This document shows, one piece after another, positions 1 to 64,000 of a stretch of 64,000 nt of DNA. This DNA comes from Elusimicrobia bacterium RIFOXYD2_FULL_34_15 (GTDB taxonomy: Bacteria > Elusimicrobiota > UBA8919). The position numbers were made by a program, and so were the translations under genes. How positions within the stretch are numbered: position 1 is the stretch's first letter; each line of letters begins with the position of its first letter. The stretch spans positions 12,694 to 76,693 of the forward strand of contig MGVS01000097.1 of assembly GCA_001800605.1 (NCBI GenBank). The letters are read 5' to 3'. The notes under the pieces were generated by a model. That model was not told where the DNA came from, searched no databases, and saw only the letters and a program-made list of their open reading frames with translations.

Positions 1-51
1 ATGATGCCTTATCTGTTGCCTAAGTTTCTCAATTTTTTGTTTTACGTCCAT
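1..51 (-). CDS. ligA: NAD-dependent DNA ligase LigA, N-terminal fragment (gene continues beyond window start)
   Basis: Minus-strand ATG at 51 gives MDVKQKIEKLRQQIRHH..., matching the conserved LigA N-terminus (IEELR..L..H...YY). Only 17 codons are visible. Confidence 0.45.
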   Translation of the reverse strand, partial: MDVKQKIEKLRQQIRHH

Positions 52-113
52 ATCTGCCTCAACTAATCTTTCTTTTTATCTCGAGAGCGTTGAAAAAGCA
101 CTCACCGCTCTTG

Positions 114-174
114 ATTACACAGATTAAAACAAAGATTACACAGATTAGGTCACGATTGTAGTATCTGTGTAATC
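114..174. repeat. Cluster of the dispersed 12-mer: GATTACACAGAT at 114-125 and 134-145 (21 bp spacing), and its inverse ATCTGTGTAATC at 163-174, forming an inverted pair
   Basis: Exact 12-mer matches read directly from the sequence. Located between nusB and the ligA start. Confidence 0.8.
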
Positions 175-194
175 GCCTTTCAAAATCGGCGTAA

Positions 195-626
195 TCAGTG
201 ATTGTTGGGTTTTTCAACAACCACATCTCTTAAACCTTTTATCTTATCCAAAATGCCGTTAACAAATTTTCCGGAATTTTCCGTAGAAAAATCCTTTGCA
301 AGTTCTATCGCTTCATTTATTACAACGTTAGGGGGTGTTTCTGGTGTATAAAGCAATTCGTAAGAAGCAAGCCGTAAAATAGCTCTGTCGATTGATGCCA
401 TTCTGTCTAAATCCCAATTTTCAGCTATTTTTTTCAGATACTCATCTATTTCATTAAGATTACTTATTGTTCCGTCAACTAATTCATTAGCAAAAGAAAC
501 TACATCCCTGTCATAATCATTTGTACTCCAGAATGCTTTTTCGGCTTCTTCTTTACTAACCTTACACACATCTACCGCGTAAAGTATTTGCATTGTACTT
601 TCACGTGACAATCTTCTTGAACCCAT
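195..626 (-). CDS. nusB: Transcription antitermination factor NusB
   Basis: 143 aa. NusB-family sequence. Classic ribH-nusB linkage. Confidence 0.9.
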   Translation of the reverse strand: MGSRRLSRESTMQILYAVDVCKVSKEEAEKAFWSTNDYDRDVVSFANELVDGTISNLNEIDEYLKKIAENWDLDRMASIDRAILRLASYELLYTPETPPNVVINEAIELAKDFSTENSGKFVNGILDKIKGLRDVVVEKPNNH

Positions 627-659
627 TTCTTTTTTACCTCTCTAAGAATTTCTGATTAC

Positions 660-845
660 GAAGATTTAATGGCTAGATTTAATCTGTGCCCGCCACTGAT
701 ACTTTGGCGGGTAAATAATCTCTTTTTCTAATCTGTGTAATCTTGCACACGGAGCTCGCCCGCCTGACTAGCGAAGTCGGGCAGGTAGCTACTGCAACGA
801 GCGAGTATGCAATCCCGATTTATCGGGATAATACCTCTTAATCCC
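660..845. repeat. Composite intergenic element: GC hairpin cccgccactgatactttggcggg, then ATCTGTGTAATC at 731-742, a variable core, and the perfect 7-2-7 inverted repeat TCCCGAT-TT-ATCGGGA followed by ATAATACCTCTT
   Basis: Both ends are shared almost exactly with 60455-60550. Confidence 0.7.
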
Positions 846-1310
846 CTATATTATAGCATTTAAATTTGCCATTTCCATAGCCATATTGGCAGCTTCCGCA
901 CCTTTATTACCGGATTTTGTTCCTGCTCTCTCAATTGCCTGTTCAAGATTCTCTGTTGTTAGTACGCCAAAAATTATCGGTATACCGGTTTTCAGCCCTG
1001 TTGATGCAATACCTTTTGTCACTTCAGATGCGATGTAATCAAAATGAGGTGTGTCGCCCTTTATTACAGCACCAAGGCAAATAACCGCATCGTATTTTTT
1101 TGATGATGCAAGTTTACTTGCAAAAAAAGGAATTTCAAAAGATCCAGGCACCCACACGATATCAATGTTTTTATCGTCTGCATCATGCCTTTTCAATGAA
1201 TCTAAGCATCCGCTTAGTAGTTTAGATGTAATAAATTCATTAAATCTTGAAACTACTATAGCAAATTTTAAACCTTTTGCAACCAGCTTACCTTCAAAAA
1301 CCTTACCCAT
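846..1310 (-). CDS. ribH: 6,7-dimethyl-8-ribityllumazine synthase
   Basis: Lumazine synthase homology from MGKVFEG onwards. The ORF-track start at 1349 adds 13 residues that are just the translation of the GC-rich repeat at 1323-1397, so the start is moved to 1310. Confidence 0.88.
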
Positions 1311-1322
1311 AAATCCTCCCAA

Positions 1323-1397
1323 TCCGACTTGTCGGATTGGCCTCGCCAAAGTTTCAGTGGCGGGCCATCCTTTTGCCTCTTTACCTTTTTACCTGCC
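1323..1397. repeat. GC-rich palindromic element (cctcgccaaagtttcagtggcggg family) plus a ttacc-type tail
   Basis: Shares CCGCCAAAGTTTCAGTGGCGG with 39871-39920 and 40178-40232. Confidence 0.6.
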
Positions 1398-2597
1398 TTA
1401 TAATAAATGGCCGAATTTTTCTTTTTTCGTTTTTAAATATTTTTCTGCTAGTTTTGTTTTTGGTTCTATCTGTATAGATATTCGTCTTGTAATTTCCAAC
1501 CCGTAACCTTCCAACCCAACAATCTTTTTTGGATTATTGGTTAAAAGATGTATCGTAGACAACCCTAAATCAGAAAGAATCTGCGCTCCAATTCCATAAT
1601 CTCTTAAATCGGCTTTAAAACCAAGCTCCAGATTCGCTTCAACGGTATCAAGCCCTCTATCCTGCAATTCGTATGCCTTTATTTTATTTAAAAGTCCGAT
1701 TCCCCTACCTTCCTGATGCATGTAAAGTAAAACACCTAACCCGGTTTTACAAATAATCTGCATCGCTTTTTCTAATTGGTCACCGCAATCGCATCTTAAA
1801 GAATGAAATGTATCACCGGTCAAACATGATGAATGGACTCTAACAATAATATTTTTTTTGCCATTAACATCACCCCTTACTAATGCAACATGGCTTTCTT
1901 TAGTAAGCCTGTCCTGATATAAATGCAATATAAAATCACAATATTGCGTCGGAAAAACTGTTGTCGCTATTCTTTCTACAAGTTTTTCTGTCCGCCTTCT
2001 ATATTCGATAATTTGAGCTATAGTAATTATTTTTAATTTATGTTTTTTGGCAAAACTCATAAGCTGAGGCAATCTTGCCATCGTTCCGTTCTCATTCATA
2101 ATCTCACAAATAACACCAGCAGGATACAAACCGGCCAATTTTGCCATATCAATGCTTGCTTCCGTATGTCCGGCTCTTACAAGCACACCACCTTCTTTAT
2201 ACCTCAAAGGAAAAATATGTCCAGGTTTAATAAAATCTTCCGGTTTTGATTTTTGATTAGTTATTGTTTTTACCGCGAGAGCTCTGTCGTGTGCCGAAAT
2301 ACCGGTTGTTATACCTTTTCTTGCATCGATAGAAACTGTAAATGCCGCCTCTCTTACTTCAACACCGTTTCTTATCATCGGTCCGATTTTAAGCTCGTCC
2401 AGGCGTTTACCTTCAACCGCAATACAAATCAAACCTCTTCCGAATTTAGCCATAAAATTTACTTTTGCCGATGTTATTTTATCAGCAGCATAAACGATAT
2501 CACCTTCGTTTTCACGGGACGGGTCATCTACAATAATTACTGCCTTGCCTTTTTTGAAATCCGAAATTGCATTTTTAACATCTGAAAATTCAATCAT
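1398..2597 (-). CDS. ribBA: Bifunctional 3,4-dihydroxy-2-butanone-4-phosphate synthase / GTP cyclohydrolase II
   Basis: 399 aa. DHBP synthase N-terminal half and GTP cyclohydrolase II C-terminal half with the Cys cluster CDCGDQ. Confidence 0.95.
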
Positions 2598-3220
2598 AAA
2601 TACCCTGCCTTTTTAAGTTTTTCTTTTGTTATACCCCGGCTTTCAGATCTTTGAAGAACATATTTTGAAAGAATATCCGTCTCTAGATTTATTGCTTCAC
2701 CGGCCTTTTTTATACCTAACGTAGTATTTTTCAATGTGTGCGGAATTAGAGAAACTTTAAATGATGTCGGACTTTTTTCAGCAATTGTCAAACTTATTCC
2801 GTCAATAGCTATTGAACCTTTTTCTACAATGTAAACAGATAAATCTTCGGGATTTGAAAATTCCCAAACTTCAGAATTTGCTAATCTTTTAATTGACAAA
2901 ATCTTCCCCGTAGCTTCAACATGCCCATTAACAAAATGCCCGCCGAATCTTCCATCCGCTTTCATCGCTCTTTCAAGATTTACTCTATCACCAACCTTCA
3001 ATTTCCCAAGATTGGTTCTCTTCAAAGTTTCTTCTGAAACATCGAAAGTAATTTGAAATTCATTTTTTGTTAATTTTTCAATTTTTATAGCAGTCAAACA
3101 AGAACCATTGATAGAAACACTATCTCCGATTTTAATATCATCGAGTAGAGTATTAATGGTTATATTTTTTTTATCTATTTTTATGACTGTTCCTAAATCT
3201 TCAATTATTCCAGTAAACAT
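2594..3220 (-). CDS. ribE: Riboflavin synthase alpha subunit
   Basis: 208 aa, begins [10 protein letters not shown], with the internal lumazine-binding duplication. 4-nt overlap with ribBA. Confidence 0.9.
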
Positions 3221-3273
3221 AAACTCACCAATTAACCTATCTACCCTTCTACCTTTTTACCTTTCTACCTAAG

Positions 3274-4326
3274 TTATTTCAGGTAGCCTTCGTATAATAA
3301 ATCATTCTCTATTTTTTTAACAGAAACATTTTTTACTATAATAGCATCTTTGACATATTTTTCATTATTAATTATTTTCGGACAAATAAAGAAATTTATT
3401 TTATCAACCAACCTTGCTTTTAAAAATGCCCTGGCAACCGTTTCGCCGCCTTCAACAATAAGTGATGAAATTTCCAATTTTCCAAGTTCAACAAGAAGCT
3501 TTTTTAAATCTATAAAACCATTATTATCAGGTAATTCCAGAATTTTAACTCCTAAATTACTTAGTTTTTCTTTTTTCTTTCTGTCTGACTGTTTAGATGT
3601 AGCGATAATGGTTTTAGCTTCATTATTTAATACATTTGAGTTAAAAGGGGTTTCAAGATTTGCATCGAGTACAACTCTCCTTGGATTTTTCCCTATTCCG
3701 TGCGATGTTAAACTTGGATTATCTACCAACACTGTATTTGAACCCACAAGAATAGCATCAGTTATACTTCTTAATTTATGAACAATCTTTCTTGAACTTT
3801 CTGAACTAATCCATTTGGAATCACCGGTAAATGTCTTTGTTTTACCATCTATAGAAAATGCTAATTTAAGAATAACAAACGGTATTTTTTTTGTAATATA
3901 TTTTATATAAGTTTCATTTAATTTTTCTGCTTCTTCTTCCAAAATACCGATTTCAACTTTTACATTATTTACTCTTAATTGTTTGATGCCTTTTCCCGAA
4001 ACAAGCGGATTAGGGTCTTTCATCGCAACCACAACTTTTTTAATCCCTAATTTTATAATTTCCGGAACGCAAGGCGGTGTCTTTTTATTATAATGGCAGC
4101 ATGGTTCAAGATTTACATACATCGTTGCACCTTCTGGATTCTTGCAATTATTTAGTGCATCAATCTCTGCATGTGATCCGCCAAAATGCTTATGATAACC
4201 TGTTGCAATTATCTTATTATTTCTTACAATAACACAGCCAACCTGCGGATTAGGGCTTACTTTCCCAACTCCTTTTTTAGCAAGCTTTAGTGCGAGTTGC
4301 ATATATTTAATATCGTTGTTGTTCAT
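3274..4326 (-). CDS. ribD: Bifunctional diaminohydroxyphosphoribosylaminopyrimidine deaminase / 5-amino-6-(5-phosphoribosylamino)uracil reductase
   Basis: 350 aa. CMP/dCMP deaminase zinc motifs (HAE...PCxxC) followed by the RibD C-terminal reductase domain. Confidence 0.92.
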   Translation of the reverse strand: MNNNDIKYMQLALKLAKKGVGKVSPNPQVGCVIVRNNKIIATGYHKHFGGSHAEIDALNNCKNPEGATMYVNLEPCCHYNKKTPPCVPEIIKLGIKKVVVAMKDPNPLVSGKGIKQLRVNNVKVEIGILEEEAEKLNETYIKYITKKIPFVILKLAFSIDGKTKTFTGDSKWISSESSRKIVHKLRSITDAILVGSNTVLVDNPSLTSHGIGKNPRRVVLDANLETPFNSNVLNNEAKTIIATSKQSDRKKKEKLSNLGVKILELPDNNGFIDLKKLLVELGKLEISSLIVEGGETVARAFLKARLVDKINFFICPKIINNEKYVKDAIIVKNVSVKKIENDLLYEGYLK

Positions 4327-4361
4327 ATATTATGATTAATCTGTTCTTTTTTTGCCATAAG

Positions 4362-4399
4362 GGCAAAAAAAGAACCCTAAAGATATTTCTTCAGGGTTA
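4362..4399 (-). terminator. Intrinsic terminator (attenuator) of the FMN riboswitch expression platform
   Basis: Minus-strand hairpin AACCCTgaagaaatatctttAGGGTT followed by cTTTTTTTg, immediately upstream of the ribD ATG. Confidence 0.6.
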
Positions 4400-4427
4400 A
4401 AACAAAATACTACTTACTGCACTATTC

Positions 4428-4545
4428 TCTTCTTTCATCCGGACTTTACCGTCGGTATCTGAGTTTCACAGATTCGATCCCATATTTTTTATGGGACTCG
4501 CGGACTTTAACCGCCGATTGGGAATTTCACCCAACCCCGAAGAGT
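4428..4545 (-). promoter_or_regulatory. FMN riboswitch (RFN element) aptamer controlling the rib operon
   Basis: Minus strand reads cttcggggttgGGTGAAATTCCCaatCGGCGGTtAAAGTCCGCGAGtcccat...atgggaTCgAATCtGTGAAAcTCaGAtaCCGACGGTaAAAGTCCGGATGaAAGAaGAGA. This matches the conserved RFN core blocks. A TATAAT lies about 12 nt upstream. Confidence 0.85.
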
Positions 4546-4576
4546 TTTAACTACGATTATAACGATTTTAAAATCT

Positions 4577-4588
4577 GATTACACAGAT
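4577..4588. repeat. 12-mer GATTACACAGAT in the divergent ribD / mntA promoter region
   Basis: Exact match. It overlaps the -35 position relative to the TATAAT upstream of the FMN riboswitch. Confidence 0.8.
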
Positions 4589-4725
4589 ACATCAAAATAT
4601 TTTAATCACTGTAGTCAAATAACTATATAGTTATTATAAACATATTCCACAAAAAGTCAAGAAAAAAAAATCTTGATAATTACCTGATAATTATATATAA
4701 TTTTTATAGTGATGGAAGATACTTT

Positions 4726-5019
4726 ATGAAAAAACTTGAAAAAATAGAAAATATTATAAAAGAGCACAAAACAGAACTAAAAAAAGATTTTAATATTAAA
4801 CGTATTGGTATATTTGGTTCTTATATTAGAGGTGAGCAAAGTAATAAAAGCGACCTTGATGTTCTTGTTGAATTTAAAGAACCTATTAGTTTGTTAAAAC
4901 AAGCCGCTTTATGGAATTATCTATCTGAACTACTAAGAATTAAAATTGACCTTGTATGTAAGAGAAAAATTAGGCCCGAATTGAAACATAATATATTGCG
5001 AGAGGTTGTATATTTATGA
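4726..5019 (+). CDS. MntA-like nucleotidyltransferase antitoxin (type VII TA)
   Basis: 97 aa. Minimal nucleotidyltransferase fold motif GIFGSYIRGEQSNKSDLDVLVEF. 4-nt overlap with the downstream HEPN gene. Confidence 0.8.
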   Translation: MKKLEKIENIIKEHKTELKKDFNIKRIGIFGSYIRGEQSNKSDLDVLVEFKEPISLLKQAALWNYLSELLRIKIDLVCKRKIRPELKHNILREVVYL

Positions 5020-5360
5020 AAAGAAACACACTACTTTATTTTAAAGATATATTAGATAATATGAAAAAAGCAGAAACTTTTCTTAAAGATGTTAATTATC
5101 AAGATTTTGCCAAAGATGAAGAAAAAAATTATGCTATTGTAAGATGTATAGAAATAATAGGTGAAGCTTCAAAAAATATTCCCAAATTCATTATTGAAAA
5201 ATATCCTGATGTACCCTGGAGGGATATAATCAGAACAAGAGATTTAATATCTCACCATTATGATATAGTTGATTCGCGTGAAATTTGGGATATAGTAAAA
5301 AAAGATATTCCGAGTATAAAACTTTTTATTCAAAAAGCATATAAAGATCTAAAAAAGTAA
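5016..5360 (+). CDS. HepT-like HEPN (DUF86) RNase toxin
   Basis: 114 aa. HEPN Rx4-6H motif RTRDLISHH. Classic MNT-HEPN pairing. These are the only plus-strand genes in the window. Confidence 0.8.
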   Translation: MKRNTLLYFKDILDNMKKAETFLKDVNYQDFAKDEEKNYAIVRCIEIIGEASKNIPKFIIEKYPDVPWRDIIRTRDLISHHYDIVDSREIWDIVKKDIPSIKLFIQKAYKDLKK

Positions 5361-5391
5361 TTTTTTAATATCGCTAATAAATGAGTTCTTT

Positions 5392-5419
5392 CAAAAATAG
5401 GGTAACACCTATTTTTTTA
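5392..5419. terminator. Bidirectional intrinsic terminator between convergent hepT and the small minus-strand ORF
   Basis: caaaaATAGGgtaacaCCTATttttttt: a 5-bp stem with an A-run on one side and a T-run on the other. Confidence 0.45.
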
Positions 5420-5458
5420 TTGAATATAGGTCTATTAACTATAAAAGTGATCTTATAG

Positions 5459-5629
5459 TCAAATTCTTTCAATACCTTCCGTACGCTTGTACAAATACGA
5501 CTGCATTCTACTACTTGGAGTAAACGAATAATATGCGTTGTAATCCACGCACCCGCACGTAGAAAATATCGTGATAGAGCAGCTGTACCAGTTCTTAAAA
5601 CATTTTACTGCCTTTTCAACTTTATTCAT
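5459..5629 (-). CDS. Cys-rich 56-aa micro-ORF (MNKVEKAVKCFKNWYSCSITIFSTCGCVDYNAYYSFTPSSRMQSYLYKRTEGIERI), not in the ORF track
   Basis: Its ATG overlaps the TGA of the upstream 927-aa gene in an ATGA arrangement, suggesting translational coupling. Four Cys in 26 residues. No homology is recognisable by eye. Confidence 0.3.
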   Translation of the reverse strand: MNKVEKAVKCFKNWYSCSITIFSTCGCVDYNAYYSFTPSSRMQSYLYKRTEGIERI

Positions 5630-8409
5630 AATTTTTTTAGTAATTTGATTTTTTCTTGAATAAACTGATTATTTGGCGATAATTTTAAAGCGGTTTCAAA
5701 TTCCTGAAGTGCTTTGTTATATTTTTTCTGTATATAATAAAAATTTCCAAAATTACTGTGAGCTTCTAAAAGATTTGGATTTATCGTCACAGCTTTCTTG
5801 AATTCTATCTCTGCTTCATCAATTCTATTTGTATCGCACAATAAAATACCAAGATTACAGTGTGCATCTACAAAATTTGGATTTATCTTTATGGCATTTC
5901 TATATTCTTTTTCTGCTTTAGCAATTCGTTTTGAATTATATAACAAGATTCCGAGATTATTGTGCGCATCTGAAAGATTTGGATTTATCTTTATTGCTTT
6001 CCTATATTCTTTCTCCGCTTCATTAATTCTGTTTAATTTGTACAATAAATATCCGAGATTATTGTGCGCATCTGCAGATCTGGGATTTGCTTGGACATAC
6101 TTATAGAAATCAGTTATAGAATTTTGATAGTCACCTACTGATAAATACAGACTACCTCGCTTAAAATACGCCCCGGCATTTTCAGGATTAAATTCAATAA
6201 CCTTATTAAAATCTAATATTGCGTTACTAAAATTATGCACTTTATCATAAGCTACTCCGCGGTAATAATATGCCTTAACATAATTATTATCACGTTTAAT
6301 CGCAAGATTAAAATCAGAAATTGCTTCACTAATTTTACTTTCTTTTAGAAAAGAAGCACCGCGAATAAAATAATCCTTAGCATCTTTGCTTTTTGTAGAT
6401 ATTTTTTTAAATTTAATATCATTTTTTTGTAAAATTGAGGCTTTTTCAAAACATGCTACAGCTTCATGCATCATCTTCAATTTACTCATTGCCCAGCCCT
6501 TACCTTCCCATGCATGAATGTAGTTTGGATTTATTTTTATTGCATTGTCAAAAGCTTTAGACGCATTATCAAAATCATATAACCCATAAAGTTCTTCTCC
6601 TTTTTTGTACCAAGATTCGGCCGATACAGGTTCGTCCTGTTTTGTCTCTGCAGTTTCCTTCTTTCTATACGATTTTAAATTTTGGTAAGGCGAATATTTT
6701 AATAATATTCTTTGTTTTGTTGCTTTTGTGAATTGGTCATCTATGTAAACGGTTAATAAACCCCATTTTTCTGGTGTCCAATCTTTATTTAATGTAATTC
6801 CGGGTATCTTATCTGCTACTTCCCAGCCGGGAAAGTAATTAATATTGATTGGTATTTGCAATTGTTTTTCTTTTATATTTGAAATTTCTACTGAAATCTT
6901 GGATGGTGAAACCCACTCTATTTTTATATCCGGATTTGTGTTAAATATGTCAAGCTTTCCGCTTTTTACTTGGGAATGCCGCAAAAAACCAAACTCATCA
7001 TAACCAAAAATACCATCATAGAATTGCATAATACCTTCGTTTTTTTGAAGATATGTAAACATTATGTCACTTTCAAAACATATTTTATCCTGAATTGAAA
7101 ATAGGTTCCAGTCAGGACCTTTATCATGTTCAAATATTTCATTTTTATTAAAATATGCATTGTTATTAAGCGTGAATATGCTCTGAATATAATCTGTATT
7201 TGGTTTGTTTACTTTGAAGTAATCATAAAATATAAATGTACAAATAATAATTAATATCAGATTGGTTTTTCCCTTAAATATTTTACTGATATTAAAAAGT
7301 GCTTCAGTAGAAAAATATGTTACCGGTAATATTAATAGACCGACAAACCAGGTTGGCATGTGCAGTGAGCCAAGAATTAGATTCTTTGAAAATAGTTTCC
7401 AAAACGGATTTAACCCGCCTGGATAGAGAAATAACGCAACAACAATTACTATAAACATAGAAATACTAAAATTAGGATATCTGTGTTTTTTATATTTGAT
7501 TATGGAAATAATTGCCAATATTAATACAAATATCCCTATATAACAGTTTAATAAATATACTTCCAACGAAGGTGCATATTTATACGGAGTGTCATACCAC
7601 GTCTGATTAGGCCATACAAGAGAAGTAATTAATGTGTGTAAAGTACCTGCCCAGGATTGTGATACATAGCCCATATCTAAGTTTCTCGGAAACCAGGAAA
7701 GTAATTGATATGAAAATATCAATTTTGGTGCTGATAACACTATTGCTAAAAATCCATATATTAAAAATCTTTTTATTTTGTAAAATGTTAAAAAAGATAA
7801 CATTATAATAACTACGGATATTGATGTCGCATTAATGCCTGCGTAAACCATTATTGCAAGCCATACAGGAATAGCGTACGAAAATTTATTATTCTTATAT
7901 GACCACAACAATGCAGAAACAAGATACGGGACATAAACCATGTTTTGAACCCAAAAATGCCCCACCGTCAATTGAGACACTAAATAGCCGGAAAATGTAT
8001 AGACTATTGCTCCAAATAAGCGGCACCAGAAATTATCTATTTTAAGCTGTTTTAAAAGGGTAAACATTCCTAACATACTTATTATTGATAGAGTTACTAT
8101 TGAAATACGGAGAGCTAACCACTGGTTATTTATTAATAATGAGAAAAACTGAGGGATGCTGATAAACATATTTGACGGGTTTGCCCATAAAGGAAATCCT
8201 CCTCCAATGTATGAGCTAAAAAACGGAAATTCGTGATAATACAAAAACGAGATTTTATTGGCAAATAAGTTAGTTGCATCGTAATCAAAATTTCCGAATA
8301 GATATCTATAAGGATATTTAAATAACGAACCCCAAAATAAAAATGAAACCAATATACTGCTCAATATCTCAGGTATGTTATTAAGAATAATTTCTTTTAT
8401 TTTTTTCAT
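5626..8409 (-). CDS. Polytopic membrane protein with a C-terminal TPR array (TMTC / DUF2723-like GT-C fold putative glycosyltransferase)
   Basis: 927 aa. About 12 TM helices in the first ~400 residues, then a soluble domain and at least 8 TPR repeats. 4-nt overlap with the upstream HExxH protein gene. Confidence 0.75.
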   Translation of the reverse strand: MKKIKEIILNNIPEILSSILVSFLFWGSLFKYPYRYLFGNFDYDATNLFANKISFLYYHEFPFFSSYIGGGFPLWANPSNMFISIPQFFSLLINNQWLALRISIVTLSIISMLGMFTLLKQLKIDNFWCRLFGAIVYTFSGYLVSQLTVGHFWVQNMVYVPYLVSALLWSYKNNKFSYAIPVWLAIMVYAGINATSISVVIIMLSFLTFYKIKRFLIYGFLAIVLSAPKLIFSYQLLSWFPRNLDMGYVSQSWAGTLHTLITSLVWPNQTWYDTPYKYAPSLEVYLLNCYIGIFVLILAIISIIKYKKHRYPNFSISMFIVIVVALFLYPGGLNPFWKLFSKNLILGSLHMPTWFVGLLILPVTYFSTEALFNISKIFKGKTNLILIIICTFIFYDYFKVNKPNTDYIQSIFTLNNNAYFNKNEIFEHDKGPDWNLFSIQDKICFESDIMFTYLQKNEGIMQFYDGIFGYDEFGFLRHSQVKSGKLDIFNTNPDIKIEWVSPSKISVEISNIKEKQLQIPININYFPGWEVADKIPGITLNKDWTPEKWGLLTVYIDDQFTKATKQRILLKYSPYQNLKSYRKKETAETKQDEPVSAESWYKKGEELYGLYDFDNASKAFDNAIKINPNYIHAWEGKGWAMSKLKMMHEAVACFEKASILQKNDIKFKKISTKSKDAKDYFIRGASFLKESKISEAISDFNLAIKRDNNYVKAYYYRGVAYDKVHNFSNAILDFNKVIEFNPENAGAYFKRGSLYLSVGDYQNSITDFYKYVQANPRSADAHNNLGYLLYKLNRINEAEKEYRKAIKINPNLSDAHNNLGILLYNSKRIAKAEKEYRNAIKINPNFVDAHCNLGILLCDTNRIDEAEIEFKKAVTINPNLLEAHSNFGNFYYIQKKYNKALQEFETALKLSPNNQFIQEKIKLLKKL

Positions 8410-9575
8410 TTCGGTTTTGCGTATCGGATTTTTGTGAATAGTTTGCCGTATTCTTGGTTATCAAATATGTTTTGTTGTTTACAGGCATCTGCCCATATAT
8501 CATCCACGACTTTTGAGGCCGCTTTATCTACTTTTGTATATGCTTCCATAAGTTCGGGCCCTACAAATCCCAAATCGGCAGAAACACCAACTTCCCCTAA
8601 TTTAATTTCTATTCTTTTAAGTGCATAGTTGCTTATACTAGCATGCTTGTATTCGTGTGTCCATAATTCTTTTAGAAAAGCATTCCAATAAAATAACTGA
8701 TTTTCATCAACGTTTTCCGGTATATCCCAATAGGGCAATAATATCTTATTTTGGTATGTTACTTTTATTTCAGTTATTTTTATTTTAGGAATTACATTGT
8801 ATTCCGTGTAATATTTGTATGATATATCAGGTTTTATGGTGCACATTGCTATTGCTTTTCCATTGTCAAAATCAGGCGTTACCTCGAGTACATTTTTGAA
8901 TGCTTCATCAAAATCATTGCCAGTTATATAATAGTATTCGTAAACCAATTTTGAATATCCCACATTCGCCAATAACGGCATTTCTTTATAAAATTTGAAT
9001 CTATCATAAACTCTTTTTTTCGGTTGTATATTATCCGGTGCATTTATCAATTTTATTTTCATCTGTTCGTCAATTATTGTTCCAGGGGTTATTTGCTTTT
9101 CGGTATCTTTGACTGTTTCAGTTGAATCACTTATTATTTCAAAATACCATGTAGTTGATTGGATTATTTGGTCATCAGATGCAATAACTTTCACCTCATA
9201 ACGTCCGGGATTCAGTGAATCGTTTAGTCCATGAAAATATCTATTTCTATTTTCTGCTGTCGGAGTCATTGGTGCTTTATATATTTTATGCACACCTTGT
9301 ATTATCAACTCAACAGAATAACCATATTTTGAATTTTCATTTGGATTTATCGTTACCGCTATCATAGGATTTGTTTCGGTTATTGCGCTGTTTTCTACCG
9401 GCTTGAAGTCGCTGAATTGGGAGGACGTTATTGCTTGTGTATCTGTTATTGTTTGATATGATTCTTGCCTATTGATATTTTTATTTTTTAATTTATACGA
9501 TATTGGCATTACCATATGTGCCATTAGCCATATAATTAATGCAAAAATAACTAATATTACCGCTAATCCCTTCAT
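8406..9575 (-). CDS. Membrane-anchored or secreted putative zinc metalloprotease (HExxH, DUF922-like)
   Basis: 389 aa. N-terminal TM segment, and a C-terminal WTHEYKHASISNY carrying an HExxH motif. Confidence 0.65.
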   Translation of the reverse strand: MKGLAVILVIFALIIWLMAHMVMPISYKLKNKNINRQESYQTITDTQAITSSQFSDFKPVENSAITETNPMIAVTINPNENSKYGYSVELIIQGVHKIYKAPMTPTAENRNRYFHGLNDSLNPGRYEVKVIASDDQIIQSTTWYFEIISDSTETVKDTEKQITPGTIIDEQMKIKLINAPDNIQPKKRVYDRFKFYKEMPLLANVGYSKLVYEYYYITGNDFDEAFKNVLEVTPDFDNGKAIAMCTIKPDISYKYYTEYNVIPKIKITEIKVTYQNKILLPYWDIPENVDENQLFYWNAFLKELWTHEYKHASISNYALKRIEIKLGEVGVSADLGFVGPELMEAYTKVDKAASKVVDDIWADACKQQNIFDNQEYGKLFTKIRYAKPK

Positions 9576-9648
9576 AAAAATCAGGTTAAATTAAAAGTTC
9601 AAAGTTTAAATTAAGTCTTTTTATTTTTATTTTAACTTTTAATTGCCG

Positions 9649-10437
9649 TTATAGTGCTACTATGCAAATATTGTTTTCGTTTGCGAAGTTTATGACTTTA
9701 TCAATTTCTAAGATAAGTGTTTTGCCGGATTCTACTGCGAGGACCGAAGCGCCTGCTTCTTTTATAGTTTCAACTGTTTTTATACCTATAATTGGTATGT
9801 CAAACCTCATATCCTGTTTTGGTCTTGCAACCTTTGCTACTACAAAATCGCTTGTTATTATACCAGCCCGTTTTATGCATTCGTCCGTTCCTTCCATTGC
9901 CTCAACCGCAACTATGGATTGGTCTTTTACACAAACAGTTTGGCCTGCATCCACTTGTGCAATTTTTTTTGCAGTTTCAAGGCCAAATTCAATATCTTCT
10001 TTTTGGTTTTTGTCGGGATGTCGTTTGGTTAAGTTGCCTTTTTTAGGAATAAAATCAGTAAGATACGTGTTTGATGGTATGAATTCGATTCCGTATTTTT
10101 TAAGTTCATCGCATACAGCAGAAAGTATTGAGTCGGCAGTTTTTGACTTGAGTTTTGTTAGAAGTGCTAATGCTTTTAAATCCGGTTTTACTGAAAATAG
10201 TTTAGTATGTTTTACCTGGCCTGCCATTACACATTTTATTATATTTTCTTTTTTAAGTATTTCGATTAGTTTTGAAAATTGTCCGACATTTATCCAGTAG
10301 GTTTTGTCAGCGATTTGTTCAATTGCTTTATCTGTTTCATCATGAAGAGCAATTGCTATTACACTTTCACCGGTTTTTTTGGCTTGTTTTGCAAATATTA
10401 AAGGAAAATTCCCGTTACCTGCTATTAGTCCTAACAT
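9649..10437 (-). CDS. lpxI: UDP-2,3-diacylglucosamine hydrolase LpxI (DUF1009)
   Basis: 262 aa. Begins MLGLIAGNGNFPLIF, typical of LpxI. Adjacent to lpxA. Confidence 0.8.
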   Translation of the reverse strand: MLGLIAGNGNFPLIFAKQAKKTGESVIAIALHDETDKAIEQIADKTYWINVGQFSKLIEILKKENIIKCVMAGQVKHTKLFSVKPDLKALALLTKLKSKTADSILSAVCDELKKYGIEFIPSNTYLTDFIPKKGNLTKRHPDKNQKEDIEFGLETAKKIAQVDAGQTVCVKDQSIVAVEAMEGTDECIKRAGIITSDFVVAKVARPKQDMRFDIPIIGIKTVETIKEAGASVLAVESGKTLILEIDKVINFANENNICIVAL

Positions 10438-10519
10438 AATATTTTAACTTCAATTCAAAATTAAAAATGTAAAATGTAAAATTTAGGAATAAAACCTTAA
10501 TTTATATTTTTTCCGCTAC

Positions 10520-10592
10520 TAAACCATCAGCGGATCCGCCCCCGCCACTGATACTCTGGCGGGCAAGAACGACTTAGTGGCGGAAACTTTTA
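10520..10592. repeat. GC-rich palindromic element (ccgccactgatactctggcgg ... cttagtggcgg)
   Basis: Same family as 690-712, 11488-11537, 47074-47106 and 61004-61050. Confidence 0.7.
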
Positions 10593-10622
10593 ATTTTAAA
10601 TTTTAAATTGTCTTTATTAGAT

Positions 10623-11414
10623 TTATTCCGCATCATCTTCCGCGGTTCTGCCGGGTCTGGTGATTCCTCTTTTTGAATTTTTTATAAATTCTACAAATTC
10701 TTTTACTTCTTTTGAAGGGTTGGAAGCGATTATCTGGTCTATCGCCTCAATTACAGTTAATCCGGAATTAAATACTATTTTGTATGCTGATTTAATATCA
10801 CTTACTTGTTTATCGGTAAAACCATTTCTCTTAAGACCAACTATATTTAAACCAATCAATTTTGCTCTATCACCCTGTACCTGACAAAAAGGAGGTATAT
10901 CAAGCGGAACCATAGCCCCGCCGCCAAGCATAGCAAAACGGCCTATTCTTACAAACTGATGTATGGCAACAAGCCCGCTTATAACAGCATTATCGTTCAC
11001 TTCTACATGTCCAGCGAGTGTTGCTGCATTAGACATTATTACGTTATTACCTACTATACAGTCATGCCCCACATGCGAATATGCCTGAAACATACAGTTA
11101 CTTCCTATTTCAGTTATTCCGTGAGCAGTAGTACCGCGATTAAGCGTTACACATTCTCTTACTAAGCAGTTGTTACCGATAACAATTTTAGTTTTTTCGT
11201 TTTTATATTTTAGGTCCTGCGGTGCTGTTCCAATAAAAGCAGATGAATATATTTTGCAATTTTTACCTATTTCCGCATATTCAATTACCGTAAATGCACC
11301 AATCTGCGTTCCACTTTGGATTTTTACATCTTTGCCAATTATAGCATATGGTCCAATTTCTACGTCTTTATCTATTTCTGCTGACTTATCTATTATCGCC
11401 GTTTGATGAATCAT
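10623..11414 (-). CDS. lpxA: UDP-N-acetylglucosamine O-acyltransferase
   Basis: Hexapeptide-repeat LpxA. Homology starts at MIHQTAIID. The track start at 11483 reads into the repeat element, so the start is moved to 11414. Confidence 0.9.
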   Translation of the reverse strand: MIHQTAIIDKSAEIDKDVEIGPYAIIGKDVKIQSGTQIGAFTVIEYAEIGKNCKIYSSAFIGTAPQDLKYKNEKTKIVIGNNCLVRECVTLNRGTTAHGITEIGSNCMFQAYSHVGHDCIVGNNVIMSNAATLAGHVEVNDNAVISGLVAIHQFVRIGRFAMLGGGAMVPLDIPPFCQVQGDRAKLIGLNIVGLKRNGFTDKQVSDIKSAYKIVFNSGLTVIEAIDQIIASNPSKEVKEFVEFIKNSKRGITRPGRTAEDDAE

Positions 11415-11487
11415 AAGCACCCCATAAATTAAACAAGTTAAAATTGAAAGTGAAAAACTAAAAATGAATGTAAAAACCTTCATTTTT

Positions 11488-11537
11488 CCGCCACTGTGAC
11501 TTTGGCGGATCCGCCTACAACTTAGTGGCAGAAACTT
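11488..11537. repeat. GC-rich palindromic element (ccgccactgtgactttggcgg ... cttagtggcag)
   Basis: Family member, see 10520-10592. Confidence 0.7.
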
Positions 11538-11556
11538 TTAATTTGCTTTTTTGCCT

Positions 11557-12876
11557 CTAACTGGGTTTATCTACTAAAACAAAGGTAAATTCAGCTTCTG
11601 TTGCTAATTTGCCTTCAATATACGCACAACCTTTTATCATACCTGTTGATTGTTTTGCTTTAAGAACTTCTATTTCCAGATAAAGTGTATCACCGGGTAA
11701 AACAGGTTTTCTGAATTTTACATTATTTATTGACATAAAATAAGCTAATTTTTTATTTTTCAAATCAGATTTTGAGAGAAGTAATACACAAGAGGTTTGC
11801 GCTAATGCTTCTACAATTAATACTCCCGGCATAATTGGTCTTTCAGGAAAATGCCCCTGAAAAAATGGTTCATCGGCAGAAACACTTTTTATTCCAACTG
11901 CTTTTTTTAATTCTTCAACTATTATTACCTTATCCAAAAAAAGAAAAGGGTATCTATGGGGAATTGTCGCCTTGATTTCGTTTATGTCTACTATTCTGCC
12001 TTCCGGAATCTGCCATGAAGATTTATTTTGAGTCAATTTTTGTCCGGTTGCTTCTGCATAAATCTTTTTTGCAAATTCAGTATTATTTTTATGCCCGCAT
12101 TTTATAGCTGTTATATCCATTTTTAGTGAAGAACCGAGTAATGAAGTGTCTCCGATTAAATCAAGTATTTTATGACGGATAAATTCGTCTTCATACCTTA
12201 ACTGAGTATGAATTTTTTTAGCACCTATAACGATTGCATTTTCTAATGTTCCGCCTTTTGCAAGTCCTTTGCTTTTTAATGCTTCGATTTCATGATCAAA
12301 ACAATAAGTTCTTGCAGATGCAATTTCTTTTTCAAATGTCTCAGGTGTTATATCTATGCTTAAAAACTGGTTTTTTAATAATGGATGATTATACATTATT
12401 GTACAATCAATATGGAATCTATCCGAAGGAGTTGCTGTTATTAAGACATCGCCATTTTTATAAACAATAGGCGAAGAAATAGTTAATCCTTGTTTTTTCT
12501 CTGCAGATAGCTCTGTAATTCCGGCTTTTTTTACCAGTTCTACAAAATGCTTTGCACTTCCGTCGCCGATGGGAGGTTCATTGGAATTCATTTCAATTAT
12601 TAAATTATCAATTCCATATACAGCTAAAGTAGCCAATAAATGTTCTATTGTATGTATAGATGTTTTTTCGTCCAAGCCTACAGTAGTTCCTCGAATTGTA
12701 GATATTACATTTGAAATATCCGCTTTTACTTGGGGACTTCCGGGCAAATCGGTTCTTATAAAAACTATACCTGTATTTTCCTGTGCAGGTTTTAATTTTA
12801 TTGTTACATTATTCCCCGTATGCAGTCCGATACCTGAATATGGTACTTCTTTTAAAATAGTTTTTTGTTTTTCCAT
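11557..12876 (-). CDS. lpxC-fabZ: Fused UDP-3-O-acyl-GlcNAc deacetylase / 3-hydroxyacyl-ACP dehydratase (LpxC-FabZ)
   Basis: 439 aa. LpxC N-terminal half and a FabZ hot-dog C-terminal half (HFPERPIMPGVLIVEALAQ). Confidence 0.9.
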   Translation of the reverse strand: MEKQKTILKEVPYSGIGLHTGNNVTIKLKPAQENTGIVFIRTDLPGSPQVKADISNVISTIRGTTVGLDEKTSIHTIEHLLATLAVYGIDNLIIEMNSNEPPIGDGSAKHFVELVKKAGITELSAEKKQGLTISSPIVYKNGDVLITATPSDRFHIDCTIMYNHPLLKNQFLSIDITPETFEKEIASARTYCFDHEIEALKSKGLAKGGTLENAIVIGAKKIHTQLRYEDEFIRHKILDLIGDTSLLGSSLKMDITAIKCGHKNNTEFAKKIYAEATGQKLTQNKSSWQIPEGRIVDINEIKATIPHRYPFLFLDKVIIVEELKKAVGIKSVSADEPFFQGHFPERPIMPGVLIVEALAQTSCVLLLSKSDLKNKKLAYFMSINNVKFRKPVLPGDTLYLEIEVLKAKQSTGMIKGCAYIEGKLATEAEFTFVLVDKPS

Positions 12877-12993
12877 AGATGCTCCTAAAATACTAATTAC
12901 GGGGATTATGAGAAAAAGATTACAGTGATTAAGTCCTCTAAACTATTTAAAAAATCCTCGTAATCATTATTTAAAACCACCGTAATCAGATGT

Positions 12994-14004
12994 TTATTTA
13001 TTGGATTTGAATTTTTTGAATTCTTCAAATAGTTCCGGCAGTTTTTGAATTAAAGCGTAGATTCTCATAGCTTGTTTATGCGGTCTTGCGGGATAACCCG
13101 AAACCGTTTCTTTAGGCGGTACGTTGCCTATTACACCCGCCTGTGCAGCTATTACCGCTCCATCACCAATTATTAAATGGCCGGCAAGCCCGGCCTGCCC
13201 GGCAATAGTTACCCCACTGCCTATTTTCGTGCTCCCTGATATACCTGACTGCGCGATAATTATAGAATTTTCACCGACTTGTACATTATGTGCTATTTGA
13301 ACAAGATTATCTATTTTTGTTCCCTTACCTATAAAAGTTTTTCCCGTTGTTGCCCTATCAATAGTTACATTTGCACCGATTTCAACATTGTCGCTTATTT
13401 CAACGATACCTATCTGCGGAATTTTTTTAAGTTCATTATTTTCAGGAACGTAACCGAAACCGTCAGAACCGATTACAGCACCCGAATGAATTATAACATT
13501 ATTGCCAATTACAATATTTTCTCTAACAGAAACATTCGAATAAATTAAACAATTATTGCCAATTTTAACATTTCTACCGATATAACAGTTTGGATATATA
13601 ATTGTGTCATTGCCTATCTTAGTATTCTCAGAAATAACTGAAAAATCACTTATACTGACATTATTACCTATCACAGCCAAATCGGAGATTGCAGAATTTT
13701 TAGAAATTCCTAAAGGATGTTTTTCCCTTTCTTTTGCAATAATAATTAGTAATTTTGTATATGAAAGATACGGATTCTTTGAAACTATCGCGGGTATTTT
13801 TACTTTCGATTTCTGATCTTCAGATATTATTATGGCCGAGGCTTTTGTTGAATCTATAAATTGAATATATTTAGAATTTGATATGAATGTAATATCTCCG
13901 TTTTTTGCTTCTGTAATTCCGGCGACATTTGTTATTATTGTGTTTTTATCTCCCGAAACCTCACCACCTATTATTTCTGCAATTTCACCCAAAGTCTTTT
14001 TCAT
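12994..14004 (-). CDS. lpxD: UDP-3-O-(3-hydroxyacyl)glucosamine N-acyltransferase
   Basis: 336 aa. LpxD N-terminal domain plus hexapeptide repeats. Confidence 0.9.
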
Positions 14005-14813
14005 TTAAGTTTTTTAATTACCGTTTCAGTTATATCTTCTGAGTCTTCACCATAAATAAGGTTAGATGAATCAATAATAATAGCCAATCCTCTTTCATTT
14101 GCTGTCTCTTTAATTGCATCATAAATTTTCCCTAAAATATTCTTCTTTACTTTACTATTTATTTCTTTTTCATCCTTTTTAGCACCCGCTATGTAATTTT
14201 CTAAATCTTTTTTTTGCTTCTCAATATTTTTAATTTTTAGAGTAATATCATTTTGTGTAAATGACGGTGAAGAAATTTGAACAGGCTCTATTTTTGTAGG
14301 TTCTATTTTCATTTCATCAAATTTACTGGTTACCGCTGTACTAGTAGAAGCCGCAACGCTTCCGGTGGATTTCACAACCGATCCATAAGAGATATTAAAA
14401 GTTTCGGTTGAACTTTCAACCTGTTCCGTTGAAGTGTTCTCATTATTCGAGCTCTGCATAGCCATTTCTGAAATTTCTTGTTCTCTTTTTGCATATTCAT
14501 ATTTTTTTAATTCTTCTTCCATCCTACCTACTTCATCTTCTGCTGCTTCAATATTTTGCTGAAAGATTTTTATATTATCTTTTTTAATTTTCAAATTTGA
14601 AGACAATTCATCTTTCATTTTTTTTGCTTCAGGATATGCTTCCATTATACGATTCATATCGACAGAACCTATTCTCTGAACAGAAATAGCGGCAGGATAA
14701 ACATCAGTAACGAGCAATGTGTAACGGGTAAAAAGAAAACAGCAAATACCTAATAAAGACAATCCCAATCTTTTTAATTTTTTTCTACAATTAACATTTT
14801 TACTTTTTTTCAT
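14001..14813 (-). CDS. skp: OmpH/Skp-family periplasmic chaperone
   Basis: 270 aa. Signal peptide and coiled-coil. Conserved position between bamA and lpxD. Confidence 0.65.
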
Positions 14814-14912
14814 ATTATTAAATATTTAATAAATACTCTTATCAACCACAGTTATTTTTTCTTTTTCCTTCAATGCGCTCGTTACTCATTACCCATTACC
14901 CGTTACTTCTTA

Positions 14913-17180
14913 TTAAAATATCTGGCCCATTGTGAAATAGAACTGGGATAATTGCTCGCCGGGTCTATGGTTTAATCCGTATCCCCAATCGATTCTTATC
15001 GGAAGTACCGGCATAGGCCTTAATCTTATACCAAAGCCAACCCCTGTTTTTATTTGTCTTTCTTCCGGACCGATTTTTAAACTTAGATCGTCATCGCCTC
15101 GCCACGAGCCACCCATATCAGCAAAAAGCACAGCTGATAGAACTGAACGGTTATTTTCTTCAATTATAGGGAATTTATATTCTAAATTTGATATAAAAAT
15201 TATCTTTCCTTTTTCCGGAGGCCCTATTTCGCCAAAATCATAGCCGCGAACCGTATCCGCACCACCCAAAATAAATCTTTCATATATCGGTACATCCTTT
15301 GAAGGTGGAAACTCTTTAACAAAAGAAATACGCGTATTTAAACCTATGATAAATTTCCAGAATGTCGGTATAAATTTTGACAATGATAAGTTCGGTTTAT
15401 AAAAATGTGTATTACCGCCGAAAGGTCCGCCAGCAACTTTTACTGATAGCGAATGCCTGGAGCCGCGGGTTGTATCAAAAACATTGTCTCTGGTATCACG
15501 CGTAATTGCAGATGTTAGAGAAGATGCTATATCTTCAGTACTTTGAATTTGATTTACTAAACCTATATCTATATTAAAAACCCTTACTTCCTCATAAGCA
15601 TATGTAAAATTAAGAGACAGTATATCAGAAAGCGGTTTGCCGATTCTAATGTCTCCGCCTCTTCTTCGCTCCTGGTAAGCATTTATATCTGTTCCGAATG
15701 TTCTCCATGCTGTTGTATTAAAAATATCTACACCAAAAAGCAGTTTTTTGCCAAAAAGATACGGTTCTGTAAAACCTATCTCGTAGTTTTGCTTCCTGGC
15801 ACCAAATTCATACGTTAAATTTAATCTTTGGCCTTTTCCAAAAAGGTTGGTCTCTGTAACCTGAACCGTTCCGACTACCTTATCAACCGAAGAATAACCC
15901 GCACCCAAAGAAACCAGACCTGTTTTATCTTCCTCAACCTCAATTGCCAAATCTGCTTTATCAACTTCTTTTGTTTCCTCAATATCAACCTTCACATCTT
16001 TAAAAAATCCAAGATTATATAGACGTTCCTGGCTTCTTCTAATCCTGCCAACTGCAAAAACATCACCTTGCTTTACAAGAAGTTCGCGTTTTATTACATA
16101 ATCTTTTGTTTTTGTATTGCCATCAATATAAATCTTGTCTATATAAACAACACCATTTTCAATTATATTGATTTTTATATCGACGATTCCGGTCTCATCA
16201 TTTTTAATAATTTCCGGTTCGAATTTTGAACGTATATAACCTCTATCGGCATATAACGATTTTAAATTTCCTTCACTCTCGTCATATTTTGATTGGCTAT
16301 AAACTACATTTTGCTTGAAATTAAAAACTTTTATTAATTGGCTTTCTGTAAATATTGTATTTCCTGTAAAACTAACTTTACCATTTACATATTTTCTTCC
16401 TTCGTCAATTATCACCCTTATGTACATTTTTGTTCGAGATTCATCATACGTAATTCCCGGCTCAAGTATTTTTATATTGATATGGCCGTTATCTTTGTAA
16501 AATGCTTCAACTTTTTTCATGTCATCTTTGAAGGTTTCTTCTTTATAAACTTTTTTCTTCTTAGTTGTAAAGAGTTTTTTAATTTTCTTGTATTTAAAAC
16601 TTTTTATACCTTCTATATTTACGTCACCAATAAGAATTTTATTACCTTCCGCAATTGAAAAAGTAACATTAGCAAAACCAGTGGATTCATCTGTTGTAGA
16701 ATAATCTTCTACCCTTACATCCGCATAACCTTTGTCTTTATAAAGAGTGTTTATTTTTTCTATATCATCTTTAATTTTTCTTATATCATAACCTTCTTTT
16801 TCTTTGGTGGAAATTTCTGATCTTAATTTTCTGCTTGAATATTCTTTATTTCCCTTAAAGTCAATTTTCTTAACAATAAGTTTTTCCTGAACTATAAATA
16901 TTACTTTTACTCCGTCTTTATAATCAGAAACATCGGCAGCAACATCCGAAAAATATCCGAGCTTGTAAATAGCAGAGATATCTTCATCCACAAGTTTCTG
17001 GTCAAAATCTTCCCCGGTATCAATTTTTATTACGTTTTTTACAACGCGTTGTTTTACGTTCTTTAAACCCTGTACTTCGATAGCACGAATTTCTTTTTTT
17101 TGAGTTGAATTTTCAGCAAATAACGTAATACTAAGTAAGAAAACAAAAATGATTATAAATAAATTTTTAAATTTTTTCAT
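14913..17180 (-). CDS. bamA: Outer membrane protein assembly factor BamA
   Basis: 755 aa. Signal peptide, POTRA repeats, and a C-terminal beta-barrel ending ...YFTMGQIF. Confidence 0.9.
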   Translation of the reverse strand: MKKFKNLFIIIFVFLLSITLFAENSTQKKEIRAIEVQGLKNVKQRVVKNVIKIDTGEDFDQKLVDEDISAIYKLGYFSDVAADVSDYKDGVKVIFIVQEKLIVKKIDFKGNKEYSSRKLRSEISTKEKEGYDIRKIKDDIEKINTLYKDKGYADVRVEDYSTTDESTGFANVTFSIAEGNKILIGDVNIEGIKSFKYKKIKKLFTTKKKKVYKEETFKDDMKKVEAFYKDNGHINIKILEPGITYDESRTKMYIRVIIDEGRKYVNGKVSFTGNTIFTESQLIKVFNFKQNVVYSQSKYDESEGNLKSLYADRGYIRSKFEPEIIKNDETGIVDIKINIIENGVVYIDKIYIDGNTKTKDYVIKRELLVKQGDVFAVGRIRRSQERLYNLGFFKDVKVDIEETKEVDKADLAIEVEEDKTGLVSLGAGYSSVDKVVGTVQVTETNLFGKGQRLNLTYEFGARKQNYEIGFTEPYLFGKKLLFGVDIFNTTAWRTFGTDINAYQERRRGGDIRIGKPLSDILSLNFTYAYEEVRVFNIDIGLVNQIQSTEDIASSLTSAITRDTRDNVFDTTRGSRHSLSVKVAGGPFGGNTHFYKPNLSLSKFIPTFWKFIIGLNTRISFVKEFPPSKDVPIYERFILGGADTVRGYDFGEIGPPEKGKIIFISNLEYKFPIIEENNRSVLSAVLFADMGGSWRGDDDLSLKIGPEERQIKTGVGFGIRLRPMPVLPIRIDWGYGLNHRPGEQLSQFYFTMGQIF

Positions 17181-17213
17181 AGTTTTATAATTATAATAAT
17201 TTCATCATAAAAG

Positions 17214-20200
17214 TCAAGGTTTTTCTTCCTGGTTTGACTCTCGGGGAGCTTCCTTAGATGGTTCAGTTCCAAATCTCCAGAATTTTTCAAAGAAGAAGCT
17301 TCTGTTTCTTTGGCCATCTAACTCTTGAGTAGTTTTAAACATCACGCCATTTTTTAGACGGTAAGAAAGTTCGATATCATGCCTCAGTGAAAGTTTGTTT
17401 TCAAATTCATCGAATTTAACGCCATATCCTGCCGAAAAACCGCTTGAAAAAGATTTACCGAATTGAAGTTTTGTACCTTTGTACAAATCCAGTATTGTAG
17501 GTTGTGTACCTCCTGCTAAAGGTGTAGCCGGTGCCTCCCTTTTTATCGCAAATTTATCTATAAAACCGGTTCTTTTAAAGAGCGATTTGACAAATGGTGT
17601 TGTTAAAAGCGTATCTACCGCTTTTGACACCTCTTCAGCTGAAAACGGTTGTTTCTGTTTTGTATCCGCTAATCCCAATGCCGCCTGTGCGGCTGACTGT
17701 TCTTCTTCCTGAGGATTGGTCTTTGAAGAAAATCTCGGTTTGACATTTTCCAGGGGACCTCTATCTAGAGTCAAAACAATAGTATCAGGTATATATTCTG
17801 TAACCATCTGGTGTGTTGCTAGATCCTCCCTTCTTTTTTCTATTTCCGTTTCTGATTCGGCTATTCCTGATAGATACAAATTACTATTTTCCGCTTCAAA
17901 AATAGCTTCTCTAATCGTAAAACTTCTACCGATATAATTGATATCTCCTCTTGTTGATTCAACTTTTCCTGTAACAAATGGTGATGATCCTTTACCGTGA
18001 AGAAGGAGCTCTCCTTTAGTTTCAGCAGAAGCAAAATCGTTTTCATACCAGCAATTCTTGCCGGATATAATTTTAAAATTCCAGCTTGCATTATTAAGAA
18101 AATCCCAGCTGCCTTCACTGCTATCTACACCAGGATATGTAAATCTTGCATCACTCAGCTTCATATAACCGCTGATATTCCAAGAATCAGAAGTTCCTGC
18201 AAATGTTATATCACAACCAACTTTTGCCCTGGAAGGATTAGAGAAAGAAGCATCCGGCACACCCGGGATAATCTTTCCGATACCGCCGGATTTTATTTGT
18301 AAATCATTAATCACTACTCCAATATTTCCGTTCGGGGTTACTACATGTAAATCAAAATCGCCGATATTAAAACCATCAACTACGGAAAGGTAACCGCTTA
18401 TTACGATAGGTTCTTTATCAATCAAAGCACTAACTTCATTCAATTCTATCCTATTACCTGAAAATTTTAATTTACATTTAACATCATTTAACTTTTTAAA
18501 AATATCTTTCATAACAACTTCTTCGGCAGTTGCATTTAATTCGCCGGAAATATCGGGTTTCTTTATATTTCCTCTTACATCTATAGACATTGAAAATTTT
18601 CCCGTTGCTTTTTTTACTACTTTAGAAAAGGAAGTTAATATCGACATATCCCCATCTTTAATTTTTAAAGATATATCTATCGGCCTATCGGATAGCTTTT
18701 TCTTCATTTCAGCGGTCAGCGGCAGAGGTAAAGTACCCTCTCCTTCGACCGAATAAACATTTTTCTGCGATATTTTTAAATGTTTCAATTCAAGAATACT
18801 TTCATTTATTTCAAAAAATATGGATGCTGTATCAAAATCGATATTTTCTAATTCGCCGTTAGAAGAATTTACCATGCAGTTTAGAATCGGATTTTCTCTG
18901 GTACCCGAAATACTTATATTAAAATTCGTGTTGCCTGCTGCTTCGATTTTTGCACCTAAAATGTTAAGCAAATTGCCAAGCGGAATGTTATTACCTTCGG
19001 ACACAATATCAAAAGTATCATTTTTTAATAAACCATTAACAAAAAATATTTTTTTTCCTACCTCAAATATCGAAACATTATCAATTTTTAATTCTGAAAG
19101 TTTTGAAATATCCATACGGCCTACAACTTGTGTTGTTTTTCCCATTTCGGGTATAAAACTTAGAATACCCCCAGAATATTCAACGTGATATCTCCTGTCT
19201 TTTAACTGATATTGGTTAACCCATAAACCAGAAGTTGAGATATCTGCTTTTATTGAATTATCCCAACTGCCTTCTATACTAAGACCACCAAAAAGTATCA
19301 CACCAGGTATTTTAACATTTCTTAATTCCATAACTATTTTAAAAATTGATTCTTTAGAAATATTTATATTTGATTCAGGAAGAATTTTAATCTGGGTTTC
19401 ATCCCACTTAATATTACCCTTTGAAAAAACTACCCGTTTATTCTTATATGTGAATCTGCCGTCCAAAGAATCCACTAATTTTTCTTTTATATGAATATTT
19501 GTTCCGGAAAAACTAACTAAAATCTCCGGATTTTTTAAAGGACCTGTTATGTTAAATTCTACATCTTTAAATTTTCCTGATACCGGAAAAGTAGCTCCGT
19601 ATAATGTATATATTGAATCCGTTTTTAAATCGTCTGCAGATATATTTAATCCTGTAAATTCTCCTTTTCCCAAATCTGCAGTACCTGAAATTGCTATTAC
19701 AGACTTATCCATAATTAATTTTGTATTTTCCACTTTTAGTATCTTTTTATTTACTGATATTTTCCCTGTTCCATGAGAATCCAAGCCATAAATATTGCCT
19801 TCGTATCTATAATTTATCGAAATCAAAGGATTATTTATATCCCCCCTGACTGACATTTCACCTATTAACCTTCCGTCTATTTTTTTATAAATCTCTTCTG
19901 CATTTATTAAAAATTTTATATTTGAAGAAACATATCTTGAATCCAAAAAATAACTAAAATTACCCCTGATTTTGTCTCCCCATATTATTTCTTTAAGATC
20001 TATTTTTTTACCGTCATAAGTTCCTGTTGTTAAAAACTTTTCCCTGACATTATCAACCGATAAATTAGGCGAAGTAATCTTATAATTTATTGTGTTTTCC
20101 GTTTTTTTCCCGTACAAGCTCAAATCTCCGTTTACTATTTTCTTTTGAATTTCCAAATCATTAAGCTTCAATGATAGATTGAAATTATTTTTTTCAATTT

Positions 20201-22106
20201 CTCCGGATAACTTCAGGCAGGTTTTTGACGCTTTTTGCTGAACAGCAAATTCTGAAATTATAAGTTTTGAAAATTTTGATTCAAAAGAAGTAACTATTAA
20301 TTCGTAAGGAATATCCTTTAAAATATTTCCTCTAGTTATAACTATTGTACCAAACGGTTTTGGATCTTTTAAACTACCATCCCAGTTTATTTTACCGGAA
20401 ATGCTGCCTGATAAAATTTCCGGCTTGATACCGATGAACGGCAGGATAAATGCGCTATTGCACTTTGTTAAATTTAAATTTCCGGAGGTTTCTCCTTTGT
20501 TTGGCAAAATCTTTATATTGCCCACTAACCCGTCAAGAGTCAGATTGTTTATATTAATATTATCTTTCGAATACAAAATCTCTCCGGATAAAGAGCCGGA
20601 ATTATTATTGATCGTGATTTGCGGCGATAAGAACTTAGCGTTTAATATCGGTTTTTCTGATAAGGCATTTAAGATACTCCCGGTACAATCTATTAAACCG
20701 GAAAACCTTTCGTCAAAAAATGAAGCATCGATATTATTTGCATTAAAAGTAATTTTTTCATATTTTCCTGAAAGTGTTATATTTGCATCATTATATTTTA
20801 TTCTACAGTTCAATATCTTTGATTTATTAGCTTCAGCATAAATCGAGATATTTTTGCCCCTTAGCTTTAACCGGCCGGTATCATGGACCCAATTAAACTC
20901 TCCATAAATATCTTCGGGTATATTTTGACTTAATCTAAATTTATTTATCTTAACATTACCCGCAATTTTTGGTTTAGCAGAATCTCCTGCTATTCTTATA
21001 TAAAAAGAAAGTGTCCCGGAATTATAATCGGATTTTATTGAAAGATCATTAGCTGACAGCGCAAAATCAACATTGTTTTTTTGGATTTTACCCTCAAGTA
21101 GTACTATACCGCTTAAGATTGTTGCACTAGATGTCACTAACCACTCATTTTCATTATAGGCAAGATTAGTTCTTATATTTTTTATATCCAAATTACCTAA
21201 CGTCTTTAAATAAGGCTGAGTTAAACTAATATTTAATTTCTTATCAGGTAATTCGAAATAGCCGTCGAATGATAATGGTCCCTCGGCATTATATTGAGTT
21301 GTTGTATTATTTAAAAGGTCTGTTATGGTCCGGATATTATAAATATTCCCTGTTGTATAGAATTTAACTTGTTCATTCTGCGGTATAATATTAGATCTTA
21401 TTACTACCGTAGCTTCTTCTGAAGATATGTCGCCAATCATATCCAATTTATCTATGTTGCCTTTAATATTTATCTTACCATTTAGCGGTTTTAATTTCTT
21501 ATAAACTATATCTTTTATTTCACCTTTTAGTTTTATTTCAGATAGATTTTTATTTGCGGTTCCCGCTAATTTCAATCCGCCGGAAAATTCATCAGTACCT
21601 TTGGAGACTGCAGAAAAACCTAATTTAAGAGCGAATATTGTTTTTTTGGGAACAATTTCAATAAATACATTTTTAATATCAAAACTATTAAAAGAAACCT
21701 TTCCTTCGTTTAAAGATATATTTATAGGAGGTAAATTCAACTGCGGTTTCGCTTCGGATTTTGTAACTTTAGATTTAAATATCTCTTCGATTTTCAAATA
21801 GTCAATTTGCGGTTCATTAAGTGTTATTTTTTCGATAGCATTTACACCCTTATTTATTTTCTTCAAATTAACAGTAATTACAGTTTCATCGCAGGAAAAA
21901 CCGGTAAAAGATACTTTCTTCAAGATTAACTTGTTGAAAGGAACCCATACTACTTTTTCTATTTTTGTTTGCTTGCCTGTCATCGTGGTAAGTTGCGATT
22001 GAATAAGATACTTGAGAGAAGACGTAAAGATTTCAAGCCGCACAAAAAGATATAATCCTATTGCAAGGAATACTACTACTGATACCAACAAAGTTACTTT
22101 TTTCAT
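17214..22106 (-). CDS. tamB: TamB / AsmA-like translocation and assembly module protein (DUF490)
   Basis: 1630 aa. N-terminal TM anchor and long beta-rich repetitive body. Directly downstream of bamA. Confidence 0.75.
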   Translation of the reverse strand: MKKVTLLVSVVVFLAIGLYLFVRLEIFTSSLKYLIQSQLTTMTGKQTKIEKVVWVPFNKLILKKVSFTGFSCDETVITVNLKKINKGVNAIEKITLNEPQIDYLKIEEIFKSKVTKSEAKPQLNLPPINISLNEGKVSFNSFDIKNVFIEIVPKKTIFALKLGFSAVSKGTDEFSGGLKLAGTANKNLSEIKLKGEIKDIVYKKLKPLNGKINIKGNIDKLDMIGDISSEEATVVIRSNIIPQNEQVKFYTTGNIYNIRTITDLLNNTTTQYNAEGPLSFDGYFELPDKKLNISLTQPYLKTLGNLDIKNIRTNLAYNENEWLVTSSATILSGIVLLEGKIQKNNVDFALSANDLSIKSDYNSGTLSFYIRIAGDSAKPKIAGNVKINKFRLSQNIPEDIYGEFNWVHDTGRLKLRGKNISIYAEANKSKILNCRIKYNDANITLSGKYEKITFNANNIDASFFDERFSGLIDCTGSILNALSEKPILNAKFLSPQITINNNSGSLSGEILYSKDNININNLTLDGLVGNIKILPNKGETSGNLNLTKCNSAFILPFIGIKPEILSGSISGKINWDGSLKDPKPFGTIVITRGNILKDIPYELIVTSFESKFSKLIISEFAVQQKASKTCLKLSGEIEKNNFNLSLKLNDLEIQKKIVNGDLSLYGKKTENTINYKITSPNLSVDNVREKFLTTGTYDGKKIDLKEIIWGDKIRGNFSYFLDSRYVSSNIKFLINAEEIYKKIDGRLIGEMSVRGDINNPLISINYRYEGNIYGLDSHGTGKISVNKKILKVENTKLIMDKSVIAISGTADLGKGEFTGLNISADDLKTDSIYTLYGATFPVSGKFKDVEFNITGPLKNPEILVSFSGTNIHIKEKLVDSLDGRFTYKNKRVVFSKGNIKWDETQIKILPESNINISKESIFKIVMELRNVKIPGVILFGGLSIEGSWDNSIKADISTSGLWVNQYQLKDRRYHVEYSGGILSFIPEMGKTTQVVGRMDISKLSELKIDNVSIFEVGKKIFFVNGLLKNDTFDIVSEGNNIPLGNLLNILGAKIEAAGNTNFNISISGTRENPILNCMVNSSNGELENIDFDTASIFFEINESILELKHLKISQKNVYSVEGEGTLPLPLTAEMKKKLSDRPIDISLKIKDGDMSILTSFSKVVKKATGKFSMSIDVRGNIKKPDISGELNATAEEVVMKDIFKKLNDVKCKLKFSGNRIELNEVSALIDKEPIVISGYLSVVDGFNIGDFDLHVVTPNGNIGVVINDLQIKSGGIGKIIPGVPDASFSNPSRAKVGCDITFAGTSDSWNISGYMKLSDARFTYPGVDSSEGSWDFLNNASWNFKIISGKNCWYENDFASAETKGELLLHGKGSSPFVTGKVESTRGDINYIGRSFTIREAIFEAENSNLYLSGIAESETEIEKRREDLATHQMVTEYIPDTIVLTLDRGPLENVKPRFSSKTNPQEEEQSAAQAALGLADTKQKQPFSAEEVSKAVDTLLTTPFVKSLFKRTGFIDKFAIKREAPATPLAGGTQPTILDLYKGTKLQFGKSFSSGFSAGYGVKFDEFENKLSLRHDIELSYRLKNGVMFKTTQELDGQRNRSFFFEKFWRFGTEPSKEAPRESNQEEKP

Positions 22107-22149
22107 TCATGTATTGCGTTCAATGCGTTTTTAGAGTTTATAGAGTTTT

Positions 22150-22215
22150 AGAGTTATCGAATTTACTATTACTCATTACCCATTACCCAGCCTGTCCCGA
22201 CTCATCGGGATTACT
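22150..22215. repeat. RPE-like palindromic element ...cattacccattACCCAGCCTGTCCCGActcaTCGGGATTACtCGTTAC...
   Basis: 38-nt core shared with 36385-36440 and, in inverse orientation, with 49218-49274 inside the cca gene. Confidence 0.8.
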
Positions 22216-24676
22216 CGTTACTGACTTTTGTTTCAGAATATATAGTATTAAATATAAGTTTTTTTAACTCAAACGAATAATCTACATTTATTTTAGTGCT
22301 CTTTGGCATTTTTTTAACAAGAAGTTCTTCCGCAAGCCCATCCTCAAGATATTTTGAAATTACCCTGTTTAACGGACGTGCACCATATTGCGAGTCAAAA
22401 CCCTTTTCAAGCAGAAAATTCTTAGCGGGTTCTGTTAATTCTATTACAAAACCCTGTTGTTTGGTCTTTTTTAGTACCCTTTCGAGCATTATATCCAGAA
22501 TTTTCCGCATATGTTCTTTTTCTAACGGATGGAAAACAATAGTATCATCCAAGCGGTTCAAAAATTCAGGATTAAGCGTTTTCTTTAATTCTTCTATCAC
22601 GGTTTCTTTCATTGATAAAAAATCTTTCTGTGTATTACTATCGGGCTGTGTCATAAAACCAAGCGATTTACCTTTAGATATCTGGCGTGCACCAATATTA
22701 GAAGTCATCAAAATTATTGTATTTTTAAAATCAACTTTATGACCAAGGTTATCAGTTAAAATACCGGTATCCATTATCTGTAATAGAATATTCAGCACAT
22801 CAGGGTGCGCCTTTTCTATCTCATCCAAAAGAACCACAGAATAAGGTTTACGCCTTACCTGTTCGGTAAGCTGACCGCCTTCATCATAACCCACGTAACC
22901 GGGAGGTGCGCCTATAAGATGTGAAACAGAAAATTTTTCCATATATTCAGACATATCAAAACGCACCAACGCATCTTCGTGACCGAACATAAATTCTGCG
23001 AGTGCCCTTGCAAGTTCAGTTTTTCCAACACCAGTTGGTCCCAGAAAAATAAAAGCGCCTATAGGTCTTCTCGGATCTTTTAGACCGGTTCTGGTCCGTC
23101 TTATTGCATGAGAAATAGAAACAACCGCCTCATCCTGGCCTATAATCCTTCTATGTAATTCATCTTCCATTTTTAATAATCTTTCTGATTCTTTCTCGGT
23201 CAACTTCATAAGTGGGATATTTGTCCATTTAGAAACTATATTCGCAACATCCTCACCATTAATTGTTGGTTTTATATGGCTTAAACCCTGTCTCCACTTT
23301 TTTCTTTCTTCAGCTAATACTCTTCTAAGTTCTTCTTCTTTATCTCTCAATTTGGCTGCTTTTTCAAATTCCTGTGAATTAACGGATTTGTCTTTGTCGA
23401 CAACAATATTTTCAATTTCTATTTCCTTGTCTTTAAGTTCCTGCGGTAACGAAGTAAGATTAAGATGAGCTCTGCTTCCTGCTTCATCGACTAAATCAAT
23501 AGCTTTATCCGGTAAATATCTCTCGGTTATATACCTATCCGACAGTTCAACCGCTGCTGAAATAGCTTCATCGGTATATTTTACTTTATGATGTGACTCA
23601 TATTTTTCTTTTAGACCGTGCAGAATTTTTATTGTTTCTTCTACCGACGGCGGATTAACCGTTATCGGCTGAAATCTTCTTTCAAGTGCAGCATCGTGCT
23701 CAATATACTTCCTATATTCCGAGAATGTTGTCGCCCCGATGCATTGTAGTTCACCCCGTGCTAACGGCGGTTTTAACATATTCGATGCATCGATAGCACC
23801 CTCTGCAGCACCGGCACCGATTACCGTGTGTAATTCATCGATAAAAATAATTATGCTATTTTTCGACTGTCTTATTTCGTCAATAATATTTTTTAACCGT
23901 TGCTCAAATTCACCCCTGTATTTTGTACCCGCTACCACACCTGACAAATCAAGAGTAACTATTCTTTTGTTCAAAAGAATTTCCTGGGTATCCTGGTTGA
24001 CAATTCTCTGGGCCAAACCTTCTACAATAGCTGTCTTACCAACACCAGGATCTCCCACTAAAACAGGATTATTTTTTGTCCGTCTTGATAACACTTGAAT
24101 CAATCTGTCGATTTCATTATCTCTGCCGATAACAGGATCGAGTTTGCCCTCTCTCGCCATTTCAGTTAAATCCCTACCAAATTCATCAAGGGTTGGCGTC
24201 TTTGACTTATGTTTATGCTGTGGTAACGGTGGTTGTGATGTTTCTCCCATAAGATTAATAATCTCTTCTTTTACAATGTCATATGAAAGTCCGAAATTTT
24301 CCAAAACAACGGTTGTTTTCAATTCGGTATTTTTCAAAAGTCCTAAAAGAATATGCTCCGTTCCGACATAACTGTGCGCCATTTTCTGTGCTTCTTCTAT
24401 TGAATATTCCAATACTTTTCTTGCTTTCGGAGTTAGAGGTAATTCGCCGTATTGAAGTAAATTATCTCCCAGTGGCAGGGTTTTTTCTATTTCTATTCTT
24501 ATACGCGAAGTATGTATTCCAAGATTTGCTATTATCGTAGCTGCTACACCATCGTCAAGATCAAGCAATCCCAATAATATATGTTCGGGAGTAATAAAAT
24601 CGTGGTTTAATCTCTTCGCCTCTTCCTGCGCAAGTCGTATTACCCTTTGTGCTCTTTCTGTAAATCTATTATACAT
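22211..24676 (-). CDS. clpC: ATP-dependent Clp protease ATP-binding subunit ClpC
   Basis: 821 aa. Two Clp_N repeats, a UVR motif and two AAA+ modules. Confidence 0.9.
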   Translation of the reverse strand: MYNRFTERAQRVIRLAQEEAKRLNHDFITPEHILLGLLDLDDGVAATIIANLGIHTSRIRIEIEKTLPLGDNLLQYGELPLTPKARKVLEYSIEEAQKMAHSYVGTEHILLGLLKNTELKTTVVLENFGLSYDIVKEEIINLMGETSQPPLPQHKHKSKTPTLDEFGRDLTEMAREGKLDPVIGRDNEIDRLIQVLSRRTKNNPVLVGDPGVGKTAIVEGLAQRIVNQDTQEILLNKRIVTLDLSGVVAGTKYRGEFEQRLKNIIDEIRQSKNSIIIFIDELHTVIGAGAAEGAIDASNMLKPPLARGELQCIGATTFSEYRKYIEHDAALERRFQPITVNPPSVEETIKILHGLKEKYESHHKVKYTDEAISAAVELSDRYITERYLPDKAIDLVDEAGSRAHLNLTSLPQELKDKEIEIENIVVDKDKSVNSQEFEKAAKLRDKEEELRRVLAEERKKWRQGLSHIKPTINGEDVANIVSKWTNIPLMKLTEKESERLLKMEDELHRRIIGQDEAVVSISHAIRRTRTGLKDPRRPIGAFIFLGPTGVGKTELARALAEFMFGHEDALVRFDMSEYMEKFSVSHLIGAPPGYVGYDEGGQLTEQVRRKPYSVVLLDEIEKAHPDVLNILLQIMDTGILTDNLGHKVDFKNTIILMTSNIGARQISKGKSLGFMTQPDSNTQKDFLSMKETVIEELKKTLNPEFLNRLDDTIVFHPLEKEHMRKILDIMLERVLKKTKQQGFVIELTEPAKNFLLEKGFDSQYGARPLNRVISKYLEDGLAEELLVKKMPKSTKINVDYSFELKKLIFNTIYSETKVSNE

Positions 24677-24694
24677 ATTTGCCTCCAGCAGTAA

Positions 24695-25369
24695 TTACAC
24701 TACCAGGCCATCAATTAATTTTATGGTCCTTGAAAATTTCTTTGCGATTTCCTCGTTATGTGTTGCTACTATCAAAGTAAATTTATAGTTTTTCTGTAAT
24801 TGTAATATTAAATTAATAATATTTTCTCCCGTATGCCTGTCTAAATTTCCTGTTGGTTCGTCAGCAATTAATATTTTTGGTGAATTTATTAGTGCTCTTG
24901 CGATCGCTACCCGTTGCTGTTCACCGCCGGATAATTCTGAAGATAAATGTTCCGTTCTTTTTGAAAGTTCTATTTCTGAAATCAATTTTTGCGCTTTTCC
25001 CCTGGAAATTTCTATACTTTCACCGGAAATCATAGCCGGCATCATAACATTCTCAATCGCAGTAAATTCGGGTAATAAATTATAAAATTGAAAAACAAAA
25101 CCTATCGATTCATTCCTAAACTTTGCCAATATCCTTTCATCTTCAGTATCAGTTATGCCTGTTACCGAAACTACGCCTGTAGTAGGCCTATCCATTAGAC
25201 CAATAATATGCAAAAAGGTTGACTTGCCCGCACCCGAGGGACCTATGACAGATATTGTTTCACCATTTTTTATATCAACAGATATTCCTTTGAGAACTGA
25301 TATATTTGTCTTCCCGATTATATAATCTTTTGTTATATTCTCCGTTTTAATAACGTATTCATTATTCAT
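24695..25369 (-). CDS. lolD: Lipoprotein-releasing ABC transporter ATP-binding protein
   Basis: 224 aa. Walker A GPSGAGKST and the LSGGEQQRVAIARAL signature. 8-nt overlap with the FtsX-like permease gene. Confidence 0.85.
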   Translation of the reverse strand: MNNEYVIKTENITKDYIIGKTNISVLKGISVDIKNGETISVIGPSGAGKSTFLHIIGLMDRPTTGVVSVTGITDTEDERILAKFRNESIGFVFQFYNLLPEFTAIENVMMPAMISGESIEISRGKAQKLISEIELSKRTEHLSSELSGGEQQRVAIARALINSPKILIADEPTGNLDRHTGENIINLILQLQKNYKFTLIVATHNEEIAKKFSRTIKLIDGLVV

Positions 25370-26549
25370 ACATAAGGGCTTCTGTTGGTTCTATCCTACT
25401 GCTTTTCCATGCCGGATATATAGCTGCTAAAACCGTTATAACAATACTTACGCTCACTACCAAAATAACATCCGGAAGCATTATTTTTACAGGCAACTTG
25501 TCAATATAATATACATCTGCAGGCAACGAAATAAATTTGTATTTCTTTAAAATTAGAGATACAAGAATTCCAAGTCCGCAACCCAAGGCCGTACCGGCTG
25601 TGCCGATTATCAATCCTACATTTAAAAATATTTTCATGATAGATTTAGGCTGAGAACCGATTGCTTTAAGAATTCCTATAGAATGAACTTTCTCAATCGT
25701 TGTAACTATTAGAAGCGAAATCACATTAAAAGTTGCGACAATAACAACAAGAATCAATATCAGAAACATAACAAATTTTTCAAGCTTCAGTGCAGAAAAA
25801 AGATTTTTATTCATCTCGCTCCACGATTTTACCGAATATCCAAACCCTAGTTTTTCCCTCAGGTTACGGGCAATCTCATCTGCATTAAAAAGATTATTTG
25901 TCTTAAGTTCAAATCCCTTTATTCCCTCTTTTCCGAATAATTTTTGACCGTCAGAAAAATTCATATAAACAAGATTGGAATCATATTCATACATTCCGGA
26001 GTCAAAAATATCCGCAACTCTAAATTTTTCCATTCTCGGAATTATTCCAAAAGCTGTTGTTTGACCGAACGGCGAAACTAAAATAACATCATCACCCGGA
26101 AAAACTAAAAGATTTTTTGAAAGTTCTGAACCGATAAAAACAGATTTACTTTTTAATTCGTTTACATCTTTGTTTTTAAGTATTTTTTCAAGGTCTATAA
26201 TATTTTTTTCAGTTTGAGGCACTATCCCTTTTACTACCACGCCCGTTGCATTCTTGCCTTTTCTTAAAATCATCTGCCCATAAACAAACTTAGAGTAATT
26301 TGCTATATCTTTGCTTTTCAACACTTCATTGGGTACTTTATCGTCAGCGAAAATGGTAATGTGCGGACTTAAAGACAGAATTTTTTCTTTTATATCCGTC
26401 TGAAATCCATTCATAACGGAAAGTGTTATAATTAAAGCCATTACACCAACAGCAATTCCCGAAATAGATATAATCGTTAAAAGCGCACTAAAGAACTTTT
26501 TTCTCGTAGACCAAAAATATCTTAAAGCAATAAATCTCTCGAAACTCAT
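25362..26549 (-). CDS. lolE: Lipoprotein-releasing system permease LolC/E (FtsX-like)
   Basis: 395 aa. MacB-like periplasmic domain flanked by TM helices. Confidence 0.85.
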   Translation of the reverse strand: MSFERFIALRYFWSTRKKFFSALLTIISISGIAVGVMALIITLSVMNGFQTDIKEKILSLSPHITIFADDKVPNEVLKSKDIANYSKFVYGQMILRKGKNATGVVVKGIVPQTEKNIIDLEKILKNKDVNELKSKSVFIGSELSKNLLVFPGDDVILVSPFGQTTAFGIIPRMEKFRVADIFDSGMYEYDSNLVYMNFSDGQKLFGKEGIKGFELKTNNLFNADEIARNLREKLGFGYSVKSWSEMNKNLFSALKLEKFVMFLILILVVIVATFNVISLLIVTTIEKVHSIGILKAIGSQPKSIMKIFLNVGLIIGTAGTALGCGLGILVSLILKKYKFISLPADVYYIDKLPVKIMLPDVILVVSVSIVITVLAAIYPAWKSSRIEPTEALMYE

Positions 26550-26551
26550 AT

Positions 26552-27994
26552 TTAGTTAAGTGGTTTTAGTAACGGGAACAGAATAACATCTTTTATTGAT
26601 TCCTGTTGTGTCAGGAGAATTATAAGACGGTCAATACCAATACCAAGTCCACCTGCCGGAGGCATCCCGTGTTCAAGTGCCCTAACATAATCTTCATCAA
26701 AAAACTCGGCTTCATCGTCGCCTTTTTCCCGTTCTTTTATCTGATCTTCAAACCGGTTTTTTTGTTCTACCGGGTCGTTTAACTCCGAATAAGCATTAGC
26801 AAGCTCTTCACAGCCGATGTATAATTCAAATCTTTCTGCAATTTCCGGTTTTTCATATTTTGATTTTGTTAATGGACATAAAAATTTTGGCCAATCAATA
26901 ACAAAAGTCGGTTCAATAAGCTTTGGTTTTACCAGTTTATCGAACAAATGATCAAATATTTTTCTTGCAGGGATTTTTTCATAACCTTCTACTTCGAATT
27001 TTTTACCTAATTCTTTCAGTTTTTCTTCACAAAATATATCAGAAAAATTAATTCCTGATTCTGAAAAAGCATTTTCAATTGAAAGCTGTTTCCATTCACC
27101 GAAAATATCAATCTCTTTATCTTTAAAATTAACTTTTGTGATACCGATGGCTTTTGCTGTTTCCTGCATAATGTTTTTGCATAAAGTCATCATATCGTTA
27201 TAATCGGCATATGCCTGATAAACTTCAAGAATTGTAAATTCAGGATTGTGTCTGGTAGAAATTCCTTCATTTCTGAATGTTCTTCCTAACTCATAAACTC
27301 TTTCCATCCCGCCTACTATCAATCTTTTTAAATAGAGTTCCGGTGCGATTCTTAAATATAAATCTATATCAAGCGCATTATGATGAGTCATAAAAGGTTT
27401 CGCTGCCGCGCCGCCGGGTATCGACTGCATCATAGGGGTTTCAACTTCAATAAAACCTGACTGGTTCAGATAGCTTCTTATCGCGGTTATTCCAGATGCT
27501 CTTTTTTTGAATATTTCAATAACCTCATTGTTTGAAATTAAATCCAGATATCTCTGACGGTATCGTGTTTCTATATCTTTCAAGCCATGCCATTTTTCAG
27601 GTAATGCTCTCAATGATTTTGATAAAAGCTGAAATTTTTCTACTTTTATTGTCGTTTCGCCTGTTTTTGTTTTAAAAACTGTTCCTTCGACACCAATAAA
27701 ATCACCTATATCTAAAAGTTCAAAAACCTTATAATTATCCTCACCGACAACATCTTTTTTTATATAAATCTGTATTTTTGCAGTAACATCTTTTATTGTA
27801 AAAAAAGCTGCTTTCCCCATATTCCTTATAGTCATAATTCTGCCGGCAGCAGCAACTTTACCTTCCGGAATTTCTTTTAAAATTTTTTCGGCAGTAAAAG
27901 TAATATCAAATTTTGTAGGGTAAGAATTTATCCCTTTACTTTTTAATTGTGCAATCTTATCCAACCGTTGCGTAAAAATTTCTTCTTCAGCCAT
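26552..27994 (-). CDS. lysS: Lysine--tRNA ligase (class II)
   Basis: 480 aa. OB anticodon-binding domain and class II catalytic core. Confidence 0.95.
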   Translation of the reverse strand: MAEEEIFTQRLDKIAQLKSKGINSYPTKFDITFTAEKILKEIPEGKVAAAGRIMTIRNMGKAAFFTIKDVTAKIQIYIKKDVVGEDNYKVFELLDIGDFIGVEGTVFKTKTGETTIKVEKFQLLSKSLRALPEKWHGLKDIETRYRQRYLDLISNNEVIEIFKKRASGITAIRSYLNQSGFIEVETPMMQSIPGGAAAKPFMTHHNALDIDLYLRIAPELYLKRLIVGGMERVYELGRTFRNEGISTRHNPEFTILEVYQAYADYNDMMTLCKNIMQETAKAIGITKVNFKDKEIDIFGEWKQLSIENAFSESGINFSDIFCEEKLKELGKKFEVEGYEKIPARKIFDHLFDKLVKPKLIEPTFVIDWPKFLCPLTKSKYEKPEIAERFELYIGCEELANAYSELNDPVEQKNRFEDQIKEREKGDDEAEFFDEDYVRALEHGMPPAGGLGIGIDRLIILLTQQESIKDVILFPLLKPLN

Positions 27995-28379
27995 TTCGTA
28001 TTACCTCAGCCACCTTTTCTCTTAATATAATTGGGTCAAAAGGTTTCTCAATATATACTTGAACATTTTTGTCTAATTCAAACATTTGCTGCATTCCGCC
28101 TTTCGCTGTAAGAATTATGGTTGGTATATTTGCAGTATTTTTTTCCAGCTGTAATTGTCTATTAACAGAATATCCATCTAATTTTGGCAGCATAATATCT
28201 AACAAAATTACATCAGGCCTGGTTGTTCTTGCTATATTTAATGCTTGTTCACCGTCATAAGCAGCCAATACAGAATAACCTGCTTTTTCAAACAAAAACT
28301 TAAGCAAATCAGAAATTGCTAAATCATCCTCAACAATAAGAATTGTTTTTTTAGCCATAAATCTATGTTTATAATACAA
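27987..28379 (-). CDS. Stand-alone response-regulator receiver domain protein
   Basis: About 122-130 aa. LIVEDD...D...KLDG CheY-like motifs. Probable start at MAKKTIL. Confidence 0.8.
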   Translation of the reverse strand: MYYKHRFMAKKTILIVEDDLAISDLLKFLFEKAGYSVLAAYDGEQALNIARTTRPDVILLDIMLPKLDGYSVNRQLQLEKNTANIPTIILTAKGGMQQMFELDKNVQVYIEKPFDPIILREKVAEVIRNG

Positions 28380-28417
28380 TATTTACACGGTTTTGTCAAT
28401 GGAAGTTTTACGGTAAC

Positions 28418-29525
28418 TCAGACGGGATTTGATAGTTTCTTTGAGAGAAAGGCATTAATGAAGGAATCGAGGTCACCATCCATAACTTTTGTAACATTTC
28501 CTACTTCATATCCTGTTCTATGGTCTTTTACCAGCTGGTAAGGCATGAAAACATAGCTTCTTATCTGATTAGCCCAGGCAATACTTCCCTTTTCATCGTA
28601 GTGTTTTTCTACCACTGCCCGTTTTCTATCTTGTTCTAATTCATAAAGTTTTGCCTTTAACAATTTCATCGCCGTAGCTTTATTTTTAAATTGTGAGCGT
28701 TCATTTTGCGACTGAACAACAATTCCAGAAGCTAAATGCGTAATTCGCACCGCAGAATCTGTTTTCTGAAGATATTGCCCTCCATGACCGCCGGCTCTGT
28801 AAGTATCAATACGTATTTCGCTTTCTGCCACTACAATTTTTATATCGTCTTCGATTTCCGGAATTACATCTATAGAAGCAAACGAAGTATGTCTTCTTTT
28901 ATTTGCATCAAACGGCGAAATTCTAACCAGCCGATGAACCCCTATTTCAGCCTTCAAATAACCGTAAGCATACTCGCCCTTAACTATCAAAGTTACTGAT
29001 TTTATTCCTGCTTCGTCACCGTCCAAAATATCAACTATCTCAACAGAAAAACTTTTTCTTTCTGCCCAGCGTGTATACATCCTCAAAAGCATCTCAGCCC
29101 AATCACATGCCTCTGTTCCGCCCGCACCAGAATGAATTGAAACAATTGCGTTGCTCTTATCGAACTCTCCGGAAAGTTTCAGCTGTAAATCCATTTCGAT
29201 AATTTCAGAACTTATTTTTTCTATGGAATTTTCTATATCTTTTTCAAGCGAAGTATCATTTTCCGATTCAGCAATAGAAAGCAATTCACTTGTATCATTT
29301 ATTTCTTTTTGTATTTTTTCAAATTTATTGATTTGGGATTTTAAGGAAGTTAATAACTGCATTGTTTTCTGGGCTTCGGCAGGATTATTCCAGAAATTTG
29401 ACTGGAAAGCTTTTTCTTCTAATTTTTTTATTTCTTCAAGTTTTTTTTCTACTTCAAAGATACCTCCCGACATCTTCAACTTTATCCAATAATTTTTTTA
29501 CTTGTCCTTTTAATTCGAATAACAT
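28418..29525 (-). CDS. prfB: Peptide chain release factor 2 with programmed +1 ribosomal frameshift
   Basis: Frame-0 start ATG at 29525 encodes MLFELKGQVKKLLDKVEDVGRYL, then an in-frame TGA. The site reads GGGAGG TAT CTT TGA A at 29454-29459, the canonical SD-CUU-UGA shift site. The +1 frame continues EVEKKLEE... into the 353-aa track ORF. Confidence 0.9.
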
Positions 29526-29545
29526 ATTATTTTTAACAGAATTTA

Positions 29546-29579
29546 ATCTGTGTAATCATCCTCTCTTATCTGTGTAATC
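29546..29579. repeat. Two direct copies of ATCTGTGTAATC, 22 bp apart, immediately upstream of the prfB start
   Basis: Exact 12-mers at 29546-29557 and 29568-29579. Confidence 0.8.
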
Positions 29580-29607
29580 AGAGATTGTTTCGCTTTAAAC
29601 AATCTCA

Positions 29608-30825
29608 CTATTTTAACAATTCGTTCAAATCTATATTTTTTAAACCGATATATTTATCAAAATCTGCATCAGTATCCTGGTGTGATCCTCTTATTTTATT
29701 TGCCTCATTCATATTCATTAAAAATACATCCAAAATATCGGGATCAAAATGCTTTCCTCTGCTTTCTTCCAGTATACTAATCACTTTCTCTTCAGGAAAA
29801 GGTTCCTTGTAACACCTTTTAGAGGAAAGTGCATCAAAAACATCCACAATCGCTACAATTCTACCTTCTATAGGAATTGCTTTGCTTTTCAAACCCTGCG
29901 GATAACCTGTCCCGTCAAATTTCTCATGATGCGTTAATGCAACAATTCTTGACTTTTTCAGAACCTCAGCATCAGAATCTTTTAATACAACCGCTCCTAT
30001 AACACAATGCTGTTCCATTACTTTCCTTTCTTCCGGCGTAAGTATCCCGGGTTTCTGCAATATGCTATCCGGAATACCCAACTTGCCTATATCGTGCATA
30101 GGAACTGCCCAAAAAAGAAGCTCAGCTTCTTCTTTTGAATAGCCTAGTTTCTGAGCAATAAGTTTTGCATAATGACTTACCCTCTTAATATGATTTGCAG
30201 TTTCTTTATCCCTGAACTCAGCCGCAGCGCTTAACTTAAAAATAGTATCCAAATGTGCATTTTTTAAATCATCAGTAAGTTCTGCATTCTGAATTGATAC
30301 CGCTGCCTGCGAAGAAAAAGAAGAAGTAATCTTCTGATGTGCTTCGGTAAAGGGCACAACACTATCGCCAGAAGTGGAATTTATTAATTGAAGTACACCT
30401 ATAATTTTTCTATCACGATTTAACATCGGAAGGACAAGCATGGAAACGGTTTCATAACCGTATTTTTTATCAATTGCCGAATTATAATGAAATTCTGAAT
30501 CAGAAGGTAAATTTCCAACATCAGGGATGTTTAATGCTTTTGCGGTAAGAGCAACATATCCTGCAATACTGTCTTTTGTTATCGGCATTTCAAAACTTCT
30601 GAAAATCTCCCGGGTTTTTGCTTCACCCCATCTTTTAAAATAGGTATTCGAACGGCTTGTCTTAAAAACAAGTTTATCTCCATTAACAAGGTATATTGAA
30701 CCGCTATCAGCATTAGTTAATAGCTGTGCTTCACAAAGAATCTTATCTAAAAGTTCGTCTAATTCCCGGACACCAGAAAGTGCGATTCCAATATCCAACA
30801 ATTTTTCGAAATCTTGTGTTAACAT
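29608..30825 (-). CDS. GAF-domain / HD-GYP cyclic-di-GMP phosphodiesterase-like protein
   Basis: 405 aa. HD motif ...HDIGK... and HHEKFDGTGYP, which is the GYP signature. Confidence 0.85.
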   Translation of the reverse strand: MLTQDFEKLLDIGIALSGVRELDELLDKILCEAQLLTNADSGSIYLVNGDKLVFKTSRSNTYFKRWGEAKTREIFRSFEMPITKDSIAGYVALTAKALNIPDVGNLPSDSEFHYNSAIDKKYGYETVSMLVLPMLNRDRKIIGVLQLINSTSGDSVVPFTEAHQKITSSFSSQAAVSIQNAELTDDLKNAHLDTIFKLSAAAEFRDKETANHIKRVSHYAKLIAQKLGYSKEEAELLFWAVPMHDIGKLGIPDSILQKPGILTPEERKVMEQHCVIGAVVLKDSDAEVLKKSRIVALTHHEKFDGTGYPQGLKSKAIPIEGRIVAIVDVFDALSSKRCYKEPFPEEKVISILEESRGKHFDPDILDVFLMNMNEANKIRGSHQDTDADFDKYIGLKNIDLNELLK

Positions 30826-30950
30826 ATTTTATTTATTATATCATTTTTATATTATTTGTCAAAACAAAAAAGCACCTTTTTATAGGTACTTTTTTATTTG
30901 TGAATTATTAAAAGGCCTGCTCACTGTAGCTTTAGCATAGGCGAACATGC

Positions 30951-30990
30951 TGTATTCTGTGTACTGTGTTCTGTTTTTTAACTGTATCCT
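30951..30990. repeat. Tandem heptamer-type repeats (CTGTATT/CTGTGTA/CTGTGTT)
   Basis: Same family as 53729-53765, 54799-54842 and 58478-58507. Confidence 0.6.
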
Positions 30991-31000
30991 GCTTTTAACA

Positions 31001-32884
31001 TCAATCCCAAAGATACAGATTTATGCCGCCGATAAATGTTCTGCCCGGCAACGGAAAATTTTCTCTTGATACATATCTTTTATTTAAGATGTTTTCAACA
31101 GAAAAAAACAATTCCGACTGTAATACCGGCCTGCTTATTCTGAAATTTAAAAGTGTATATCCAGGCAATTCATGCTTTACAAAATCTTCCCATTTCTGTT
31201 TATGTGTATATTCAACCCCTAATTTTGTTTTCAGCTTTAAGGGTGCCAAATAATTTAATGTATAATTTATTCGATGTCTTGGAGTGTATTGTAAGATTTT
31301 ATATTTACCGGAACTCTTCCCCATACTTTCCAAATAATTATAATTTAAGTTATATTTCAAATTTTTTGTAACTTCATTTTCTAATTCAAATTCAATTCCT
31401 CTTGAAAATGCCTTACCCACATTTACAGGTCTCCATGTATCAATGGTTGGATCAGCCGAAATATTTTGCCATTCAATCAAATCCTTAATATCGTTATAAA
31501 AAAATGTTATTTTCGGGACAAAAACATCACTCAATTTGTATTCTGCTCCGACATCAATACCTATAGATTTTTCCGGTTTTAAATCCTCATTTCCCATGGT
31601 ATTCCCTTCATTTCCGAAAATAGTTGCAGGCCAAGAAGCAAATGGCGAAAACAAATCTTCAAAAGTTGGTGCTCTGAACGCTGTACCAATATTAGAGGAT
31701 AATTTTAATTTCTTTGTTAAATTATAAACAGCTAAAATTCTTGGATTTGTTGAACCCTTATATGATGAATTATAATCATATCTTATTCCTGGTGTAAGTG
31801 ACAATTCTTTAATATCAAAAGTCTTTTGAATAAACATTGCAGAATTATCCCGGGTTTTATTAACTGTTTCCTCTTTATTATCCGTTCTCTTAAAATTTTC
31901 ATTTCTAAAATCAACCCCGGCCACAATATCAGAAAATTCTATTTGCGAGTTAAATCCAGTATTTTCGGGTCTGGACGTAGAGTTTGTAAAAGCATCCGGA
32001 TCTTTATAGTTCTTTTTTTGATAATCCCAATAAATATTTGTTTTTAGTTGCTTATCTTTTAATAATATTCTGTGTTCTAACTGAGCATAATATTTGTTGT
32101 CACTTTGTTTAGCGTTAGGTGTTGATGCAGCTCTTTCCAAATGTTTATCATACTGGCTTATAGGGGTGGAATTTGTACCCGGCACTCCGAGCTTGGAATC
32201 AAAAACACCATTACTCAAGAACAAATCTCCATATTTTTCAAAATCATAACCGATTTTAGAAGTTAGATCTGTTAAAGCATAATTCGAATTTTCCCTGAAA
32301 CCGGTAGCTAAGCTCCTGTTACCTGATAAAAATATATTTACCTTTCCCGGTGTTGCAGACATAGTAAAATCATAAATTCTCGTATGATAATTTTCTATCC
32401 TTGCACCAATTTCCGTTTTAGGTTCTGAAACAGCAGATTTTCGTGTAATTATATTTACTACACCGCCAAGTGCATTTGCGCCATAAAGTGCTGAGGATGG
32501 ACCCCTTAATACCTCAATTTTTTCAATATTTTCAGTCGGTATCTGGGAAAGGTCAGCAAGACCAAGTGAATTATCATTTACAGGACGCCCATCAACCATA
32601 ACCAGCGTTTGTTTTGAAGAATCCCCGCCGCCTCTTATCCGTATACTTGACTCGGAACCAACTGACCCTCTTTTCGAAACTTCTGTTATTCCGCTTTTAT
32701 TTTCTAGAATTTCCCCAACACTCTTGCTATCGGCATTTTTTATTTCGTCTTCTGTAACAACATCTATGTTCGTTGCCGATTTTTCTATCGGCACCTCCTT
32801 TTTTAAACCAATATATATTGTGGTTTCCTCAGCAAAAAGTATTCCCATCCCGCAAAACAACAAAGTTAAAAAAAATTTTTTCAT
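31001..32884 (-). CDS. btuB: TonB-dependent outer membrane receptor (BtuB-like corrinoid receptor)
   Basis: 627 aa. Signal peptide, plug domain and a 22-strand barrel. Sits downstream of a cobalamin riboswitch next to cob genes. Confidence 0.8.
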   Translation of the reverse strand: MKKFFLTLLFCGMGILFAEETTIYIGLKKEVPIEKSATNIDVVTEDEIKNADSKSVGEILENKSGITEVSKRGSVGSESSIRIRGGGDSSKQTLVMVDGRPVNDNSLGLADLSQIPTENIEKIEVLRGPSSALYGANALGGVVNIITRKSAVSEPKTEIGARIENYHTRIYDFTMSATPGKVNIFLSGNRSLATGFRENSNYALTDLTSKIGYDFEKYGDLFLSNGVFDSKLGVPGTNSTPISQYDKHLERAASTPNAKQSDNKYYAQLEHRILLKDKQLKTNIYWDYQKKNYKDPDAFTNSTSRPENTGFNSQIEFSDIVAGVDFRNENFKRTDNKEETVNKTRDNSAMFIQKTFDIKELSLTPGIRYDYNSSYKGSTNPRILAVYNLTKKLKLSSNIGTAFRAPTFEDLFSPFASWPATIFGNEGNTMGNEDLKPEKSIGIDVGAEYKLSDVFVPKITFFYNDIKDLIEWQNISADPTIDTWRPVNVGKAFSRGIEFELENEVTKNLKYNLNYNYLESMGKSSGKYKILQYTPRHRINYTLNYLAPLKLKTKLGVEYTHKQKWEDFVKHELPGYTLLNFRISRPVLQSELFFSVENILNKRYVSRENFPLPGRTFIGGINLYLWD

Positions 32885-32891
32885 TTTTTCT

Positions 32892-33048
32892 CCCGTAGGC
32901 CCTGCCTACCGTCAGGCAGGCTCGCCATAGCTTCACTTTATGAAGCGAAGGCGGGCATTATCAAAAATTTGTTCCATTGTTTCATTATTCTATTGTTCTG
33001 AAAGTAGCCGCAGAGCCTGACTGCCGACAGGCAGGCGATAGCTCTGCT
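32892..33048. repeat. GC-rich palindromic elements (cctgcctaccgtcaggcagg family) inside the btuB leader
   Basis: CCTGCC-N8-GGCAGG inverted repeats at 32901-32920 and 33018-33040. Related to 38225-38242, 42683-42700, 48088-48108 and 49642-49662. Confidence 0.65.
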
Positions 33049-33174
33049 AACATTTGGCAAAGCTTACGCTTTGCTGCTACATATTTCAGAACTCCCTCAT
33101 TTCTATGAACTACGAACTCTTTATTTGCATTTTCCACCTCCCTCTCTCTCGAAGAGACCCGTTTATACGGGACT

Positions 33175-33345
33175 AATAACAAATAGGTTTCCTGACTTAG
33201 GTTTTTTGGAATTTCACCTTCCCAGTTCGCCATAGCGACCAGTGGCATTTAAAATTCCCTGCTCCAAATCATTGGAGCATCACCATTACAGTAGCGGGAC
33301 TGTTCCCGAATTTTATCCTTAGACTCCGCTCAGGATAAGCACGGG
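33175..33345 (-). promoter_or_regulatory. Cobalamin (AdoCbl) riboswitch aptamer
   Basis: Minus strand reads ...AAttcGGGAAcaGTCCCGCtACTGTaAtgg...GCCACTGGtcgctatggcgaaCTGGGAAGGTGAAATTCC...AAGTCAGGAaACCTatt. These are the conserved cobalamin-riboswitch core blocks (the CCCGC.ACTGT block, GCCACTG, GGGAAGG, and a B12 box at 33183-33198). Confidence 0.72.
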
Positions 33346-33370
33346 ATTCTCTATTTTGTTAATTTTTATA

Positions 33371-34096
33371 TCACTTTATATTTAACAATATTAACACTAA
33401 CACTTCTGAAATTTCGTTTATCGCACCTAAAGTATCACCGGTAATACCGTTTATTTTCTTTTTAACATATTTTGTAAATATATATGAGAATACTGAAATA
33501 AACAGAAATATTATAATACCTTTAAATTGAAAAACAAAGGTAGTTATTAAAAATGTAATTATTCCTGATATAACAAAATCTTTTTTTGAAATATTACTTA
33601 AAAAGTAATTTCCCAAACCGGTTTCCTTTGCCGGTTTTGATATTCCCATTGATAAAACCATAGCCCATCTTCCAAGAACCGGAAACAAAATTAAAGATGA
33701 ATTGAACAAAGCAGTATCAATATTATTTAATAAAACAAATTTTGAAAGTATTACCAATGCAATACCAATAACTCCCATAGTACCGATATGACTATCATTC
33801 ATAACTTCTAGTATTTCATCTTTATTTTTTCCGGCATATAAACCGTCAAGCGAATCTGCTAGTCCGTCTAAATGCAAACCACCGTTAATTATTATTGTTA
33901 CGGTAATAATCAATAAATCAACTACTATTTTATAAAACACAAATGAGCAACCAAATTTAATTAGAACAAGAATTCCGCCGATAAAAAGTCCGACAACCGG
34001 GAAAAAAGGCAATATATGTTTTATCCCCTGCCTGTATTTTTTTGGCACAGGTATTATTGTCAGAAAACTAATAGCTGAAAATAAATAATTAATCAT
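33371..34096 (-). CDS. cobS: Adenosylcobinamide-GDP ribazoletransferase (cobalamin synthase)
   Basis: 241 aa polytopic membrane protein. Begins MINYLFSAISFLTIIPVP with the conserved DGLAD...GDxxG motif. Confidence 0.88.
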   Translation of the reverse strand: MINYLFSAISFLTIIPVPKKYRQGIKHILPFFPVVGLFIGGILVLIKFGCSFVFYKIVVDLLIITVTIIINGGLHLDGLADSLDGLYAGKNKDEILEVMNDSHIGTMGVIGIALVILSKFVLLNNIDTALFNSSLILFPVLGRWAMVLSMGISKPAKETGLGNYFLSNISKKDFVISGIITFLITTFVFQFKGIIIFLFISVFSYIFTKYVKKKINGITGDTLGAINEISEVLVLILLNIK

Positions 34097-34139
34097 AAAT
34101 TTGCTTACCTTTTACCCGTTACCCATTACTCGTTACCCG

Positions 34140-35207
34140 TTACTGTTTTGTACTTACTCCTGCACTCTCAAATGTCGCCATCTCATCTAAAATTTTAAGC
34201 GAAACATCTATTAAATTCATTGCTAATGCTGAACCCGTTCCTTCACCTAACCGCATACCTAAATTTAAAAGCGGTTTTAAATTTAAATATTCAAGCATAA
34301 TTCTATGCCCTGGCTCTTTTGAACTATGCGCTGCAATCCAATACTGTTTAGCTAATGGTGAAATTTTGTCAGCTATCAAAGCGGCTGCTCCGGATATAAA
34401 GCCATCGATAACAACAGGTATTTTGTAGCTTGCACCTGCAATCATTATACCTGCTAAACCGCCGATTTCATATCCGCCTATCTTTGATAAAATATCGATT
34501 CCGTCATTAAAATCCGGTTTATTTTTTTCTATACCTCTTTTTATAACATCAATTTTATTTTGTAATGCTTTATCATCAATACCTGTTCCCCTGCCGGTTA
34601 CTTTTTCAGGTTCAATATTACAAATCACCGATGCTATGGCTGCAGATGGCGTTGTATTTCCTATGCCCATATCACCCGTTCCAATCAAATCTATTCCGCC
34701 ATTTTTAACTTCTTCTTCAACAAGTTCAATACCTATCTCAATTGACTTAATCGCTTCTTCTCTTGTCATTGCAGGTCCTTTAGTAAAATTCTTCGTCCCA
34801 AAACCAATTTTTTTAACTTTTAACTTTTCACTTTTAACTTGCAGTTCTTCTCCTACTCCCATATCCACAACAACTACTTTTGCTCCAACATGCCTTGCAA
34901 GAACATTTACTCCAGCACCGCCGTTTATAAAATTGTAAACCATCTGGGGTGTTACTTCTTTTGGATATGCGGAAACCCCTTCCTCAACAACGCCGTGGTC
35001 CCCTGCAAGCGTAAAAATAGTTTTATTTTTCAATGAGGGCTTATCTTTTCCTATAATTGCAACTATTTGTTTTGCAACATCTTCGAGTTGTCCCAAAGAA
35101 CCAAGCGGTTTAGTTAAACTATCAAGCCGTTTTTGAGTTTTATCTAAAAGTACTTTATCTAGCGGTTTAGTATTCCTAATAATTTCTTCTATTTTCTTAC
35201 TTGTCAT
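34140..35207 (-). CDS. cobT: Nicotinate-nucleotide--dimethylbenzimidazole phosphoribosyltransferase
   Basis: 355 aa. CobT fold with GEGTG and GGAA motifs. Confidence 0.88.
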   Translation of the reverse strand: MTSKKIEEIIRNTKPLDKVLLDKTQKRLDSLTKPLGSLGQLEDVAKQIVAIIGKDKPSLKNKTIFTLAGDHGVVEEGVSAYPKEVTPQMVYNFINGGAGVNVLARHVGAKVVVVDMGVGEELQVKSEKLKVKKIGFGTKNFTKGPAMTREEAIKSIEIGIELVEEEVKNGGIDLIGTGDMGIGNTTPSAAIASVICNIEPEKVTGRGTGIDDKALQNKIDVIKRGIEKNKPDFNDGIDILSKIGGYEIGGLAGIMIAGASYKIPVVIDGFISGAAALIADKISPLAKQYWIAAHSSKEPGHRIMLEYLNLKPLLNLGMRLGEGTGSALAMNLIDVSLKILDEMATFESAGVSTKQ

Positions 35208-35881
35208 TTTTCCTCCATATAATATTCTTTTAAGTCAAGAAACCAATGTTTCCAAAAACCGTCTTTAAATATTTTTTCTGTCTTAGTGATTTTAATTTTC
35301 TTTTTAAAAATTGGTCCGTCATAAACAAAAGTATGAAATTCCCCGTTTTCACCGCAGGGACAAATTTTCTTTTCAATTAAAAACCTTACTGCGTCTTTAT
35401 CAAATTCCCTGCCAATAAAAGTGTCATCAAATAAATCCGCTTTTGCACTTACGATAATTGCTTTAAATCCCAAATCGATAAATTCATTTGCAATATTTTC
35501 AGGTTTTAAATTCCATAGTGGTTCCAAAGGTTTTATTCCTATTTCACCGCATACCCTATCGACCCAATTAGTATGTTCCAATAAATATATATCACCAAAA
35601 ACTATACCATTAATATCTTCTTTTTTCAGGTTCAGGACAGCAGATTTAAATTCTTTTTCGTATTCTGCCATATCTGCACTTACTTCATTTTGACAAATAG
35701 GAATCCCTATCGCATCCGACTGAGCTTTCATTAGTTTTGAATCTATTCCGTGAAAACATCCTCTTTTTGTCTCTTCCGAAATAAAGTTTAATAAGCATGA
35801 TATTTCATGACTTTGTTGCATAGCCTTAAAACATGCAAGACATGAATCTTTTCCACCTGACCAGGACGAAATAATTTTCAT
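35204..35881 (-). CDS. PP-loop ATP pyrophosphatase of the Dph6 / MJ0570 (ATP_bind_4) family embedded in the corrinoid operon
   Basis: 225 aa. SWSGGKDS PP-loop at the N-terminus. 4-nt overlaps with both cobT and cobU. Confidence 0.75.
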   Translation of the reverse strand: MKIISSWSGGKDSCLACFKAMQQSHEISCLLNFISEETKRGCFHGIDSKLMKAQSDAIGIPICQNEVSADMAEYEKEFKSAVLNLKKEDINGIVFGDIYLLEHTNWVDRVCGEIGIKPLEPLWNLKPENIANEFIDLGFKAIIVSAKADLFDDTFIGREFDKDAVRFLIEKKICPCGENGEFHTFVYDGPIFKKKIKITKTEKIFKDGFWKHWFLDLKEYYMEEK

Positions 35882-36402
35882 TTTAGTCTCCTTTTTATAC
35901 CTGAAATAAAAAAGTAAAATTCGTTTGAATCCTTAGCAAGTATCTGATTTACCCTGCCGATTATATCCCTGAAATCTCTTCCCAATTTATATGGCGGCAC
36001 AACCCCCATCCCCACTTCATTTGAAACTAAAATAACTTTTCCTTTAATTTTCCGCAGTTTTTTAATTAGATTTTTAATATTTTCTATTATCTTATCTTCA
36101 GTATATTTCTTAAACATCCAATTTGAAACTAAGAAAGTTACACAATCAACAATAACACAATCCGCTTTTTCAAACGATTTTAAATGTTTTATAATATCCT
36201 CTGTCTCTTCAATCGTTTTCCAATGTTTTGGCCTTGATTCTTTATGAACTAAAATTCTCTTATTCATTTCTCTATCCGTTATCTTACCGGCAGTTGCAAT
36301 AAAAACAACTTCTTTGCATTTTTCGGCAAGTTCCAAAGCAAAAGTACTCTTCCCTGACCTCACCCCGCCCGATATAAATATAATTTTTCCCATTTTACCC
36401 AT
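35878..36402 (-). CDS. cobU: Adenosylcobinamide kinase / adenosylcobinamide-phosphate guanylyltransferase
   Basis: About 171 aa. P-loop GGVRSGKS. The first ATG overlaps the repeat, so the likely start is the second Met at 36393. Confidence 0.85.
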   Translation of the reverse strand: MGKMGKIIFISGGVRSGKSTFALELAEKCKEVVFIATAGKITDREMNKRILVHKESRPKHWKTIEETEDIIKHLKSFEKADCVIVDCVTFLVSNWMFKKYTEDKIIENIKNLIKKLRKIKGKVILVSNEVGMGVVPPYKLGRDFRDIIGRVNQILAKDSNEFYFFISGIKRRLK

Positions 36403-36440
36403 TACCCAGCCTGTCCCGATGCATCGGGATTACCCGTTAC
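36385..36440. repeat. RPE-like palindromic element, second copy (ttacccattACCCAGCCTGTCCCGAtgcaTCGGGATTACcCGTTAC)
   Basis: See 22150-22215 and 49218-49274. Confidence 0.8.
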
Positions 36441-37224
36441 TTGTTTTATCCCATTGCGGCACCGATAAAATATGCGGTTTACCCGAAACAGGGTTTTTAT
36501 TTACAACAACAACCGTTTTATAAACATATTCTATATTCTGATAAGTCATAACCTCTTCAGGATTGCCCTCTTTATAAATAGCACCGTTTCTCAAAAGTAA
36601 AATCCTGTCGCAATATTCGCTGGCAAGATTCAAATCATGCATAACTATAATAACAGTAACTTTTTTTTCTATATTTAACCTTTTAATAATATCCAAAATT
36701 TCTATCTGATGGCTTATATCCAAATGTGAAGTCGGTTCATCAAGCAATATAAACTTTGATTGCTGGCAAAGTGCACGCGCAATTACAACCCTCTGTTTTT
36801 CTCCGGAAGAAAGTTCATTTATATATCTTTCGGAAAGTCCTTCAATTTCCAGAAGCTTCAAACTTTCTTCAGCAATTTTAAAACCCTCTTCTTCTTCACT
36901 TAAAAATTGCTTCTGGTACGGATATCTTCCCATCAGAACAATTTCTTTTACAGTAAACGCAAATGTCGTATCAACCTCTTCCGGAACAAAAGAAATATTT
37001 CTAGCCCTTTCTTTGGGTTTCATTTTATAAATATCTTTTTCATCCAGTAAAACTTCACCATTTTGAGGATGATAAAATCCGGAAATTGCTCTTAATAACG
37101 TTGATTTTCCGCTTCCGTTCGGACCTATAATACCAACAAATTCATAGTCGGAAACAGTTAAATTTACATCATTAACAGCAACAAAATTATCGTATTTAAC
37201 TACCAAATCATTAACTTTTAACAT
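36430..37224 (-). CDS. btuD: ABC transporter ATP-binding protein, FecE/BtuD type
   Basis: 264 aa. Walker A GPNGSGKST and LSSGEKQRV signature. The C-terminus reads into the repeat element. Confidence 0.85.
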   Translation of the reverse strand: MLKVNDLVVKYDNFVAVNDVNLTVSDYEFVGIIGPNGSGKSTLLRAISGFYHPQNGEVLLDEKDIYKMKPKERARNISFVPEEVDTTFAFTVKEIVLMGRYPYQKQFLSEEEEGFKIAEESLKLLEIEGLSERYINELSSGEKQRVVIARALCQQSKFILLDEPTSHLDISHQIEILDIIKRLNIEKKVTVIIVMHDLNLASEYCDRILLLRNGAIYKEGNPEEVMTYQNIEYVYKTVVVVNKNPVSGKPHILSVPQWDKTSNG

Positions 37225-38215
37225 TTTTTTTCAATAATAAATAAATAAAAAACGGGACTCCGGTTAGAGCTGTTACGACGCCAACAGGCACTTCAAAAGG
37301 CGAAAAAAGAGTTCTCGATACCGTATCAGCTGTAACTAAAAAACAGCTCCCTAACAAAAAAGATACAACAAGAAATCTTTTATAATTTGCTCCGACAAAT
37401 ACTCTTGCTATATGAGGAATAATCAAGCCCATAAAACCAATAACACCGCTTACTGCGACAATGCTTCCTATTATTATCGAAGAAATAAAAAAAAGAATCC
37501 ATTTTATCTTTTCTACATTTACACCCAGATGATATGCCGTCTCTTCTCCTTGTGAAATGATATTTAATTCGTCTGAATAAAGAAAACTCAAAACAAATCC
37601 GATTAAAACTAAAATCCCTGAAACAATAATAAGTTTTATATTGTTTTCCTGTAAAGAACCCATCAAAAAAAATATTATGTCCTGTGAATCCTGGTAAAAA
37701 ATAGACATCAACAAAAGTACAATCGCATTTGTAAATATATTAACAATAACTCCGGAAAGTATCAAAACCTCTACTTTTGTCTGGCCATGGACTTTTCCGA
37801 TTGAGTATGCAACAATCGTTGATATCGCACTACCGATAATTGCAAGAGGATATATCGCCGAATACGGTAATTTTAAAACAATACCTGTTGCAACACCGAC
37901 TGCAGCACCGCCTGAAGCTCCGAGAATATACGGGTCAGCAAGCGGGTTTTTAGTAATACCCTGGAGTATAGCTCCTGACAAGGCCAGCCCGCAACCCACA
38001 ATCATCCCAAGTATAATTCTTGGCAACCTAATCTTGTAAATAATATCGTAATTTATACCATCAGTTGAACCGAAAAATAAGGAAACAAAAGATATTCCTA
38101 CAAGCAAAATAACTAAAACTAAAACAACTTTTATATATCTTTTATTTGCAACCATAAATTTATTTTTTAGCGTTGAAAAGTCATTACGCTCTTGATTACG
38201 GGGATTTAATGACAT
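37211..38215 (-). CDS. btuC: FecCD-family ABC permease (BtuC-like)
   Basis: 334 aa, about 9 TM helices. FecCD family. Confidence 0.85.
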   Translation of the reverse strand: MSLNPRNQERNDFSTLKNKFMVANKRYIKVVLVLVILLVGISFVSLFFGSTDGINYDIIYKIRLPRIILGMIVGCGLALSGAILQGITKNPLADPYILGASGGAAVGVATGIVLKLPYSAIYPLAIIGSAISTIVAYSIGKVHGQTKVEVLILSGVIVNIFTNAIVLLLMSIFYQDSQDIIFFLMGSLQENNIKLIIVSGILVLIGFVLSFLYSDELNIISQGEETAYHLGVNVEKIKWILFFISSIIIGSIVAVSGVIGFMGLIIPHIARVFVGANYKRFLVVSFLLGSCFLVTADTVSRTLFSPFEVPVGVVTALTGVPFFIYLLLKKNVKS

Positions 38216-38224
38216 GCCCTAACC

Positions 38225-38275
38225 TGCCTACCGTCAGGCAGGTCTGTGTAATCTCTTTTCTTAATCTGTGTAATC
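38225..38275. repeat. cctgcctaccgtcaggcagg hairpin followed by two copies of (A/G)TCTGTGTAATC, 22 bp apart, immediately upstream of btuC
   Basis: 12-mers at 38242-38253 and 38264-38275. Confidence 0.8.
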
Positions 38276-39095
38276 AGTGATTTTTGGATTTTTCAAAAAT
38301 CACTTTATACAAAATATCCATACCTTCAATAATTCGCGGTCCGGGCCTTAAAAATATATCAGGATTGATATTTGCAATTATTCTATTATTTTTTACAGCA
38401 TCAACCGATTCCCATCCCCGCCTTAAAACATTATCCTTATCCTGCATACTTAGAACAACAATCCATTCCGGGTTCTTATTAATTATTGATTCTGCGGTTA
38501 TCTGACAATACGGCAAGGGTAAATCTTTAAAAACATTCTCACAACCGACAATATCAAAAATATCATTTATAAAAGTATCTTTGTTCACTGTCATAAATGG
38601 TTTCGAATAAATCTCAATAAACACCCTTGGTTTCTTTTTGATTTTTTCTGTTTTACTTTTATAATAATTAATTTTACCTTTAATTTTATTAACTAATGAT
38701 TCAGCTTCTTTATTTCTTCCTGTAACATCTCCGATTTTTTTTATAGAAACTATAATCCCTTTAATCGTTTTTGGGTCAACACAAAATATATTAAGTCCTA
38801 GACCTTTCAGTTTTTGATTTAATTTATTTTGCTCCTGATCTGTTGTAAAAATAATATCCGGCTTTAGTGAAAATATCTTTTCAATATCCGGATTACTAAA
38901 TGAACCCACCTTTTCTTTGTTTTTTACTTCAGGCGGATAATTGCAATAAGTTGTAACCGCTACAATATTTTTATCCAGGCCTAATGCAAATAAAATCTCG
39001 GTTGTTGCAGGAGTAAGGGAAATTATTCTCATTTCTTTTTCCGCAAAAAGAAAATCCCCATATAAAAATAAACAAAGTATTATTAAATTCTTCAT
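38274..39095 (-). CDS. btuF: Periplasmic corrinoid/siderophore-type substrate-binding protein (BtuF-like)
   Basis: The class III SBP fold begins at MKNLIILCLFLYGDFLFA, a signal peptide. The track start at 39185 adds 30 residues that are repeat-derived, so the start is moved to 39095. Confidence 0.8.
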   Translation of the reverse strand: MKNLIILCLFLYGDFLFAEKEMRIISLTPATTEILFALGLDKNIVAVTTYCNYPPEVKNKEKVGSFSNPDIEKIFSLKPDIIFTTDQEQNKLNQKLKGLGLNIFCVDPKTIKGIIVSIKKIGDVTGRNKEAESLVNKIKGKINYYKSKTEKIKKKPRVFIEIYSKPFMTVNKDTFINDIFDIVGCENVFKDLPLPYCQITAESIINKNPEWIVVLSMQDKDNVLRRGWESVDAVKNNRIIANINPDIFLRPGPRIIEGMDILYKVIFEKSKNH

Positions 39096-39252
39096 ATTAA
39101 AAACGTAATGTTGAGTAAAGCAACTTAATTCGAGATTCTTCTCCAGATAAATCGGGATCAGAATGACGTCCAAACAAGATGTCATGCTGAGCTATAGTGA
39201 AGCATCTCGACTTATATTCATTATTATAAATATCAATTCTTCTACTTTTTAA

Positions 39253-39264
39253 ATCTGTGTAATC
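39253..39264. repeat. 12-mer ATCTGTGTAATC
   Basis: Exact match, between cobO and btuF. Confidence 0.8.
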
Positions 39265-39271
39265 GTAGTAA

Positions 39272-39784
39272 TTAATATTCGATGCCTTTTCTACATTTAA
39301 CACCTTTTCTATACGGGTGTTTGATTTCTTTTATCTCGGAAACTAAATCTGCTATCTTTATTAATCCTTTTGGAGCATTACGTCCTGTTATAACTACTTC
39401 CATGCTTTTTGGTCTTTTTTCCAATAACGAAATTATCTTTTTAATATCAATGAATTTACCGCAGAGTGCGATATTAAATTCATCCAAAACTAATAAATTA
39501 TAGCTTTTTTCTTTAAATATTTTTTCAATTAATTCTACCGCTTTTTCACATTCCGATTTAACAAATTCTTGCTTTACATTTTTATAAAAACACGGATGCT
39601 TTGGTGTAAAAGAATACATTTTTAAATTCTTTTGTTTTTTTAAAATATTTTGTTCTCCATAATATGCTTTATCTTTAAAAAACTGAACTAAGCAAACTTT
39701 CATTCCGTGTCCCAATGCTCTTATAACCAAACCTACAGCACAGGTTGTCTTGCCTTTTCCGTTTCCGGTATAAATTTCAATCAT
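39272..39784 (-). CDS. cobO: Cob(I)yrinic acid a,c-diamide adenosyltransferase (CobO/BtuR/CobA type)
   Basis: 170 aa. Begins MIEIYTGNGKGKTTCAVGLVIRALGHG, the P-loop typical of CobA/BtuR. Confidence 0.85.
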   Translation of the reverse strand: MIEIYTGNGKGKTTCAVGLVIRALGHGMKVCLVQFFKDKAYYGEQNILKKQKNLKMYSFTPKHPCFYKNVKQEFVKSECEKAVELIEKIFKEKSYNLLVLDEFNIALCGKFIDIKKIISLLEKRPKSMEVVITGRNAPKGLIKIADLVSEIKEIKHPYRKGVKCRKGIEY

Positions 39785-39800
39785 AGTTTGCTCCCTTATT

Positions 39801-39958
39801 AACCCGCCACTGATGCGCCTCCGCCAGTTGGCGGATGGCGGACCGTTGCATGCCCACCTACGCTTTCTTGTCCGCCAAAGTTTCAGTGGCGGAAGTGGCG
39901 GAAGTTGTGGGGCGGGTTAACCCGCCACTGATGCGTTGGCGGGTTAATTTTTGGCAAA
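39801..39958. repeat. Cluster of GC-rich palindromic elements (cccgccactgatgcg..., ccgccaaagtttcagtggcggaagtggcgg, cccgccactgatgcgttggcggg)
   Basis: Multiple CCGCC...GGCGG hairpins. Shares a family with 40177-40231 and 1323-1397. Confidence 0.7.
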
Positions 39959-39960
39959 GC

Positions 39961-40135
39961 CAAAAATTAAAAAAACCTAGCTCTGAGAAGAGTTAGGCTA
40001 ACTAAACTTTCTCCCCTCGGAGTTTTCGTAACTGATAGACCGGGCTTTACCGTTGCGGGGCAGCTTCCGAATTCCCATTTATACTGAGCAACGTCGAACG
40101 TATCAATGGGTCACGGAATTCCTTCAATTACAAAT
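39961..40135 (-). ncRNA. Candidate structured leader RNA, possibly a divergent cobalamin-type riboswitch, ending in an intrinsic terminator, upstream of the cobO-btuFCD-cobU-cobT-cobS operon
   Basis: Minus strand reads ttgaaGGaattCCgtg...tatAAatGGGAAttcGGaaGctgCCCCGCaACgGTaAAGcccgg... This partly resembles the GGGAA...CCCGC.ACTGTAA core of cobalamin riboswitches. It ends in CCTAaCTCTtctcAGAGcTAGG plus TTTTTTTAATTTTTT (39961-39996). No clear B12 box. Confidence 0.35.
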
Positions 40136-40176
40136 TATTTTAAAAACGATTAAAACTGATTAAAAGAACTGATTAT

Positions 40177-40231
40177 TCACCCGCCAAAGATTCCTTGTCC
40201 GCCGATGTTTTAGTGGCGGAAGTGGTGGGCA
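40177..40231. repeat. GC-rich palindromic element (ccgccaaagattccttgtccgccgatgttttagtggcggaagtggtggg)
   Basis: Family member, see 39801-39958. Confidence 0.65.
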
Positions 40232-40282
40232 TAGATTATTATATAAAAATCAAAAAACAAGTCAAGTGAAAAAAATTTATAC

Positions 40283-40340
40283 TGCCGCCTTTGGCGAGCC
40301 TCGCCCCCTTGGGGCGGGAGCCAAACCAAGTCGAAGTATC
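40283..40340. repeat. Direct repeat copy 1 (ctgccgcctttggcgagcctcgcccccttggggcgggagcc...agtcgaagtatc)
   Basis: About 85% identical to 45623-45685. Together they bracket the PHP-PhoH2-RNase J-GIY-YIG block. Confidence 0.75.
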
Positions 40341-41211
40341 AAGAAAAAAATTGGGTATCCACTTTTTTTAAACTATCTCTGCATTTCTTTAAGTCTTCAA
40401 GCACCTCATATTTAACCTTAACAGTGCCCATTATCGCAGGCATACCCTTCAACATAACACCGTGACAATCGGAACCGCCCGTAGCCGCTACTTCAAGCTT
40501 TTCAGCCATTTTTTTTAATTTTTCAGTATCGCTTGTCGAATGTTTTATATGCCAGACTTCAATTCCTTTTAATCCTAGATTGACTAATGATTTAATTTTA
40601 TTATAAGTGATACTGTTGCAGTGCGGGTGAGCTAAAACAGGAATGCCTCCGACATGTAATATCATTTTTATTGCTTCGTCAGGTGCCAGACGCAATTTTG
40701 GAACATAAGCGGGTTTTCCATACCCCAGATATTTTATAAATGCCTCGCTTATATTTTTTACAACTTGTGTTTCAACTAAAACTTTTGCGAAATGAAGACG
40801 TCCGAAAACACCGATACCAACAATTTCTGATAGTCTTTTTTCATTAACATCAATTCCCAGTTTCTTTAATTTTTCAGAAATCTGGTTTGCTCTCTGTAAC
40901 CGTGCTTTCTGGAATATTTTTAATTTTTGCTGAAAGAAAGAATCTTCCCAGTTCATGAAATAACCCAAAATATGCATTTCCTGTTCGGAAATGCTTTGTA
41001 GTGCTACCGATAATTCAACACCCGGTATTATTTCAATATCTAATTTTTTACCTTCTGCTATTGCTTCTGGAAGTCCGTCTGTGGTATCATGGTCGGTTAT
41101 ACTTATTGCGGTAAGCCCAACACTTTTTGCGTATTTTACTGCTTCTTCCGGGGAGAAAGCTCCGTCAGAATATTTGGTGTGTACATGCAAGTCAACATAA
41201 CTGTTTTCCAT
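40339..41211 (-). CDS. PHP-domain phosphoesterase (TrpH/YciV, RNase AM-like)
   Basis: 290 aa. Begins VDLHVHTKYSDG, the PHP N-terminal His motif. Confidence 0.8.
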   Translation of the reverse strand: MENSYVDLHVHTKYSDGAFSPEEAVKYAKSVGLTAISITDHDTTDGLPEAIAEGKKLDIEIIPGVELSVALQSISEQEMHILGYFMNWEDSFFQQKLKIFQKARLQRANQISEKLKKLGIDVNEKRLSEIVGIGVFGRLHFAKVLVETQVVKNISEAFIKYLGYGKPAYVPKLRLAPDEAIKMILHVGGIPVLAHPHCNSITYNKIKSLVNLGLKGIEVWHIKHSTSDTEKLKKMAEKLEVAATGGSDCHGVMLKGMPAIMGTVKVKYEVLEDLKKCRDSLKKVDTQFFS

Positions 41212-42543
41212 TTATAACAATTCTCCGGCTAAAGCAGCCAGATTTGACCTTTCTGTTTTCTTGAAACTTATATGTCCGTAAATCTCCTGACCTTTGAACC
41301 TTTCAACAAGATAAGTAAGCCCGTTTGATTCCGCATCAAGGTACGGATTATCAATTTGATATGGATCGCCGGTTAATACAACTTTGGTACCTTCGCCTGC
41401 TCTGGAAATTATAGTTTTTATTTCATGAGGCGTAAGATTTTGGGCATCGTCTATAACAATGTACTGTTTCGGCAAACTACGCCCTCTTAAATAAGCGAGT
41501 ACTTCAATTTCTATTTTTCCGCTGTCAAAAAAATACTGAACCTTATCTTCCGTGGTTTCGTCCGGGTTGCTTTTATCAACTAAATATTCCAGATTATCAT
41601 ATATTGAACCCATCCATTGCGACATCTTTTCTTCTTTTGTTCCCGGCAAATAACCGATATCTTTCCCTACCGGAGTCACCGACTTCCCAACCAAAAGCCG
41701 CCTATAAATCTTTTCATCAATAGTTTTCTGAAGTCCGGCAGCTAGTGAAAGCAGTGTTTTTCCTGCACCCGGTACCCCTATAAGCGTTACAAGCTGAATA
41801 TTATCCATGAGCAAAAGTTCAAATGCAAACTTTTGTTCAATATTTAACGGTTTTAGTCCCCATATGGGTGATTCTTTATATATCAATGATATCAGCATTT
41901 TTGTTTTTGGATCATATTTAGCAAGCGCAGATTTTGAAGGATTTGCTATATCTTTTAAAATAACAAATTCGTTTGCTGTATATTCGCAAATTGGCAGTTT
42001 ATTTATATCAGTTGCAGGCGGATTTATTGATTTATTCTTGTAGAATTTATCTATAGTCTCAGCATCAACAATAATTTCTTTATAACCCTGATAAAGCTCC
42101 TCCATCTTTATTTTTTCTTTTTCATAATCCTGTGCTTTAATATTTAAAACTTCCGCTTTAATTCTTAAGTTTATATCCTTTGTTATAAATGTTACATTTT
42201 CACCTTTTTTTTGCCTGTTATATGCCGCACAAAGTATAAGATTATCTTTTTTTGAGTTTGAAAAATCGTAAGGCAATTTCATTTCCTGTTCCAGTTCAAT
42301 TATAAGTATTCCGCCATTTTCGAGTGTTATACCCTCGTTGAACTTTCCTTTTTCAGCGAGTTGATTCAGTTTGCGTGAAACATTTCGCGCTGCCCTGCCT
42401 CTTTCATCATGTAATTTTTTTAAATTATCCAATTCTTCTATCACTGCCATTGGTAATACTACAAAATTATCACCAAATGCGGTAAACGCATCCGGGTCAT
42501 GAATCAAAACATTTGTATCCAAAATAAAAGTTTTCTTTGCCAT
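41212..42543 (-). CDS. PhoH2: N-terminal PIN domain fused to a PhoH-like ATPase
   Basis: 443 aa. FILDTNVLIHD is the PIN acidic motif. GVPGAGKT is the Walker A of PhoH. The stop abuts the PHP gene ATG. Confidence 0.85.
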   Translation of the reverse strand: MAKKTFILDTNVLIHDPDAFTAFGDNFVVLPMAVIEELDNLKKLHDERGRAARNVSRKLNQLAEKGKFNEGITLENGGILIIELEQEMKLPYDFSNSKKDNLILCAAYNRQKKGENVTFITKDINLRIKAEVLNIKAQDYEKEKIKMEELYQGYKEIIVDAETIDKFYKNKSINPPATDINKLPICEYTANEFVILKDIANPSKSALAKYDPKTKMLISLIYKESPIWGLKPLNIEQKFAFELLLMDNIQLVTLIGVPGAGKTLLSLAAGLQKTIDEKIYRRLLVGKSVTPVGKDIGYLPGTKEEKMSQWMGSIYDNLEYLVDKSNPDETTEDKVQYFFDSGKIEIEVLAYLRGRSLPKQYIVIDDAQNLTPHEIKTIISRAGEGTKVVLTGDPYQIDNPYLDAESNGLTYLVERFKGQEIYGHISFKKTERSNLAALAGELL

Positions 42544-42638
42544 ATTATTAGAACCTCTCTTTTCAATGTTGCTATTTTACCATTTGACTTATAAAAGTCA
42601 AGAAAAAATATAAAACAACGACTAAGACAGATTAAGTT

Positions 42639-42803
42639 GTCATTGCGAAGCCGATAAAATCGGCTGTGGCAATCCCGAAGGTTGCGAACCTGCCTGACGG
42701 TAGACAGACGGAGTGATCTGTCCTGCGTAGCTTTAGCGAAGTAGGAAGCAATCACATGGGATTGCTTCGTCATCCCGTTTTTTACGGGATTTCTCGCAAT
42801 GAC
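42639..42803. mobile_element. MITE-like element: 165 bp bounded by 10-bp terminal inverted repeats GTCATTGCGA...TCGCAATGAC, with internal palindromes (gccgataaaatcggc, cccgttttttacggg)
   Basis: Perfect 10-bp TIRs at 42639-42648 and 42794-42803. The body is GC-richer than its surroundings and has no coding capacity. Confidence 0.45.
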
Positions 42804-42902
42804 TACACTTGATGAAATATCTAAAAACTATTACCAAAATACTGAACAACTACATTGACGTTAGGCAAGGTCATTTTTGAAAATCTGCTAATCTTTATTT
42901 AT

Positions 42903-44417
42903 TTATACCTCTATTGTTTTTCTCAATATTGAATGTGTTACTTTTGTGCAAAAATCTCCGAACACATCGGCATTTTCAGTATGTACAGGAATAACGCACT
43001 TTGGATTTACATTTTTAATAAACTCTTCTAAATCTTTTCTTGAAACGTGTCCTGATGTATGGGCATATTTCATTTCCAACCCCGTAAGATTTATCCAATT
43101 AACAAGTTTATCGTATGAAAATTCCATTTCTTCATTAAACGGTTCCGCTTTCCCGTAAATATAAGTGCCTTTGATTTTCCCGTTTATCGGCAAAAACTGC
43201 AAAAGCGTAAGCGGTCCGTTTGAAGTATATAAAATATATTTTTCAGGGTTTTTTAAAATTTTATCCCTGCCAATAGGTCCCCATACTATATTACCATCCG
43301 GTATCTTTATTGCATTGGGATGTTTTTCTTCGGCATCCTGTGCAGAAAGTAAAATCCTCTGATAACCGTCCCTTCCGTGAACAAAAGTTTCAATAAACGG
43401 ATTCATAAATGCAAACGGCAGTGCCGAATATTTTTTTGATGTCTTCTTCAACTTCTCACGCCACAAATAAATCTGAAAATCGTCTATAGTAGGCAAATCC
43501 TCTATTAGCTTTTTTTGTTCTTTATAATTAAAATATAAAATAAAATATGCTTTTTTATCATCTAGAACCAGCGTTCTTCCGGTTTCTTTTGCAGCACGCA
43601 CCAGAGTTCTTACTCTGTCAATATCTGCCGGTGATGCGTCATAAATTACCAGCCCTTTTTCACTTCTTGTAAAATCGCAGACAGCTGAAAAAACATCTTC
43701 TTCGGTCTCAAAAACATTTGTATCTTCATTTCTTGAAAGCCGTGTTCCTTCTGTAATTAAAACATCTATCTTTTCCCTGGCAATTTCTTCCATAAAATAT
43801 TCCGTTTCTTTCTGCCTGTAGCCATGAAACCTGAAATCTCCGGAATAAACTATTTTCTTATCTTGAGTTTGAATCAAAAAAGCGCTCGCACCGACAACTG
43901 AATGGTCTACATCAAACCTCTTAACAATTATATTCTTACCGATCTGTATTTCTTCATTAACTTCAAGCGTATTAAAACTTTCCTGTTCAACATCAGCAGC
44001 CCAGTTTTTATTCATATCGCCCCGCAATTTAAGAAATTTCTTAGTAACCCGGGATGAATAAATTGGTATATCCGGTCTTATTAAGCCCAGATAACCCGAA
44101 TGATCCAAATGCCCGTGTGTTAAAAGTATTGCGTCGATTTTTCTTCCCTCAGGACCACCTTCAACTGAAAAATCGCCGTTAGAATTATAATTAACTTTTA
44201 TTCCGGCGCTTTTGTAAAGCCCTTCCATTTCAGGAATTGCACTGATTTTGCGGAGGTCATCTATATTAGTAGGTCTCAGAAGCGGGAATTCAAAATATTT
44301 ACCTTCTGAAGCAAAAGACATTCCAAAATCAAGAAAAATCTTGGTATTACCTTCTTCAAGAAGTATTTTATTACCGCCTATTTCATTTACTCCGCCGTAA
44401 AAAGTTAATTTCGCCAT
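42903..44417 (-). CDS. RNase J-like metallo-beta-lactamase / beta-CASP ribonuclease
   Basis: 504 aa. GGVNEIGGN, THGHLDHSG (HxHxDH), ...GDFRF, ITEGT and AHTSGH beta-CASP motifs. Confidence 0.8.
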   Translation of the reverse strand: MAKLTFYGGVNEIGGNKILLEEGNTKIFLDFGMSFASEGKYFEFPLLRPTNIDDLRKISAIPEMEGLYKSAGIKVNYNSNGDFSVEGGPEGRKIDAILLTHGHLDHSGYLGLIRPDIPIYSSRVTKKFLKLRGDMNKNWAADVEQESFNTLEVNEEIQIGKNIIVKRFDVDHSVVGASAFLIQTQDKKIVYSGDFRFHGYRQKETEYFMEEIAREKIDVLITEGTRLSRNEDTNVFETEEDVFSAVCDFTRSEKGLVIYDASPADIDRVRTLVRAAKETGRTLVLDDKKAYFILYFNYKEQKKLIEDLPTIDDFQIYLWREKLKKTSKKYSALPFAFMNPFIETFVHGRDGYQRILLSAQDAEEKHPNAIKIPDGNIVWGPIGRDKILKNPEKYILYTSNGPLTLLQFLPINGKIKGTYIYGKAEPFNEEMEFSYDKLVNWINLTGLEMKYAHTSGHVSRKDLEEFIKNVNPKCVIPVHTENADVFGDFCTKVTHSILRKTIEV

Positions 44418-44460
44418 AAAATTTTTAGCTATTATATTGTTTCACAATATTCCTAATTAC

Positions 44461-44700
44461 AACACATCAAAAACTGCGGGCTTGCCTGCCGTGGCGGGGC
44501 TTTCGCGCCCCTGCACCCCCGCTAACTTTTCTTTACTTGCCTAAAGCAAAGTTAGCAAAAGAAATGCACCCCGATGGCTATTTCACTCCTAATTTTTCGG
44601 CAACTGTGGAACTTGCCCTTCGGCTTCGCCAGGATGGGCTTCGGACAGTCCTCGCTGACTACCCCGAAAAATTACTCGCTCATTGACAACCATAAGGGGG
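44461..44700 (-). ncRNA. GC-rich structured island, candidate small RNA or repeat-derived element (function unknown)
   Basis: About 240 nt at roughly 55% GC within roughly 30% GC surroundings. It has a long imperfect hairpin, GCTAACTTTgctttaggcaagtaaagaaAAGTTAGC, a GGGGCgcGAAAgcCCCC GNRA-type hairpin and a terminal T-run. No tmRNA, RNase P or SRP signatures were recognised. Confidence 0.2.
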
Positions 44701-44723
44701 ACAATTCAACTTCATTCTTTAAA

Positions 44724-45557
44724 CTATTCTTCTTTAGCCAAGTTATCGTTTATTGTACTTCCATCTTTTTTCTTCCATTCAGCAAGTCCATTTGCGTTTC
44801 TACCCATTACGATAGCTGCTGCCGTTGATGGACTGGAAAAAAGATAATCTTGTGTAAAAATCCAATCTTTTATAATACCTTCAGATGTTAGTTTATTCCT
44901 TTTATTTTTAAAACTAATTGTTATAGAAGGAACTTCTGTAGTAGCAATTTTAGAATTCTTGAGAACTACGAATCCCTCGGAAGTAATCATTCCTTCTGCA
45001 TGTGCCCCGCGAGTAGCTGAAATATAATATCGATCTTGATTTGAATGATTACTCTCAATAAGTTTTTCAAATATTTTATATCCCATTGTACCAACAAGTA
45101 ATTGTAAATTTTTTGAAAATTCTAACATTACAGCTTGATCAGCCTCAGAAATTGCAGGTTCAGTAGGAGTATTATCATTAATTATTTTATATCTTTTAGC
45201 ATCTTTTGCTTGAATATAAAGTCTATATTCAAGAAATTTTACATGTGCTTTATTTAGATTCTCATCTTTGCTAATAAAAGCTAATGCTTCTGACCAAAAA
45301 TCTTTTTCTTGATGTTGGAAAATTCTTTTTAATACTTCTTCAGATTCACCAATATAAACACATTCATTATCATTTTCATCACGACCTATTAAAAAATAAA
45401 TACCTGCTTTTTTCAATTCAGACCTATCTGATGCATTTTTTAATTTATTTTTTGGAATTCTATATCCTTTTCCAGTCCAATTTAATATCTCACAAGCAAT
45501 AATACCATCTGGTGTACCATCAATTAAAAATAGAGATATTGCTTTTCCACTTGCCAT
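44724..45557 (-). CDS. GIY-YIG nuclease-domain protein with a DUF4357-like C-terminal region
   Basis: ...AGIYFLIGRDE...VYIGESEEVLKRIFQH is GIY-YIG-like. AGGAGG lies 7 nt before the ATG at 45557. The track start at 45617 reads through the palindromic element ccaaccccgggttgg. Confidence 0.7.
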   Translation of the reverse strand: MASGKAISLFLIDGTPDGIIACEILNWTGKGYRIPKNKLKNASDRSELKKAGIYFLIGRDENDNECVYIGESEEVLKRIFQHQEKDFWSEALAFISKDENLNKAHVKFLEYRLYIQAKDAKRYKIINDNTPTEPAISEADQAVMLEFSKNLQLLVGTMGYKIFEKLIESNHSNQDRYYISATRGAHAEGMITSEGFVVLKNSKIATTEVPSITISFKNKRNKLTSEGIIKDWIFTQDYLFSSPSTAAAIVMGRNANGLAEWKKKDGSTINDNLAKEE

Positions 45558-45584
45558 TGTAATTCCTCCTAATATCAACTTCCG

Positions 45585-45685
45585 CCAAGTTCCAACCCCG
45601 GGTTGGAACTTTGGCAACTTGTCTGCCGCCTATGGCGAGCCTAGCCCCTTTGGGGCGGGAGCCTATTAAGCAGTCGAAGGATTAT
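45585..45685. repeat. Palindrome ccaaccccgggttgg plus direct repeat copy 2 (ctgccgcctatggcgagcctagcccctttggggcgggagcc...cagtcgaaggatt, 45623-45685)
   Basis: See 40283-40340. Confidence 0.75.
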
Positions 45686-46519
45686 TCACTTAAGAAGTAT
45701 TCTTGCTATTTCATTCCAATCTGATACGTAAGTAACATTTGGAATTACTTTTTCTTCCTTGCCTATTTTTATAACTTTCATATTGTTTGCAAGATATGCT
45801 TCTGTATCGGTGTCTCTATCGCCGATACCAATTGATATATTATCCCATATTTGTTTTAATTTTTTAATTCTTTCTGTTTTATATTTTGCTGAACTTAAAG
45901 GATAATCGCCTAAATCCCAAAAAAATACAGGGACATCCGGAAATTTATTCATTTTTAACCAATTTTCCGTTTTCCAGAGAAATACCTCTTCTCTTTTTGT
46001 TACAAAAACAATATCGTATTTTTGGGAAAGTTTTTGCAGAACTTCCGGAGCGTTTTTAAGAGGTAAAACATCTTTATTCGGCTTAGTCACGTATCCGAAC
46101 CAGCTTACATCAGCTACAGTATGGTCAATATCAACAATGATAGCAGGTCTCTTTTTATAAGAACAAAATACTTTTGCTGATATTGAGTTTGAAATATAAC
46201 CGGAAGCCGTTGATAGTTTTACATTTAGTTCAAATATACCCGGTTTATTGATTGTATACGGTAAAAAGGCAAAACCCTCATTATTAGTTATAGATTCTCC
46301 TATGCTTTTGTTATTAATATAAAAAAAAATCTTCTCATTTTTAATATCCGGTCTTAAAAATAAAATATTCTTTTCTAATTTTGCTCTGAAAATAACTTTT
46401 TCACCGGGAACGGTTATTAAATCATATGCAACCAATCTTGCCGGTTTTTGTGTTTCTGCAAAAAGAATATTAAAACTGCACAAAATCAATATACTGAATA
46501 ATATATTTTTTTTACTCAT
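45686..46519 (-). CDS. Secreted HAD-superfamily (App1/LNS2-like, DxDxT) phosphatase
   Basis: 277 aa. Signal peptide. IVDIDHTV is the DxDxT motif. GDRDTD is the distal Asp motif. Confidence 0.55.
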   Translation of the reverse strand: MSKKNILFSILILCSFNILFAETQKPARLVAYDLITVPGEKVIFRAKLEKNILFLRPDIKNEKIFFYINNKSIGESITNNEGFAFLPYTINKPGIFELNVKLSTASGYISNSISAKVFCSYKKRPAIIVDIDHTVADVSWFGYVTKPNKDVLPLKNAPEVLQKLSQKYDIVFVTKREEVFLWKTENWLKMNKFPDVPVFFWDLGDYPLSSAKYKTERIKKLKQIWDNISIGIGDRDTDTEAYLANNMKVIKIGKEEKVIPNVTYVSDWNEIARILLK

Positions 46520-46645
46520 ATCAACTTTTTATAACTTCCGCCAATTCACTATATTGATGATTTTACAATTATTCACTAAAAATTGCAAGGTAATGAAAAA
46601 AGGATTGTATTTTTGAAGATGTAATTTGCAGATACGTTTAAATAA

Positions 46646-46900
46646 TTAAGTTTTTATCAATACCAGTTTTTTACTTCGTGGCAAACTTTTTATTTCACTT
46701 TCACGTTTCAATGCAGATGATCTGTTGGGATGTTTTTCTGAATAGACACATTTAACAGGTATTTTATTAGATGTGTATTTTGCTCCGTTGCCTTTGTTAT
46801 GTTCGTTAATTCTTCTATTTAAATCAGTTGTAATTCCTGTATAGAGTGTATTATTGGAACATTTTAAGATATAGACAAGGTAGGGTGTGGCTTTTGCCAT
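46646..46900 (-). CDS. Small GIY-YIG nuclease superfamily protein (UPF0213 / YhbQ-like)
   Basis: 84 aa, begins YLVYILKCSNNTLYTGITTDLNRRINEHN. Confidence 0.8.
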   Translation of the reverse strand: MAKATPYLVYILKCSNNTLYTGITTDLNRRINEHNKGNGAKYTSNKIPVKCVYSEKHPNRSSALKRESEIKSLPRSKKLVLIKT

Positions 46901-46942
46901 ATTAGTAAAGTTTTATACTAAAATTCGCGGGATTAAAAATTT

Positions 46943-47013
46943 GAGCGGGTGATGGGAATCGAACCCACGTTTCAAGCTTGGGAAGCTTGCATACTACCAT
47001 TGTACTACACCCG
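46943..47013 (-). tRNA. tRNA-Gly (anticodon CCC)
   Basis: Minus strand: GCGGGTGTAGTACAATGGTAGTATGCAAGCTTCCCAAGCTTGAAACGTGGGTTCGATTCCCATCACCCGCT. 7-bp acceptor stem, anticodon loop TTCCCAA, T-loop GGTTCGATTCC. Confidence 0.85.
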
Positions 47014-47073
47014 CAGAAATTCAATTAAAAATTAAAAATTAGAAATTCAAAATTGTGGTTGTTTTTTATTTAA

Positions 47074-47106
47074 TCCCCGCCAGCCACTAAGTCATTGGCG
47101 GGTAAA
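47074..47106. repeat. GC-rich palindromic element (cccgccagccactaagtcattggcggg)
   Basis: Stem CCCGCCA / TGGCGGG, family of 690-712. Confidence 0.65.
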
Positions 47107-47116
47107 CAATAATTCA

Positions 47117-48019
47117 TTATTTTGCAAATTCGGTTATGTCCTGGAATATCATACCGCTGCCTGCAAGTTTGCCGAATTTATTTTTTATTAATATCGTACC
47201 GTAACCTATCAGAATTCGTTTATCTGTTTTAACAACTAAAAACACTTCCTGCCTGTTTTGTATTTGCTGGTTCATAAAAGCATCAAAAAGTATAGACGGT
47301 ACTTCCGGTTGTCTTATGAATACATCTTTTGCATATTTACCGACTGCCGATGATTTGTTAATTCCCAATATATTCTGCGCCTGAGAATTGAATACGGTTA
47401 TTTTTCCTTCTTTATCTGTAGCTATAAAACCGCCGGGTATACTTTCAATTATATTTTCCACATATTCTTTTGAATATATCATCTCCTGATATAAATCCGA
47501 ATTTTCAAGAGTCATGGCGATGTTGCTTGCAACAGTAATAAGAAATTCTTTATCTAATTCGTCAAAATCAGTTTTTTTATTTATAATTTCAATTACACCG
47601 TAATTTCTATTTTTATGTACGATAGGTACACAAAGTATATTCTTTGCAGTGATTCCGGCAAGAGCATCAACTTCCTTTGAATAATAAGAATTTTTCTGAG
47701 GATCGTTCAATATTTCCGCCTTACCTATTTGAGCTATCCAACCGATCAGTCCGAACCCTAATCTGTGCTTAAGACGCTCCTCTCTTTTAATTATTCCTTC
47801 TTTATGCTTACCTATACTTGTCAAACATGTCAGTTGTTTCTGTTCAAGATCTGATGTATAAATTGTCGCAGTTTCAACTTCAAGCGTAGATAAAACAACC
47901 GTTAATACTTTTCCTGATGATTCTTTAAGTGTCAACCTAAAGCTCAAAAAGAAAGCAATTTCATGAAGTGCTTTTAAATGCTCAATTTCCTTTTTCTTTA
48001 CTGCCGGTATGTATTCCAT
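47117..48019 (-). CDS. GAF-PAS sensor protein without a recognisable output domain
   Basis: 300 aa. GAF-like N-terminal region and a PAS-like C-terminal part (...GGFIATDKEGKITVFNSQAQNILG...). Confidence 0.6.
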   Translation of the reverse strand: MEYIPAVKKKEIEHLKALHEIAFFLSFRLTLKESSGKVLTVVLSTLEVETATIYTSDLEQKQLTCLTSIGKHKEGIIKREERLKHRLGFGLIGWIAQIGKAEILNDPQKNSYYSKEVDALAGITAKNILCVPIVHKNRNYGVIEIINKKTDFDELDKEFLITVASNIAMTLENSDLYQEMIYSKEYVENIIESIPGGFIATDKEGKITVFNSQAQNILGINKSSAVGKYAKDVFIRQPEVPSILFDAFMNQQIQNRQEVFLVVKTDKRILIGYGTILIKNKFGKLAGSGMIFQDITEFAK

Positions 48020-48062
48020 AAATGAACCAAGTTAAAATTCATGTATATTTTCTTATCAATGT

Positions 48063-48125
48063 ACAATTCTCCGCCCCTAAGGGGCGAGACCCTGACTACC
48101 GTTAGGCAGGCTCGCCCATCGGGCG
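48063..48125. repeat. Direct repeat A (ccgcccctaaggggcgagaccctgactaccgttaggcaggctcgcccatcgggcgggc)
   Basis: Differs by 2-3 nt from 49617-49682. The two copies bracket the cca gene precisely. Confidence 0.8.
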
Positions 48126-48167
48126 GGCTCAAAAACACTATCGCACTATTTTTCTAATTATATAAAA

Positions 48168-49610
48168 TTATTTGGTTTTTACAATAGTTTTTAGAAATTT
48201 TATTGCTTCTTCCCTTGTTTTTACTTCTTTAGTTACTTGCGATTCTTCAAGTTTTTTAAGTAATTGTCCGACTTCAGGACCTTGTTCAATTTTTAATATT
48301 TTCATTATTTCATTACCATTTAAAAGTTTTACAGGAAGTATCTTTTCTTTTTTATAAAAATACTTATTCAGCAATTTATTGCCGACTATTCTGTGAAGTG
48401 TCCGTATATTACTTGGTGGATACGTATAAGCATCGCAGATTGATAAAACAATCTGATCTATACCATCTTCACCTAAATCCTTAAAAAATCTCCATACAGC
48501 TTTATCGGTTACTTCTTTTGCACTTGTAAGGTTTCCTAAACGCATATGGTTCTGGATAACTTTTTTTATATATTTTATTTCGTCATTTGAAAACCTTAAC
48601 CTTTTCCCTATTTTATCAATCATTTTGCTTCCCACATCTTCATGCCCGAAAAATCTCAATCTATCACCAATTTTTTCGGCAGATCCGGGTTTTCCTATAT
48701 CGTGTAAAAGCACCGCGTATTTCAAAATTGTTTTCCTTTTTACTGTTCTTGAAATATTACCGTCAAGATGCATCATTATTTTTTTATTGAATCTTGGAAA
48801 AATGTTTTTAAAATTATTTTTATAAAACTTCTCGAGCACTTTCAATGAATCAAAACAATGCCCCAGAAGCCCCATTTTGGGGTAATAACACCTTGCTGTA
48901 TGCCTGGTCGGAATTAACTCCGGAAATATATAATCCAATAATTTCGAATTATGCATTTTCAATATAATGGAATGACTATCTGATAATCCCATTATTAGAT
49001 TTAATTCGTAACTTATTCTTTCTACAGATACTTTTTTTATATATTTCGCATATTTTTTTATAAATTTTTCTGTTTTTGGTTCAATTTTAAAATTTAATTG
49101 CCCGGCAAACCTGTACGCTCTTAAAACTCTTAACGGATCATCAACAAAGTTTTTTTCTTCAATACATCTTATAACCTTGTTCTTTATATCAACTCGTCCA
49201 TCATAAGGATCAATAAGATCGGTAACGGGTAACGCGTAATCCCGAGAAGTCGGGACAGGCTGGGTAATGGGTATCGCAATGGCATTGATAGTAAAATCAC
49301 GTCTTGTTAAATCTTCGATAATATTTTTGCCCTGCATTTTTGAGAAATCGAAGGTTTTGCCATTAATAATCACACGGTAAATTTTGTTGAAGTCGTCTAA
49401 AATTATGAATTTTCCTTTTACTTTTTCGGCAAATGTTTGTGCAACTTTCTGCGTATTGCCGTCAGTAACAAAATCCATATCTTCCGAGATTTTATTAAAA
49501 TACAAATCCCTGATATAGCCCCCGACAATCCAGATATTTTCTTTAGTTTTTAAGTATTTTAATATATCAATATTATTCATAAATAACCTTGCACTATCAC
49601 CCCACCCCAC
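48168..49610 (-). CDS. cca: CCA-adding enzyme / tRNA nucleotidyltransferase (Pol-beta head plus HD domain) carrying an in-frame repeat-element insertion
   Basis: 480 aa. GGYIRD...D.D, the RRDFTINAIA motif and the HD domain LLHDIGK. An extra 19-aa loop (IPITQPVPTSRDYALPVTD) lies between INAIA and LIDPYDG. Confidence 0.85.
   Translation of the reverse strand: MGWGDSARLFMNNIDILKYLKTKENIWIVGGYIRDLYFNKISEDMDFVTDGNTQKVAQTFAEKVKGKFIILDDFNKIYRVIINGKTFDFSKMQGKNIIEDLTRRDFTINAIAIPITQPVPTSRDYALPVTDLIDPYDGRVDIKNKVIRCIEEKNFVDDPLRVLRAYRFAGQLNFKIEPKTEKFIKKYAKYIKKVSVERISYELNLIMGLSDSHSIILKMHNSKLLDYIFPELIPTRHTARCYYPKMGLLGHCFDSLKVLEKFYKNNFKNIFPRFNKKIMMHLDGNISRTVKRKTILKYAVLLHDIGKPGSAEKIGDRLRFFGHEDVGSKMIDKIGKRLRFSNDEIKYIKKVIQNHMRLGNLTSAKEVTDKAVWRFFKDLGEDGIDQIVLSICDAYTYPPSNIRTLHRIVGNKLLNKYFYKKEKILPVKLLNGNEIMKILKIEQGPEVGQLLKKLEESQVTKEVKTREEAIKFLKTIVKTK
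49218..49274. repeat. RPE-like palindromic element inserted in frame within cca (inverse orientation)
   Basis: The reverse complement, atacccattACCCAGCCTGTCCCGActtcTCGGGATTACgCGTTACccgttacc, matches the intergenic copies at 22150-22215 and 36385-36440. It encodes residues 113-131 of Cca. Confidence 0.85.
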
Positions 49611-49616
49611 AATCGC

Positions 49617-49682
49617 ACAATCTTCCGCCCCAAAGGGGCGAGACCCTGACTACCGTTAGGCAGGCTCGCCCATAGGGCGGGC
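49617..49682. repeat. Direct repeat B (ccgccccaaaggggcgagaccctgactaccgttaggcaggctcgcccatagggcgggc)
   Basis: See 48063-48125. Confidence 0.8.
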
Positions 49683-49689
49683 ACTATTT

Positions 49690-50460
49690 TTAAGGCATAA
49701 CCGGTATCGATGAAATTAATTTTTGTGTATACGGATTTCCCGGATTATTTATTATTTCTTCGGATTTGCCATATTCAACTACCTCTCCGTTTTTCATTAT
49801 AGCAATATTATCTGAAATTGCAGCCAGTAAATTTAAGTCATGCAAAATTATTATATATGACAATTTTAGTTTATCTTTTAAATCAAAGAATATATTCATT
49901 ATTTGCGCCTGAATTGATATATCTAGCGAAGACACCGGTTCGTCCGCTATAATTAATTCGGGTTCAGATGCCAAAGCACGCGCAATTGCTATCCTCTGTC
50001 TCTGACCCCCTGAAAACTGATGAGGATATTTTTGTAGTGAATCTTCAGGTAAACCGACAGATTTTAGAATTTCTATTGCCCGTCCAGCTCTATCATTTTT
50101 AACATCCATTGCTTCGTAAACGGTTGTTCCGACAGAAAGTTTAGGATTAAGTGATGAAAATGGATCCTGAAAAATCATCTGAACTTTTCTGGCAAGTTCA
50201 CGCCGTGAATATTCAGAAATATTTTTTTTATCAATAATTATTTCACCGGAATCAAAATTAATTAAACCGGAAATTATTTTTGCAAATGTAGTCTTTCCGC
50301 TTCCGGATTCGCCGGCGATTCCCAATATTTGCCCTCTTTCTAAATCCAAAGATACATTTTTAAGCACGTCTATATAAGCATTTTCCATAGAAAAAATACT
50401 TTTTTCAATTTTAAATTTTTTATTAACATTAACCGCTTTTAATATTAAATCATTCGACAT
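49690..50460 (-). CDS. oppF: Oligopeptide ABC transporter ATP-binding protein OppF
   Basis: 256 aa. Walker A GESGSGKTT and FSGGQRQRIAIARAL signature. Confidence 0.85.
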   Translation of the reverse strand: MSNDLILKAVNVNKKFKIEKSIFSMENAYIDVLKNVSLDLERGQILGIAGESGSGKTTFAKIISGLINFDSGEIIIDKKNISEYSRRELARKVQMIFQDPFSSLNPKLSVGTTVYEAMDVKNDRAGRAIEILKSVGLPEDSLQKYPHQFSGGQRQRIAIARALASEPELIIADEPVSSLDISIQAQIMNIFFDLKDKLKLSYIIILHDLNLLAAISDNIAIMKNGEVVEYGKSEEIINNPGNPYTQKLISSIPVMP

Positions 50461-51184
50461 ACAATTTATTTCCTATATACACAGAACTATAAAGTTTTTT
50501 CATATCTTTTGTACTAAGTTGTATGCAAATATGATTTATTGTATCGTGATATTCTCTATTTTTTGAAGTATCGTGAATTATTAAAAAATCATCAAAATGT
50601 ATGGCATAATTACCTAAAGCACCGACCATTAATCGCTCAGGCGAATTTTCCACTGGAATTTCCTTTGTAATGTCTTCGTATGTCCATTTTGGTTTAACAG
50701 AAGTCGGATTTTTTTCTTTTGCCAATATTTTTAAAACTTTTCTGCTAATTTCGCTTTTTAAAAAGTTTTGAACAGTTTGATCCGTAATGTTAATATCAGA
50801 AACCACTTTACCATTTTTTACAAATTTTAATTTTTTCATCTTTGTATCAAATATCAGTTTTGTTCTTAGAATACTTAAATTTCCCCAGAGCAATCTATTT
50901 GCTTTGAGCAGGTTTTTATTATTTTCAATTAATATTTTTTGGTCCTCTTGTAATTGTGGTAATGTATCCAGTTTAATTGCTTCGTAATCACCTACAACGG
51001 ATTGACTCAATGCAATTTGATACTTTTTCTGATTCATCAGCATTAAAAGTTGTTTTTTTAAATCAGCCGTTTCATCATCAATGTCTTTAGTATAATCCGG
51101 AAGTTTGACATTAATAAATATTGAAATAGCTAAAATCATCAATATAAATATTCTTAATAATATTTTAAAAAATTTAATAAACAT
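50450..51184 (-). CDS. L,D-transpeptidase-like paralog with a divergent catalytic motif (NHICIQL in place of SHGCIRL)
   Basis: 244 aa. TM anchor plus coiled coil plus YkuD-like C-terminal domain. Same architecture as the adjacent LDT. 11-nt overlaps on both sides. Confidence 0.55.
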   Translation of the reverse strand: MFIKFFKILLRIFILMILAISIFINVKLPDYTKDIDDETADLKKQLLMLMNQKKYQIALSQSVVGDYEAIKLDTLPQLQEDQKILIENNKNLLKANRLLWGNLSILRTKLIFDTKMKKLKFVKNGKVVSDINITDQTVQNFLKSEISRKVLKILAKEKNPTSVKPKWTYEDITKEIPVENSPERLMVGALGNYAIHFDDFLIIHDTSKNREYHDTINHICIQLSTKDMKKLYSSVYIGNKLYVE

Positions 51185-51956
51185 AAATAAGTGTTCTATT
51201 AACCTTTGCAGATTTATTAATATATTCTAAATCTTCTGCTCCTAAACGAATACAGCCGTGAGAAACCGCTCTTCCTAACAATTCTTCTTTCTGTGTACCG
51301 TGTATTTTATATCCAAATCCTAAATCTAAAGCATATTTACCTAATTCACCCTCTACTTTCCGTTCAAGAGCATCCGGTAAAGGTATTTCTTTATTTTCTT
51401 CAATAAAAGCCCAATCCGGTTTAAACCAGATTGGATTTTCGATCCTGCTTTTTATTAAAAAAACTCCGCGAGGCGTTACAAACTCCCACTTCCTTCCGGT
51501 TTTTTTATCAACTAAAAGTCCACCCTTACCTACTGAACATTTACATTCTCTTAATATTTTCCCTTTCTGCTTAAGATAAAGTTTGTTTTGTCTTGTATCA
51601 ACTAAAACATATGGTTCATTACTAATAATATCGTTTATACTGGATGATATAAGCAAATTAGCATTTACAAGTTTTATATTTTTTTCAATTAGGTCTTTAT
51701 TTTTTTCAATTAACAAAATTTGACTATTCTTCAAAATAAACGATTGCCTGGAAATAGAATTTTTATCGCTTTCCAGCTGTTTTATTTCGGCAGAGATATT
51801 CAACATTTCATTTTTAATAATTTCTGATTCGTTTTTTGCGTCAATAAAATTATATACATTAATAGCCGTATGTATGAAAACCATTATAAAAACTAACCAA
51901 AATATATTTTTCAATAAATTACTAATTGATTTTTTCATGATATTTATCCTGAGCAA
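51174..51956 (-). CDS. L,D-transpeptidase (YkuD family)
   Basis: 260 aa. Catalytic ...HGTQ...SHGCIRL motif. TM anchor and coiled-coil N-terminal region. Confidence 0.8.
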   Translation of the reverse strand: MLRINIMKKSISNLLKNIFWLVFIMVFIHTAINVYNFIDAKNESEIIKNEMLNISAEIKQLESDKNSISRQSFILKNSQILLIEKNKDLIEKNIKLVNANLLISSSINDIISNEPYVLVDTRQNKLYLKQKGKILRECKCSVGKGGLLVDKKTGRKWEFVTPRGVFLIKSRIENPIWFKPDWAFIEENKEIPLPDALERKVEGELGKYALDLGFGYKIHGTQKEELLGRAVSHGCIRLGAEDLEYINKSAKVNRTLIYVY

Positions 51957-52080
51957 CCTGCCCTGAGCACATTCGACTCCGCTCAGTGCAAGCTTGTCGA
52001 AGGACCAAAGGGAGTCGAAGGATTACCTCGTTACTCCCGCCACTAGGTCTTCGGCGGGCAAGCATTACTCGTTACTACCT
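51957..52080. repeat. Composite GC-rich repeat (tcctgagcaacctgccctgagc...gtcgaagga...gagtcgaaggatta...cccgccactaggtcttcggcggg...ttactcgttac)
   Basis: Contains the AGTCGAAGGAT module, also at the ends of the 40283 and 45623 repeats. Also carries a CCCGCCA/TGGCGGG hairpin and a ttactcgttac tail. Confidence 0.65.
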
Positions 52081-52887
52081 CTAAATTACATTAAATTTCT
52101 TAACTTTTTGTCCTGCCTTAGGAATTACTGATATAAGTGCTTTTGTATATGGATGCTTTGGTATTTTCATTATCTCGGAAGTTTTCCCTTCTTCAACAAT
52201 TTCGCCATTATACATTACCGCAATCCTGCTGCAAATATCATAAACAATGCCAAAATTATGAGTAATAAAAATCATGGTTAAATCGAATTCTTTTATAAGT
52301 TTTTTTAAAAGCTCCAGAATTTCTTTTTGTATCGTTACATCAAGTGCAGTAGTGGGTTCATCTGCAATAAGAATTTCGGGACGTGATGCAAGTGCCTGGG
52401 CAATCATAATTCGCTGTCTCATTCCGCCGGAAAGCTGATGCGGATAAGAATTTTTTATTCTATCAAAATTACCCAACTGAACCATTTCCAAAAGTTCCTT
52501 TATTTTATTATCGGATGAATCCTCATTATGTACTTTTAAAGTTTCTCTTAATTGTTCGGATATTTTTATTACAGGATTTAAAGATGATAACGGATCCTGA
52601 AAAATAACGCTTATTTTTCCACCGCGAAGGTTTTGTAATTCTTTTTTATTTAATCGAAATATATTCTGGTTATGAAATAATATTTCTCCGCTAGAAATTT
52701 TAGCCTCTTTAGGTAAAATATCCAATATCGAAAGCCCAAGAGTCGATTTACCGCTTCCGGATTCGCCTATTATACCGAGCGAATCATTTCTATTAAGCGA
52801 AACTGAAACATTTTTCAATGCAGGTATTATTTTCTTACCAACTTGATATTCAACAGATAGATTTTTAATTTCTAAGATTGTGTCCAT
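52081..52887 (-). CDS. oppD: Oligopeptide ABC transporter ATP-binding protein OppD
   Basis: 268 aa. Walker A GESGSGKST and LSGGMRQRIMIAQAL signature. Confidence 0.85.
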   Translation of the reverse strand: MDTILEIKNLSVEYQVGKKIIPALKNVSVSLNRNDSLGIIGESGSGKSTLGLSILDILPKEAKISSGEILFHNQNIFRLNKKELQNLRGGKISVIFQDPLSSLNPVIKISEQLRETLKVHNEDSSDNKIKELLEMVQLGNFDRIKNSYPHQLSGGMRQRIMIAQALASRPEILIADEPTTALDVTIQKEILELLKKLIKEFDLTMIFITHNFGIVYDICSRIAVMYNGEIVEEGKTSEIMKIPKHPYTKALISVIPKAGQKVKKFNVI

Positions 52888-52889
52888 AT

Positions 52890-53720
52890 TTAGTTCGTTC
52901 TAGGGTCAAAAACATCGCGCAATCCTTCACCTAAAAGATTCCAGCCAAGAACCGTTATTAGAATTGCAAGTCCCGGAAAAAGTGAAAGCCACCACGCAAT
53001 ATGGATATAATCCTTACCGCTTGTCAGAATATTTCCCCATGAAGGTATCGGTGGTTGAACGCCTAATCCCAAAAAAGAAAGCCCCGATTCTGTAAGTATT
53101 GCAGCACCCACTCCTAAAATACTTGATACAAGAATAGGCGATATAACGTTTGGTAAAATATGAACAAAAATAATTCTTCTTTTTCTTAATCCCAATCCCC
53201 GGGCGGCAGTAATAAAATCCCTCTCTTTTATAGTAAGTGTTTCACCTCGTACTAAACGCGCAAGACCTGTCCAGGAGGTAATACCTATAACAATCATAAC
53301 ATTGTAGATATTCGGCTCTAAAAATGCTATTACCATTAAAATTAAAAAGAATGACGGAAAACAAAGCATAATATCCACAAAACGCATAATAATAGAATCC
53401 ACTTTCCCGCCGAAATATCCGGAAATAAGCCCTAAAAAGGTGCCGATAATCAATGAAATTGATACCGCGATAATACCAACCGAAATAGAAATACGTGAAC
53501 CGTAAATCATCCTTGAAAATACATCCCTGCCGATTTCATCAGTTCCTAAAAAATGATTTTTCGAAGGTGCTTGCAATCTTTCCAGAATATTACCTTCAAG
53601 TGGATTATGCATAGTAACTACGGGCGCAAAAATTGCTATAATAACCAGAACAATTATTATAACTGCTCCTGCTATTGCCAGTTTATTTCTCAACAATTTT
53701 TCCAAATATATTTTTAACAT
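52890..53720 (-). CDS. oppC: Oligopeptide ABC transporter permease OppC
   Basis: 276 aa. BPD_transp_1 permease with an EAA-like loop. Confidence 0.85.
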   Translation of the reverse strand: MLKIYLEKLLRNKLAIAGAVIIIVLVIIAIFAPVVTMHNPLEGNILERLQAPSKNHFLGTDEIGRDVFSRMIYGSRISISVGIIAVSISLIIGTFLGLISGYFGGKVDSIIMRFVDIMLCFPSFFLILMVIAFLEPNIYNVMIVIGITSWTGLARLVRGETLTIKERDFITAARGLGLRKRRIIFVHILPNVISPILVSSILGVGAAILTESGLSFLGLGVQPPIPSWGNILTSGKDYIHIAWWLSLFPGLAILITVLGWNLLGEGLRDVFDPRTN

Positions 53721-53728
53721 TTCTTTAA

Positions 53729-53765
53729 CTGTATCCTGTATCCTGTATCCTGTATTCTGTGTACT
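53729..53765. repeat. Tandem 7-mer repeats (CTGTATC x3, then CTGTATT, CTGTGTA) at the oppB-oppC junction
   Basis: On the coding strand this reads GGATACAG x3, ending 9 nt before the oppC ATG. Confidence 0.7.
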
Positions 53766-53768
53766 GCC

Positions 53769-54740
53769 TTATTTGTATCTTATCCTTGGGTCTACATAAG
53801 CATATGCTATATCTGCCAATAAATTTCCTAAAAGTGTCAAAATAGCTACTATTGTACCGACACACATGATAACAGGATAATCTCTTGACATTATCGCTTC
53901 GTAACCAAGCCGGCCCATCCCAGGCCATGCAAATATTGTTTCAAAAATAAAAGAACCGCCAATTAAATCGGGTAGAGTAAGCCCGACAATTGTAACTACC
54001 GGAATAAGTGCATTTTTCAAAGCATGCTTGAATATTACCGTGTTTTCCGGTAGACCTTTTGCTCTGGCAGTTCTTATATAATCCTGATGCAAGACTTCAA
54101 GCATAGATGATTTTGTGTATCTTGAAAGTCCCGCAAGACCTGTGAACGCAGATATAAGAACCGGAAGAACCAGATGCCTTAAGATATCAAGAAGTTTTCC
54201 AATAATTGTAAGTTCATCAAAATTTATTGAACGAAATCCGGAAATAGGAAGCCATCCTAATTGAACACCGAATAAAATCATTAGAAGTATAGCAAGCCAA
54301 AACGTGGGAATCGAAAACCCTAAAAATACGGTAACAGTTGTTATTTTGTCAAAAAGAGTATCTTTTTTTACGGCAGAAAATACACCAATTGGAATTGCAA
54401 GTGCAAAAATAAGAATTATTGAACAAAAATTTAAAAGGAGCGTTACGGGCAACCTTTCTGCTATTTTTTTTATAACCGGCCTGTCATCTTTGAAAGATTT
54501 TCCGAAATCAAATTTTGCCAGCCGTTTAAGCCACATCCCGTATTGAACATAAAACGGTTTATCCAACCCATAAAGAGTTACTAACCTTTGCTTTGCTTCG
54601 GTTGTAATTTTCTGGTTCATATCTGTTAGAACATCAGTTGGTTTTCCGGGAGAAAGATGCATAACAAGAAATGTAATTACAGTTATACCGAAAATAACCG
54701 GAATTGTAAGTAACAATCGTCTAAAAATATAAGTTTTCAT
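53769..54740 (-). CDS. oppB: Oligopeptide ABC transporter permease OppB
   Basis: 323 aa. DppB/OppB-type permease. Confidence 0.85.
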
Positions 54741-54798
54741 TTTAAAGGCAGATCACAGTATACAGTACTCAGGATTCAGCTTTATGAATTATAAAAAG

Positions 54799-54842
54799 CT
54801 GTATGCTGTTTTCTGTATTCTGTATCCTGTATCCTGTGTACT
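54799..54842. repeat. Tandem 7-mer repeats (CTGTATG/CTGTTTT/CTGTATT/CTGTATC x2/CTGTGTA) at the oppA-oppB junction, with a partial inverse copy at 54758-54777
   Basis: Forms a potential long hairpin in the oppA-oppB intercistronic region. Confidence 0.65.
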
Positions 54843-56445
54843 ATTTGCTCATTTCGTATTTTCTTTGTTCATACGGCACGTACCATTCGCGAAAATTCCA
54901 GCCTACGCCTGCGGGTGCAACTTCCGGCCCGGTAAATTTTTTATGGATTACAGGAAGTGCATCCGGAACATACAAAAATGTATACGGTTGTTCATCAGCA
55001 AGTATTTTATGTATTCGCTGGTATATCTTCTGTCTCTTCTTTTCATCAAATATTCTTCGTCCATCTTCAAGAAGCTTATCTACTTCTTTATTTTCATAAT
55101 TTACAAAATTATATTGTCCTTCTTTTTTTTGAGACGAATGCCAAAGTGCATATTGGTCAGGATCCCTTGAGAGGTTCCATCCCAAAATAACCGCATCAAA
55201 ATTCTTTTTATCCACATATTGATGAATAAATGTTGACCACTCCAAAATCCTGATATTAACTTTTATTCCTACTTTTTTAAGATGTTCCTGAATTAATTCA
55301 CAGGCAACGGACCTTGATTTATTCCCCTGATTGGTTATTATTGTAAACTCAAACTTTTTACCGTCTTTATCAAGCCAGCCGTCTTTATTATAATCACTCC
55401 ATCCGTATTTTTTAAATATATTTTTTGCTTTTTCTATATTATATTCATAATCTTTTACTTCAGGATTATATGCCCATGACGTCGGAGGATAAGGACCTGT
55501 TGCAGGCAAACCATAACCAAGCAGAATACCATCTACAATTTCTTTTTTGTTTATTGAATATGCAATTGCCTGTCTGATTTCTTTTTCATTAAAAAGCTGA
55601 TTTAAAAGATTGTAACCAAGATATGTAAAACCAAAAGTAGGATATTTGAACTTACTGTAGTTTTTAAAATAACTTTTATATGCGTTATATTGGTCAGGCG
55701 TTAAATTCATTGAATCAATAGTTTCATTGCGTAACTCCAGAAACTGGACTGACTGGTCGGGTATAATTCGATAGATGTATTTCGAAAGATAAGGCCTGCC
55801 TTCAAAATAATCAGAATTTGCTTCAAGAACTATTTTTTCGTCTGTTTTCCATTCAACAAATTTATAATATCCGGTACCGATAGGTTTTCTGTTTGCAGGA
55901 TGTGTATTAAAATCTCCTTTTTCAAATATATGTTTGGGTATTATTCCCATTCCCCATGAAATAAGCCCCGGTGAAAAAGGTTCCTTATAAACAATTCTTA
56001 TTTTATACGGATTAATAATCTCAAATTTCTTAACAATTTCGAAATCGGACGAATACGGTGTTTTTACTTTCGGGTCAACCAGTTTTTTATAAGTGAACTC
56101 TACATCTTCTGCTGTAAATGATTTGCCGTCGTGCCATTTAACATTTTTTTTTAAATTAAATATTATAATCTTTCCGTCTTCAGATACACTCCACGATTCC
56201 GCCAAATCTCCAATTATTTTTATATTTTTATCATATTTTACAAGCCCGTTGAAAATAAGATTATTTATATCTCCTGAAGCTGAATCGGAAGCTAAAATAG
56301 GATTAAGATATGTTGCATCCCCAATTGACGATTCTACATAATAATCACCGTATTTATCATCTTTTTCCGCTGATTTTACAGGTTCTGATTTTTTACATCC
56401 TATCAAATTTAAAGAAAAAAAAAGCAATAAAATTATTTTTATCAT
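54841..56445 (-). CDS. oppA: Oligopeptide-binding lipoprotein OppA (SBP family 5)
   Basis: 534 aa. Lipobox LIGC at the N-terminus. Family 5 solute-binding fold. Confidence 0.85.
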   Translation of the reverse strand: MIKIILLLFFSLNLIGCKKSEPVKSAEKDDKYGDYYVESSIGDATYLNPILASDSASGDINNLIFNGLVKYDKNIKIIGDLAESWSVSEDGKIIIFNLKKNVKWHDGKSFTAEDVEFTYKKLVDPKVKTPYSSDFEIVKKFEIINPYKIRIVYKEPFSPGLISWGMGIIPKHIFEKGDFNTHPANRKPIGTGYYKFVEWKTDEKIVLEANSDYFEGRPYLSKYIYRIIPDQSVQFLELRNETIDSMNLTPDQYNAYKSYFKNYSKFKYPTFGFTYLGYNLLNQLFNEKEIRQAIAYSINKKEIVDGILLGYGLPATGPYPPTSWAYNPEVKDYEYNIEKAKNIFKKYGWSDYNKDGWLDKDGKKFEFTIITNQGNKSRSVACELIQEHLKKVGIKVNIRILEWSTFIHQYVDKKNFDAVILGWNLSRDPDQYALWHSSQKKEGQYNFVNYENKEVDKLLEDGRRIFDEKKRQKIYQRIHKILADEQPYTFLYVPDALPVIHKKFTGPEVAPAGVGWNFREWYVPYEQRKYEMSK

Positions 56446-56488
56446 TATTATATTTTTTAATCAGTTTTCATCGTTTTTTAAAATCTGA

Positions 56489-57145
56489 CTAAATCGTCTT
56501 TCCCTTTTTCTCAGAATTGCGGTGTCTTAGATACTCAATTACACCGGGTATAACCGAAAGTATGATTATAGCTAAAATGACAAGGGTAAAGTTACGCTTA
56601 ACTACAGGAATATTACCAAAATAGTATCCGCCAAATAGAAAAATTGCAATCCAGGAAATACCACCCACAATGTTATAAACCAAAAATCTAAAATAAGTCA
56701 TTGCACCTATGCCTGCAACGAAAGGTGCAAATGTGCGAATTATCGGTATAAATCTTGCTATTATTATGGTTTTCCCGCCATATTTTTCATAGAATTTATG
56801 TGTTCGCTCAAGATGTTCTTTTTTGAAAAATTTATTATTTTCATAATGAAAAACTTTTGGACCTAAATAATTTCCAATCCAGTAATTTACAGTATCTCCT
56901 GCTATTGCAGCCACACTTAGTAAACCAAATAAAATCCAAGGATTAAAAGCTCCGGTTGCCGCAAATGCACCGGCTGCAAATAGGAGCGAATCGCCGGGCA
57001 AAAACGGCAGTATAACCAAACCAGTCTCACAAAATATTATTAAAAACAATATTAAATATGTCCATAAACCAAAATTCTGTATTATCTGACTAAGATACTT
57101 GTCTAAATGTAAAAAAACATTGATAAAACTTTTAATAATTTCCAT
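56489..57145 (-). CDS. DedA / VTT-domain membrane protein
   Basis: 218 aa polytopic protein. DedA family. Confidence 0.8.
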
Positions 57146-57188
57146 GTATTACTTTCTCCTTAAAATAAGAATTTTTTAAAGCAGTGAA

Positions 57189-58517
57189 TTATTTTAATAT
57201 GAGCGTTGTTGTTTTCTGAGGGTTATAGAATTTTTCAGCAGCTGTTTTTATATCGGCAATTGTAACTGCATCGATATCATCCAAATATTTACTATCGTAT
57301 TCATAACCCTTCCCCATAACTTCCCAAAAGCCGTTCCACCATCCCTGCCTTTGAATTGTCCTATGGTCCATTAAAAAGGTTCCTTTTAAATATACCTTTG
57401 CATTTTTAAGTTCTTCTTCTGAAACCTCTGAAAACTTTTTCATCTCTTCATCAAACGCTTTTTCTACTATTTCAAGATTTTCCTTTGACATTCCTGCATA
57501 AAAAACAAAATCGCTTATTTCTTTTCTTGTCGGATAAAACGAATCGGCTTCATACACCAATCCATTTTGCTCACGCAAAGCATTAAATAATCTCGAACCC
57601 ATTCCACCGCCAACCACGGTATTTATAACTTTAAAAACCACATATTCATTTTGGCTGATATCCGGTGCAAGAAAACCGGTAAAAATATATGCCTGATGGA
57701 ATTTACTTTGAGATATTTCTCTAACCGGTTTATTTTGAGTGATTTTATAGGTTACAGTTCCTAGAAACACATCTTCTGCACCTATAATCTTTATATTTTT
57801 GAAATATTTTTCGACAATTTGTTTTGCTTTATCAAAATTAATATCCCCATTAATACTTAATATCATATTCTCCGGTTTAAAATTTTTTCTATAAATATCC
57901 GATATCTGAGAAATGGTGAGCGATGAAACACTGGATTCGTAACCACTGATAGGCCTATGATACGGATGTTTTTTAAAAATCAACTCATTAAATTGGTCAT
58001 AGGAAATAGAAAAAATATGATCTATCTTTGATTTAATACCGGCGATTGTCCTTACTTTTTCTTTTTCAAACTCATTTTCAGGAAACGTCGGATTATTTAC
58101 AATATCAGCAAAAATATCAAAAGCTGTATCAATATTTTCAGAAGGTACAATTAGCGAAACTTCGGAATAATTATTTGAACAACCCGCTGAAATTGTTGCA
58201 CCGATAGATTCTGTTTCTTCTGCTATCTTTTCCGAATCACGATTGACAGTACCTTTTATCAATATCTGAGTCATCAAACTTGTAACACCTGCTTCTTCGT
58301 CTTTTTCGTTTATGTTACCGCCTTTTATAAACAGATTTACGCTTACTAATCCTACTTTCTCTTTTTCCTGATGAATAAATGTAAATCCATTCTCAAACTG
58401 TACTCTCTTGGTTTCGCAATATAAATTACCAACAGCAAACACTAAAAGGCTTATAGCAACTAAAAACCTTAAAACCTGCGTACTGTGTACTGTATACTGT
58501 ATACTGTTTTTATTCAT
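57189..58517 (-). CDS. M16-family peptidase, non-catalytic partner (no HxxEH motif)
   Basis: 442 aa. Insulinase-like fold. The ATG overlaps the upstream gene's TGA in an ATGA arrangement. The N-terminal coding region contains the 7-mer tandem repeat at 58478-58507. Confidence 0.75.
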   Translation of the reverse strand: MNKNSIQYTVHSTQVLRFLVAISLLVFAVGNLYCETKRVQFENGFTFIHQEKEKVGLVSVNLFIKGGNINEKDEEAGVTSLMTQILIKGTVNRDSEKIAEETESIGATISAGCSNNYSEVSLIVPSENIDTAFDIFADIVNNPTFPENEFEKEKVRTIAGIKSKIDHIFSISYDQFNELIFKKHPYHRPISGYESSVSSLTISQISDIYRKNFKPENMILSINGDINFDKAKQIVEKYFKNIKIIGAEDVFLGTVTYKITQNKPVREISQSKFHQAYIFTGFLAPDISQNEYVVFKVINTVVGGGMGSRLFNALREQNGLVYEADSFYPTRKEISDFVFYAGMSKENLEIVEKAFDEEMKKFSEVSEEELKNAKVYLKGTFLMDHRTIQRQGWWNGFWEVMGKGYEYDSKYLDDIDAVTIADIKTAAEKFYNPQKTTTLILK

Positions 58518-59875
58518 GGCGCCATTATTACCGTTGGAATATTAGGAAATACTAAATATTTAGAAATAACTTTTTTTATATCTTTTATTTCTACTTCCTT
58601 AATCTTTTTTACATAATTATCAGATATTTTTTCAATACCCAATACCGCATAAAAACCCAATTCCCCTGCTTTACCATCCGATGTCTGTGCTTCTAAAAGC
58701 TTATCTCTTATTAAAAGCACTTTTGCTCTATTAAGTTCCTCTTCAGTGACTTGATTTATTGAAAGGTCCAATAATTCAAGTAAAATGCTATTTGATAAAT
58801 TGGATACCTTTTCCGGATTACATTCTCCGTATATATGAAATAACCCTGGACCTCTTTGAGTAGAAAATGAACAAGATATATTTAATGCAAGTTTTGTTTT
58901 TTCAACAAGCTTTTTATTTAAGCGTGAAGCCCTGCCCGCTCCCAAAATGTATGATGCAACATCCAAAGAATATTGTTCACTGCTATCTGCCGGTGCTGCC
59001 GTAAAACCCATCAATATATATCCCTGAGAAACATCTCTTTTAATTATTTTTTTTGCCAAATCTTTTTTATTTTTCGGTTTTAACATTACCGATTTATTTT
59101 TTTCTTTTTTAACTTTTGGAAGCGCTCCAAAATTACTCTCAATTAGATCCATCATTTCTTTTTTAGCAAAATTTCCCGTGATTACTACAAAAATATTTCC
59201 GGATACATAAAACTTATTATGAAATGCAAGCAAATCTTCCCTTTTTAATTTTGAAACGGTCTCTTCAGTGCCTATTACCCGTCTGGCGTATGGTGACTGC
59301 TGATACACTTGTTCATAAAATTCGTCAAAAAGCTGAGATTGCGGATTATCATCTTTTCTCTTTACCTCTTCCAAGACCACCTGGCGTTCTTTTTCAATTT
59401 CTGTTTCCGGAAACGCAGGATTTAATACCACATCCCCTAAAATTTCAAATGCTTTTAAACAGTAACTGCTTGGTACAAGCGTATAGAAAAAAGTATAATC
59501 TTTAGAAGTCGCTGCATTAATTACACCACCCAATCTTTCTATTTCAGGCGCCACGTCTTTTTGCCCTCTTGTTTTTGTTCCTTTGAAAATTGTATGTTCT
59601 ATGTAATGTGAAATTCCGGAATTTATAGCATCCTCGTCAACCGAACCTACTGCAACCCATATTTGAATCGCTGTCAACAAAGAGGACGGATCGTTATCAA
59701 AAATTACACTTACACCATTTTTAAGTTTTGTATTTGATGCATTGGCAAAGGCAGGCAAAGCAAAGATAGGTATTAATGCTATAGTAGAAAACAAATATAG
59801 TAATTTTTTCTTTAAAATCATTTTTTTGGAATTTACCCCGTGTGAAAATGTAGTTACATAATGCTTATAAAACAT
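58514..59875 (-). CDS. M16-family zinc peptidase (HxxEH active site)
   Basis: 453 aa. HYIEHTIFKGT is the inverted zincin motif. Signal-peptide-like N-terminus. An alternative start is at 59821 (MILKKK). Confidence 0.85.
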   Translation of the reverse strand: MFYKHYVTTFSHGVNSKKMILKKKLLYLFSTIALIPIFALPAFANASNTKLKNGVSVIFDNDPSSLLTAIQIWVAVGSVDEDAINSGISHYIEHTIFKGTKTRGQKDVAPEIERLGGVINAATSKDYTFFYTLVPSSYCLKAFEILGDVVLNPAFPETEIEKERQVVLEEVKRKDDNPQSQLFDEFYEQVYQQSPYARRVIGTEETVSKLKREDLLAFHNKFYVSGNIFVVITGNFAKKEMMDLIESNFGALPKVKKEKNKSVMLKPKNKKDLAKKIIKRDVSQGYILMGFTAAPADSSEQYSLDVASYILGAGRASRLNKKLVEKTKLALNISCSFSTQRGPGLFHIYGECNPEKVSNLSNSILLELLDLSINQVTEEELNRAKVLLIRDKLLEAQTSDGKAGELGFYAVLGIEKISDNYVKKIKEVEIKDIKKVISKYLVFPNIPTVIMAP

Positions 59876-59911
59876 TTGTTAATTTCTATAAAAATTTATT
59901 TACAACATTTT

Positions 59912-60352
59912 CTAACGGGCTTTCTTTGCTTTCTTTACTTTTGATTTTTTCGTTTTTGTTGTTTTTTTCTTTGTCTTAACTGATTTTTTTGTAACTGCTT
60001 TTTTACCTTTCATTTCAGCATCAATAATATCAACTGCTTTTTCTGCTTTTGATTTTTCAGCAGCTATAAAAACAACAGTATCATTCTTTTTACATGAAAA
60101 TTCTTTTTCTATTGCTGATTTTTCTTTACTTGTTATACCGTAATGAGGAAGCTCATCGGTTGAAATAAAACCGGCAATTTTTGCACTTTTTGAAATCTTT
60201 TTCTGTAATTCATCAGATAATTTTATATCTTTTACCAGTAATCCTGCTTTTCCTTCTACTTTGATTCCTAACACTATACTGCCAGAAGATATAAGATTTT
60301 TTATTATATTCGATTCTGTATTTTTAAATATTTTGGTAATATCTTTTATCAT
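59912..60352 (-). CDS. Hypothetical protein with a lysine-rich histone H1-like C-terminal tail
   Basis: About 146 aa. The C-terminus is KKAVTKKSVKTKKKTTKTKKSKVKKAKKAR. The track start at 60376 reads into the repeat, so the likely start is MIKDITK at 60352. Confidence 0.55.
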   Translation of the reverse strand: MIKDITKIFKNTESNIIKNLISSGSIVLGIKVEGKAGLLVKDIKLSDELQKKISKSAKIAGFISTDELPHYGITSKEKSAIEKEFSCKKNDTVVFIAAEKSKAEKAVDIIDAEMKGKKAVTKKSVKTKKKTTKTKKSKVKKAKKAR

Positions 60353-60364
60353 CTTTCCCCCCGA

Positions 60365-60550
60365 AGGTCTCGCCAACGCTTTAGTGGTGGACCGAAGGTT
60401 CGCTTATCCCCCTGCGAACCGTAGGCCTCGCCAATGGTTTAGTGGCGGGCTCATTTAAATAATCTGTGTAATCTTGCACTCGAAGTTCGTACCCACTGGA
60501 ACGAACAAGACTGCAATTCCGATTTATCGGAATAATACCTCTTCATCTGC
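60365..60550. repeat. GC-rich palindromic element (60365-60455) followed by a composite element homologous to 660-845: ATCTGTGTAATC at 60462-60473, then TTCCGAT-TT-ATCGGAA and ATAATACCTCTT
   Basis: The inverted repeat covaries with the copy at 815-832 (TCCCGAT-TT-ATCGGGA). Confidence 0.7.
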
Positions 60551-60554
60551 TTCA

Positions 60555-60794
60555 TCATATTGCGGTAGTTACCAATGTTTCGGTAGTAGCAACACCAGAA
60601 TTGGCACGTATTTTATGTACAACTAATGACGTCAATTCCTGAATACTGCTTGCTTCAACATCTATTACTAAATCCCATCTGCCCAATACTGCACTTATGT
60701 GAGTAATACCTCTGATGCTTTTCAACTTATTAAGCGTTTGTTTTTCTTTACCTACAACAAGACGAACAAGTACAAGACCGGAAGCCATCGCCAT
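60555..60794 (-). CDS. Stand-alone RAM-domain protein (Lrp/AsnC C-terminal ligand-binding domain)
   Basis: About 79 aa. GLVLVRLVVGKE...AVLGRWDLVIDVEA...VATTETLVT fits the AsnC_trans_reg fold. GGGAGG lies 8 nt upstream of the ATG at 60794. Confidence 0.65.
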   Translation of the reverse strand: MAMASGLVLVRLVVGKEKQTLNKLKSIRGITHISAVLGRWDLVIDVEASSIQELTSLVVHKIRANSGVATTETLVTTAI

Positions 60795-60960
60795 TATTCT
60801 CACCTCCCAAATATTCACTCAGGATCTCGTTTCGTCAGCACACGGTCCCCTGGTGGGGCCGTCCCCACTCGTTCCGCTGAATGCGTAAGCGGAACTCCGT
60901 GAGGGCATTCCTCAACGAATCCCTCGTTCACCATTATAAGTCAAAATCTAAATTTCTGCT
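60795..60960 (-). ncRNA. Candidate structured 5' leader (unclassified possible riboswitch) of the RAM-domain gene
   Basis: Minus strand reads TATAATggtgaacgagggattcgttgagg...GTTCCGCttacgcattcaGCGGAAC...GTGGGGacggCCCCAC...GGGAGGtgagaataATG. About 55% GC with several perfect hairpins between a -10-like box and the SD. Confidence 0.2.
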
Positions 60961-61003
60961 TCGCTCACCATTAAAGACTAACCTCTCTGCCTTTCTCCCT
61001 TTT

Positions 61004-61108
61004 CCACCACTAAGACTTTGGCGGACCCGCCTATGGTTCAGTGGCGGGCTACCCTTTTACCTTTTACTCGTTACTCCCGCCATAGGCGGGCAAGCATTAC
61101 CCATTACT
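61004..61108. repeat. GC-rich palindromic elements (ccaccactaagactttggcggacccgcctatggttcagtggcggg ... cccgccataggcgggc) with ttactcgttac / ttacccattac tails
   Basis: Family of 10520-10592, plus the ttacYcRttac module. Confidence 0.7.
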
Positions 61109-61753
61109 TGCCTTTATTCCTATATCTACGACAAAAACCTTGCCTGAATATTTTTTCCCGTCATTTATAAGCAAACCTTTTTTTATTGCTGCCATTGTTA
61201 CGGTAATTTTTGCTTTTATTGCAGCCCCTAAATTAAACCCTGTATCTGCATCTATACCTGACGGAATATCTACCGATACAACATTTTTTCTTAGTGAATT
61301 TATTTTTTCAATTATTTTCTTATAAGGCTCCCGTAATCCGCCATTGGCTCCTGTTCCAAGTAATGCATCAACAATTAAATCGGTTTTTAAAACTTTTACC
61401 GGTTCAGATATTTTAATTACCGGTATTTTTAATTTTTCTAATATTTTAAGATTTATCAAAGCATCACCGGCATATTTATTTCTTTTCTGAGCTATATAAA
61501 CTTTTACTTTTACATTATTATTATAAAGATGTCTTGCTATTACAAAACCGTCGCCGCCGTTATTACCGCCGCCGCAGAAAATAGCAACATTTCTTGGGTG
61601 AAACTTGCTGCTTAAAATGATTCCTGCGGTATTCTTTCCTGCATTTTCCATCAGCACAATTGACGGAATTAAATATTTTTCTGTGGCTTTCTTGTCAAAA
61701 TTTCGTGCTTCAGCTGAAGAAACTATTTTGTTTCTCTTAATATTTTTGCGCAT
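61097..61753 (-). CDS. nnrE: NAD(P)H-hydrate epimerase (YjeF N-terminal domain)
   Basis: 218 aa. CGGGNNGGDG motif. Confidence 0.8.
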   Translation of the reverse strand: MRKNIKRNKIVSSAEARNFDKKATEKYLIPSIVLMENAGKNTAGIILSSKFHPRNVAIFCGGGNNGGDGFVIARHLYNNNVKVKVYIAQKRNKYAGDALINLKILEKLKIPVIKISEPVKVLKTDLIVDALLGTGANGGLREPYKKIIEKINSLRKNVVSVDIPSGIDADTGFNLGAAIKAKITVTMAAIKKGLLINDGKKYSGKVFVVDIGIKASNG

Positions 61754-62739
61754 ATTTCAGGTAAAAGCGGCTGGATATGACATCCGGAACCCCATTCAAA
61801 ACCCGTAACTTCACTAATCTGAGGATACACCTCTATGTGCCAGTGATAATCTTCTCTTATTGTCTTCCAATAACCCTGCCTAGGTCTTAAATACGGAATT
61901 GTATGTAAAATATAATTTAAAGGCGGATCTTTTAACGCAGTAGAAATTCTAGCCAAAGATACTTTCAAAATTTGTGCCAGGTTTTTAAGCGAAGATTCAC
62001 TTTCCCAGCAATAATCAGCATTATGATTTTTCGGCATAATAGCTAATTCGAACGCAAATTTTGTCGCGAACGGAACAAATGCTATATAATCAGGATTTTC
62101 TTCTACTATGCGTATTTTGTCTCTTTGCTCCTGCCTTATTATATCGCAGAAAAGACACCTTTCTTTATAAGAATAATACTCCTTCGAAGATAACAACTCA
62201 TCTTTCACAGCTTTTGGTGTAAGCGGTAATGCTGCTAATTGCGAATGGGTATGCCCATATCTAAATGGAGATTTTGGTCTCTGATTCTTAAATATTAAAA
62301 CATATTTTAGACGTTCGTCATTATTCAAATCCCTTATCCTGGTCTGATAAACTTTCAATACAGTTAAAATCTGATCAATAGGAAGTTCGCAGATATTTTT
62401 TACATGCTGCGGCGATTCTATAATAAGTTCGTGTGCGCCGATATTGTTCATCAAATCATAAATTCCTCTTCCAACTTTACCAACTTCACCTTCTATTTTA
62501 AAAACCGCTGATTTCGAAGGAACCACCCTAACCTGCCATCCGGATGTATTAGATCTCGTATCATATCTTCTTATCGAATATATTTCAGGAAGTGTCTGGG
62601 ATTCATGCCCTTCACAAAAAAAACATTCCTCAGCTTCTTCTCTGGGTTTTGGATTTATTGATGCTAAAAATTCTTCTTCTGTTTGGGTACCGGTAATTAC
62701 CCATCTCTGCGATATTAAATCCTTGCGTAATTCAGGCAT
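61723..62739 (-). CDS. galT: Galactose-1-phosphate uridylyltransferase (HIT-like)
   Basis: 338 aa. Cys/His zinc site CxxC, an HxH motif and a duplicated HIT fold. Confidence 0.8.
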   Translation of the reverse strand: MPELRKDLISQRWVITGTQTEEEFLASINPKPREEAEECFFCEGHESQTLPEIYSIRRYDTRSNTSGWQVRVVPSKSAVFKIEGEVGKVGRGIYDLMNNIGAHELIIESPQHVKNICELPIDQILTVLKVYQTRIRDLNNDERLKYVLIFKNQRPKSPFRYGHTHSQLAALPLTPKAVKDELLSSKEYYSYKERCLFCDIIRQEQRDKIRIVEENPDYIAFVPFATKFAFELAIMPKNHNADYCWESESSLKNLAQILKVSLARISTALKDPPLNYILHTIPYLRPRQGYWKTIREDYHWHIEVYPQISEVTGFEWGSGCHIQPLLPEICAKILRETK

Positions 62740-62884
62740 AGTTTCTCCCTCGCCCCATTAGAGAATGTCGTTAATTGACTGGTTGAGATTATTGTAATTA
62801 TATATATTCTATAAAGTTCATTCTCGTACGGGGTAGAAAAATTATATATTTTTTTACTGTTTATGTCAACCATACTGCAGCAAC

Positions 62885-62917
62885 TTATAACCTATAACCG
62901 ATAACCTATAACTTTAT
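62885..62917. repeat. Tandem 7-mer repeats (TATAACC x2, GATAACC, TATAACT)
   Basis: Read directly from the sequence. Upstream of the nfi gene. Confidence 0.6.
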
Positions 62918-62973
62918 AAATGCTTTAAACCATGAACTATCGCACCATCCTACCATCCCACAATCGCACTATT

Positions 62974-63690
62974 TTATTTATTTGCTTCATTATGTGCCAA
63001 CCGCGTTGGTTCCGGAATCCGATATTTTGTAAGACATTTAAATATTATATCCGAACTTATTCTTAGACCCATTCTGTGCCCTTGCGAAATAAATATCGGT
63101 TTTGTATATACCCGCGAACGCATGCAGGTTCCAATTAATGTACCTGCTTCATCCTTTAAAAAAGTATACGCGCCTTTTAAACCAGGCGGCGGTTCTTCAT
63201 ACTCACCGTATAAAAGAGATTTTGCACAACCAATAGACGGCTTATCAAGTATAACACCTAAATGAGACGCAATACCGAAACCTCTCGGATGAGCAATACC
63301 CTGCCCGTCAAAAACAAAAACATCCGGTTCAATTTTTAATCTCTTGATTGCTTCTAATAACGGCGGCCCTTCTCTGAATGAAAGATAACCAGGAATATAA
63401 GGAAAAGTAAATTCACCTTTATATTTAATTTTTACTTTCTCTAAAACTTTTAGAGTATTAAAATCTAAAACAACGATTGCAGCATAAATCTCGGATTTAC
63501 CCCCGCTTTCGCAGTAGGACTCATTTTTGGAATATGAAATATCACAACCCGCTATTGTTTTAATTTGTAAAACATCTTCAAAATCACTTCTCGGAATCAT
63601 CTTTTTCGAAAGATTCTGCTGAATAATTTTTGCTTCTCTTACATCCATAGGTATTTCAAATTTATTTTTTATTTTCATAATTCCTGACAC
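62974..63690 (-). CDS. nfi: Endonuclease V (deoxyinosine 3' endonuclease)
   Basis: 238 aa. Conserved ...AGCDISY...VLD... and GIAHPRGFGIASHLGV blocks. Confidence 0.9.
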   Translation of the reverse strand: MSGIMKIKNKFEIPMDVREAKIIQQNLSKKMIPRSDFEDVLQIKTIAGCDISYSKNESYCESGGKSEIYAAIVVLDFNTLKVLEKVKIKYKGEFTFPYIPGYLSFREGPPLLEAIKRLKIEPDVFVFDGQGIAHPRGFGIASHLGVILDKPSIGCAKSLLYGEYEEPPPGLKGAYTFLKDEAGTLIGTCMRSRVYTKPIFISQGHRMGLRISSDIIFKCLTKYRIPEPTRLAHNEANK

Positions 63691-64000
63691 CAGCCGTTTG
63701 TTAAATTCAATTTATCCACAATTCCCAAAACATTTGAATATTCTTTTTGCGTTATCTTTCTTTCCAATTCGGCGTATTCTTTAGTTCTATTTGCCGGATG
63801 ATATTGAGCCATAACTGAAATGTATGCCTGGGGTGATATTTCTTTAGCAATAAATTCAAAAACTTTCTTTGAACCCGAAATATCGTCCGGTAAAACCAGA
63901 TGCCGTATTAATAATCCCCTAACAGCAATTTTATTTTTAATTTCAAGATTTCCGACCTGCCTATACATCTCTTTAAGTGCAAGCTTGTTTATCTCCCAGT
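63675..64000 (-). CDS. Radical-SAM PflX-like protein, C-terminal part (gene continues beyond window end)
   Basis: RGLLIRHLVLP...YISVMAQYHPA...NGWCQEL matches the C-terminus of PflX-type radical SAM activases. The upstream portion lies outside the window. Confidence 0.45.
   Translation of the reverse strand, partial: WEINKLALKEMYRQVGNLEIKNKIAVRGLLIRHLVLPDDISGSKKVFEFIAKEISPQAYISVMAQYHPANRTKEYAELERKITQKEYSNVLGIVDKLNLTNGWCQEL

What the first reader, a model, noticed from the sequence alone, without database searches (positions are those of the whole stretch)
660..845. Composite intergenic element conserved at two loci, with a compensatory change in a perfect 7-2-7 inverted repeat
Loci 660-845 (between ribH and nusB) and 60455-60550 (between the RAM-domain gene and the lysine-tailed gene) share two ends. 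The 5' block is AATAATCTGTGTAATCTTGCAC-CG. The 3' block is GCAAT(C/T)CCGATTTATCGG(G/A)ATAATACCTCTT.

In the 3' block the inverted repeat is TCCCGAT-TT-ATCGGGA in one copy and TTCCGAT-TT-ATCGGAA in the other. A C-to-T change in the left arm is matched by a G-to-A change in the right arm. This covariation implies selection on a hairpin or on a symmetric protein-binding site.

Both copies are preceded by a GC-rich CCGCC...GGCGG hairpin element and carry the 12-mer. That gives a modular repeat-plus-regulatory-site architecture.
Basis: seen in the sequence. Interest (0 to 1): 0.55.

Follow-up and report, generated by a model that had tools for sequence, protein, structure and literature searches.

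The report
Structured intergenic repeat in an Elusimicrobia genome
The two flagged spacers carry copies of a roughly 90-base, two-hairpin repeat whose stems are preserved by matched base changes; it is a real structured element, but it most likely belongs to the familiar class of small hairpin-forming intergenic repeats rather than being a gene-specific regulatory site.

Summary
The window comes from the groundwater MAG Elusimicrobia bacterium RIFOXYD2_FULL_34_15, with nearly all genes on the minus strand.

On that strand both copies read: AAGAGGUAUUAU, hairpin A, hairpin B, GAUUACACAGAUUA, then a REP-like hairpin. The "variable" middle is homologous too. The copies differ at 12 of 84 core positions. 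Eight differences form four compensatory pairs, one per helix. Four lie in loops or bulges. None breaks a pair.

Two further hairpin-B modules lie 3 kb outside the window in the same organism and add more double changes.

The element is absent from the orthologous spacers of relatives (41 bp and 12 bp), and it replaces the last codons of ribH. It is therefore a lineage-specific insertion. There is no Rfam match, no terminator tail and no consistent promoter.

The genome's spacers are mosaics of several hairpin families plus short tandem repeats. The 12-mer and the TCCCGA stem recur in other combinations.

Best reading (confidence about 0.55): a new family of REP/BIME/ERIC-like structured interspersed repeats, co-transcribed within operons. 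A dedicated RNA regulator remains possible (about 0.2). A symmetric DNA operator is unlikely. Only three loci could be examined. Interest is modest.

The parts
828..839 (-). L1 5' block AAGAGGUAUUAU. It is Shine-Dalgarno-like, single-stranded and identical in both copies.
812..829 (-). L1 hairpin A: AUCCCGA-UAAA-UCGGGAU, 7 bp as RNA (8-2-8 as a DNA palindrome).
744..811 (-). L1 hairpin B: P1 UGCA:UGCA, P1b AC:GU, P2 GCUCGU:A..CGAGC, P3 GC-AGUA-GC.
759..785 (-). 27-nt GC-rich hairpin (CCUGCC..GGCGGG, REP2-like) inserted inside hairpin B, between P3 and the 3' strand of P2. Absent from L2.
   Evidence: (family D7)
729..742 (-). L1 12-mer module GAUUACACAGAUUA. It is followed at 712-728 by a spacer and a degenerate second unit GAUUAUUUA.
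689..711 (.). REP1-type hairpin CCCGCCA-N9-UGGCGGG next to L1.
   Evidence: (D4/D6)
850..877 (-). Promoter-like site TGGAAA-16-TGcTATAAT overlapping the ribH stop codon, with a predicted start near the element's 5' end. There is no counterpart at L2.
60532..60543 (-). L2 5' block AAGAGGUAUUAU.
60516..60533 (-). L2 hairpin A: AUUCCGA-UAAA-UCGGAAU, with U-A where L1 has C-G.
60475..60515 (-). L2 hairpin B: P1 UGCA:UGCA, P1b UC:GA, P2 GUUCGU:ACGAAC, P3 CC-AGUG-GG.
60460..60473 (-). L2 12-mer module GAUUACACAGAUUA.
60424..60450 (.). REP1-type hairpin next to L2, in the opposite orientation to the one at L1.
   Evidence: (D4)
60366..60420 (.). Further hairpins before the GAD-gene start: GGUUCGC..GCGAACC (60397-60420) and a proximal REP1 (60366-60392). 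The last ~30 nt (CGUUGGCGAGACCUUCGGGGGGAAAGAUG) are shared with the orthologous spacer of RIFOXYC2_FULL_34_12, so they are older than the flagged element.

Best explanation
The flagged sequence is a member of a lineage-specific family of short, hairpin-forming interspersed intergenic repeats in Elusimicrobia bacterium RIFOXYD2_FULL_34_15.

Read on the gene strand it is AAGAGGUAUUAU, then hairpin A, then hairpin B, then GAUUACACAGAUUA. It sits in a mosaic with REP-like GC hairpins.

Shown: it was inserted into two spacers between co-directional genes. At ribH it overwrote the last codons. Its helices are kept intact by compensatory change.

Inferred: it is transcribed as part of the polycistronic mRNA, because it has no terminator tail and no consistent promoter. 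There its stable hairpins would act as REP, BIME and ERIC elements do. They would block 3'-to-5' RNA decay and partly attenuate read-through, which uncouples the levels of the upstream and downstream cistrons rather than sensing a signal.

Also inferred: copies spread as non-autonomous DNA, by an unknown route. One possibility is a hairpin-recognising single-strand (Y1/RAYT-like) transposase. Another is recombination between the shared modules.
For: Repeat nature:
- Two full copies are 86% identical.
- Two more hairpin-B modules lie in the ligA-mazG spacer of the same organism. The motif TCG[GT]T[GC]CAGTNG[GC] occurs 4 times in about 68 kb of this organism, always on the coding strand, and 0 times in the relatives' loci scanned.

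Structure:
- 21 of 21 pairs form in both full copies, with 4 double changes, and all other differences are unpaired.
- For hairpin B across four copies, 94.5% of cells are paired and 8 of 14 pairs have double changes. The covariation score exceeds all 500 shuffles and all slid controls.

Insertion:
- The orthologous ribH-nusB spacer is 41 bp in three relatives' contigs and holds different hairpins in a fourth.
- The RAM-GAD spacer is 12 bp in one relative and holds a different composite in another.
- ribH ends ..NLNAII* here but ..NLNSQ[LI]K* in relatives.

Mosaic context:
- GC-rich perfect hairpins number about 14 in 5.7 kb of non-coding sequence against about 7 in 58 kb of coding sequence.
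- REP1 occurs 6 times against 0 expected, and TCCCGA..TCGGGA 4 times against 0.01 expected.
- The 12-mer doublet recurs behind other hairpins.
- REP-type hairpins are nested inside hairpin B in L1 and L3.

Other:
- No known RNA family matches, and there is no terminator-like site on the gene strand.
- Published precedent: REPINs have conserved ends, and compensatory changes across the predicted hairpin are common (PMC3116915).
- An E. coli REP acts as both a stabiliser and a partial terminator inside an operon (bioRxiv 10.64898/2026.03.23.713779).
Against: - Only three loci (four hairpin-B modules, two full copies) could be examined. Copy number in the genome is unknown because both large DNA scans returned only chance hits.
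- The element lacks the marks of the best-known families: no GTAG or CGTC tag and no terminal inverted repeats. No transposase was found in the window.
- The single-stranded flanks are more conserved than the stems: 0 changes in about 25 unpaired flank positions against 12 in about 59 core positions (counted; my binomial estimate is p about 0.02). All loci have the same orientation relative to the genes. Both features also fit a dedicated functional RNA.
- Transcription, RNA-level function and mobility are all untested.
Confidence: 0.55

Rival explanations
1. A dedicated structured RNA. It could be a 5' leader or cis-regulator of the downstream genes (nusB; the GAD-domain, lysine-tailed protein). 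It could also be a small RNA with its own promoter. Its two hairpins and conserved single-stranded arms would bind a protein or another RNA.
For: - There is covariation in all four helices while the single-stranded flanks are invariant.
- All copies are on the coding strand.
- A strong promoter-like site, TGGAAA-16-TGcTATAAT, ends about 7 nt before the L1 element.
- The element has no Rfam counterpart, so it would be new.
Against: - There is no promoter-like site at L2 and no terminator.
- The element is absent from the orthologous spacers of all relatives examined.
- The third locus (ligA-mazG) has hairpin B in tandem, lacks hairpin A, and has the 12-mers inverted. The unit is therefore not a fixed RNA.
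- Hairpin B tolerates 27-nt and 38-nt insertions.
- The genes downstream of the three loci show no evident common function.
Confidence: 0.2
2. Selfish or neutral palindromic DNA with no function for the cell. The matched changes would arise mechanically, by intra-strand template switching (quasi-palindrome correction) during replication, rather than by selection on an RNA.
For: - Every change in a pair is Watson-Crick to Watson-Crick. No G-U intermediate occurs in the 42 paired cells or the 55 cells, as expected if DNA hairpins are what is maintained.
- The genome is full of other palindromic modules in both orientations.
- Template switching as a source of compensatory hairpin changes is established knowledge (from my own memory, not checked here).
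Against: - Four separate helices each carry a clean double change and there are no half-corrected pairs, which needs repeated precise events.
- The unpaired flanks and loops are conserved more than the stems. A purely mutational process does not explain that.
- The sample is too small for the absence of G-U pairs to be decisive.
Confidence: 0.15
3. A symmetric operator for a dimeric DNA-binding regulator, centred on ATYCCGAT-AA-ATCGGRAT.
For: - It is a perfect 8-2-8 palindrome in both copies.
- The TCCCGA..TCGGGA stem recurs 4 times in the window against 0.01 expected.
Against: - Matched changes in both half-sites are not required for protein binding, but they are required for a hairpin.
- The recurring TCCCGA stems have different loop lengths and sequences (L002 and L026), which would destroy half-site spacing.
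- The adjacent hairpin B covaries in the same way.
- No consistent promoter overlaps the site.
Confidence: 0.05
4. A small protein-coding gene. One frame (GIIPINR[DN]C.L.R.S.Y..LRVQDYTD) is open through both copies, sits behind the SD-like AAGAGGU, and the 27-nt insert in L1 keeps the frame.
For: The open frame is present in L1 and L2. Five of 14 differing codons are synonymous, the most of any frame.
Against: - There is no ATG, GTG or TTG start. Only AUU or AUC lie 0-3 nt from the SD-like block.
- Another frame on the opposite strand is also open, and a third frame has 4 synonymous differences.
- At the third locus the open frame passes through the two hairpin-B modules in different registers (my reading of the sequence).
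- The substitutions are fully explained by base pairing.
- No gene is called there in public assemblies.
Confidence: 0.03

Closest known systems
REP / BIME elements of Enterobacteria and Pseudomonas (including REPINs mobilised by RAYT transposases)
   Same: Both are short GC-richer hairpins confined to spacers, often between co-directional genes. They combine into mosaics with other short motifs and can be nested or doubled. The ends are conserved, with hairpin-preserving compensatory changes in between (PMC3116915). In E. coli a REP acts on the operon mRNA as a stabiliser and partial terminator.
   Different: There is no GTAG or CGTC tag. The two ends are not inverted copies of one another. 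No RAYT gene was seen. The unit is two different hairpins plus direct-repeat 12-mers. The host phylum is Elusimicrobia, and the copy number is unknown.
ERIC/IRU, pneumococcal BOX and Neisseria Correia (NEMIS) elements
   Same: All are 100-150-nt transcribed intergenic repeats that fold into extended imperfect hairpins. BOX has a modular build (boxA-boxB-boxC). They are present or absent between close relatives (my own knowledge; see also reviews PMC3184786 and PMC2229807 listed, not read in detail).
   Different: No sequence similarity was tested or is expected. Those elements have terminal inverted repeats or one long palindrome, whereas this one has two independent hairpins and asymmetric ends.
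Two-hairpin cis-acting RNAs such as phage HK022 put (processive antitermination)
   Same: Both have two adjacent stem-loops with almost no linker and act in cis within a transcript. The location before nusB is suggestive. This is a resemblance recalled from memory only.
   Different: No sequence or structural homology was tested. The element is not conserved at the locus in relatives and also occurs at unrelated genes.

Membership tests
REP (GTAG/CGTC-tagged palindromic repeats) | Short (20-40 bp) GC-rich palindromic unit in extragenic DNA | tested here: met
   Hairpin A is an 18-bp palindrome and hairpin B a 41-68-nt imperfect one. Both lie in spacers.
REP (GTAG/CGTC-tagged palindromic repeats) | Conserved GTAG or CGTC tetranucleotide at one end (PMC3733652) | tested here: not met
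   The flanks are GGUAUUAU / AUUGCA for hairpin A and AUUGCA / GAUUAC for hairpin B. GTAG occurs only inside the P3 loop of L1 and not in L2.
REP (GTAG/CGTC-tagged palindromic repeats) | High copy number in the genome | not testable with these tools
   Only about 68 kb of this organism was accessible. It holds 2 full copies and 4 hairpin-B modules. The genome and metagenome scans gave only chance hits.
REPIN / RAYT system | Two REP units in inverted orientation forming one long hairpin, with a cognate Y1 (RAYT) transposase gene | tested here: not met
   The 5' and 3' ends of the element are not inverted copies of each other. tblastn with a Y1-transposase protein from relative L019 found nothing in the window or L002. 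The rest of the genome could not be searched. By contrast, the neighbouring REP1 hairpins do form inverted doublets.
MITE | Terminal inverted repeats and target-site duplication | tested here: not met
   AAGAGGTATTAT and the reverse complement of GATTACACAGATTA are unrelated. No duplicated flank is visible at either locus when compared with the empty orthologous sites.
Any curated RNA family (Rfam 15) | Covariance-model match | tested here: not met
   There were no hits at L1 even at E<=10. At L2 there were only irrelevant sub-threshold hits elsewhere in the spacer.
Intrinsic terminator | GC-rich hairpin followed by a U tract on the transcribed strand | tested here: not met
   Hairpin A is followed by UUGCA and hairpin B by GAUUACAC. 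The scan found no minus-strand terminator-like site in either region.
Sigma-70 promoter carried by the element | -35 and -10 hexamers at a conserved place in both copies | tested here: inconclusive
   L1 scores 10/12 plus TG at 877-850. L2 has only TATGAT with no -35 and was not called.

The most novel reading that the evidence does not exclude
The two-hairpin unit with invariant single-stranded arms is a previously undescribed functional RNA or single-strand DNA signal. It could be a recognition module for an unknown RNA-binding protein or nuclease. It could equally be the end structure of a new hairpin-guided mobile element lacking GTAG tags, inverted terminal repeats and a known transposase. 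In either case it would be one component of an unusually regular intergenic 'grammar' in groundwater Elusimicrobia: hairpins after stop codons, then 7-nt or 12-nt tandem repeats before start codons.
Probability: 0.2. Interest if true: 0.6.

Novelty: new member of a known kind. Interest (0 to 1): 0.33.

Why it matters
If the reading is right, this adds an uncultivated phylum (Elusimicrobia) to the organisms whose operons are punctuated by structured, mobile-like repeats. It also offers a clean case in which nearly every difference between copies is either compensatory or unpaired.

Practically, it warns annotators that such covariation does not by itself indicate a riboswitch or an operator. 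The repeats rewrite gene 3' ends, as with the ribH C-terminus, and may break metagenome assemblies (contigs of this strain are short and one ends inside a repeat-rich spacer).

The broader modular spacer architecture (hairpin families plus heptamer and 12-mer arrays) may be the more interesting subject for follow-up.

Tried and rejected
Searches that found nothing useful:
1. A three-block pattern scan of 185,579 species genomes gave one hit, a coding-region chance match in a Eubacteriales MAG.
2. The same kind of scan of the metagenome contigs gave 12 hits, none with a hairpin. Neither collection returned the window's own copies, so the source organism is not represented there.
3. A viral-contig scan for hairpin A with its flanks gave 0 hits.
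4. Rfam at gathering threshold and at E<=10 gave nothing relevant.
5. Covariance model R1, run on the window with filters off and on 164 kb of fetched loci (relatives plus L002 from this organism), found no further full copy. A weak hit did lead to the L3/L4 modules.
6. Strain-level variation was uninformative. Five contigs from other samples, plus one contig whose NusB is 99% identical, all match the window exactly across L1.
7. Walking beyond the window failed. One look-up failed because the start codon was wrong. Another returned only contigs of 1.3-2.4 kb.
8. A count of G-U against A-C mismatches, intended to assign the strand, had too few cases.

Ideas rejected:
9. The small-ORF reading was rejected.
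10. By eye only, not formal tests: sigma-54 (TGGCAC-N5-TTGC), a sigma-28 -10 (GCCGATAA resembles CCGATAA in hairpin A, but there is no -35), integron attC (no GTTRRRY), group II intron domain V, hammerhead core, bacterial SECIS and NusB boxA. None fits both copies.

Full report
**Source and orientation**

The NusB and GAD-domain proteins encoded in the window are 100% identical to proteins of "Elusimicrobia bacterium RIFOXYD2_FULL_34_15", a groundwater MAG. Nearly all genes lie on the minus strand, so I read the element on that strand.
- L1 lies between the ribH stop (846) and the nusB start (626).
- L2 lies between the stop (60555) of an 87-aa stand-alone AsnC-type ligand-binding (RAM) protein and the start (60352) of a 146-aa GAD-domain protein.

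**Observation**

On the gene strand both copies read:

AAGAGGUAUUAU - [AUYCCGA UAAA UCGGRAU] - UUGCA ... UGCAA - GAUUACACAGAUUA, followed by a CCCGCCA-N9-UGGCGGG hairpin.

The 31-nt block occurs twice against 0 expected.

**The middle is not merely variable**

MAFFT aligns the whole unit once a 27-nt GC hairpin present only in L1 is gapped. Separate minimum-free-energy folds of the two copies give the same architecture:
- Hairpin A has 7 bp and a UAAA loop.
- Hairpin B consists of P1 (UGCA:UGCA), a 2-bp P1b, a pyrimidine-rich internal loop, a 5-6-bp P2 and a 2-bp P3 closing an AGUN loop.

On that structure all 21 pairs form in both copies, and four pairs, one in each helix, are changed on both sides (C-G/U-A, A-U/U-A, C-G/U-A, G-C/C-G). 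The copies differ at 12 of 84 core positions. Eight are those four pairs, four are in a bulge, the internal loops or the tetraloop, and none disrupts a pair.

Random placement of 12 substitutions leaves every pair intact in 0.18% of trials and never produced four compensatory pairs in 200,000 trials. One caveat is that the structure was derived from these same sequences. The slid-partner controls (20-40% paired, no double changes) show that the signal is specific.

**More copies**

Both large DNA scans returned only chance matches and did not even return the window's own sequence, so the organism is not in those collections.

A covariance model built from the two copies found no other full copy in the window or in 164 kb of fetched loci. 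A weak hit led to the ligA-mazG spacer of the same organism, 3 kb beyond the window start (L002).

That spacer holds two tandem hairpin-B modules. The motif TCG[GT]T[GC]CAGTNG[GC] has four occurrences in this organism, all on the coding strand, and none in the relatives' loci scanned. I removed the inserts by hand and aligned the four modules. In that alignment:
- 94.5% of the 55 cells pair.
- 8 of the 14 pairs show double changes; for example, P1 is AAUA:UAUU in one copy against UGCA:UGCA.
- No shuffle reaches the observed covariation score.

One of these modules also carries a 38-nt insert at exactly the site where L1 has its 27-nt insert. At this third locus hairpin A is missing and the 12-mers are in the opposite orientation. 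The unit is therefore a combination of modules rather than a fixed RNA.

**It is an insertion**

In contigs whose NusB is 75-76% identical, ribH and nusB are 41 bp apart with no element (L019, L020, L021, L024). In L022 they are 164 bp apart with unrelated hairpins. ribH ends ..NLNSQ[LI]K* in those genomes but ..NLNAII* here, so the inserted DNA replaced the last codons.

The RAM-GAD spacer is 12 bp in L028. In RIFOXYC2_FULL_34_12 (L026 and L027, from two assemblies with identical sequence here) it is 271 bp and holds a different composite. Only the last ~30 nt before the start codon are shared with the window. Spacers in this clade thus gain and exchange hairpin modules. Contigs of the same strain from other samples are identical across L1.

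**Context**

The window's spacers are mosaics.
- GC-rich perfect hairpins number about 14 in 5.7 kb of non-coding sequence against about 7 in 58 kb of coding sequence.
- REP1 occurs 6 times against 0 expected, in both orientations and as inverted doublets.
- The hairpin-A stem TCCCGA..TCGGGA occurs 4 times against 0.01 expected, with different loops.
- The 12-mer occurs 14 times (2.2 expected) in both orientations. As a doublet with a 21-22-nt period it follows a different, AT-rich hairpin that forms the 3' end and stop codon of three unrelated genes.

The flagged element is one recurring combination drawn from this toolkit.

**What it is not**
- It is not a known RNA family.
- It is not an intrinsic terminator, since it has no U tract.
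- It does not carry a consistent promoter. L1 has a strong TGGAAA-16-TGcTATAAT site just upstream, but L2 has none.
- It has no REP tag and no MITE ends.
- No Y1 transposase is encoded in the window.
- It is unlikely to be a gene. A frame is open through both copies but has no canonical start, and its substitution pattern is explained by pairing.
- A dimeric-operator reading does not predict matched half-site changes or the covariation seen in hairpin B.

**Mechanism**

Shown: a repeated, inserted, two-hairpin element whose pairing is maintained.

Inferred: it is transcribed with its operon and acts generically as REP, BIME and ERIC elements do. That is, it would act as a barrier to 3' exonucleases and a partial attenuator that uncouples neighbouring cistrons. 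It would spread as non-autonomous DNA. Conserved ends with a compensating hairpin between them is the pattern reported for REPINs.

Three observations keep the rivals alive. The invariant single-stranded arms and the uniform orientation fit a dedicated RNA. The complete absence of G-U intermediates fits maintenance at the DNA level, including template-switch correction.

With three loci these readings cannot be separated. The full genome and transcript data would decide between them.

**Verdict**

This is a real, well-supported structured repeat. It is probably a new family of a known kind, of modest interest.

Noticed in passing
window 53729-53765, 54792-54842, 14880-14907, 22167-22194, 34103-34144, 1366-1397, 3221-3273, 62934-62975; L019 17775-17860: Many start codons are preceded, on the coding strand, by purine-rich tandem repeats with a period of about 7 nt: GGAUACA x3-4, GGGUAAU/GAGUAAC, GGUAAAA/AGGUAAA, and CGGUUAU x7 in a relative. 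GGAUACAGGAUAC resembles the CsrA SELEX consensus RUACARGGAUGU (from memory, untested). A comparable phenomenon, intergenic TAACTGA heptamer arrays, is described for Beggiatoaceae (PMC4679880, listed).
   Followed up: partly
window 150-245, 29533-29628, 38215-38324: A second composite repeat. An AT-rich hairpin (GUGRUUKUUG..CAAMAAUCAC) supplies the last codons and the TGA stop of three unrelated genes, nusB among them. It is followed by a doublet of the GAUUACACAGA 12-mer at a 21-22-nt period. The stems differ between copies but stay complementary (D5, 65).
   Followed up: partly
L002 3098-3168 (same organism) and L026 7748-7838 (RIFOXYC2_FULL_34_12): Another element family, CAUUCCCGAAU..AUCGGGAAUCC..GGAUWCC-hairpin-GGWAUGAC, is shared by two species at non-orthologous loci. 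It folds far better than shuffles in L002 (z = -4.3).
   Followed up: partly
window 22176-22222 and 36395-36441: A 47-nt repeat, 94% identical between the two sites: AGUAACGRGUAA-UCCCGAnnnnUCGGGA-CAGGCUGGGUAAUGGGUAA. It uses the same stem as hairpin A with another loop (D20, 68).
   Followed up: no
window 11484-11556, 10438-10622, 39785-40338, 60819-61096: REP1 hairpins (CCGCCA-N9-UGGCGG) often occur as adjacent inverted doublets or nested arrays that could form long REPIN-like hairpins. This suggests a RAYT-type system elsewhere in the genome.
   Followed up: no
window 49240-49255: One TCCCGA-GAAG-TCGGGA hairpin lies inside the coding sequence of the CCA-adding/poly(A) polymerase-family gene (48168-49610).
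   Followed up: no
window 4423-4548 (-), 33166-33393 (-), 46943-47014 (-): An FMN riboswitch lies upstream of the rib operon that ends at L1. There is also a cobalamin riboswitch and a tRNA-Gly(CCC).
   Followed up: no
L031-L035 (window 60.5-63.3 kb region in other assemblies): The accessible contigs of this strain from other samples are only 1.3-2.4 kb. L031 ends about 195 nt past the YjeF_N gene, inside the repeat-rich spacer 60819-61096. This may mean the modules are multi-copy enough to break assemblies; I did not check the other contig ends.
   Followed up: no

Follow-up and report, generated by a model that had tools for sequence, protein, structure and literature searches.

REPs form dimers, nest within other palindromes, supply stop codons, occur in intragenic copies and lead to misannotation of N-termini (PMC3733652). 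They carry an unpaired GTAG or CGTC tag at one end, and GTAG and CGTC super-families are distinguished (Di Nocera et al. 2013, PMC3733652); some families are without a dedicated transposase (PMC3733652). The repeats described here were found in a 64-kb stretch of DNA (the window) from the Elusimicrobia MAG RIFOXYD2_FULL_34_15, one of whose proteins is 100% identical to the LpxC-FabZ of the window. Like the REP/BIME elements of E. coli, Pseudomonas and Stenotrophomonas (SMAG), they are dense extragenic palindromes of 20-40 bp between co-directional genes, are arranged as singlets, inverted dimers and mosaic clusters with nesting of palindromes, and occasionally supply stop codons, have intragenic copies and cause N-terminal misannotation. 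In contrast to REP/BIME, they carry no consistent unpaired GTAG/CGTC tag, have a loop of 9-11 nt with conserved bases and are embedded in tandem arrays of 7-9 nt. The host also differs, being an AT-rich Elusimicrobia, and an identical core is common to Omnitrophota.

In the REPIN-RAYT system (Bertels & Rainey 2011, PMC3116915; Nunvar et al. 2010) a parallel is the inverted doublet that folds as one long hairpin, seen here at 11484-11535, at 61003-61048 and at many Elusimicrobiota loci. Strand-asymmetric hairpins and the lack of a target-site duplication at one clean indel are further likenesses. A REPIN-RAYT system has a cognate single-copy RAYT gene (a Y1/HUH transposase) with the repeats on its flanks. 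The differences are that no RAYT, whether flanked by the repeats or not, was found in the window or in the hairpin-bearing loci (~0.86 Mb), that many units are singlets or nested triplets, and that several unrelated hairpin families coexist. A likeness to RPEs lies in the palindromic repeat inserted in frame into a loop of the CCA-adding enzyme, a conserved protein (49224-49273), although RPEs are CGTC-tagged or longer (RPE-1) and the 64 kb examined here contain only one intragenic case. MITEs (Correia/NEMIS, ERIC, RUP) and the IS200/IS605-derived PATEs are likewise non-autonomous, structured, intergenic and co-transcribed. MITEs, however, measure 70-300 bp, far more than the units here, which also have no terminal inverted repeats of 15-30 bp with target-site duplication; with units of 23-30 nt and a 58-nt indel free of target-site duplication, assignment to the MITEs was rejected. 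IS200 differs in that its end hairpins at related loci, CCCCGCC-TGTAAA-GGCGGGG, are unlike the A type.

The SDRs of the Nostocaceae, described by Elhai and colleagues in 2008, are reportedly hairpin units of 21-27 nt without a known mobiliser. They are said to be polymorphic between relatives, nested and associated with tandem heptamer repeats (STRR). On these traits, the likeness lies in small, polymorphic, nested hairpins combined with heptamer arrays; the phyla and the sequences are different, and the A core described below crosses phylum boundaries. SDR5 is a short mobile element, and SDRs have been reported in Nostocaceae only (PMC5861425).

The repeats of the window, whose units measure 20-30 nt and whose composites reach 45-150 nt, belong among the small dispersed palindromic repeats. 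They are probably small non-coding GC-rich stem-loop elements of the REP/BIME and cyanobacterial SDR/STRR kind that have colonised transcribed spacers, and they would behave as selfish insertional DNA. In the strict sense they fall outside the tagged REP super-families, since a consistent GTAG/CGTC tag is missing. No relevant literature was found on the literal repeat sequences or on REPs in Elusimicrobia.

Hairpin families and tandem arrays of the window

The window has ~33% GC overall (30-38% along its length) and a steadily negative GC skew, and nearly all of its genes are on the minus strand. In Rfam searches only riboswitches for FMN (4423-4548) and cobalamin (33166-33393) and a tRNA-Gly (46944-47014) reach threshold. 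None of the repeats is matched in Rfam 15, even over short stretches at E-values up to 10, and their description as unfamiliar sequence families thus stands, as no Rfam family matches them.

GC-rich perfect hairpins, defined by a stem of at least 6 bp, are concentrated between genes. After correction of gene starts, intergenic DNA makes up 6.3 kb (9.8% of the window) and holds 26 of them against 1.35 expected from Markov simulations (maximum 5 in 100), while coding DNA holds 4 against 4.6 expected. Thus 26 of the 30 GC-rich hairpins are intergenic, in line with the definition of a REP as an imperfect palindrome of 20-40 bp that is extragenic and present in many copies. Every motif family tested exceeds its chance expectation by far. 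CCCGCCA occurs 17 times (2.75 expected), the relaxed A-type pattern CCGCC-n11-GGCGG 15 times (0.25), TTACYCR tandem repeats 20 times (0.58) and GATTACACAGAT 11 times (0.35), and the B-type pattern CCTGCCTACCGTCAGGCAGG is found at six positions (32901, 33016, 38223, 42689, 48091 and 49645) with none expected.

At least four hairpin families, A, B, C and D, coexist in the window. The repeats are found in both orientations, and dispersed copies are 92-97% identical. The A family consists of YCCGCCA, a 9-nt loop and TGGCGGR, with the core CCCGCCACTGAnnCnnTGGCGGG, and its units form singlets, inverted doublets and nested triplets. The singlet CCCGCCA-CTGATACTT-TGGCGGG (689..711) has a predicted energy of -12.8 kcal/mol and a z-score of -3.3. 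A hairpin with reversed loop orientation (1342..1364) precedes the true start of ribH (1310) and forms part of the translation of a TTG-started ORF. In the lpxA-lpxI gap, the nested composite at 10509..10590 that had been flagged at the outset has three units, of which two span 10512-10534 and 10541-10563 and the third has an outer arm that reaches 10583; it is predicted to fold as one long hairpin enclosing two inner hairpins (z-score -3.8 to -4.6). The REPIN-like inverted doublet in the lpxC-fabZ/lpxA gap (11484..11535) folds as a single long hairpin with a z-score of about -4.5. A large composite just upstream of the cobO/btuR start (39799..39946; units at 39803, 39820-39842, 39871-39893 and 39921-39943) reaches z-scores of -3.3 to -5.2. 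In the sequence at 40180..40229, one A unit is nested within the loop of a second A hairpin, and a pattern match at 47076..47102 gives an A hairpin with a 13-nt loop adjoining tRNA-Gly. Further copies are an A hairpin with a CAAGCA tail within a TTACTCG heptamer array (52026..52077), a hairpin-plus-tail pairing that is repeated in locus L134 of a relative, and a block (60350..60452) in which two A hairpins (60366-60393 and 60424-60451) surround another hairpin (60397-60420) and which overlaps the stretch falsely added to the 5′ end of the ORF at 59912. The segment at 61000..61110 joins the doublet at 61003-61048 to heptamers and to a short CCCGCC-ATA-GGCGGG hairpin with a CAAGCA tail.

The stems of the A family are under selection for pairing. 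In an alignment of 31 A-type units, pairing holds for 95.4% of stem cells; covariation is seen at the outer pair (U-A in 18, C-G in 11), with none of 500 shuffles reaching the observed score, and the second stem pair shows compensatory changes from C-G to U-A. Pairing of this kind, together with stable predicted structures, would also be expected if the hairpins were selected RNA elements that protect mRNA, serve as processing sites or tune translation, their repetition being reuse of a design. This alternative is considered rather unlikely, and one point against it comes from the stems themselves. When the units are read as CCGCCACT..., the non-Watson-Crick stem positions are A.C/C.A in 24 cases and G.T/T.G in 8, and the A units of the window give 8 against 1, favouring the complementary reading; these counts are small and partly non-independent. 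As the elements are split between sense and antisense, the wobble-pair asymmetry follows the element and not the mRNA. Taken with the flipping of the loop, which occurs relative to mRNA as well, it points to recognition of one DNA strand, at the level of DNA.

The B family has the form CCTGCC-TACCGTCA-GGCAGG. One such hairpin (32893..32930) lies 8 nt upstream of the start codon at 32884, an imperfect one (33008..33046) lies downstream of the cobalamin riboswitch aptamer, and a third (38219..38248) is followed by GATTACACAGAT repeats. A further B hairpin is embedded in a cluster of GTCATTGCGAG...GAAGCAATC-type palindromes (42504..42800) that reads as a spurious 89-aa ORF; palindromes of the same type enclose the A hairpin at three loci in other genomes (L001, L013 and L098). 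C-type hairpins, CGCCCC-nnn-GGGGCG, have GGCGAG/CTCGCC partners. The C composite GGCGAGCCT-CGCCCC-nnn-GGGGCG at 40282..40322 is 92.7% identical to 45623-45663, which belongs to a larger block made of a C composite and a further hairpin (45578..45676) and translated in a false 20-codon extension of the GIY-YIG/DUF4357 gene. Types B and C meet in a triple-hairpin module composed of a C-type, a B-type and a GCTCGCCC/GGGCGGGC hairpin. Its first copy (48070..48128) is 96.6% identical to the second (49623..49680), which sits inside an octamer array and has a fold z-score of -4.0 to -4.6.

D elements consist of TCCCGA-nnnn-TCGGGA set between TTACCCA heptamers. The first (22176..22222) overlaps the stop codon of the upstream gene, and in the second (36395..36441) the heptamers provide one gene's stop and the next gene's first ATG. 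The third (49224..49273) is inverted and lies in frame within the CCA-adding enzyme gene, where it encodes PITQPVPTSRDYALPV; this copy bears out the proposed likeness to RPE elements. A mosaic block at 729..839, made of GATTACACAGATTA, a variable hairpin and an ATCCCG-ATTTAT-CGGGAT hairpin, recurs at 60460-60543.

Tandem arrays have units of 7-9 nt, namely TTACYCR, CTGTATC, AACCTAT, CACAATCG, ACCTTTCT and GATTACACA. A TTACYCR heptamer array follows immediately after a stop codon at 14880..14910 (plus strand); more are found at 1371-1397, 22167-22194, 34103-34145, 36383-36407 and 61053-61076, and the intergenic ones all have the same orientation. On the plus strand, CTGTATC heptamers fill a 48-nt gene junction (53729..53766; more at 30943-30991 and 54792-54842), CACAATCG/CACTATCG octamers host the second triple hairpin (49591..49622; more at 48129-48150 and 62934-62975) and ACCTTTCT octamers occupy 3235-3270. 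Hairpins inside arrays are a recurring arrangement: D lies in TTACCCA heptamers, the triple hairpin in CACAATCG octamers, and the A hairpin with its CAAGCA tail in heptamers, which are TTACTCG in the window and GATACAG in L134.

BIME-style organisation is present in the doublets at 11484-11535 and 61003-61048 and in the composites at 10509-10590, 39799-39946, 48070-48128 and 49623-49680. Module swapping is shown directly by the B hairpin, which is partnered by a C-type first hairpin in the window and by an A-type first hairpin in the related locus L137. With this swap and with A units in singlets, doublets and nested triplets, the modular mix-and-match structure ascribed to the repeats is confirmed.

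Position at gene junctions and effect on gene starts

All coordinates listed in the preliminary description contain the repeat types claimed for them. Its statement that almost every junction carries a GC-rich module is overstated: among the 39 gaps of at least 15 nt, GC-rich hairpins occur in 18, short tandem arrays in 21 and either in 30, so that most junctions bear some module. Altogether, repeat modules cover ~40% of intergenic bases. The modules were also said to lie directly against start codons. This holds for the 8 of 25 repeat blocks that are within 14 nt of a downstream start, but upstream stop codons are abutted at least as often, with 14 of 25 blocks within 32 nt of one. REPs in general favour gaps between unidirectional or convergent genes, near the 3′ end of the upstream ORF; the gaps compared here lie almost all between co-directional genes.

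GC-rich stem-loops downstream of stop codons could be taken for intrinsic terminators or attenuators. The sense strand, however, has no U-run at any of 36 hairpins (36/36, with 0-3 T in the 9 nt downstream), hairpins are located inside obvious operons (rib, lpx, cob/btu and opp-like) and both orientations are found, which leaves termination or attenuation very improbable. The same placement would also fit selected RNA elements: all hairpins occupy transcribed spacers where neighbouring genes run in one direction, many of them no more than 32 nt from a stop or abutting a Shine-Dalgarno sequence, and both B12 riboswitches have repeat hairpins between aptamer and start codon. REPs are, in addition, known stabilisers of mRNA (PMC3733652). 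The in-frame coding copy and the occurrence of both orientations speak against an RNA role.

Gene starts are systematically mis-called owing to the repeats. In the genes affected, the first start codon that follows a stop falls within or before repeat sequence, and the true start, preceded by a Shine-Dalgarno sequence of the GGAGG type, comes 6-30 codons later. The ORF of ribH gains 13 surplus codons from a repeat, btuF 30, the GIY-YIG/DUF4357 gene 20, the CCA enzyme 10, the GAD-domain gene at 59912 8 and the ORF at 51174 6. The lpxA ORF gains 23, so that LpxA appears as a 286-aa ORF in the window against 263 aa annotated in relatives. The extra lpxA codons are translated as MKVFTFIFSFSLSILTCLIYGVL and resemble a signal peptide, an example of the mimicry that had been suspected. 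The anticipated running of ORF calls into repeats was verified for ribH, lpxA, btuF and the GIY-YIG gene and extends to the CCA enzyme and others, and the 89-aa ORF at 42504-42773 is wholly repeat sequence. In Omnitrophota the A hairpin is translated as "SPATESMAG" by the same artefact of ORF extension.

Turnover between relatives and distribution across phyla

Orthologous junctions of close relatives are empty or hold unrelated modules, which is difficult to reconcile with hairpins retained as RNA elements. The gaps of the lpx operon measure 142 and 185 nt in the window, where they hold A composites, against 0-20 nt in L001 and L112, two loci related to the window by 76-81% LpxC identity whose housekeeping operons are without hairpins. 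There the lpxA-lpxI gap is 15-17 nt and the A doublet of 11484-11535 is absent. In another relative (L111, ~87% DNA identity) the lpxA-lpxI gap cannot be aligned and TAGTGCGA octamers replace the A composite, which is thus absent from L111, L001 and L112 alike. The lpxC-lpxA doublet is common to the window and L111, within a tract that is 100% identical over at least 870 nt. Purifying selection on this identical spacer was considered and rejected, as its position inside the tract indicates that the identity reflects recombination.

The CCA-adding enzyme gene provides two further comparisons. Upstream of it, flanks are nearly identical in the window and L134, and the window has 58 nt extra, corresponding to the triple hairpin. 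The indel sits within an octamer unit without target-site duplication; with two genomes, insertion and deletion are indistinguishable. Within the gene, the loop after RRDFTINA (PolyA_pol head domain) holds the in-frame D element in the window (49224-49273), GATACAG heptamers with an A hairpin in L134, CAGATTG heptamers with a different hairpin in L135 and no insert in the shortest homologue (P0251). An in-frame palindrome in a conserved protein that is missing from an orthologue, here P0251, is the mark of an RPE-like element. B, D-like and array modules are also present in relatives.

Beyond close relatives, the A core was searched for in a species-representative genome collection with a pattern of 19 specified bases. 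At least 108 stretches matched, against a chance expectation of ~4 at uniform base composition by our own estimate. Genomes with the core CCCGCCACTGAnnCnnTGGCGGG number at least 9 in Elusimicrobiota and at least 13 in Omnitrophota. Among the 80 titled matches of the at least 108, Omnitrophota account for 44 loci (13 genomes), Elusimicrobiota for 16 loci (7 genomes) and Planctomycetales for 3; the window and L001 carry the core as well. Several of the other 17 of the 80 are isolated, come from genomes of high GC content (54-73%) and appear to be chance matches. Elusimicrobiota genomes with the core range, among the titled matches, from 33 to 60% GC. Viral contigs gave no match to the A core. 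A metagenome scan with the B-type pattern returned two loci only, a result that bears on mosaicism and not on copy number. The families other than A look lineage-restricted.

Restriction of the repeats to the window would have indicated an assembly artefact, but the A core occurs at at least 108 places in other genomes. An origin in the assembly or binning of the MAG might be considered, given that the source is a MAG and that repeat blocks mark the ends of short-read contigs from this organism. With one junction sequence 100% identical in an independent assembly, and with the families present in a complete Elusimicrobia chromosome (OY969767.1) and in numerous separate assemblies, its probability is negligible.

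The setting of the A core differs between the two phyla. Elusimicrobiota mostly carry inverted doublets in which it forms the first half, and one Elusimicrobiota MAG has it in tandem arrays of 27-nt period. A CRISPR array was rejected as an identity, since copies are dispersed and the tandem ones (L032, L084 and L093) have a 27-nt period with a 4-nt linker and no spacers. In Omnitrophota the core lies between conserved flanks, TCAATTCG...CTCATTGA, often at a fixed distance just upstream of SD-ATG. This stereotyped position, as in L069, where the first codons suggest dnaK, is an argument for selected RNA elements, and it could reflect a selected 5′-UTR function. The core nevertheless stands in either orientation relative to the flanks (12 against 5), and a loop that flips relative to oriented flanks argues against an RNA function specific to the loop.

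The hairpins could instead be double-stranded binding sites for an abundant protein. This might be a global regulator or, as has been suggested for BIMEs, a nucleoid-associated protein, gyrase or IHF. The Omnitrophota core is a near-perfect 23-bp palindrome (perfect at L031 and L045), and GATTACACAGAT arrays are spaced at ~21 nt in both phyla. Against such sites, the loops in Elusimicrobia lack palindromic symmetry, several hairpin families that are unrelated to one another behave alike and no candidate protein was found. The stems, moreover, covary while their sequence changes, so that pairing is preserved rather than a fixed recognition sequence. Protein-binding sites in duplex DNA are accordingly regarded as improbable.

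Candidate mobilisers and significance

A Y1 or RAYT gene was found neither in the window nor in the 108 hairpin-bearing loci (~0.86 Mb), save for one IS200 (L015). The search used tblastn with IS608 TnpA and E. coli RayT as queries, and an HMM built from 118 IS200 transposases and run against all six-frame peptides, which detected no further Y1 genes. The IS200 TnpA gene beside an A hairpin in Omnitrophota (L015/L094) was rejected as the mobiliser. It belongs to an ordinary IS200 with its own end hairpins, and 20 homologous copies end in CCCCGCC-TGTAAA-GGCGGGG and CCACGCC-TGTAAA-GGCGTGG without an A hairpin; the L015 copy has merely inserted into a repeat block. Small GIY-YIG genes near the A hairpin at four loci are too few and too inconsistently placed to be implicated. 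Multi-copy protein families near the hairpins comprise ordinary housekeeping proteins and no transposases. At the flanks of 14 A units in the window and ~110 elsewhere there is no consistent GTAG/CGTC tag, GTAG adjoining two units only (32895 and 60418), and no conserved target sequence was found.

If the repeats are selfish, non-autonomous insertional DNA, as proposed above, their copying would depend on an enzyme acting in trans, with recognition of the hairpin on a single DNA strand. The likeliest candidate would be an HUH/Y1 (IS200/RAYT-like) "peel-and-paste" activity, acting without target duplication and probably with a preference for existing repeats and hairpin loops as sites of insertion. 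In operons, the hairpins would be co-transcribed as stable structures without terminating transcription, and effects on mRNA stability or translation, if any, would be secondary. A more tentative version, to which only a minor share of belief is given, holds that the A hairpin (CCCGCCA-CTGAnnCnn-TGGCGGG) and its companions are mobile hairpins of 23-30 nt that need no RAYT, move horizontally between Elusimicrobiota and Omnitrophota, and travel with or generate the 7-9-nt arrays. The arrays might then be, for example, footprints of repeated insertion and excision. If this version were true, the repeats would be a second, phylogenetically broad case of the unexplained SDR/STRR phenomenon.

For annotation and assembly the consequences are practical. 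Gene callers are misled into false N-termini, some of them signal-peptide-like, and into entirely spurious ORFs; the hairpin enters protein databases as peptides such as PATESMAG, and short-read assemblies break at the repeats. As a biological system the repeats are moderately unusual in their cross-phylum core, their tight coupling to tandem arrays and their fast modular turnover. They extend REP/BIME-type elements to Elusimicrobiota and Omnitrophota and indicate that a 23-nt hairpin core can be common to two phyla across 33-60% GC. Hairpins and short tandem arrays behave here as a single modular system, and its turnover outpaces that of the genes on either side. Should the mobiliser be found, these genomes would be tractable for studying the movement of the smallest bacterial repeats.

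Repeats in coding regions and spurious reading frames

On the minus strand, the gene for the CCA-adding enzyme (48168-49580) carries an in-frame heptamer-plus-hairpin module at 49224-49273, which encodes the peptide PITQPVPTSRDYALPV in the loop following the RRDFTINA motif. In relatives this loop holds other modules or, in one homologue, no module at all. Palindromes of the GTCATTGCGAG...GAAGCAATC / GTCATTCTGA...GAAGAATC type, found in the window at 42504-42800 and 39096-39185 and in other genomes at loci L001, L013, L059 and L098, give rise to spurious ORFs; in the other genomes an A-type hairpin (YCCGCCA, 9-nt loop, TGGCGGR) occupies their centre. The start of the OmpH-like ORF (14001-14813) may also be mis-called, since the annotated N-terminal length of this gene varies from 183 to 274 aa among relatives. 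Its N-terminal region (the first 40 codons) includes a heptamer-like sequence at 14707-14741 whose orientation is opposite to that of the TTACYCR arrays between genes. A separate 102-nt tandem repeat at 5741-6073 (3.3 copies, 75% matches), within the gene at 5626-8409 (a 927-aa ORF), corresponds to a 34-aa protein repeat and has no relation to the intergenic families.

Short arrays, tandem hairpins and an IS200-family element

Arrays of the 9-mer GATTACACAGAT(TA) occur in both orientations at 113-174, 729-742, 4577-4588, 29546-29579, 38242-38275, 39253-39264 and 60462-60473, giving 11 copies against 0.35 expected. They are frequently paired at a spacing of about 21 nt, and are also carried by L010, L038 and L052, Omnitrophota loci being among the carriers. 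These arrays could be protein-binding sites or a further repeat family. In three other loci (L032, L084 and L093, from Elusimicrobia RIFOXYA2_FULL_47_53 and others) A-type hairpins are arranged head-to-tail with a period of 27 nt, each unit consisting of a 23-nt hairpin and a CTGA/CTGC linker with no spacers. An IS200-family element is inserted within a repeat block in L015 (1-600) and L094 (1-190) (Omnitrophota JBDRMG01). Its tnpA has an in-frame stop, it breaks the assembly, and the stems of its end hairpins (CCCCGCC/GGCGGGG) are similar to the A stem. A solo hairpin resembling the right-end hairpin of this element adjoins a truncated A hairpin in L134.

Recombined and possibly inserted DNA

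From 11134 to at least 12000, the window matches the relative L111 at 100% identity over no fewer than 870 nt, a stretch that takes in lpxC-fabZ at its 3′ end, lpxA at its 5′ end and the spacer between the two. Against a background identity of about 87%, this indicates recent recombination between lineages. At 44724-47014 a tRNA-Gly, a small 84-aa GIY-YIG gene, a HAD-family gene and a GIY-YIG/DUF4357 gene are bracketed by GAF-PAS and metallo-beta-lactamase-fold genes. As these bracketing genes are direct neighbours in the relative L135, the group may be an inserted islet with dense repeats on its flanks.

Repeat hairpins at cobalamin riboswitches

Two B-type hairpins (CCTGCC/GGCAGG stem) precede the gene start (32884) of the canonical B12 riboswitch at 33166-33393. 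A candidate second cobalamin riboswitch on the minus strand at 39988-40169, 5′ of cobO/btuR, is sub-threshold, scoring 22 bits with an E-value of 0.18 where the gathering score is 31.5, and a composite of A-type hairpins at 39799-39946 lies between this candidate aptamer and the cobO/btuR start codon. Repeat hairpins may have been recruited to serve in the expression platforms.

Follow-up and report, generated by a model that had tools for sequence, protein, structure and literature searches.

The gene at positions 35204-35881 on the minus strand of the window, i.e. of the whole 64-kb stretch of DNA that was analysed, encodes a PP-loop ATP pyrophosphatase of the DUF71-B12 subgroup (hereafter X). 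Membership in this subgroup and assignment to the cobamide-salvage pathway are well supported. X is probably a subgroup member recruited to cobamide salvage, in which it would adenylate a corrinoid carboxylate and then form an amide. For the reaction itself, the most likely mechanism that we infer is ATP-dependent adenylation of a carboxylate carried by a salvaged corrinoid, with subsequent formation of an amide.

X starts with ATG and is 225 aa long. The only Pfam family matched in a profile scan is PF01902 (Diphthami_syn_2), which spans residues 1-219 with an E value of 8.1e-57. The PP-loop SGGKDS, read directly from the sequence, is located at residues 8-13 (35843-35860, minus strand) and pairs in the alignment with S12-D16 of the archaeal Dph6 protein PF0828. 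PP-loop positions are 92-100% conserved in the alignment of 79 homologues, and the ATP-site residues S8, G9, G10, K11, D12, H44, and T184 (X numbering) are common to X and PF0828. The AF2 model of X (pLDDT 97.3) superimposes on PF0828 and PH1257 with TM scores of 0.82-0.88, values that compare folds only. Its top PDB match is ATP-bound PF0828 (3rk1), and the more distant matches are other PP-loop enzymes, including LarE, MnmA, QueC, and the ATPPase subunit of GMP synthetase. By the SGGKDS motif and the modelled Rossmann-like alpha/beta fold, X is placed in the PP-loop ATP pyrophosphatase superfamily, and conversion of ATP to AMP and PPi is predicted as its activity. The description of X as a PP-loop ATPase with a Dph6/MJ0570 fold in the initial annotation is thereby confirmed. 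A search for solved structures in the family turned up the Dph6-type proteins PF0828 of P. furiosus (PDB 3RJZ, 3RK0, 3RK1) and PH1257 of P. horikoshii (2D13) and none of a B12-subgroup member.

DUF71-B12 was defined as a subgroup of DUF71/COG2102 by comparative genomics (de Crécy-Lagard et al., Biol Direct 2012; PMC3541065). Its signature ENGE[F/Y]H stands where Dph6 has EGG[E/D]xE (PMC3541065). The segment GENGEFHT at residues 177-184 of X (35330-35353, minus strand), recognized by direct reading and by alignment with PF0828, fits the published signature. Glu188 of PF0828 is replaced by His183 in X, and G184 by N179. Of 79 aligned homologues, 78 have histidine at the position of His183, as do nearly all of 132 aligned representatives of 50% clusters.

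The operon around X lies entirely on the minus strand, in the order cobO-btuFCD-cobU-X-cobT-cobS, followed by a cobalamin riboswitch and a TonB-dependent receptor gene. The first gene, cobO/btuR (39272-39784), encodes a corrinoid adenosyltransferase (PF02572, E 1e-58) with NCBIfam scores marginally below the cutoffs (184.8 vs. 185 for NF004637 and 167.3 vs. 167.75 for TIGR00708). Next come genes for a BtuF-like periplasmic binding protein (38274-39185; PF01497, E 2e-34), a BtuC-like permease (37211-38215; PF01032 FecCD, E 2e-87), and a BtuD-like ABC ATPase (36430-37224; PF00005, E 1e-34). The adenosylcobinamide kinase/guanylyltransferase gene cobU (35878-36402) is characterized by PF02283 (E 3e-56) and passes the equivalog cutoff of NF004469 (195 bits, cutoff 161). 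Downstream of X are cobT (34140-35207), coding for the lower-ligand phosphoribosyltransferase (TIGR03160, 461 bits, cutoff 319), and the cobamide synthase gene cobS (33371-34096; PF02654, E 7.5e-56; TIGR00317, 147 bits, cutoff 110). The riboswitch (33166-33393, minus strand; RF00174, 61.6 bits, E 8e-13) directly precedes the BtuB-like receptor gene (31001-32884, minus strand; Plug and TonB_dep_Rec_b-barrel domains). In the cobO leader (39988-40169, minus strand), a divergent cobalamin riboswitch covering the full RF00174 model with a degenerate B12 box is regarded as a candidate only, because its match is sub-threshold (22 bits, gathering score 31.5, E 0.0016). A promoter-like TTGACT-16-TATAAT at 40265-40238 is found near this leader.

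Encoded functions thus comprise import by BtuFCD and the riboswitch-controlled outer-membrane receptor, adenosylation by CobO, and rebuilding of the nucleotide loop by CobU, CobT, and CobS. Every flanking gene has the expected family match and strand, so the corrinoid uptake, adenosylation, and nucleotide-loop operon first recognized in the initial annotation stands. The 4-nt overlaps described there were also found: the cobU stop and the X start share ATGA at 35878-35881, with AGGAG shortly upstream, and the X stop and the cobT start share ATGA at 35204-35207, with GGAGG upstream. X has the same orientation as both neighbours and is coupled to them in translation. No match to CbiZ, CbiB, CobD, or CbiP was detected among 39 Pfam-scanned ORFs of the window, which represent most, not all, of its ORFs of at least 150 aa.

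In accordance with the subgroup as published, X possesses PF01902, an intact PP-loop, and the signature in which His substitutes for Glu188, and its gene clusters with btuFCD and salvage genes, with no CbiZ among the scanned ORFs. It differs in its elusimicrobial host, in its location between cobU and cobT with ATGA junctions on both sides, and in the lack of a nearby cbiB. X is otherwise a typical DUF71-B12 member.

Neighbourhoods were compared in a sample of 80 loci around X relatives, taken from species-representative genomes. Linkage to B12 transport or salvage genes was observed in 50 of the 80 loci. A conserved linkage to cobamide genes, which the initial annotation had left to a comparison across genomes, holds across phyla: a cobamide gene is present within 5 kb in 26 of the 37 loci having at least 5 kb on both sides, leaving about 30% of well-flanked loci without a cobamide neighbour. 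The neighbour families seen most often in the 80 loci are BtuD (37), BtuF (30), BtuC (25), CobS (24), CobU (21), CobT (19, and 7 archaeal), TonB-dependent receptors (19), CobC (16), CobO (14), CobD (11), CbiB (9), CobY (7), and CbiP (6). Same-strand neighbours lie very close to X (median gaps, 7 and 3 nt), and cobalamin riboswitches are located at the head of X-containing operons in three loci (L010, L026, and L063). DUF71-B12 genes reside in cobamide salvage operons of Elusimicrobia, Omnitrophota, Atribacterota, Dehalococcoidia, Nitrospirota, Bathyarchaeia, methanogens, and others.

Relatives of X are also fused to cobamide enzymes. The fusion with CobT is 610 aa long (3 cluster members, locus L085), that with CobQ/CbiP is 690 aa long (3 members) and lies within a full salvage operon (L084), and that with a PduO-type adenosyltransferase comprises 369 aa. 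Chance co-location of X with cobamide genes is ruled out by the 80 neighbourhoods together with these fusions. None of the three is mentioned in the 2012 paper (PMC3541065). They provide extra evidence, and could guide the choice of substrates.

The role of X had been presented in the initial annotation as undescribed, and this has to be corrected, since the association with B12 salvage has been in print since 2012 under the name DUF71-B12 (PMC3541065). In that study, DUF71-B12 genes cluster with btuCDF and cbiB; 75 of 102 members adjoin B12 transporters and 18 of 102 adjoin cbiB (PMC3541065). Members named there are P. furiosus PF0295 and C. perfringens YP_695745, and in the census of that time Elusimicrobia had no DUF71 member (0 of 2 genomes; PMC3541065). 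A review from 2016 lists DUF71-B12 as "function unknown, B12 salvage". In the searchable literature, citing papers included, we found no biochemical or genetic data on any member. As the association dates from 2012 (PMC3541065), the window brings nothing conceptually new; its contribution is a compact operon with X and, among the scanned ORFs, without CbiB. Microbial communities are shaped by cobamides, shared nutrients that the majority of microbes do not make but scavenge and tailor. Once assigned, the reaction of this widespread family would fill a gap in the map of salvage and remodelling.

DUF71-B12 is a mostly bacterial branch that split from the archaeal and eukaryotic Dph6 and was recruited to cobamide (vitamin B12) salvage. 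In the mechanism that we favour, X would bind ATP through its intact PP-loop and adenylate a carboxyl of a salvaged corrinoid or of a salvage intermediate, with release of PPi. A nitrogen nucleophile, either ammonia (in side-chain re-amidation) or an amino-alcohol linker, would then resolve the acyl-adenylate into an amide. Dph6 adenylates a carboxylate and then amidates it with ammonia, and the general mode of action of PP-loop enzymes is to adenylate an oxygen of a carboxylate or carbonyl. Re-amidation or ligation of a corrinoid would, by analogy, fit the ancestral reaction of the family, and the adenylation half-reaction with PPi release is presumably common to Dph6 and X. The invariant His183 in place of the catalytic Glu of Dph6 would be a sign of a non-diphthine substrate, and the replacement may mean that the chemistry, not just the substrate, differs from that of Dph6. 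From genomic context, amide formation cannot be told from other corrinoid-directed reactions.

The amidotransferases CobQ/CbiP and CbiA/CobB provide a comparison, as they form ATP-driven amides on corrin carboxylates, as proposed for X. CobQ is also the fusion partner in one DUF71-B12 lineage, and CbiP adjoins X in several loci. In contrast to X, these enzymes have an unrelated fold, with a CbiA/MinD-like P-loop and GATase_3, and they activate their substrate by phosphorylation, not adenylation. Some salvage loci with X encode CobQ/CbiP too, and since this enzyme amidates four side chains, a general re-amidation by X would be partly redundant there. A more specific version of the proposal, in which X represents an unrecognised salvage step, can be put forward tentatively. 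Here, adenylation of a corrin side-chain carboxylate and amide formation would either repair deamidated scavenged corrinoids, or would make X a soluble, CbiB-independent cobinamide synthase that supplies CobU; contact with the corrinoid might be made by the conserved His183. Such a step would explain CbiB-less operons like the one in the window, as well as the fusion to CobQ in one lineage.

A role within remodelling, in which X replaces bacterial CbiZ, was proposed in 2012 (PMC3541065), and we consider it rather doubtful. X would initiate remodelling and strip an unsuitable lower ligand, together with the nucleotide loop, from a cobamide such as adenosyl-pseudo-B12. It would do so at the amide bond cut by CbiZ or by another route, after which CobU, CobT, and CobS would rebuild the preferred cobamide. 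The context of X, by transporters and nucleotide-loop genes, is that described for CbiZ, an adenosylcobinamide/pseudo-B12 amidohydrolase, and for CbiR, a cobamide phosphodiesterase. X is also added to otherwise complete nucleotide-loop sets in bacteria and archaea, as expected of a remodelling enzyme, and the change from Glu188 to His suggests altered chemistry. In line with replacement, CbiZ is not among the annotated recurrent neighbour families of the 80 loci, a set that includes all clusters present in at least 4 loci and some in 2-3 loci, with singleton ORFs left out.

Against the replacement of CbiZ, amide hydrolysis requires no ATP, and we know of no PP-loop enzyme acting as an amidohydrolase. 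Neither CbiZ nor CbiR is described as requiring ATP, whereas X retains an ATP pyrophosphatase site, and neither shares a Pfam family with X, which matches PF01902 only; CbiR has been described as a TIM barrel of the AP-endonuclease-2 type that has no relation to CbiZ. Adenosylcobyric acid, the product of a CbiZ-type reaction, is reusable only via CbiB and CobD, and neither is present among the 39 scanned ORFs. Both are likewise missing at 12 of the 22 X loci with transport and nucleotide-loop genes, where they may lie elsewhere in the genomes. As to genome-wide distribution, DUF71-B12 and CbiZ show a strict anti-correlation in bacteria, and nearly all CbiB-encoding genomes have either one or the other, but the two coexist in archaea (PMC3541065). 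For Dehalococcoides mccartyi, cbiZ homologues have been reported, and its strain CBDB1 has five DUF71 homologues (the latter in PMC3541065). A remodelling role accounts for the bacterial anti-correlation better than re-amidation does.

Work on the lower-ligand branch rather than on the corrin ring, in which the base, alpha-ribazole phosphate, or the nicotinate-nucleotide donor of CobT would, for instance, be modified or activated by X, is unlikely. It is suggested by the position of X directly before cobT in the window and by the X-CobT fusion. Furthermore, an archaeal CobT-like gene immediately follows X in 7 archaeal loci, and in Dehalococcoidales X adjoins CobC-like histidine phosphatases. 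However, X is found equally often by BtuF/BtuC, a TonB-dependent receptor, CbiB, or CbiP, and the other two fusion partners, CobQ/CbiP and the adenosyltransferase, both act on the corrin. To our knowledge, there is no carboxylate-bearing lower-ligand intermediate that needs amidation.

That X is a true diphthine-ammonia ligase (EC 6.3.1.14), or an unrelated tRNA- or protein-modification enzyme located in the operon by chance, is highly improbable, even though Dph6 families are its best profile matches and close homologues are named "diphthine--ammonia ligase", a name used by NCBI for many bacterial ones. X shares with Dph6 the fold, about 29% identity, and ATP-binding residues, but it scores 149.2 bits with TIGR03679 (Dph6_archaeal, NCBIfam), under the equivalog cutoff of 197.3. 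The strictly conserved Glu188 is His183 within ENGEFH instead of EGG[E/D]xE, and several predicted EF-2 interface residues are altered (S44R, Y45G, Y103E, and Q104H). The host is a bacterium, and diphthamide and the remaining genes of its biosynthesis are reportedly absent from bacteria (PMC3541065). The context is one of cobamide salvage rather than translation, and this linkage recurs over many bacterial and archaeal lineages and in fusions. A diphthamide-type identity, named in the initial annotation as an outcome that would speak against a corrinoid role, was not borne out, and genuine Dph6 is ruled out because of the sub-cutoff score, the loss of the catalytic Glu, and the bacterial host. 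Assigning the DUF71-B12 reaction would also correct the common "diphthine--ammonia ligase" label on bacterial members. In the metagenome-assembled genome of Elusimicrobia bacterium RIFOXYD2_FULL_34_15, the copy of X (100% identical) is labelled as a hypothetical protein.

The ORF at window 35204..35881 (-), here X, was confirmed and encodes a 225 aa protein, matched end to end by PF01902 (Diphthami_syn_2, formerly ATP_bind_4/DUF71; Pfam, E 8.1e-57). Its PP-loop SGGKDS, read from the sequence, occupies residues 8-13 (nt 35843-35860). The same protein (100% identity) occurs as a hypothetical protein in the MAG 'Elusimicrobia bacterium RIFOXYD2_FULL_34_15'. The surrounding block lies entirely on the minus strand, in the order cobO (39272-39784), btuF-like (38274-39185), btuC-like (37211-38215), btuD-like (36430-37224), cobU (35878..36402), X, cobT (34140..35207), cobS (33371-34096), a cobalamin riboswitch (33166-33393, 61.6 bits) and a TonB-dependent receptor gene (31001-32884). 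The start of X shares ATGA with the stop of cobU directly upstream, AGGAG being placed a few bases 5', and its stop shares a second ATGA, preceded by GGAGG, with the ATG of cobT directly downstream. The initial annotation had described the ORF, PP-loop, overlaps and operon in the same way, correctly in each detail checked. Among 39 window ORFs (the majority of ORFs with 150 aa or more), Pfam gave no match for CbiZ, CbiB, CobD or CbiP.

Such proteins have been linked to B12 salvage before. De Crécy-Lagard et al. (Biol Direct 2012, PMC3541065) divided DUF71/COG2102 into Dph6, of archaea and eukaryotes, and the mainly bacterial DUF71-B12, whose signature is ENGE[F/Y]H where Dph6 has EGG[E/D]xE188. 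In their data, DUF71-B12 genes adjoin B12 transporters such as btuCDF in 75 of 102 cases and cbiB in 18 of 102, and are in strict anti-correlation with CbiZ in bacteria. The role presented as undescribed by the initial annotation is thus a published hypothesis, while the feature itself is real. In each feature of sequence and context X agrees with DUF71-B12 as published, and it is a new member, from a phylum for which the 2012 census counted no DUF71 protein; its placement in this subgroup and in the cobamide salvage pathway is very likely correct. A 2016 review lists DUF71-B12 as 'function unknown, B12 salvage', and a full-text literature search turned up no subsequent biochemical or genetic work on it.

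The only solved relatives of X are the Pyrococcus Dph6-type proteins PF0828 (3RJZ, 3RK0, 3RK1; E 2e-28) and PH1257 (2D13; E 5e-26). An AlphaFold2 model computed with 79 homologues as input (mean pLDDT 97.3) superposes on these structures with TM 0.82-0.88 at ~29% identity, remoter fold matches being other PP-loop enzymes. The ATP-phosphate contacts of PF0828 (S12, G13, G14, K15, D16, H48, T189) are all conserved, as S8, G9, G10, K11, D12, H44 and T184, and X retains an intact ATP pyrophosphatase site. At the substrate site it departs from Dph6: the motif strictly conserved in Dph6 reads ENGEFH183, and predicted EF-2 interface residues are altered (S44R, Y45G, Y103E, Q104H). The His of this motif is shared by 78 of 79 aligned homologues, and GExGE[F/Y]H occurs in nearly all of 132 aligned 50%-identity cluster representatives taken from a 1.84-billion-protein library. 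Identity of X as a Dph6 equivalog was rejected on the TIGR03679 score (149 bits vs a cutoff of 197), the replacement of Glu188 by His183 and the changed EF-2 interface. Many bacterial homologues are named 'diphthine--ammonia ligase' by NCBI and JGI. Because X falls short of the cutoff for a Dph6 equivalog and diphthamide is absent from bacteria, the subgroup has probably been over-annotated systematically under this name.

To sample linkage, a profile of the 79 homologues was run against one genome per GTDB species, and the best 80 loci were taken together with up to 10 kb of flanking sequence. Represented among them are Omnitrophota, Planctomycetota, Atribacterota, Dehalococcoidia and other Chloroflexota, Nitrospirota, Desulfobacterota, Clostridia, Bacteroidota, Bathyarchaeia, ANME, Methanosarcinales and others. 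Once ORFs had been called and clustered all against all, the families that most often neighbour X, with the loci counted for each, were BtuD-like (37), BtuF (30), BtuC (25), CobS (24), CobU (21), CobT (19, plus 7 of an archaeal CobT-like family), TonB-dependent receptor (19), CobC-type histidine phosphatase (16), CobO (14), CobD aminotransferase (11), CbiB (9), CobY-like (7), CbiP/CobQ (6) and PgpA-like, probably CobZ (6). CbiZ was not found among the annotated recurrent neighbour families. The linkage to cobamide genes noted in the window recurs across phyla, with at least one strictly cobamide-specific gene in 50/80 loci, and within 5 kb of X in 26 of the 37 loci flanked by 5 kb or more on each side. 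Same-strand neighbours are closely spaced (median gap 7 nt upstream, 3 nt downstream). Conserved co-expression of X with corrinoid import, adenosylation and nucleotide-loop assembly is evident. In two Dehalococcoidales loci (L020 9122-9865, L034 6887-7624), X follows an ECF-type module (CbiQ-like T component, ATPase, S component) and not BtuFCD, which suggests a tie to another kind of vitamin importer.

The pathway assignment is strengthened by cluster representatives in which the X domain, with its His motif retained, is fused to three cobamide enzymes. X-CobT (P0254, 610 aa, three cluster members) is found in locus L085 (10001-11833), ordered receptor-BtuF-[X-CobT]-CobS-CobC. X-CobQ/CbiP (P0258, 690 aa, three members), with a degenerate PP-loop SSGKDS, closes the order CobT-CobO-CobU-CobS-CbiB-CobD-BtuFCD-[X-CobQ] in locus L084 (10001-12073). 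The third partner is a PduO-type cobalamin adenosyltransferase (P0229, 369 aa, single sequence). None of the CobT, CobQ or PduO fusions turned up when the 2012 paper (PMC3541065) was searched by term. The three partners work at separate points of the pathway, so the fusions do not single out one step. A further representative, P0236, joins DUF71-B12 to a cysteine-rich PF04071 domain. Downstream of X-CobQ in L084, at a distance of about 4 kb, is an AP_endonuc_2 (PF01261) protein (16401-17255), of the same superfamily as the remodelling enzyme CbiR. In P0130 (2455 aa) and P0157 (523 aa), an X-like domain with GEYGE[YF]H[ST] is C-terminal to DUF4116 repeats, and one of them also has weak kinase, DIT1/PvcA and HAD matches; clearly, this is not the setting of a cobamide operon.

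Amide formation by X is a tentative proposal, the simplest one that Dph6 and other PP-loop enzymes suggest by analogy. X would adenylate a carboxylate of a salvaged corrinoid, which ammonia or an amino-alcohol would then attack to give an amide. The outcome would be repair of a deamidated side chain, or conversion of cobyric acid to cobinamide by a soluble route. This would suit operons lacking CbiB, such as that of X, in which CobU is able to phosphorylate cobinamide. The main rival, CbiZ-like remodelling as proposed in 2012 (PMC3541065), is somewhat less likely. It accounts for the reported anti-correlation with CbiZ and for the way X supplements gene sets that are otherwise complete, but an ATP pyrophosphatase would have to power amide cleavage. 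The product would also require CbiB and CobD, absent from the scanned window ORFs and missing from 12 of the 22 loci with both transport and nucleotide-loop genes; the two could still be encoded elsewhere in these genomes. A role on the lower-ligand branch, suggested by adjacency to cobT and by the X-CobT fusion, is made less likely by association, just as frequent, with transporters, CbiB, CbiP and adenosyltransferases. To the published association with B12 salvage, our analysis adds fusion and neighbourhood evidence.

Two other enzymes accompany X. An asparagine synthase C-terminal-like protein of ~320 aa, with an intact PP-loop SGGLD[ST] and without the glutaminase domain, occurs in 12/80 loci (L074 3489-4475, L028 324-1274, L029 9013-9978, L033 8845-9801 and others), in six of them directly upstream of X within cobamide operons. 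It is a putative second uncharacterised ATP-dependent amidation-type enzyme, and the pairing is reminiscent of the AsnB-Dph6 fusions in the 2012 paper (PMC3541065). A radical SAM/SPASM enzyme is present in cobamide salvage operons of 10/80 loci (L063 7697-9010; also L074, L028, L048, L010, L052) and scores 490 bits on the NCBIfam equivalog TIGR04163 (rSAM_cobopep, 'peptide-modifying radical SAM enzyme CbpB'), above its cutoff of 375.

The 554 nt cobO leader has a full-length, sub-threshold match to the cobalamin riboswitch model RF00174 at 39988-40169 (-) (22 bits vs gathering 31.5, E 0.0016), in which the GCUGC-CCCGCAAC core is kept and the B12 box is degenerate; a near-consensus promoter-like site lies upstream (40265-40238). 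If this candidate is real, the entire cobO-to-cobS operon, including X, would be under corrinoid regulation. In L010, L026 and L063, the operons containing X have a cobalamin riboswitch at their head. An 87-aa ORF at 32985-33248 (-), between the 33166-33393 riboswitch and the receptor, is a gene call without recorded family match in the ENA copy of the contig (L001); it overlaps the 3' part of the aptamer and is probably not a gene.

Elsewhere in the window, a complete riboflavin operon follows an FMN riboswitch (4423-4548, 113 bits), the two together spanning 846-4548 (-), with ribD (3274-4326), riboflavin synthase (2594-3220), ribBA (1398-2597) and ribH (846-1349), all on the minus strand. 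Two neighbouring paralogous genes (44724-45617 and 45686-46519, -) each encode a C-terminal DUF4357.

Follow-up and report, generated by a model that had tools for sequence, protein, structure and literature searches.

REP/BIME, ERIC and RUP/BOX/SPRITE repeats and MITEs are small, non-coding sequences with strong hairpins and short terminal inverted repeats, as is the repeat described here, which also resembles the "double-hairpin elements" of fungal mitochondria, themselves mobile and GC-rich. It shares with these repeats and MITEs the many intergenic copies, often directly past stop codons and grouped with repeats of other families, and the presence of filled and empty sites between close lineages (PMC10969869). 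It differs from them in that no REP-associated transposase or parent insertion sequence was found among the scanned ORFs (38274-49610), in having as its unit two adjacent GC-rich hairpins in a genome of 34% GC, and in the conservation of its hairpin-2 core across phyla.

Rickettsia palindromic elements (RPEs) are about 100-150 bp long and are found in Rickettsia only. Unexpectedly, and as in RPEs, the same hairpin core was found in frame inside conserved housekeeping and essential genes of CPR bacteria, as insertions of 15-17 amino acids, and close orthologues differed in carrying it. This coding-region hairpin unit is about 45 nt long and its hosts are Patescibacteria. Unlike RPEs, all the copies observed in the lineage studied here were intergenic.

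The locus also includes a variable slot that resembles tRNA-adjacent genomic and defence islands, as it lies directly 3' of a tRNA, its cargo, with single-gene defence candidates among it, differs between close lineages, and the site is empty in one lineage. Unlike such islands, the slot is tiny (0-4 kb) and lacks both an integrase and a duplicated tRNA 3' end, and its cargo includes non-defence genes (HAD, Translin). One slot gene is like members of the PADLOC family PDC-S14 in its full-length profile match, its GIY...YIG...R...E motif and its solitary occurrence in varied contexts; the member described here is from an uncultivated Elusimicrobia bacterium. PDC-S14 is a candidate defence family for which we know of no functional test. 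The DUF4357 domain has been found fused to GmrSD, GIY-YIG/T5orf172 and McrB homologues (PMC4619093, PMC11090510).

The window analysed is the whole stretch of 64,000 nucleotides. The original prediction had described four minus-strand genes between near-identical direct repeats as a 5.4-kb block resembling a mobile or defence-type island and inserted upstream of a corrinoid operon. The gene identities that it gave (PHP, PIN-PhoH2, beta-CASP and GIY-YIG/DUF4357) were all recovered by domain profiles. The block is very probably an overlay of two copies of a mobile hairpin element, three inherited genes of RNA metabolism and a variable slot beside tRNA-Gly. The features of the locus are:

39988-40169, minus strand: cobO leader resembling a cobalamin riboswitch, scoring under the Rfam gathering threshold
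40238-40265, minus strand: sigma-70-like promoter of the cobO operon (TTGACT-16-TATAAT)
40276-40340, plus strand: copy A of the GC-rich double-hairpin dispersed element (covariance model, 80.4 bits)
40339-41211, minus strand: PHP-domain phosphoesterase, RNase AM / 3',5'-bisphosphate phosphatase clade (Pfam PHP), core gene
41212-42543, minus strand: PIN-PhoH2 RNA helicase/RNase (PIN plus PhoH architecture), core gene
42574-42601, minus strand: sigma-70-like promoter of PhoH2-PHP (TTGACT-16-TAAAAT, extended -10)
42636-42806, no strand: MITE-like element with 13-nt terminal inverted repeats
42903-44417, minus strand: MBL/beta-CASP/RMMBL RNase J-like nuclease (domain profiles), core gene
44452-46933, no strand: variable slot of 2.5 kb, from the tRNA-Gly 3' end to the beta-CASP start (collinearity break)
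44474-44700, no strand: GC island, a mobile repeated element of about 225 nt with second copies elsewhere
44724-45557, minus strand: GIY-YIG/DUF4357 nuclease, PADLOC candidate PDC-S14, accessory gene
45617-45685, plus strand: copy B of the GC-rich double-hairpin dispersed element (covariance model, 82.3 bits)
45686-46519, minus strand: secreted HAD/LNS2-type phosphatase of native composition
46646-46900, minus strand: stand-alone small GIY-YIG protein of 84 aa, adjoining the tRNA (domain profile)
46943-47014, minus strand: tRNA-Gly(CCC), anchor of the slot, conserved at the same place in lineages L004, L006, L090 and L137

As predicted, near-identical direct repeats were present around the four genes. 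Copies A and B were identical at 52 of 61 aligned columns (85%), and at 38 of 41 positions (93%) of the 41-nt core CTGCCGCCTWTGGCGAGCCTMGCCCCYTTGGGGCGGGAGCC. Copy A was located at 40282-40340 and copy B at 45623-45683, and a covariance model widened them to 40276-40339 and 45617-45682, respectively. In the 64 kb, a pattern of 30 nt from the core, allowing at most three mismatches, matched at these two places only, against an expectation of 0 in shuffled sequence. The unit is about 62-68 nt long and comprises short terminal inverted repeats (ATCCT...AGGAT), a first hairpin (CGCC-NNN-GGCG), a second hairpin (CCUCGCCCC-NNN-GGGGCGGG) and a tail of about 20 nt terminating in GTCGAAGGAT. The termini of copy A are ATAC...GTAT instead, with the pairing retained. 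In a three-helix model, standard pairs were present in 97.5% of cells; no covariation was seen within this narrow family, and the Rfam comparison found the sequence unrelated to any family. About half of the copies had AT...AT flanks, and the others lacked a consistent target-site duplication. Copy A ends 2 nt past the PHP stop codon, with the cobO promoter on its other side, and copy B ends 6 nt past the HAD stop codon, with the start of the DUF4357 gene on its other side.

Rather than being specific to the ends of the block, the repeat recurs at no fewer than nine unrelated junctions. A scan of metagenomes with the hairpin-2 core returned 38 stretches. Full-length units were found on eight distinct low-GC contigs of a single metagenome, one contig carrying two copies, and the flanks differed at every unit. 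These further copies (at least nine, on eight other contigs) were counted on contigs of the same or sister lineage, outside the window's own assembly, and identity between copy B and the copies of unrelated contigs reached 96%. With the window copies included, all 11 of 11 sites were intergenic, and at nine of the 11 the tail was oriented toward the 3' end of a co-directional gene, the other two being inverted. In the closest sister lineage (PhoH2 at least 90% identical, with about 80% nucleotide collinearity), the element was found at neither of the two orthologous window sites and the intervening core genes were present; the copy A site was occupied by an AT-rich terminator-like hairpin instead. 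Filled and empty sites were seen in this way between close lineages. The element is probably a small, non-coding, MITE/REP-like mobile element scattered through the Elusimicrobia genome. Its family would colonise the intergenic spacers of this AT-rich genome, usually directly past stop codons, and copies A and B would be independent, lineage-specific insertions that lie 5.3 kb apart by chance. In transcripts, its GC-rich hairpins may behave as REP or terminator structures at the 3' ends of the PhoH2-PHP and HAD messages.

Same-family repeat copies were often a few kb apart (in the window, in the D13 pair and in L104), which local copying could explain. The two L104 copies were 6 kb apart, around ordinary genes. 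A different composite repeat pair flanks the neighbouring CCA gene, and the sister lineage lacks that pair.

The order beta-CASP-PhoH2-PHP-cobO was kept in five relatives, none of which had a repeat at the borders, and the adjacency to cobO, previously attributed to an insertion, is ancestral. The beta-CASP gene was 67-84% conserved upstream of PhoH2 in the five relatives; in more distant relatives it was unlinked to PhoH2. PhoH2 and PHP were neighbours in 18 Elusimicrobiota genomes, and the pair was present in Endomicrobium proavitum, which has a reduced genome. The identity of PIN-PhoH2 was 60-93% across Elusimicrobiota and at least 48% in other phyla, and its score was 274 bits against NF053827 (RNA 5'-3' helicase PhoH2; cut-off 680). 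The PHP protein scored below the cut-offs of two NCBIfam equivalogs (166 bits for a cut-off of 375, and 184 bits for a cut-off of 400), and its PDB relatives were 2yb1 and 7ug9; the assignment to the RNase AM / 3',5'-bisphosphate phosphatase clade holds at clade level only. The best PDB relative of the beta-CASP protein was the uncharacterised EF2904. This protein was rejected as an RNase J orthologue, with 105 bits against the RNase J equivalog TIGR00649 (cut-off 400), and is RNase J-like only. The PHP start abuts the PhoH2 stop, and the promoter sequence of the pair is conserved in the sister lineage. The three genes are probably conserved housekeeping genes. They are probably vertically inherited genes of RNA metabolism, and they lie in a conserved neighbourhood formed by the CCA-adding enzyme, tRNA-Gly, beta-CASP, PhoH2-PHP and cobO. 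An earlier caution that housekeeping members exist in the families of PhoH2, RNase J-like and TrpH-like enzymes was well placed.

The slot (44452-46933) is exactly where nucleotide collinearity with the sister lineage is lost; it straddles repeat B and takes in the HAD gene. The slot is the real accessory region, rather than the repeat-bracketed block. In the window it contains the small GIY-YIG gene, the HAD phosphatase gene and the GIY-YIG/DUF4357 gene, and its contents differ among six lineages. The cargo in relatives included a PDC-S37/Hhe-like helicase-nuclease (PADLOC E 3e-72) and SoFic (PADLOC E 2e-56), as well as Translin and DUF3800 genes, neither of which matched defence models; one lineage had an empty slot. 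The small GIY-YIG protein was 70% identical in amino acids to its L004 counterpart, and the closest sister lacked the gene. The HAD gene, which had been taken as a fixed flank, was not found in the slot of any relative. No duplicated tRNA 3' end was found at the slot. Lying directly 3' of tRNA-Gly(CCC), the slot carries small cargo that differs by lineage, often single-gene defence candidates.

The true start of the DUF4357 gene is the ATG at 45557, behind AGGAGG, and the product is 277 aa long, with a readable GIY...YIG...R...E motif. It matched PADLOC PDC-S14 (PDLC04925) over its full length with an E value of 1.2e-108 (ORF residues 16-292 aligned to profile positions 8-294 of 301). Beta-CASP, PhoH2 and PHP had no meaningful PADLOC match, with marginal partial ones at most. 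Deviating composition was confined to DUF4357 (GC3 of 12%, z -3.8, the outlier of the window), and PHP, PhoH2 and beta-CASP were native, within 1.5 sd of the window's genes. The DUF4357 gene was not found at any relative's locus. Its next-best homologues, at most 71% identical, were in unrelated taxa. DUF4357 homologues elsewhere were solitary, in varied contexts, with no beta-CASP or PhoH2 neighbours. An AlphaFold model of the protein gave no informative structural match. The earlier suspicion of this gene was justified by the PDC-S14 match, the foreign composition and the patchy relatives, and it alone of the four appears to be a foreign, horizontally acquired, defence-type candidate. The protein may be a restriction-like nuclease, in which DUF4357 recognises foreign DNA and GIY-YIG cuts it.

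The possibility that the four nuclease genes are a single mobile or defence island upstream of cobO, with the repeats as att-like or duplication-scar boundaries, fails both refuting checks named in the original prediction (conserved gene order and a repeat at many unrelated junctions); the synteny refutes it, and it has almost no likelihood left. The repeats do flank all four genes in direct orientation, every one of the products is a nuclease or helicase, and one gene is a PADLOC candidate, but beta-CASP-PhoH2-PHP-cobO is conserved without repeats in five relatives, copies of the repeat are scattered over unrelated junctions, and three of the four genes are native in composition. In and around the block (ORFs of 38274-49610), Pfam scanning revealed no gene for mobility, such as an integrase or a recombinase. 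The boundary of presence and absence (44452-46933) coincides with neither repeat; among relatives the block did not vary as a unit, and within it only the DUF4357 gene varied. DUF4357 homologues elsewhere without beta-CASP or PhoH2 neighbours argue against such an island as well.

It is also improbable that the trio of beta-CASP, PhoH2 and PHP is a vertically inherited module for immunity or stress that targets RNA and lies next to a defence hotspot, DUF4357 having been added recently. Defence candidates recur in the slot that adjoins the trio, PIN and beta-CASP nucleases are found in some defence systems, and there was a weak Cas14-type MBL match. That match was, however, far under the cut-off, and the PADLOC matches were marginal and partial at most. 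PhoH2-PHP is phylum-wide at 60-93% identity, even in the reduced genome of E. proavitum, the CCA-adding enzyme and tRNA as neighbours fit RNA housekeeping, and beta-CASP is unlinked to PhoH2 in more distant relatives.

Compatible with the mobile origin of the element, its copies might have been recruited by the host as terminators or 3'-end mRNA stabilisers, which we regard as a rather doubtful possibility. The copies would then determine how strongly PhoH2-PHP and HAD are expressed, and would insulate both from the units of cobO and DUF4357. Nine of the 11 sites are directly past a stop codon in one orientation, copy A stands in for the terminator-like hairpin of the sister, a run of seven T lies within 8 nt after copy A, just upstream of a conserved promoter, and the predicted hairpins are stable (-24 to -28 kcal/mol). 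MITEs with terminator-like roles have been documented (PMC10969869). Conversely, two sites are inverted, the folding energy was no better than that of shuffles (z -0.5 to -1.8), and a terminator consensus scan called neither copy A nor copy B. The L118 copy is 22 nt past a stop codon and 32 nt ahead of the next start, and it is therefore no efficient terminator there. A terminator or stabiliser role is speculative.

Two further sequences of the block are lineage-specific insertions. The MITE-like element had been reported with 10-bp terminal inverted repeats; these were found to be 13 nt long (42636-42648 and 42794-42806) and 92% complementary. The sister lineage lacks the element and about 100 nt of flank, with a spacer of 92 nt vs 359 nt, and the left terminal repeat of the element is a break point in two assemblies. 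The GC-rich structured island is also real and spans about 44474-44700; its folding was modestly better than that of shuffled sequence (z -2.5). A second copy, 91-92% identical, is located beside Mut7-C/RecX in the same genome, the sister lineage has an 89% copy at a different site, and the end of the L001 contig falls inside the island.

On the cobO side, the promoter is conserved in the sister lineage. The leader scored 22 bits against RF00174 (E 0.017), below the gathering score of 31.5, and four relatives show 87-93% conservation of its core upstream of cobO. A real, insertion-bearing aptamer is supported by this conservation and by the position of the leader.

The original prediction had described four minus-strand nuclease genes bracketed by two near-identical direct repeats, and had likened the block to a mobile or defence-type island. 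The repeats were found at the predicted places, flanking the four genes, and the gene identities were as described. The two repeat copies, A and B, are co-oriented and identical in 52 of 61 aligned columns (85%), and in 38 of 41 positions of the core CTGCCGCCTWTGGCGAGCCTMGCCCCYTTGGGGCGGGAGCC. A 30-nt pattern from the core, searched with at most 3 mismatches, occurred only at these two sites in the 64-kb window, compared with none in 100 shuffles. Copy A ends 2 nt past the stop codon of the PHP gene on the minus strand, and copy B ends 6 nt past the stop codon of the neighbouring HAD gene. The window has a GC content of 33.7%, with nearly all genes on one strand (minus), and proteins from it are on record as OGS43839-44 of Elusimicrobia bacterium RIFOXYD2_FULL_34_15. 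The features of the block are:

40282-40340: copy A of the 58-nt repeat
40339-41211, minus strand: PHP phosphoesterase
41212-42543, minus strand: PIN-PhoH2, abutting the PHP gene
42636-42806: MITE-like element
42903-44417, minus strand: MBL/beta-CASP/RMMBL nuclease
about 44474-44700: GC-rich island
start ATG at 45557, minus strand: GIY-YIG/DUF4357 protein of 277 aa, with AGGAGG upstream
45623-45683: copy B of the 58-nt repeat

The 277-aa version of the GIY-YIG/DUF4357 protein is the exact protein on record, and a longer TTG-start version has no record. The 58-nt repeat, the MITE-like element and the GC island had no family match in Rfam, even at E values up to 1.

The 58-nt element proved to be mobile, with copies at dispersed sites. 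When metagenomes were scanned with the core of its second hairpin (hairpin 2), 38 stretches were returned. The full-length unit, with the consensus yCCTGCCGCCTATGGCGAGCCTCGCCCCTTTGGGGCGGGAGCyTATTAAGTAGTCGAAGGAT, was found on eight low-GC contigs of a single metagenome (Ga0208246), with two copies on one contig. These units reached 96% identity to copy B and scored 53-95 bits with the covariance model R1. The flanks differed at every unit, and the occurrence of the element at unrelated junctions refutes the repeats as specific boundaries of an island. The element-bearing contigs also carried other repeat families of the window, and the closest sister lineage of the window was present in the same metagenome. 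All 11 element sites were intergenic; the GTCGAAG tail pointed toward the 3' end of a co-directional gene at nine of them, and the element was inverted at the other two. At one metagenome locus (L104), two copies in inverted orientation, 6 kb apart, surround ordinary genes (a PHP protein, MBL-TPR, TPR, GNAT and TsaB) in the interval between ArgG and YfhO. The repeat core had no match among viral contigs, and none among the GTDB representative genomes, because the source genome is outside that collection.

Structurally, the element consists of two hairpins, and standard pairs filled 97.5% of cells in a three-helix model. Its ends are short terminal inverted repeats (ATCCT...AGGAT); copy A has ATAC...GTAT instead, with the pairing kept. 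The copies in the narrow element family resemble each other too closely to yield usable covariation, and folding energies were not significantly better than those of shuffles. In one relative (L006, 7566-7617), a related but diverged element directly adjoins the tRNA-Gly 3' end, with the same first hairpin (CGCC-TTT-GGCG) and a different second hairpin.

GC-rich hairpin modules of several families occupy about a dozen intergenic spacers of the window. Family D13, a composite hairpin repeat of 66 nt distinct from the 58-nt element, has two copies (94% identical) on either side of the CCA-adding-enzyme gene, at 48063-48128 and 49617-49682. The latter copy is precisely missing from the sister lineage, and the spacer of the former has no homology to the sister. 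Copies of the same family were often a few kb apart, as seen for copies A and B, for D13 and at L104.

The sister loci (L137-L142), whose PhoH2 is at least 90% identical to that of the window, are collinear with it at 78-84% nucleotide identity across CCA, GAF-PAS, tRNA-Gly, beta-CASP, PhoH2, PHP and cobO. The 58-nt element was absent from all 21 kb of sister sequence, and window 44452-46933 had no counterpart there. The site of copy A is taken in the sister by a terminator-like, AT-rich hairpin (GGAACATCTGTTCC with a T-rich tail), and the adjoining cobO promoter is conserved. The spacer between beta-CASP and PhoH2 measures 92 nt in the sister versus 359 nt in the window, with the PhoH2 promoter conserved; the MITE-like element is therefore missing in the sister. 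The GC-island element is present in the sister at another locus, inverted and 89% identical over 223 nt, and a second, diverged copy is found at another place in the genome to which the window belongs, where contigs break or branch within it. Taken together, these site differences and the GC-island copies elsewhere show that each of the four non-coding features of the block arose by a separate, recent insertion of a small mobile element. The element hairpins may act at mRNA 3' ends in a REP- or terminator-like manner; copy A occupies the position of the sister's terminator and is followed by a seven-T run.

In the sister (L137, 13430-14527), the GC-island element is located in the cobO-btuF interval, and the called BtuF ORF (365 aa versus at most 303 aa in the window) crosses it, either because the gene call was extended or because the element is inserted in frame at the N-terminus. 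In one assembly (L094, 10835-11410; compare window 44418-44723), the GC-island element joins the DUF4357 gene to Mut7-C/RecX/PurH and not to beta-CASP. This junction was set aside as evidence on the block, and was read either as the route of the assembly across a repeat present in several copies or as a rearrangement in part of the population. Perhaps by coincidence, a Mut7-C gene also neighbours a distant DUF4357 homologue (L135).

The reading of the block as one mobile or defence island was refuted, with the exception of one gene. The synteny comparison found the order beta-CASP-PhoH2-PHP-cobO in five relatives (L004, L006, L011, L090, L137), and in 18 distinct relatives, Endomicrobium proavitum among them, PHP lies directly 3' of PhoH2. 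Identity of PhoH2 was 60-93% across Elusimicrobiota and at least 48% in several other phyla. For PHP, PhoH2 and beta-CASP, PADLOC gave marginal partial matches or none. The deviation in composition sought in all four block genes was seen in one: GC3 of these three genes was within 1.5 sd of the window genes, and that of the DUF4357 gene was the most extreme (12.2% versus 24.6 +/- 3.2% over 51 window genes; z -3.8). The three nuclease genes other than DUF4357 are ancestral. They belong to an RNA-metabolism neighbourhood of the clade (L004, L006, L090, L137) comprising the CCA-adding enzyme, (GAF-PAS), tRNA-Gly(CCC), beta-CASP, PIN-PhoH2 and the RNase AM-like PHP, which in the window spans 47117-49610 and 40339-44417. 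This RNA-turnover neighbourhood is now placed in the phylum Elusimicrobia. A bacterial Translin homologue is directly upstream of beta-CASP in L006 and L011. Excision of the block by recombination between copies A and B was also considered; loci from independent assemblies (L001, L095) supported only the window arrangement, with no sign of excision. The whole is an ordinary mix of dispersed hairpin repeats, RNA nucleases with housekeeping roles, and a small accessory slot beside a tRNA gene. Synteny in close relatives settles the island question quickly, and in an AT-rich genome saturated with GC-rich hairpin repeats, a similar pair on either side of a gene cluster does not amount to evidence for one.

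The accessory slot lies between the 3' end of tRNA-Gly(CCC), which has the same position in every relative spanning the region, and the beta-CASP start. Its content varies between lineages:

Cargo of the slot in the window and in five relatives
Window: small GIY-YIG gene, HAD, DUF4357
L004: small GIY-YIG gene, 1273-aa helicase-nuclease (PADLOC PDC-S37/Hhe-like, E 3e-72)
L011: Translin, Fic protein (SoFic, E 2e-56)
L006: Translin
L137: DUF3800, 55-aa ORF
L090: empty (18 nt)

No homologue of DUF4357 or HAD was found within 10 kb in the relatives. The slot contained no integrase and no att-like duplication of the tRNA-Gly 3' end. It may be a recombination hotspot; the analysis defines it as a small site next to tRNA-Gly in Elusimicrobia that swaps single-gene defence candidates (PDC-S14, PDC-S37-like, SoFic). 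Directly after tRNA-Gly, a stand-alone GIY-YIG protein of 84-85 aa is encoded in the window (46646-46900) and in L004 (3773-4030), with 70% amino acid identity. It is absent in the closest sister and present in the more distant L004, which could reflect loss, re-acquisition or homing.

The suspicion of a defence role gained support for the GIY-YIG/DUF4357 gene, which is a GC3 outlier, is missing from the relatives' loci and gave a full-length match to PDC-S14 (E 1.2e-108), a single-gene defence candidate in PADLOC. Once the identical protein is set aside, the closest homologues reached at most 71% identity and came from unrelated taxa, including Desulfobacteraceae and an archaeon; in two distant contexts the homologue was solitary, with neither beta-CASP nor PhoH2 as neighbours. 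Fusions of DUF4357 to GmrSD type IV restriction enzymes, GIY-YIG/T5orf172 nucleases and McrB homologues have been reported (PMC4619093, PMC11090510), and on this basis it is reasonable to infer a restriction-like mechanism. The protein would then be a DNA-sensing nuclease. Its AlphaFold2 model (pLDDT 69) was confident in the C-terminal domain only; Foldseek of this model against the PDB returned nothing with E < 0.09, and a PDB sequence search gave no match.

In other organisms, the strict hairpin-2 core follows GCCGCC-[variable palindrome]-GGCG and lies in frame within long ORFs. The in-frame core reads ...AAS..E-ASLAP-x-GRE, and the inverted core APAPRGRGS. The host genes, among metagenome loci L098-L134, encode TsaD (L134), CysRS (L107), TopA (L105), HolB (L103, L114), LigA (L119), RecG (L106), trigger factor (L109), TrmD (L120) and YchF (L133). 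In alignments to solved TsaD and CysRS structures, the core stretch corresponded to gaps of 15-17 residues. The host of the CysRS gene belongs to a lineage of Patescibacteria (Staskawiczbacteria); among 120 close orthologues of this CysRS, about 105 have a short loop and a few have the insert. An in-frame peptide insert, present or absent among close orthologues, resembles the Rickettsia palindromic elements (PMC10969869). It is possible, if on balance doubtful, that the 58-nt repeat of Elusimicrobia spacers and the inserts in essential genes of co-occurring CPR/Patescibacteria belong together in a so far undescribed superfamily of very small, GC-rich mobile elements that spans phyla, with two hairpins and the core GCCGCC-[variable palindrome]-GGCGAGCCTCGCCCC-NNN-GGGGCGG. 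Literature searches turned up no account of elements of this kind in either CPR or Elusimicrobia, which is weak negative evidence. The cross-phylum double-hairpin element is the sole part that may be new; if so, it would extend "selfish DNA inside protein-coding genes" beyond Rickettsia.

Two cobalamin-related RNA elements were located in the window:

33166-33393, minus strand: canonical cobalamin riboswitch
39988-40169, minus strand: cobalamin-riboswitch-like leader of cobO, 22 bits, below the Rfam threshold of 31.5

The cobO leader has a loop insertion of about 37 nt, and its core recurs ahead of cobO in four relatives with 87-93% conservation. Heptamer tandem repeats were seen in window spacers, for example CTGTATC (53729-53779 and 54792-54856) and the TTACCCA type (14880-14907 and 34103-34144). 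Three tandem 102-nt repeats (71-74% identical) at 5733-6088 lie within a 927-aa ORF (5626-8409).
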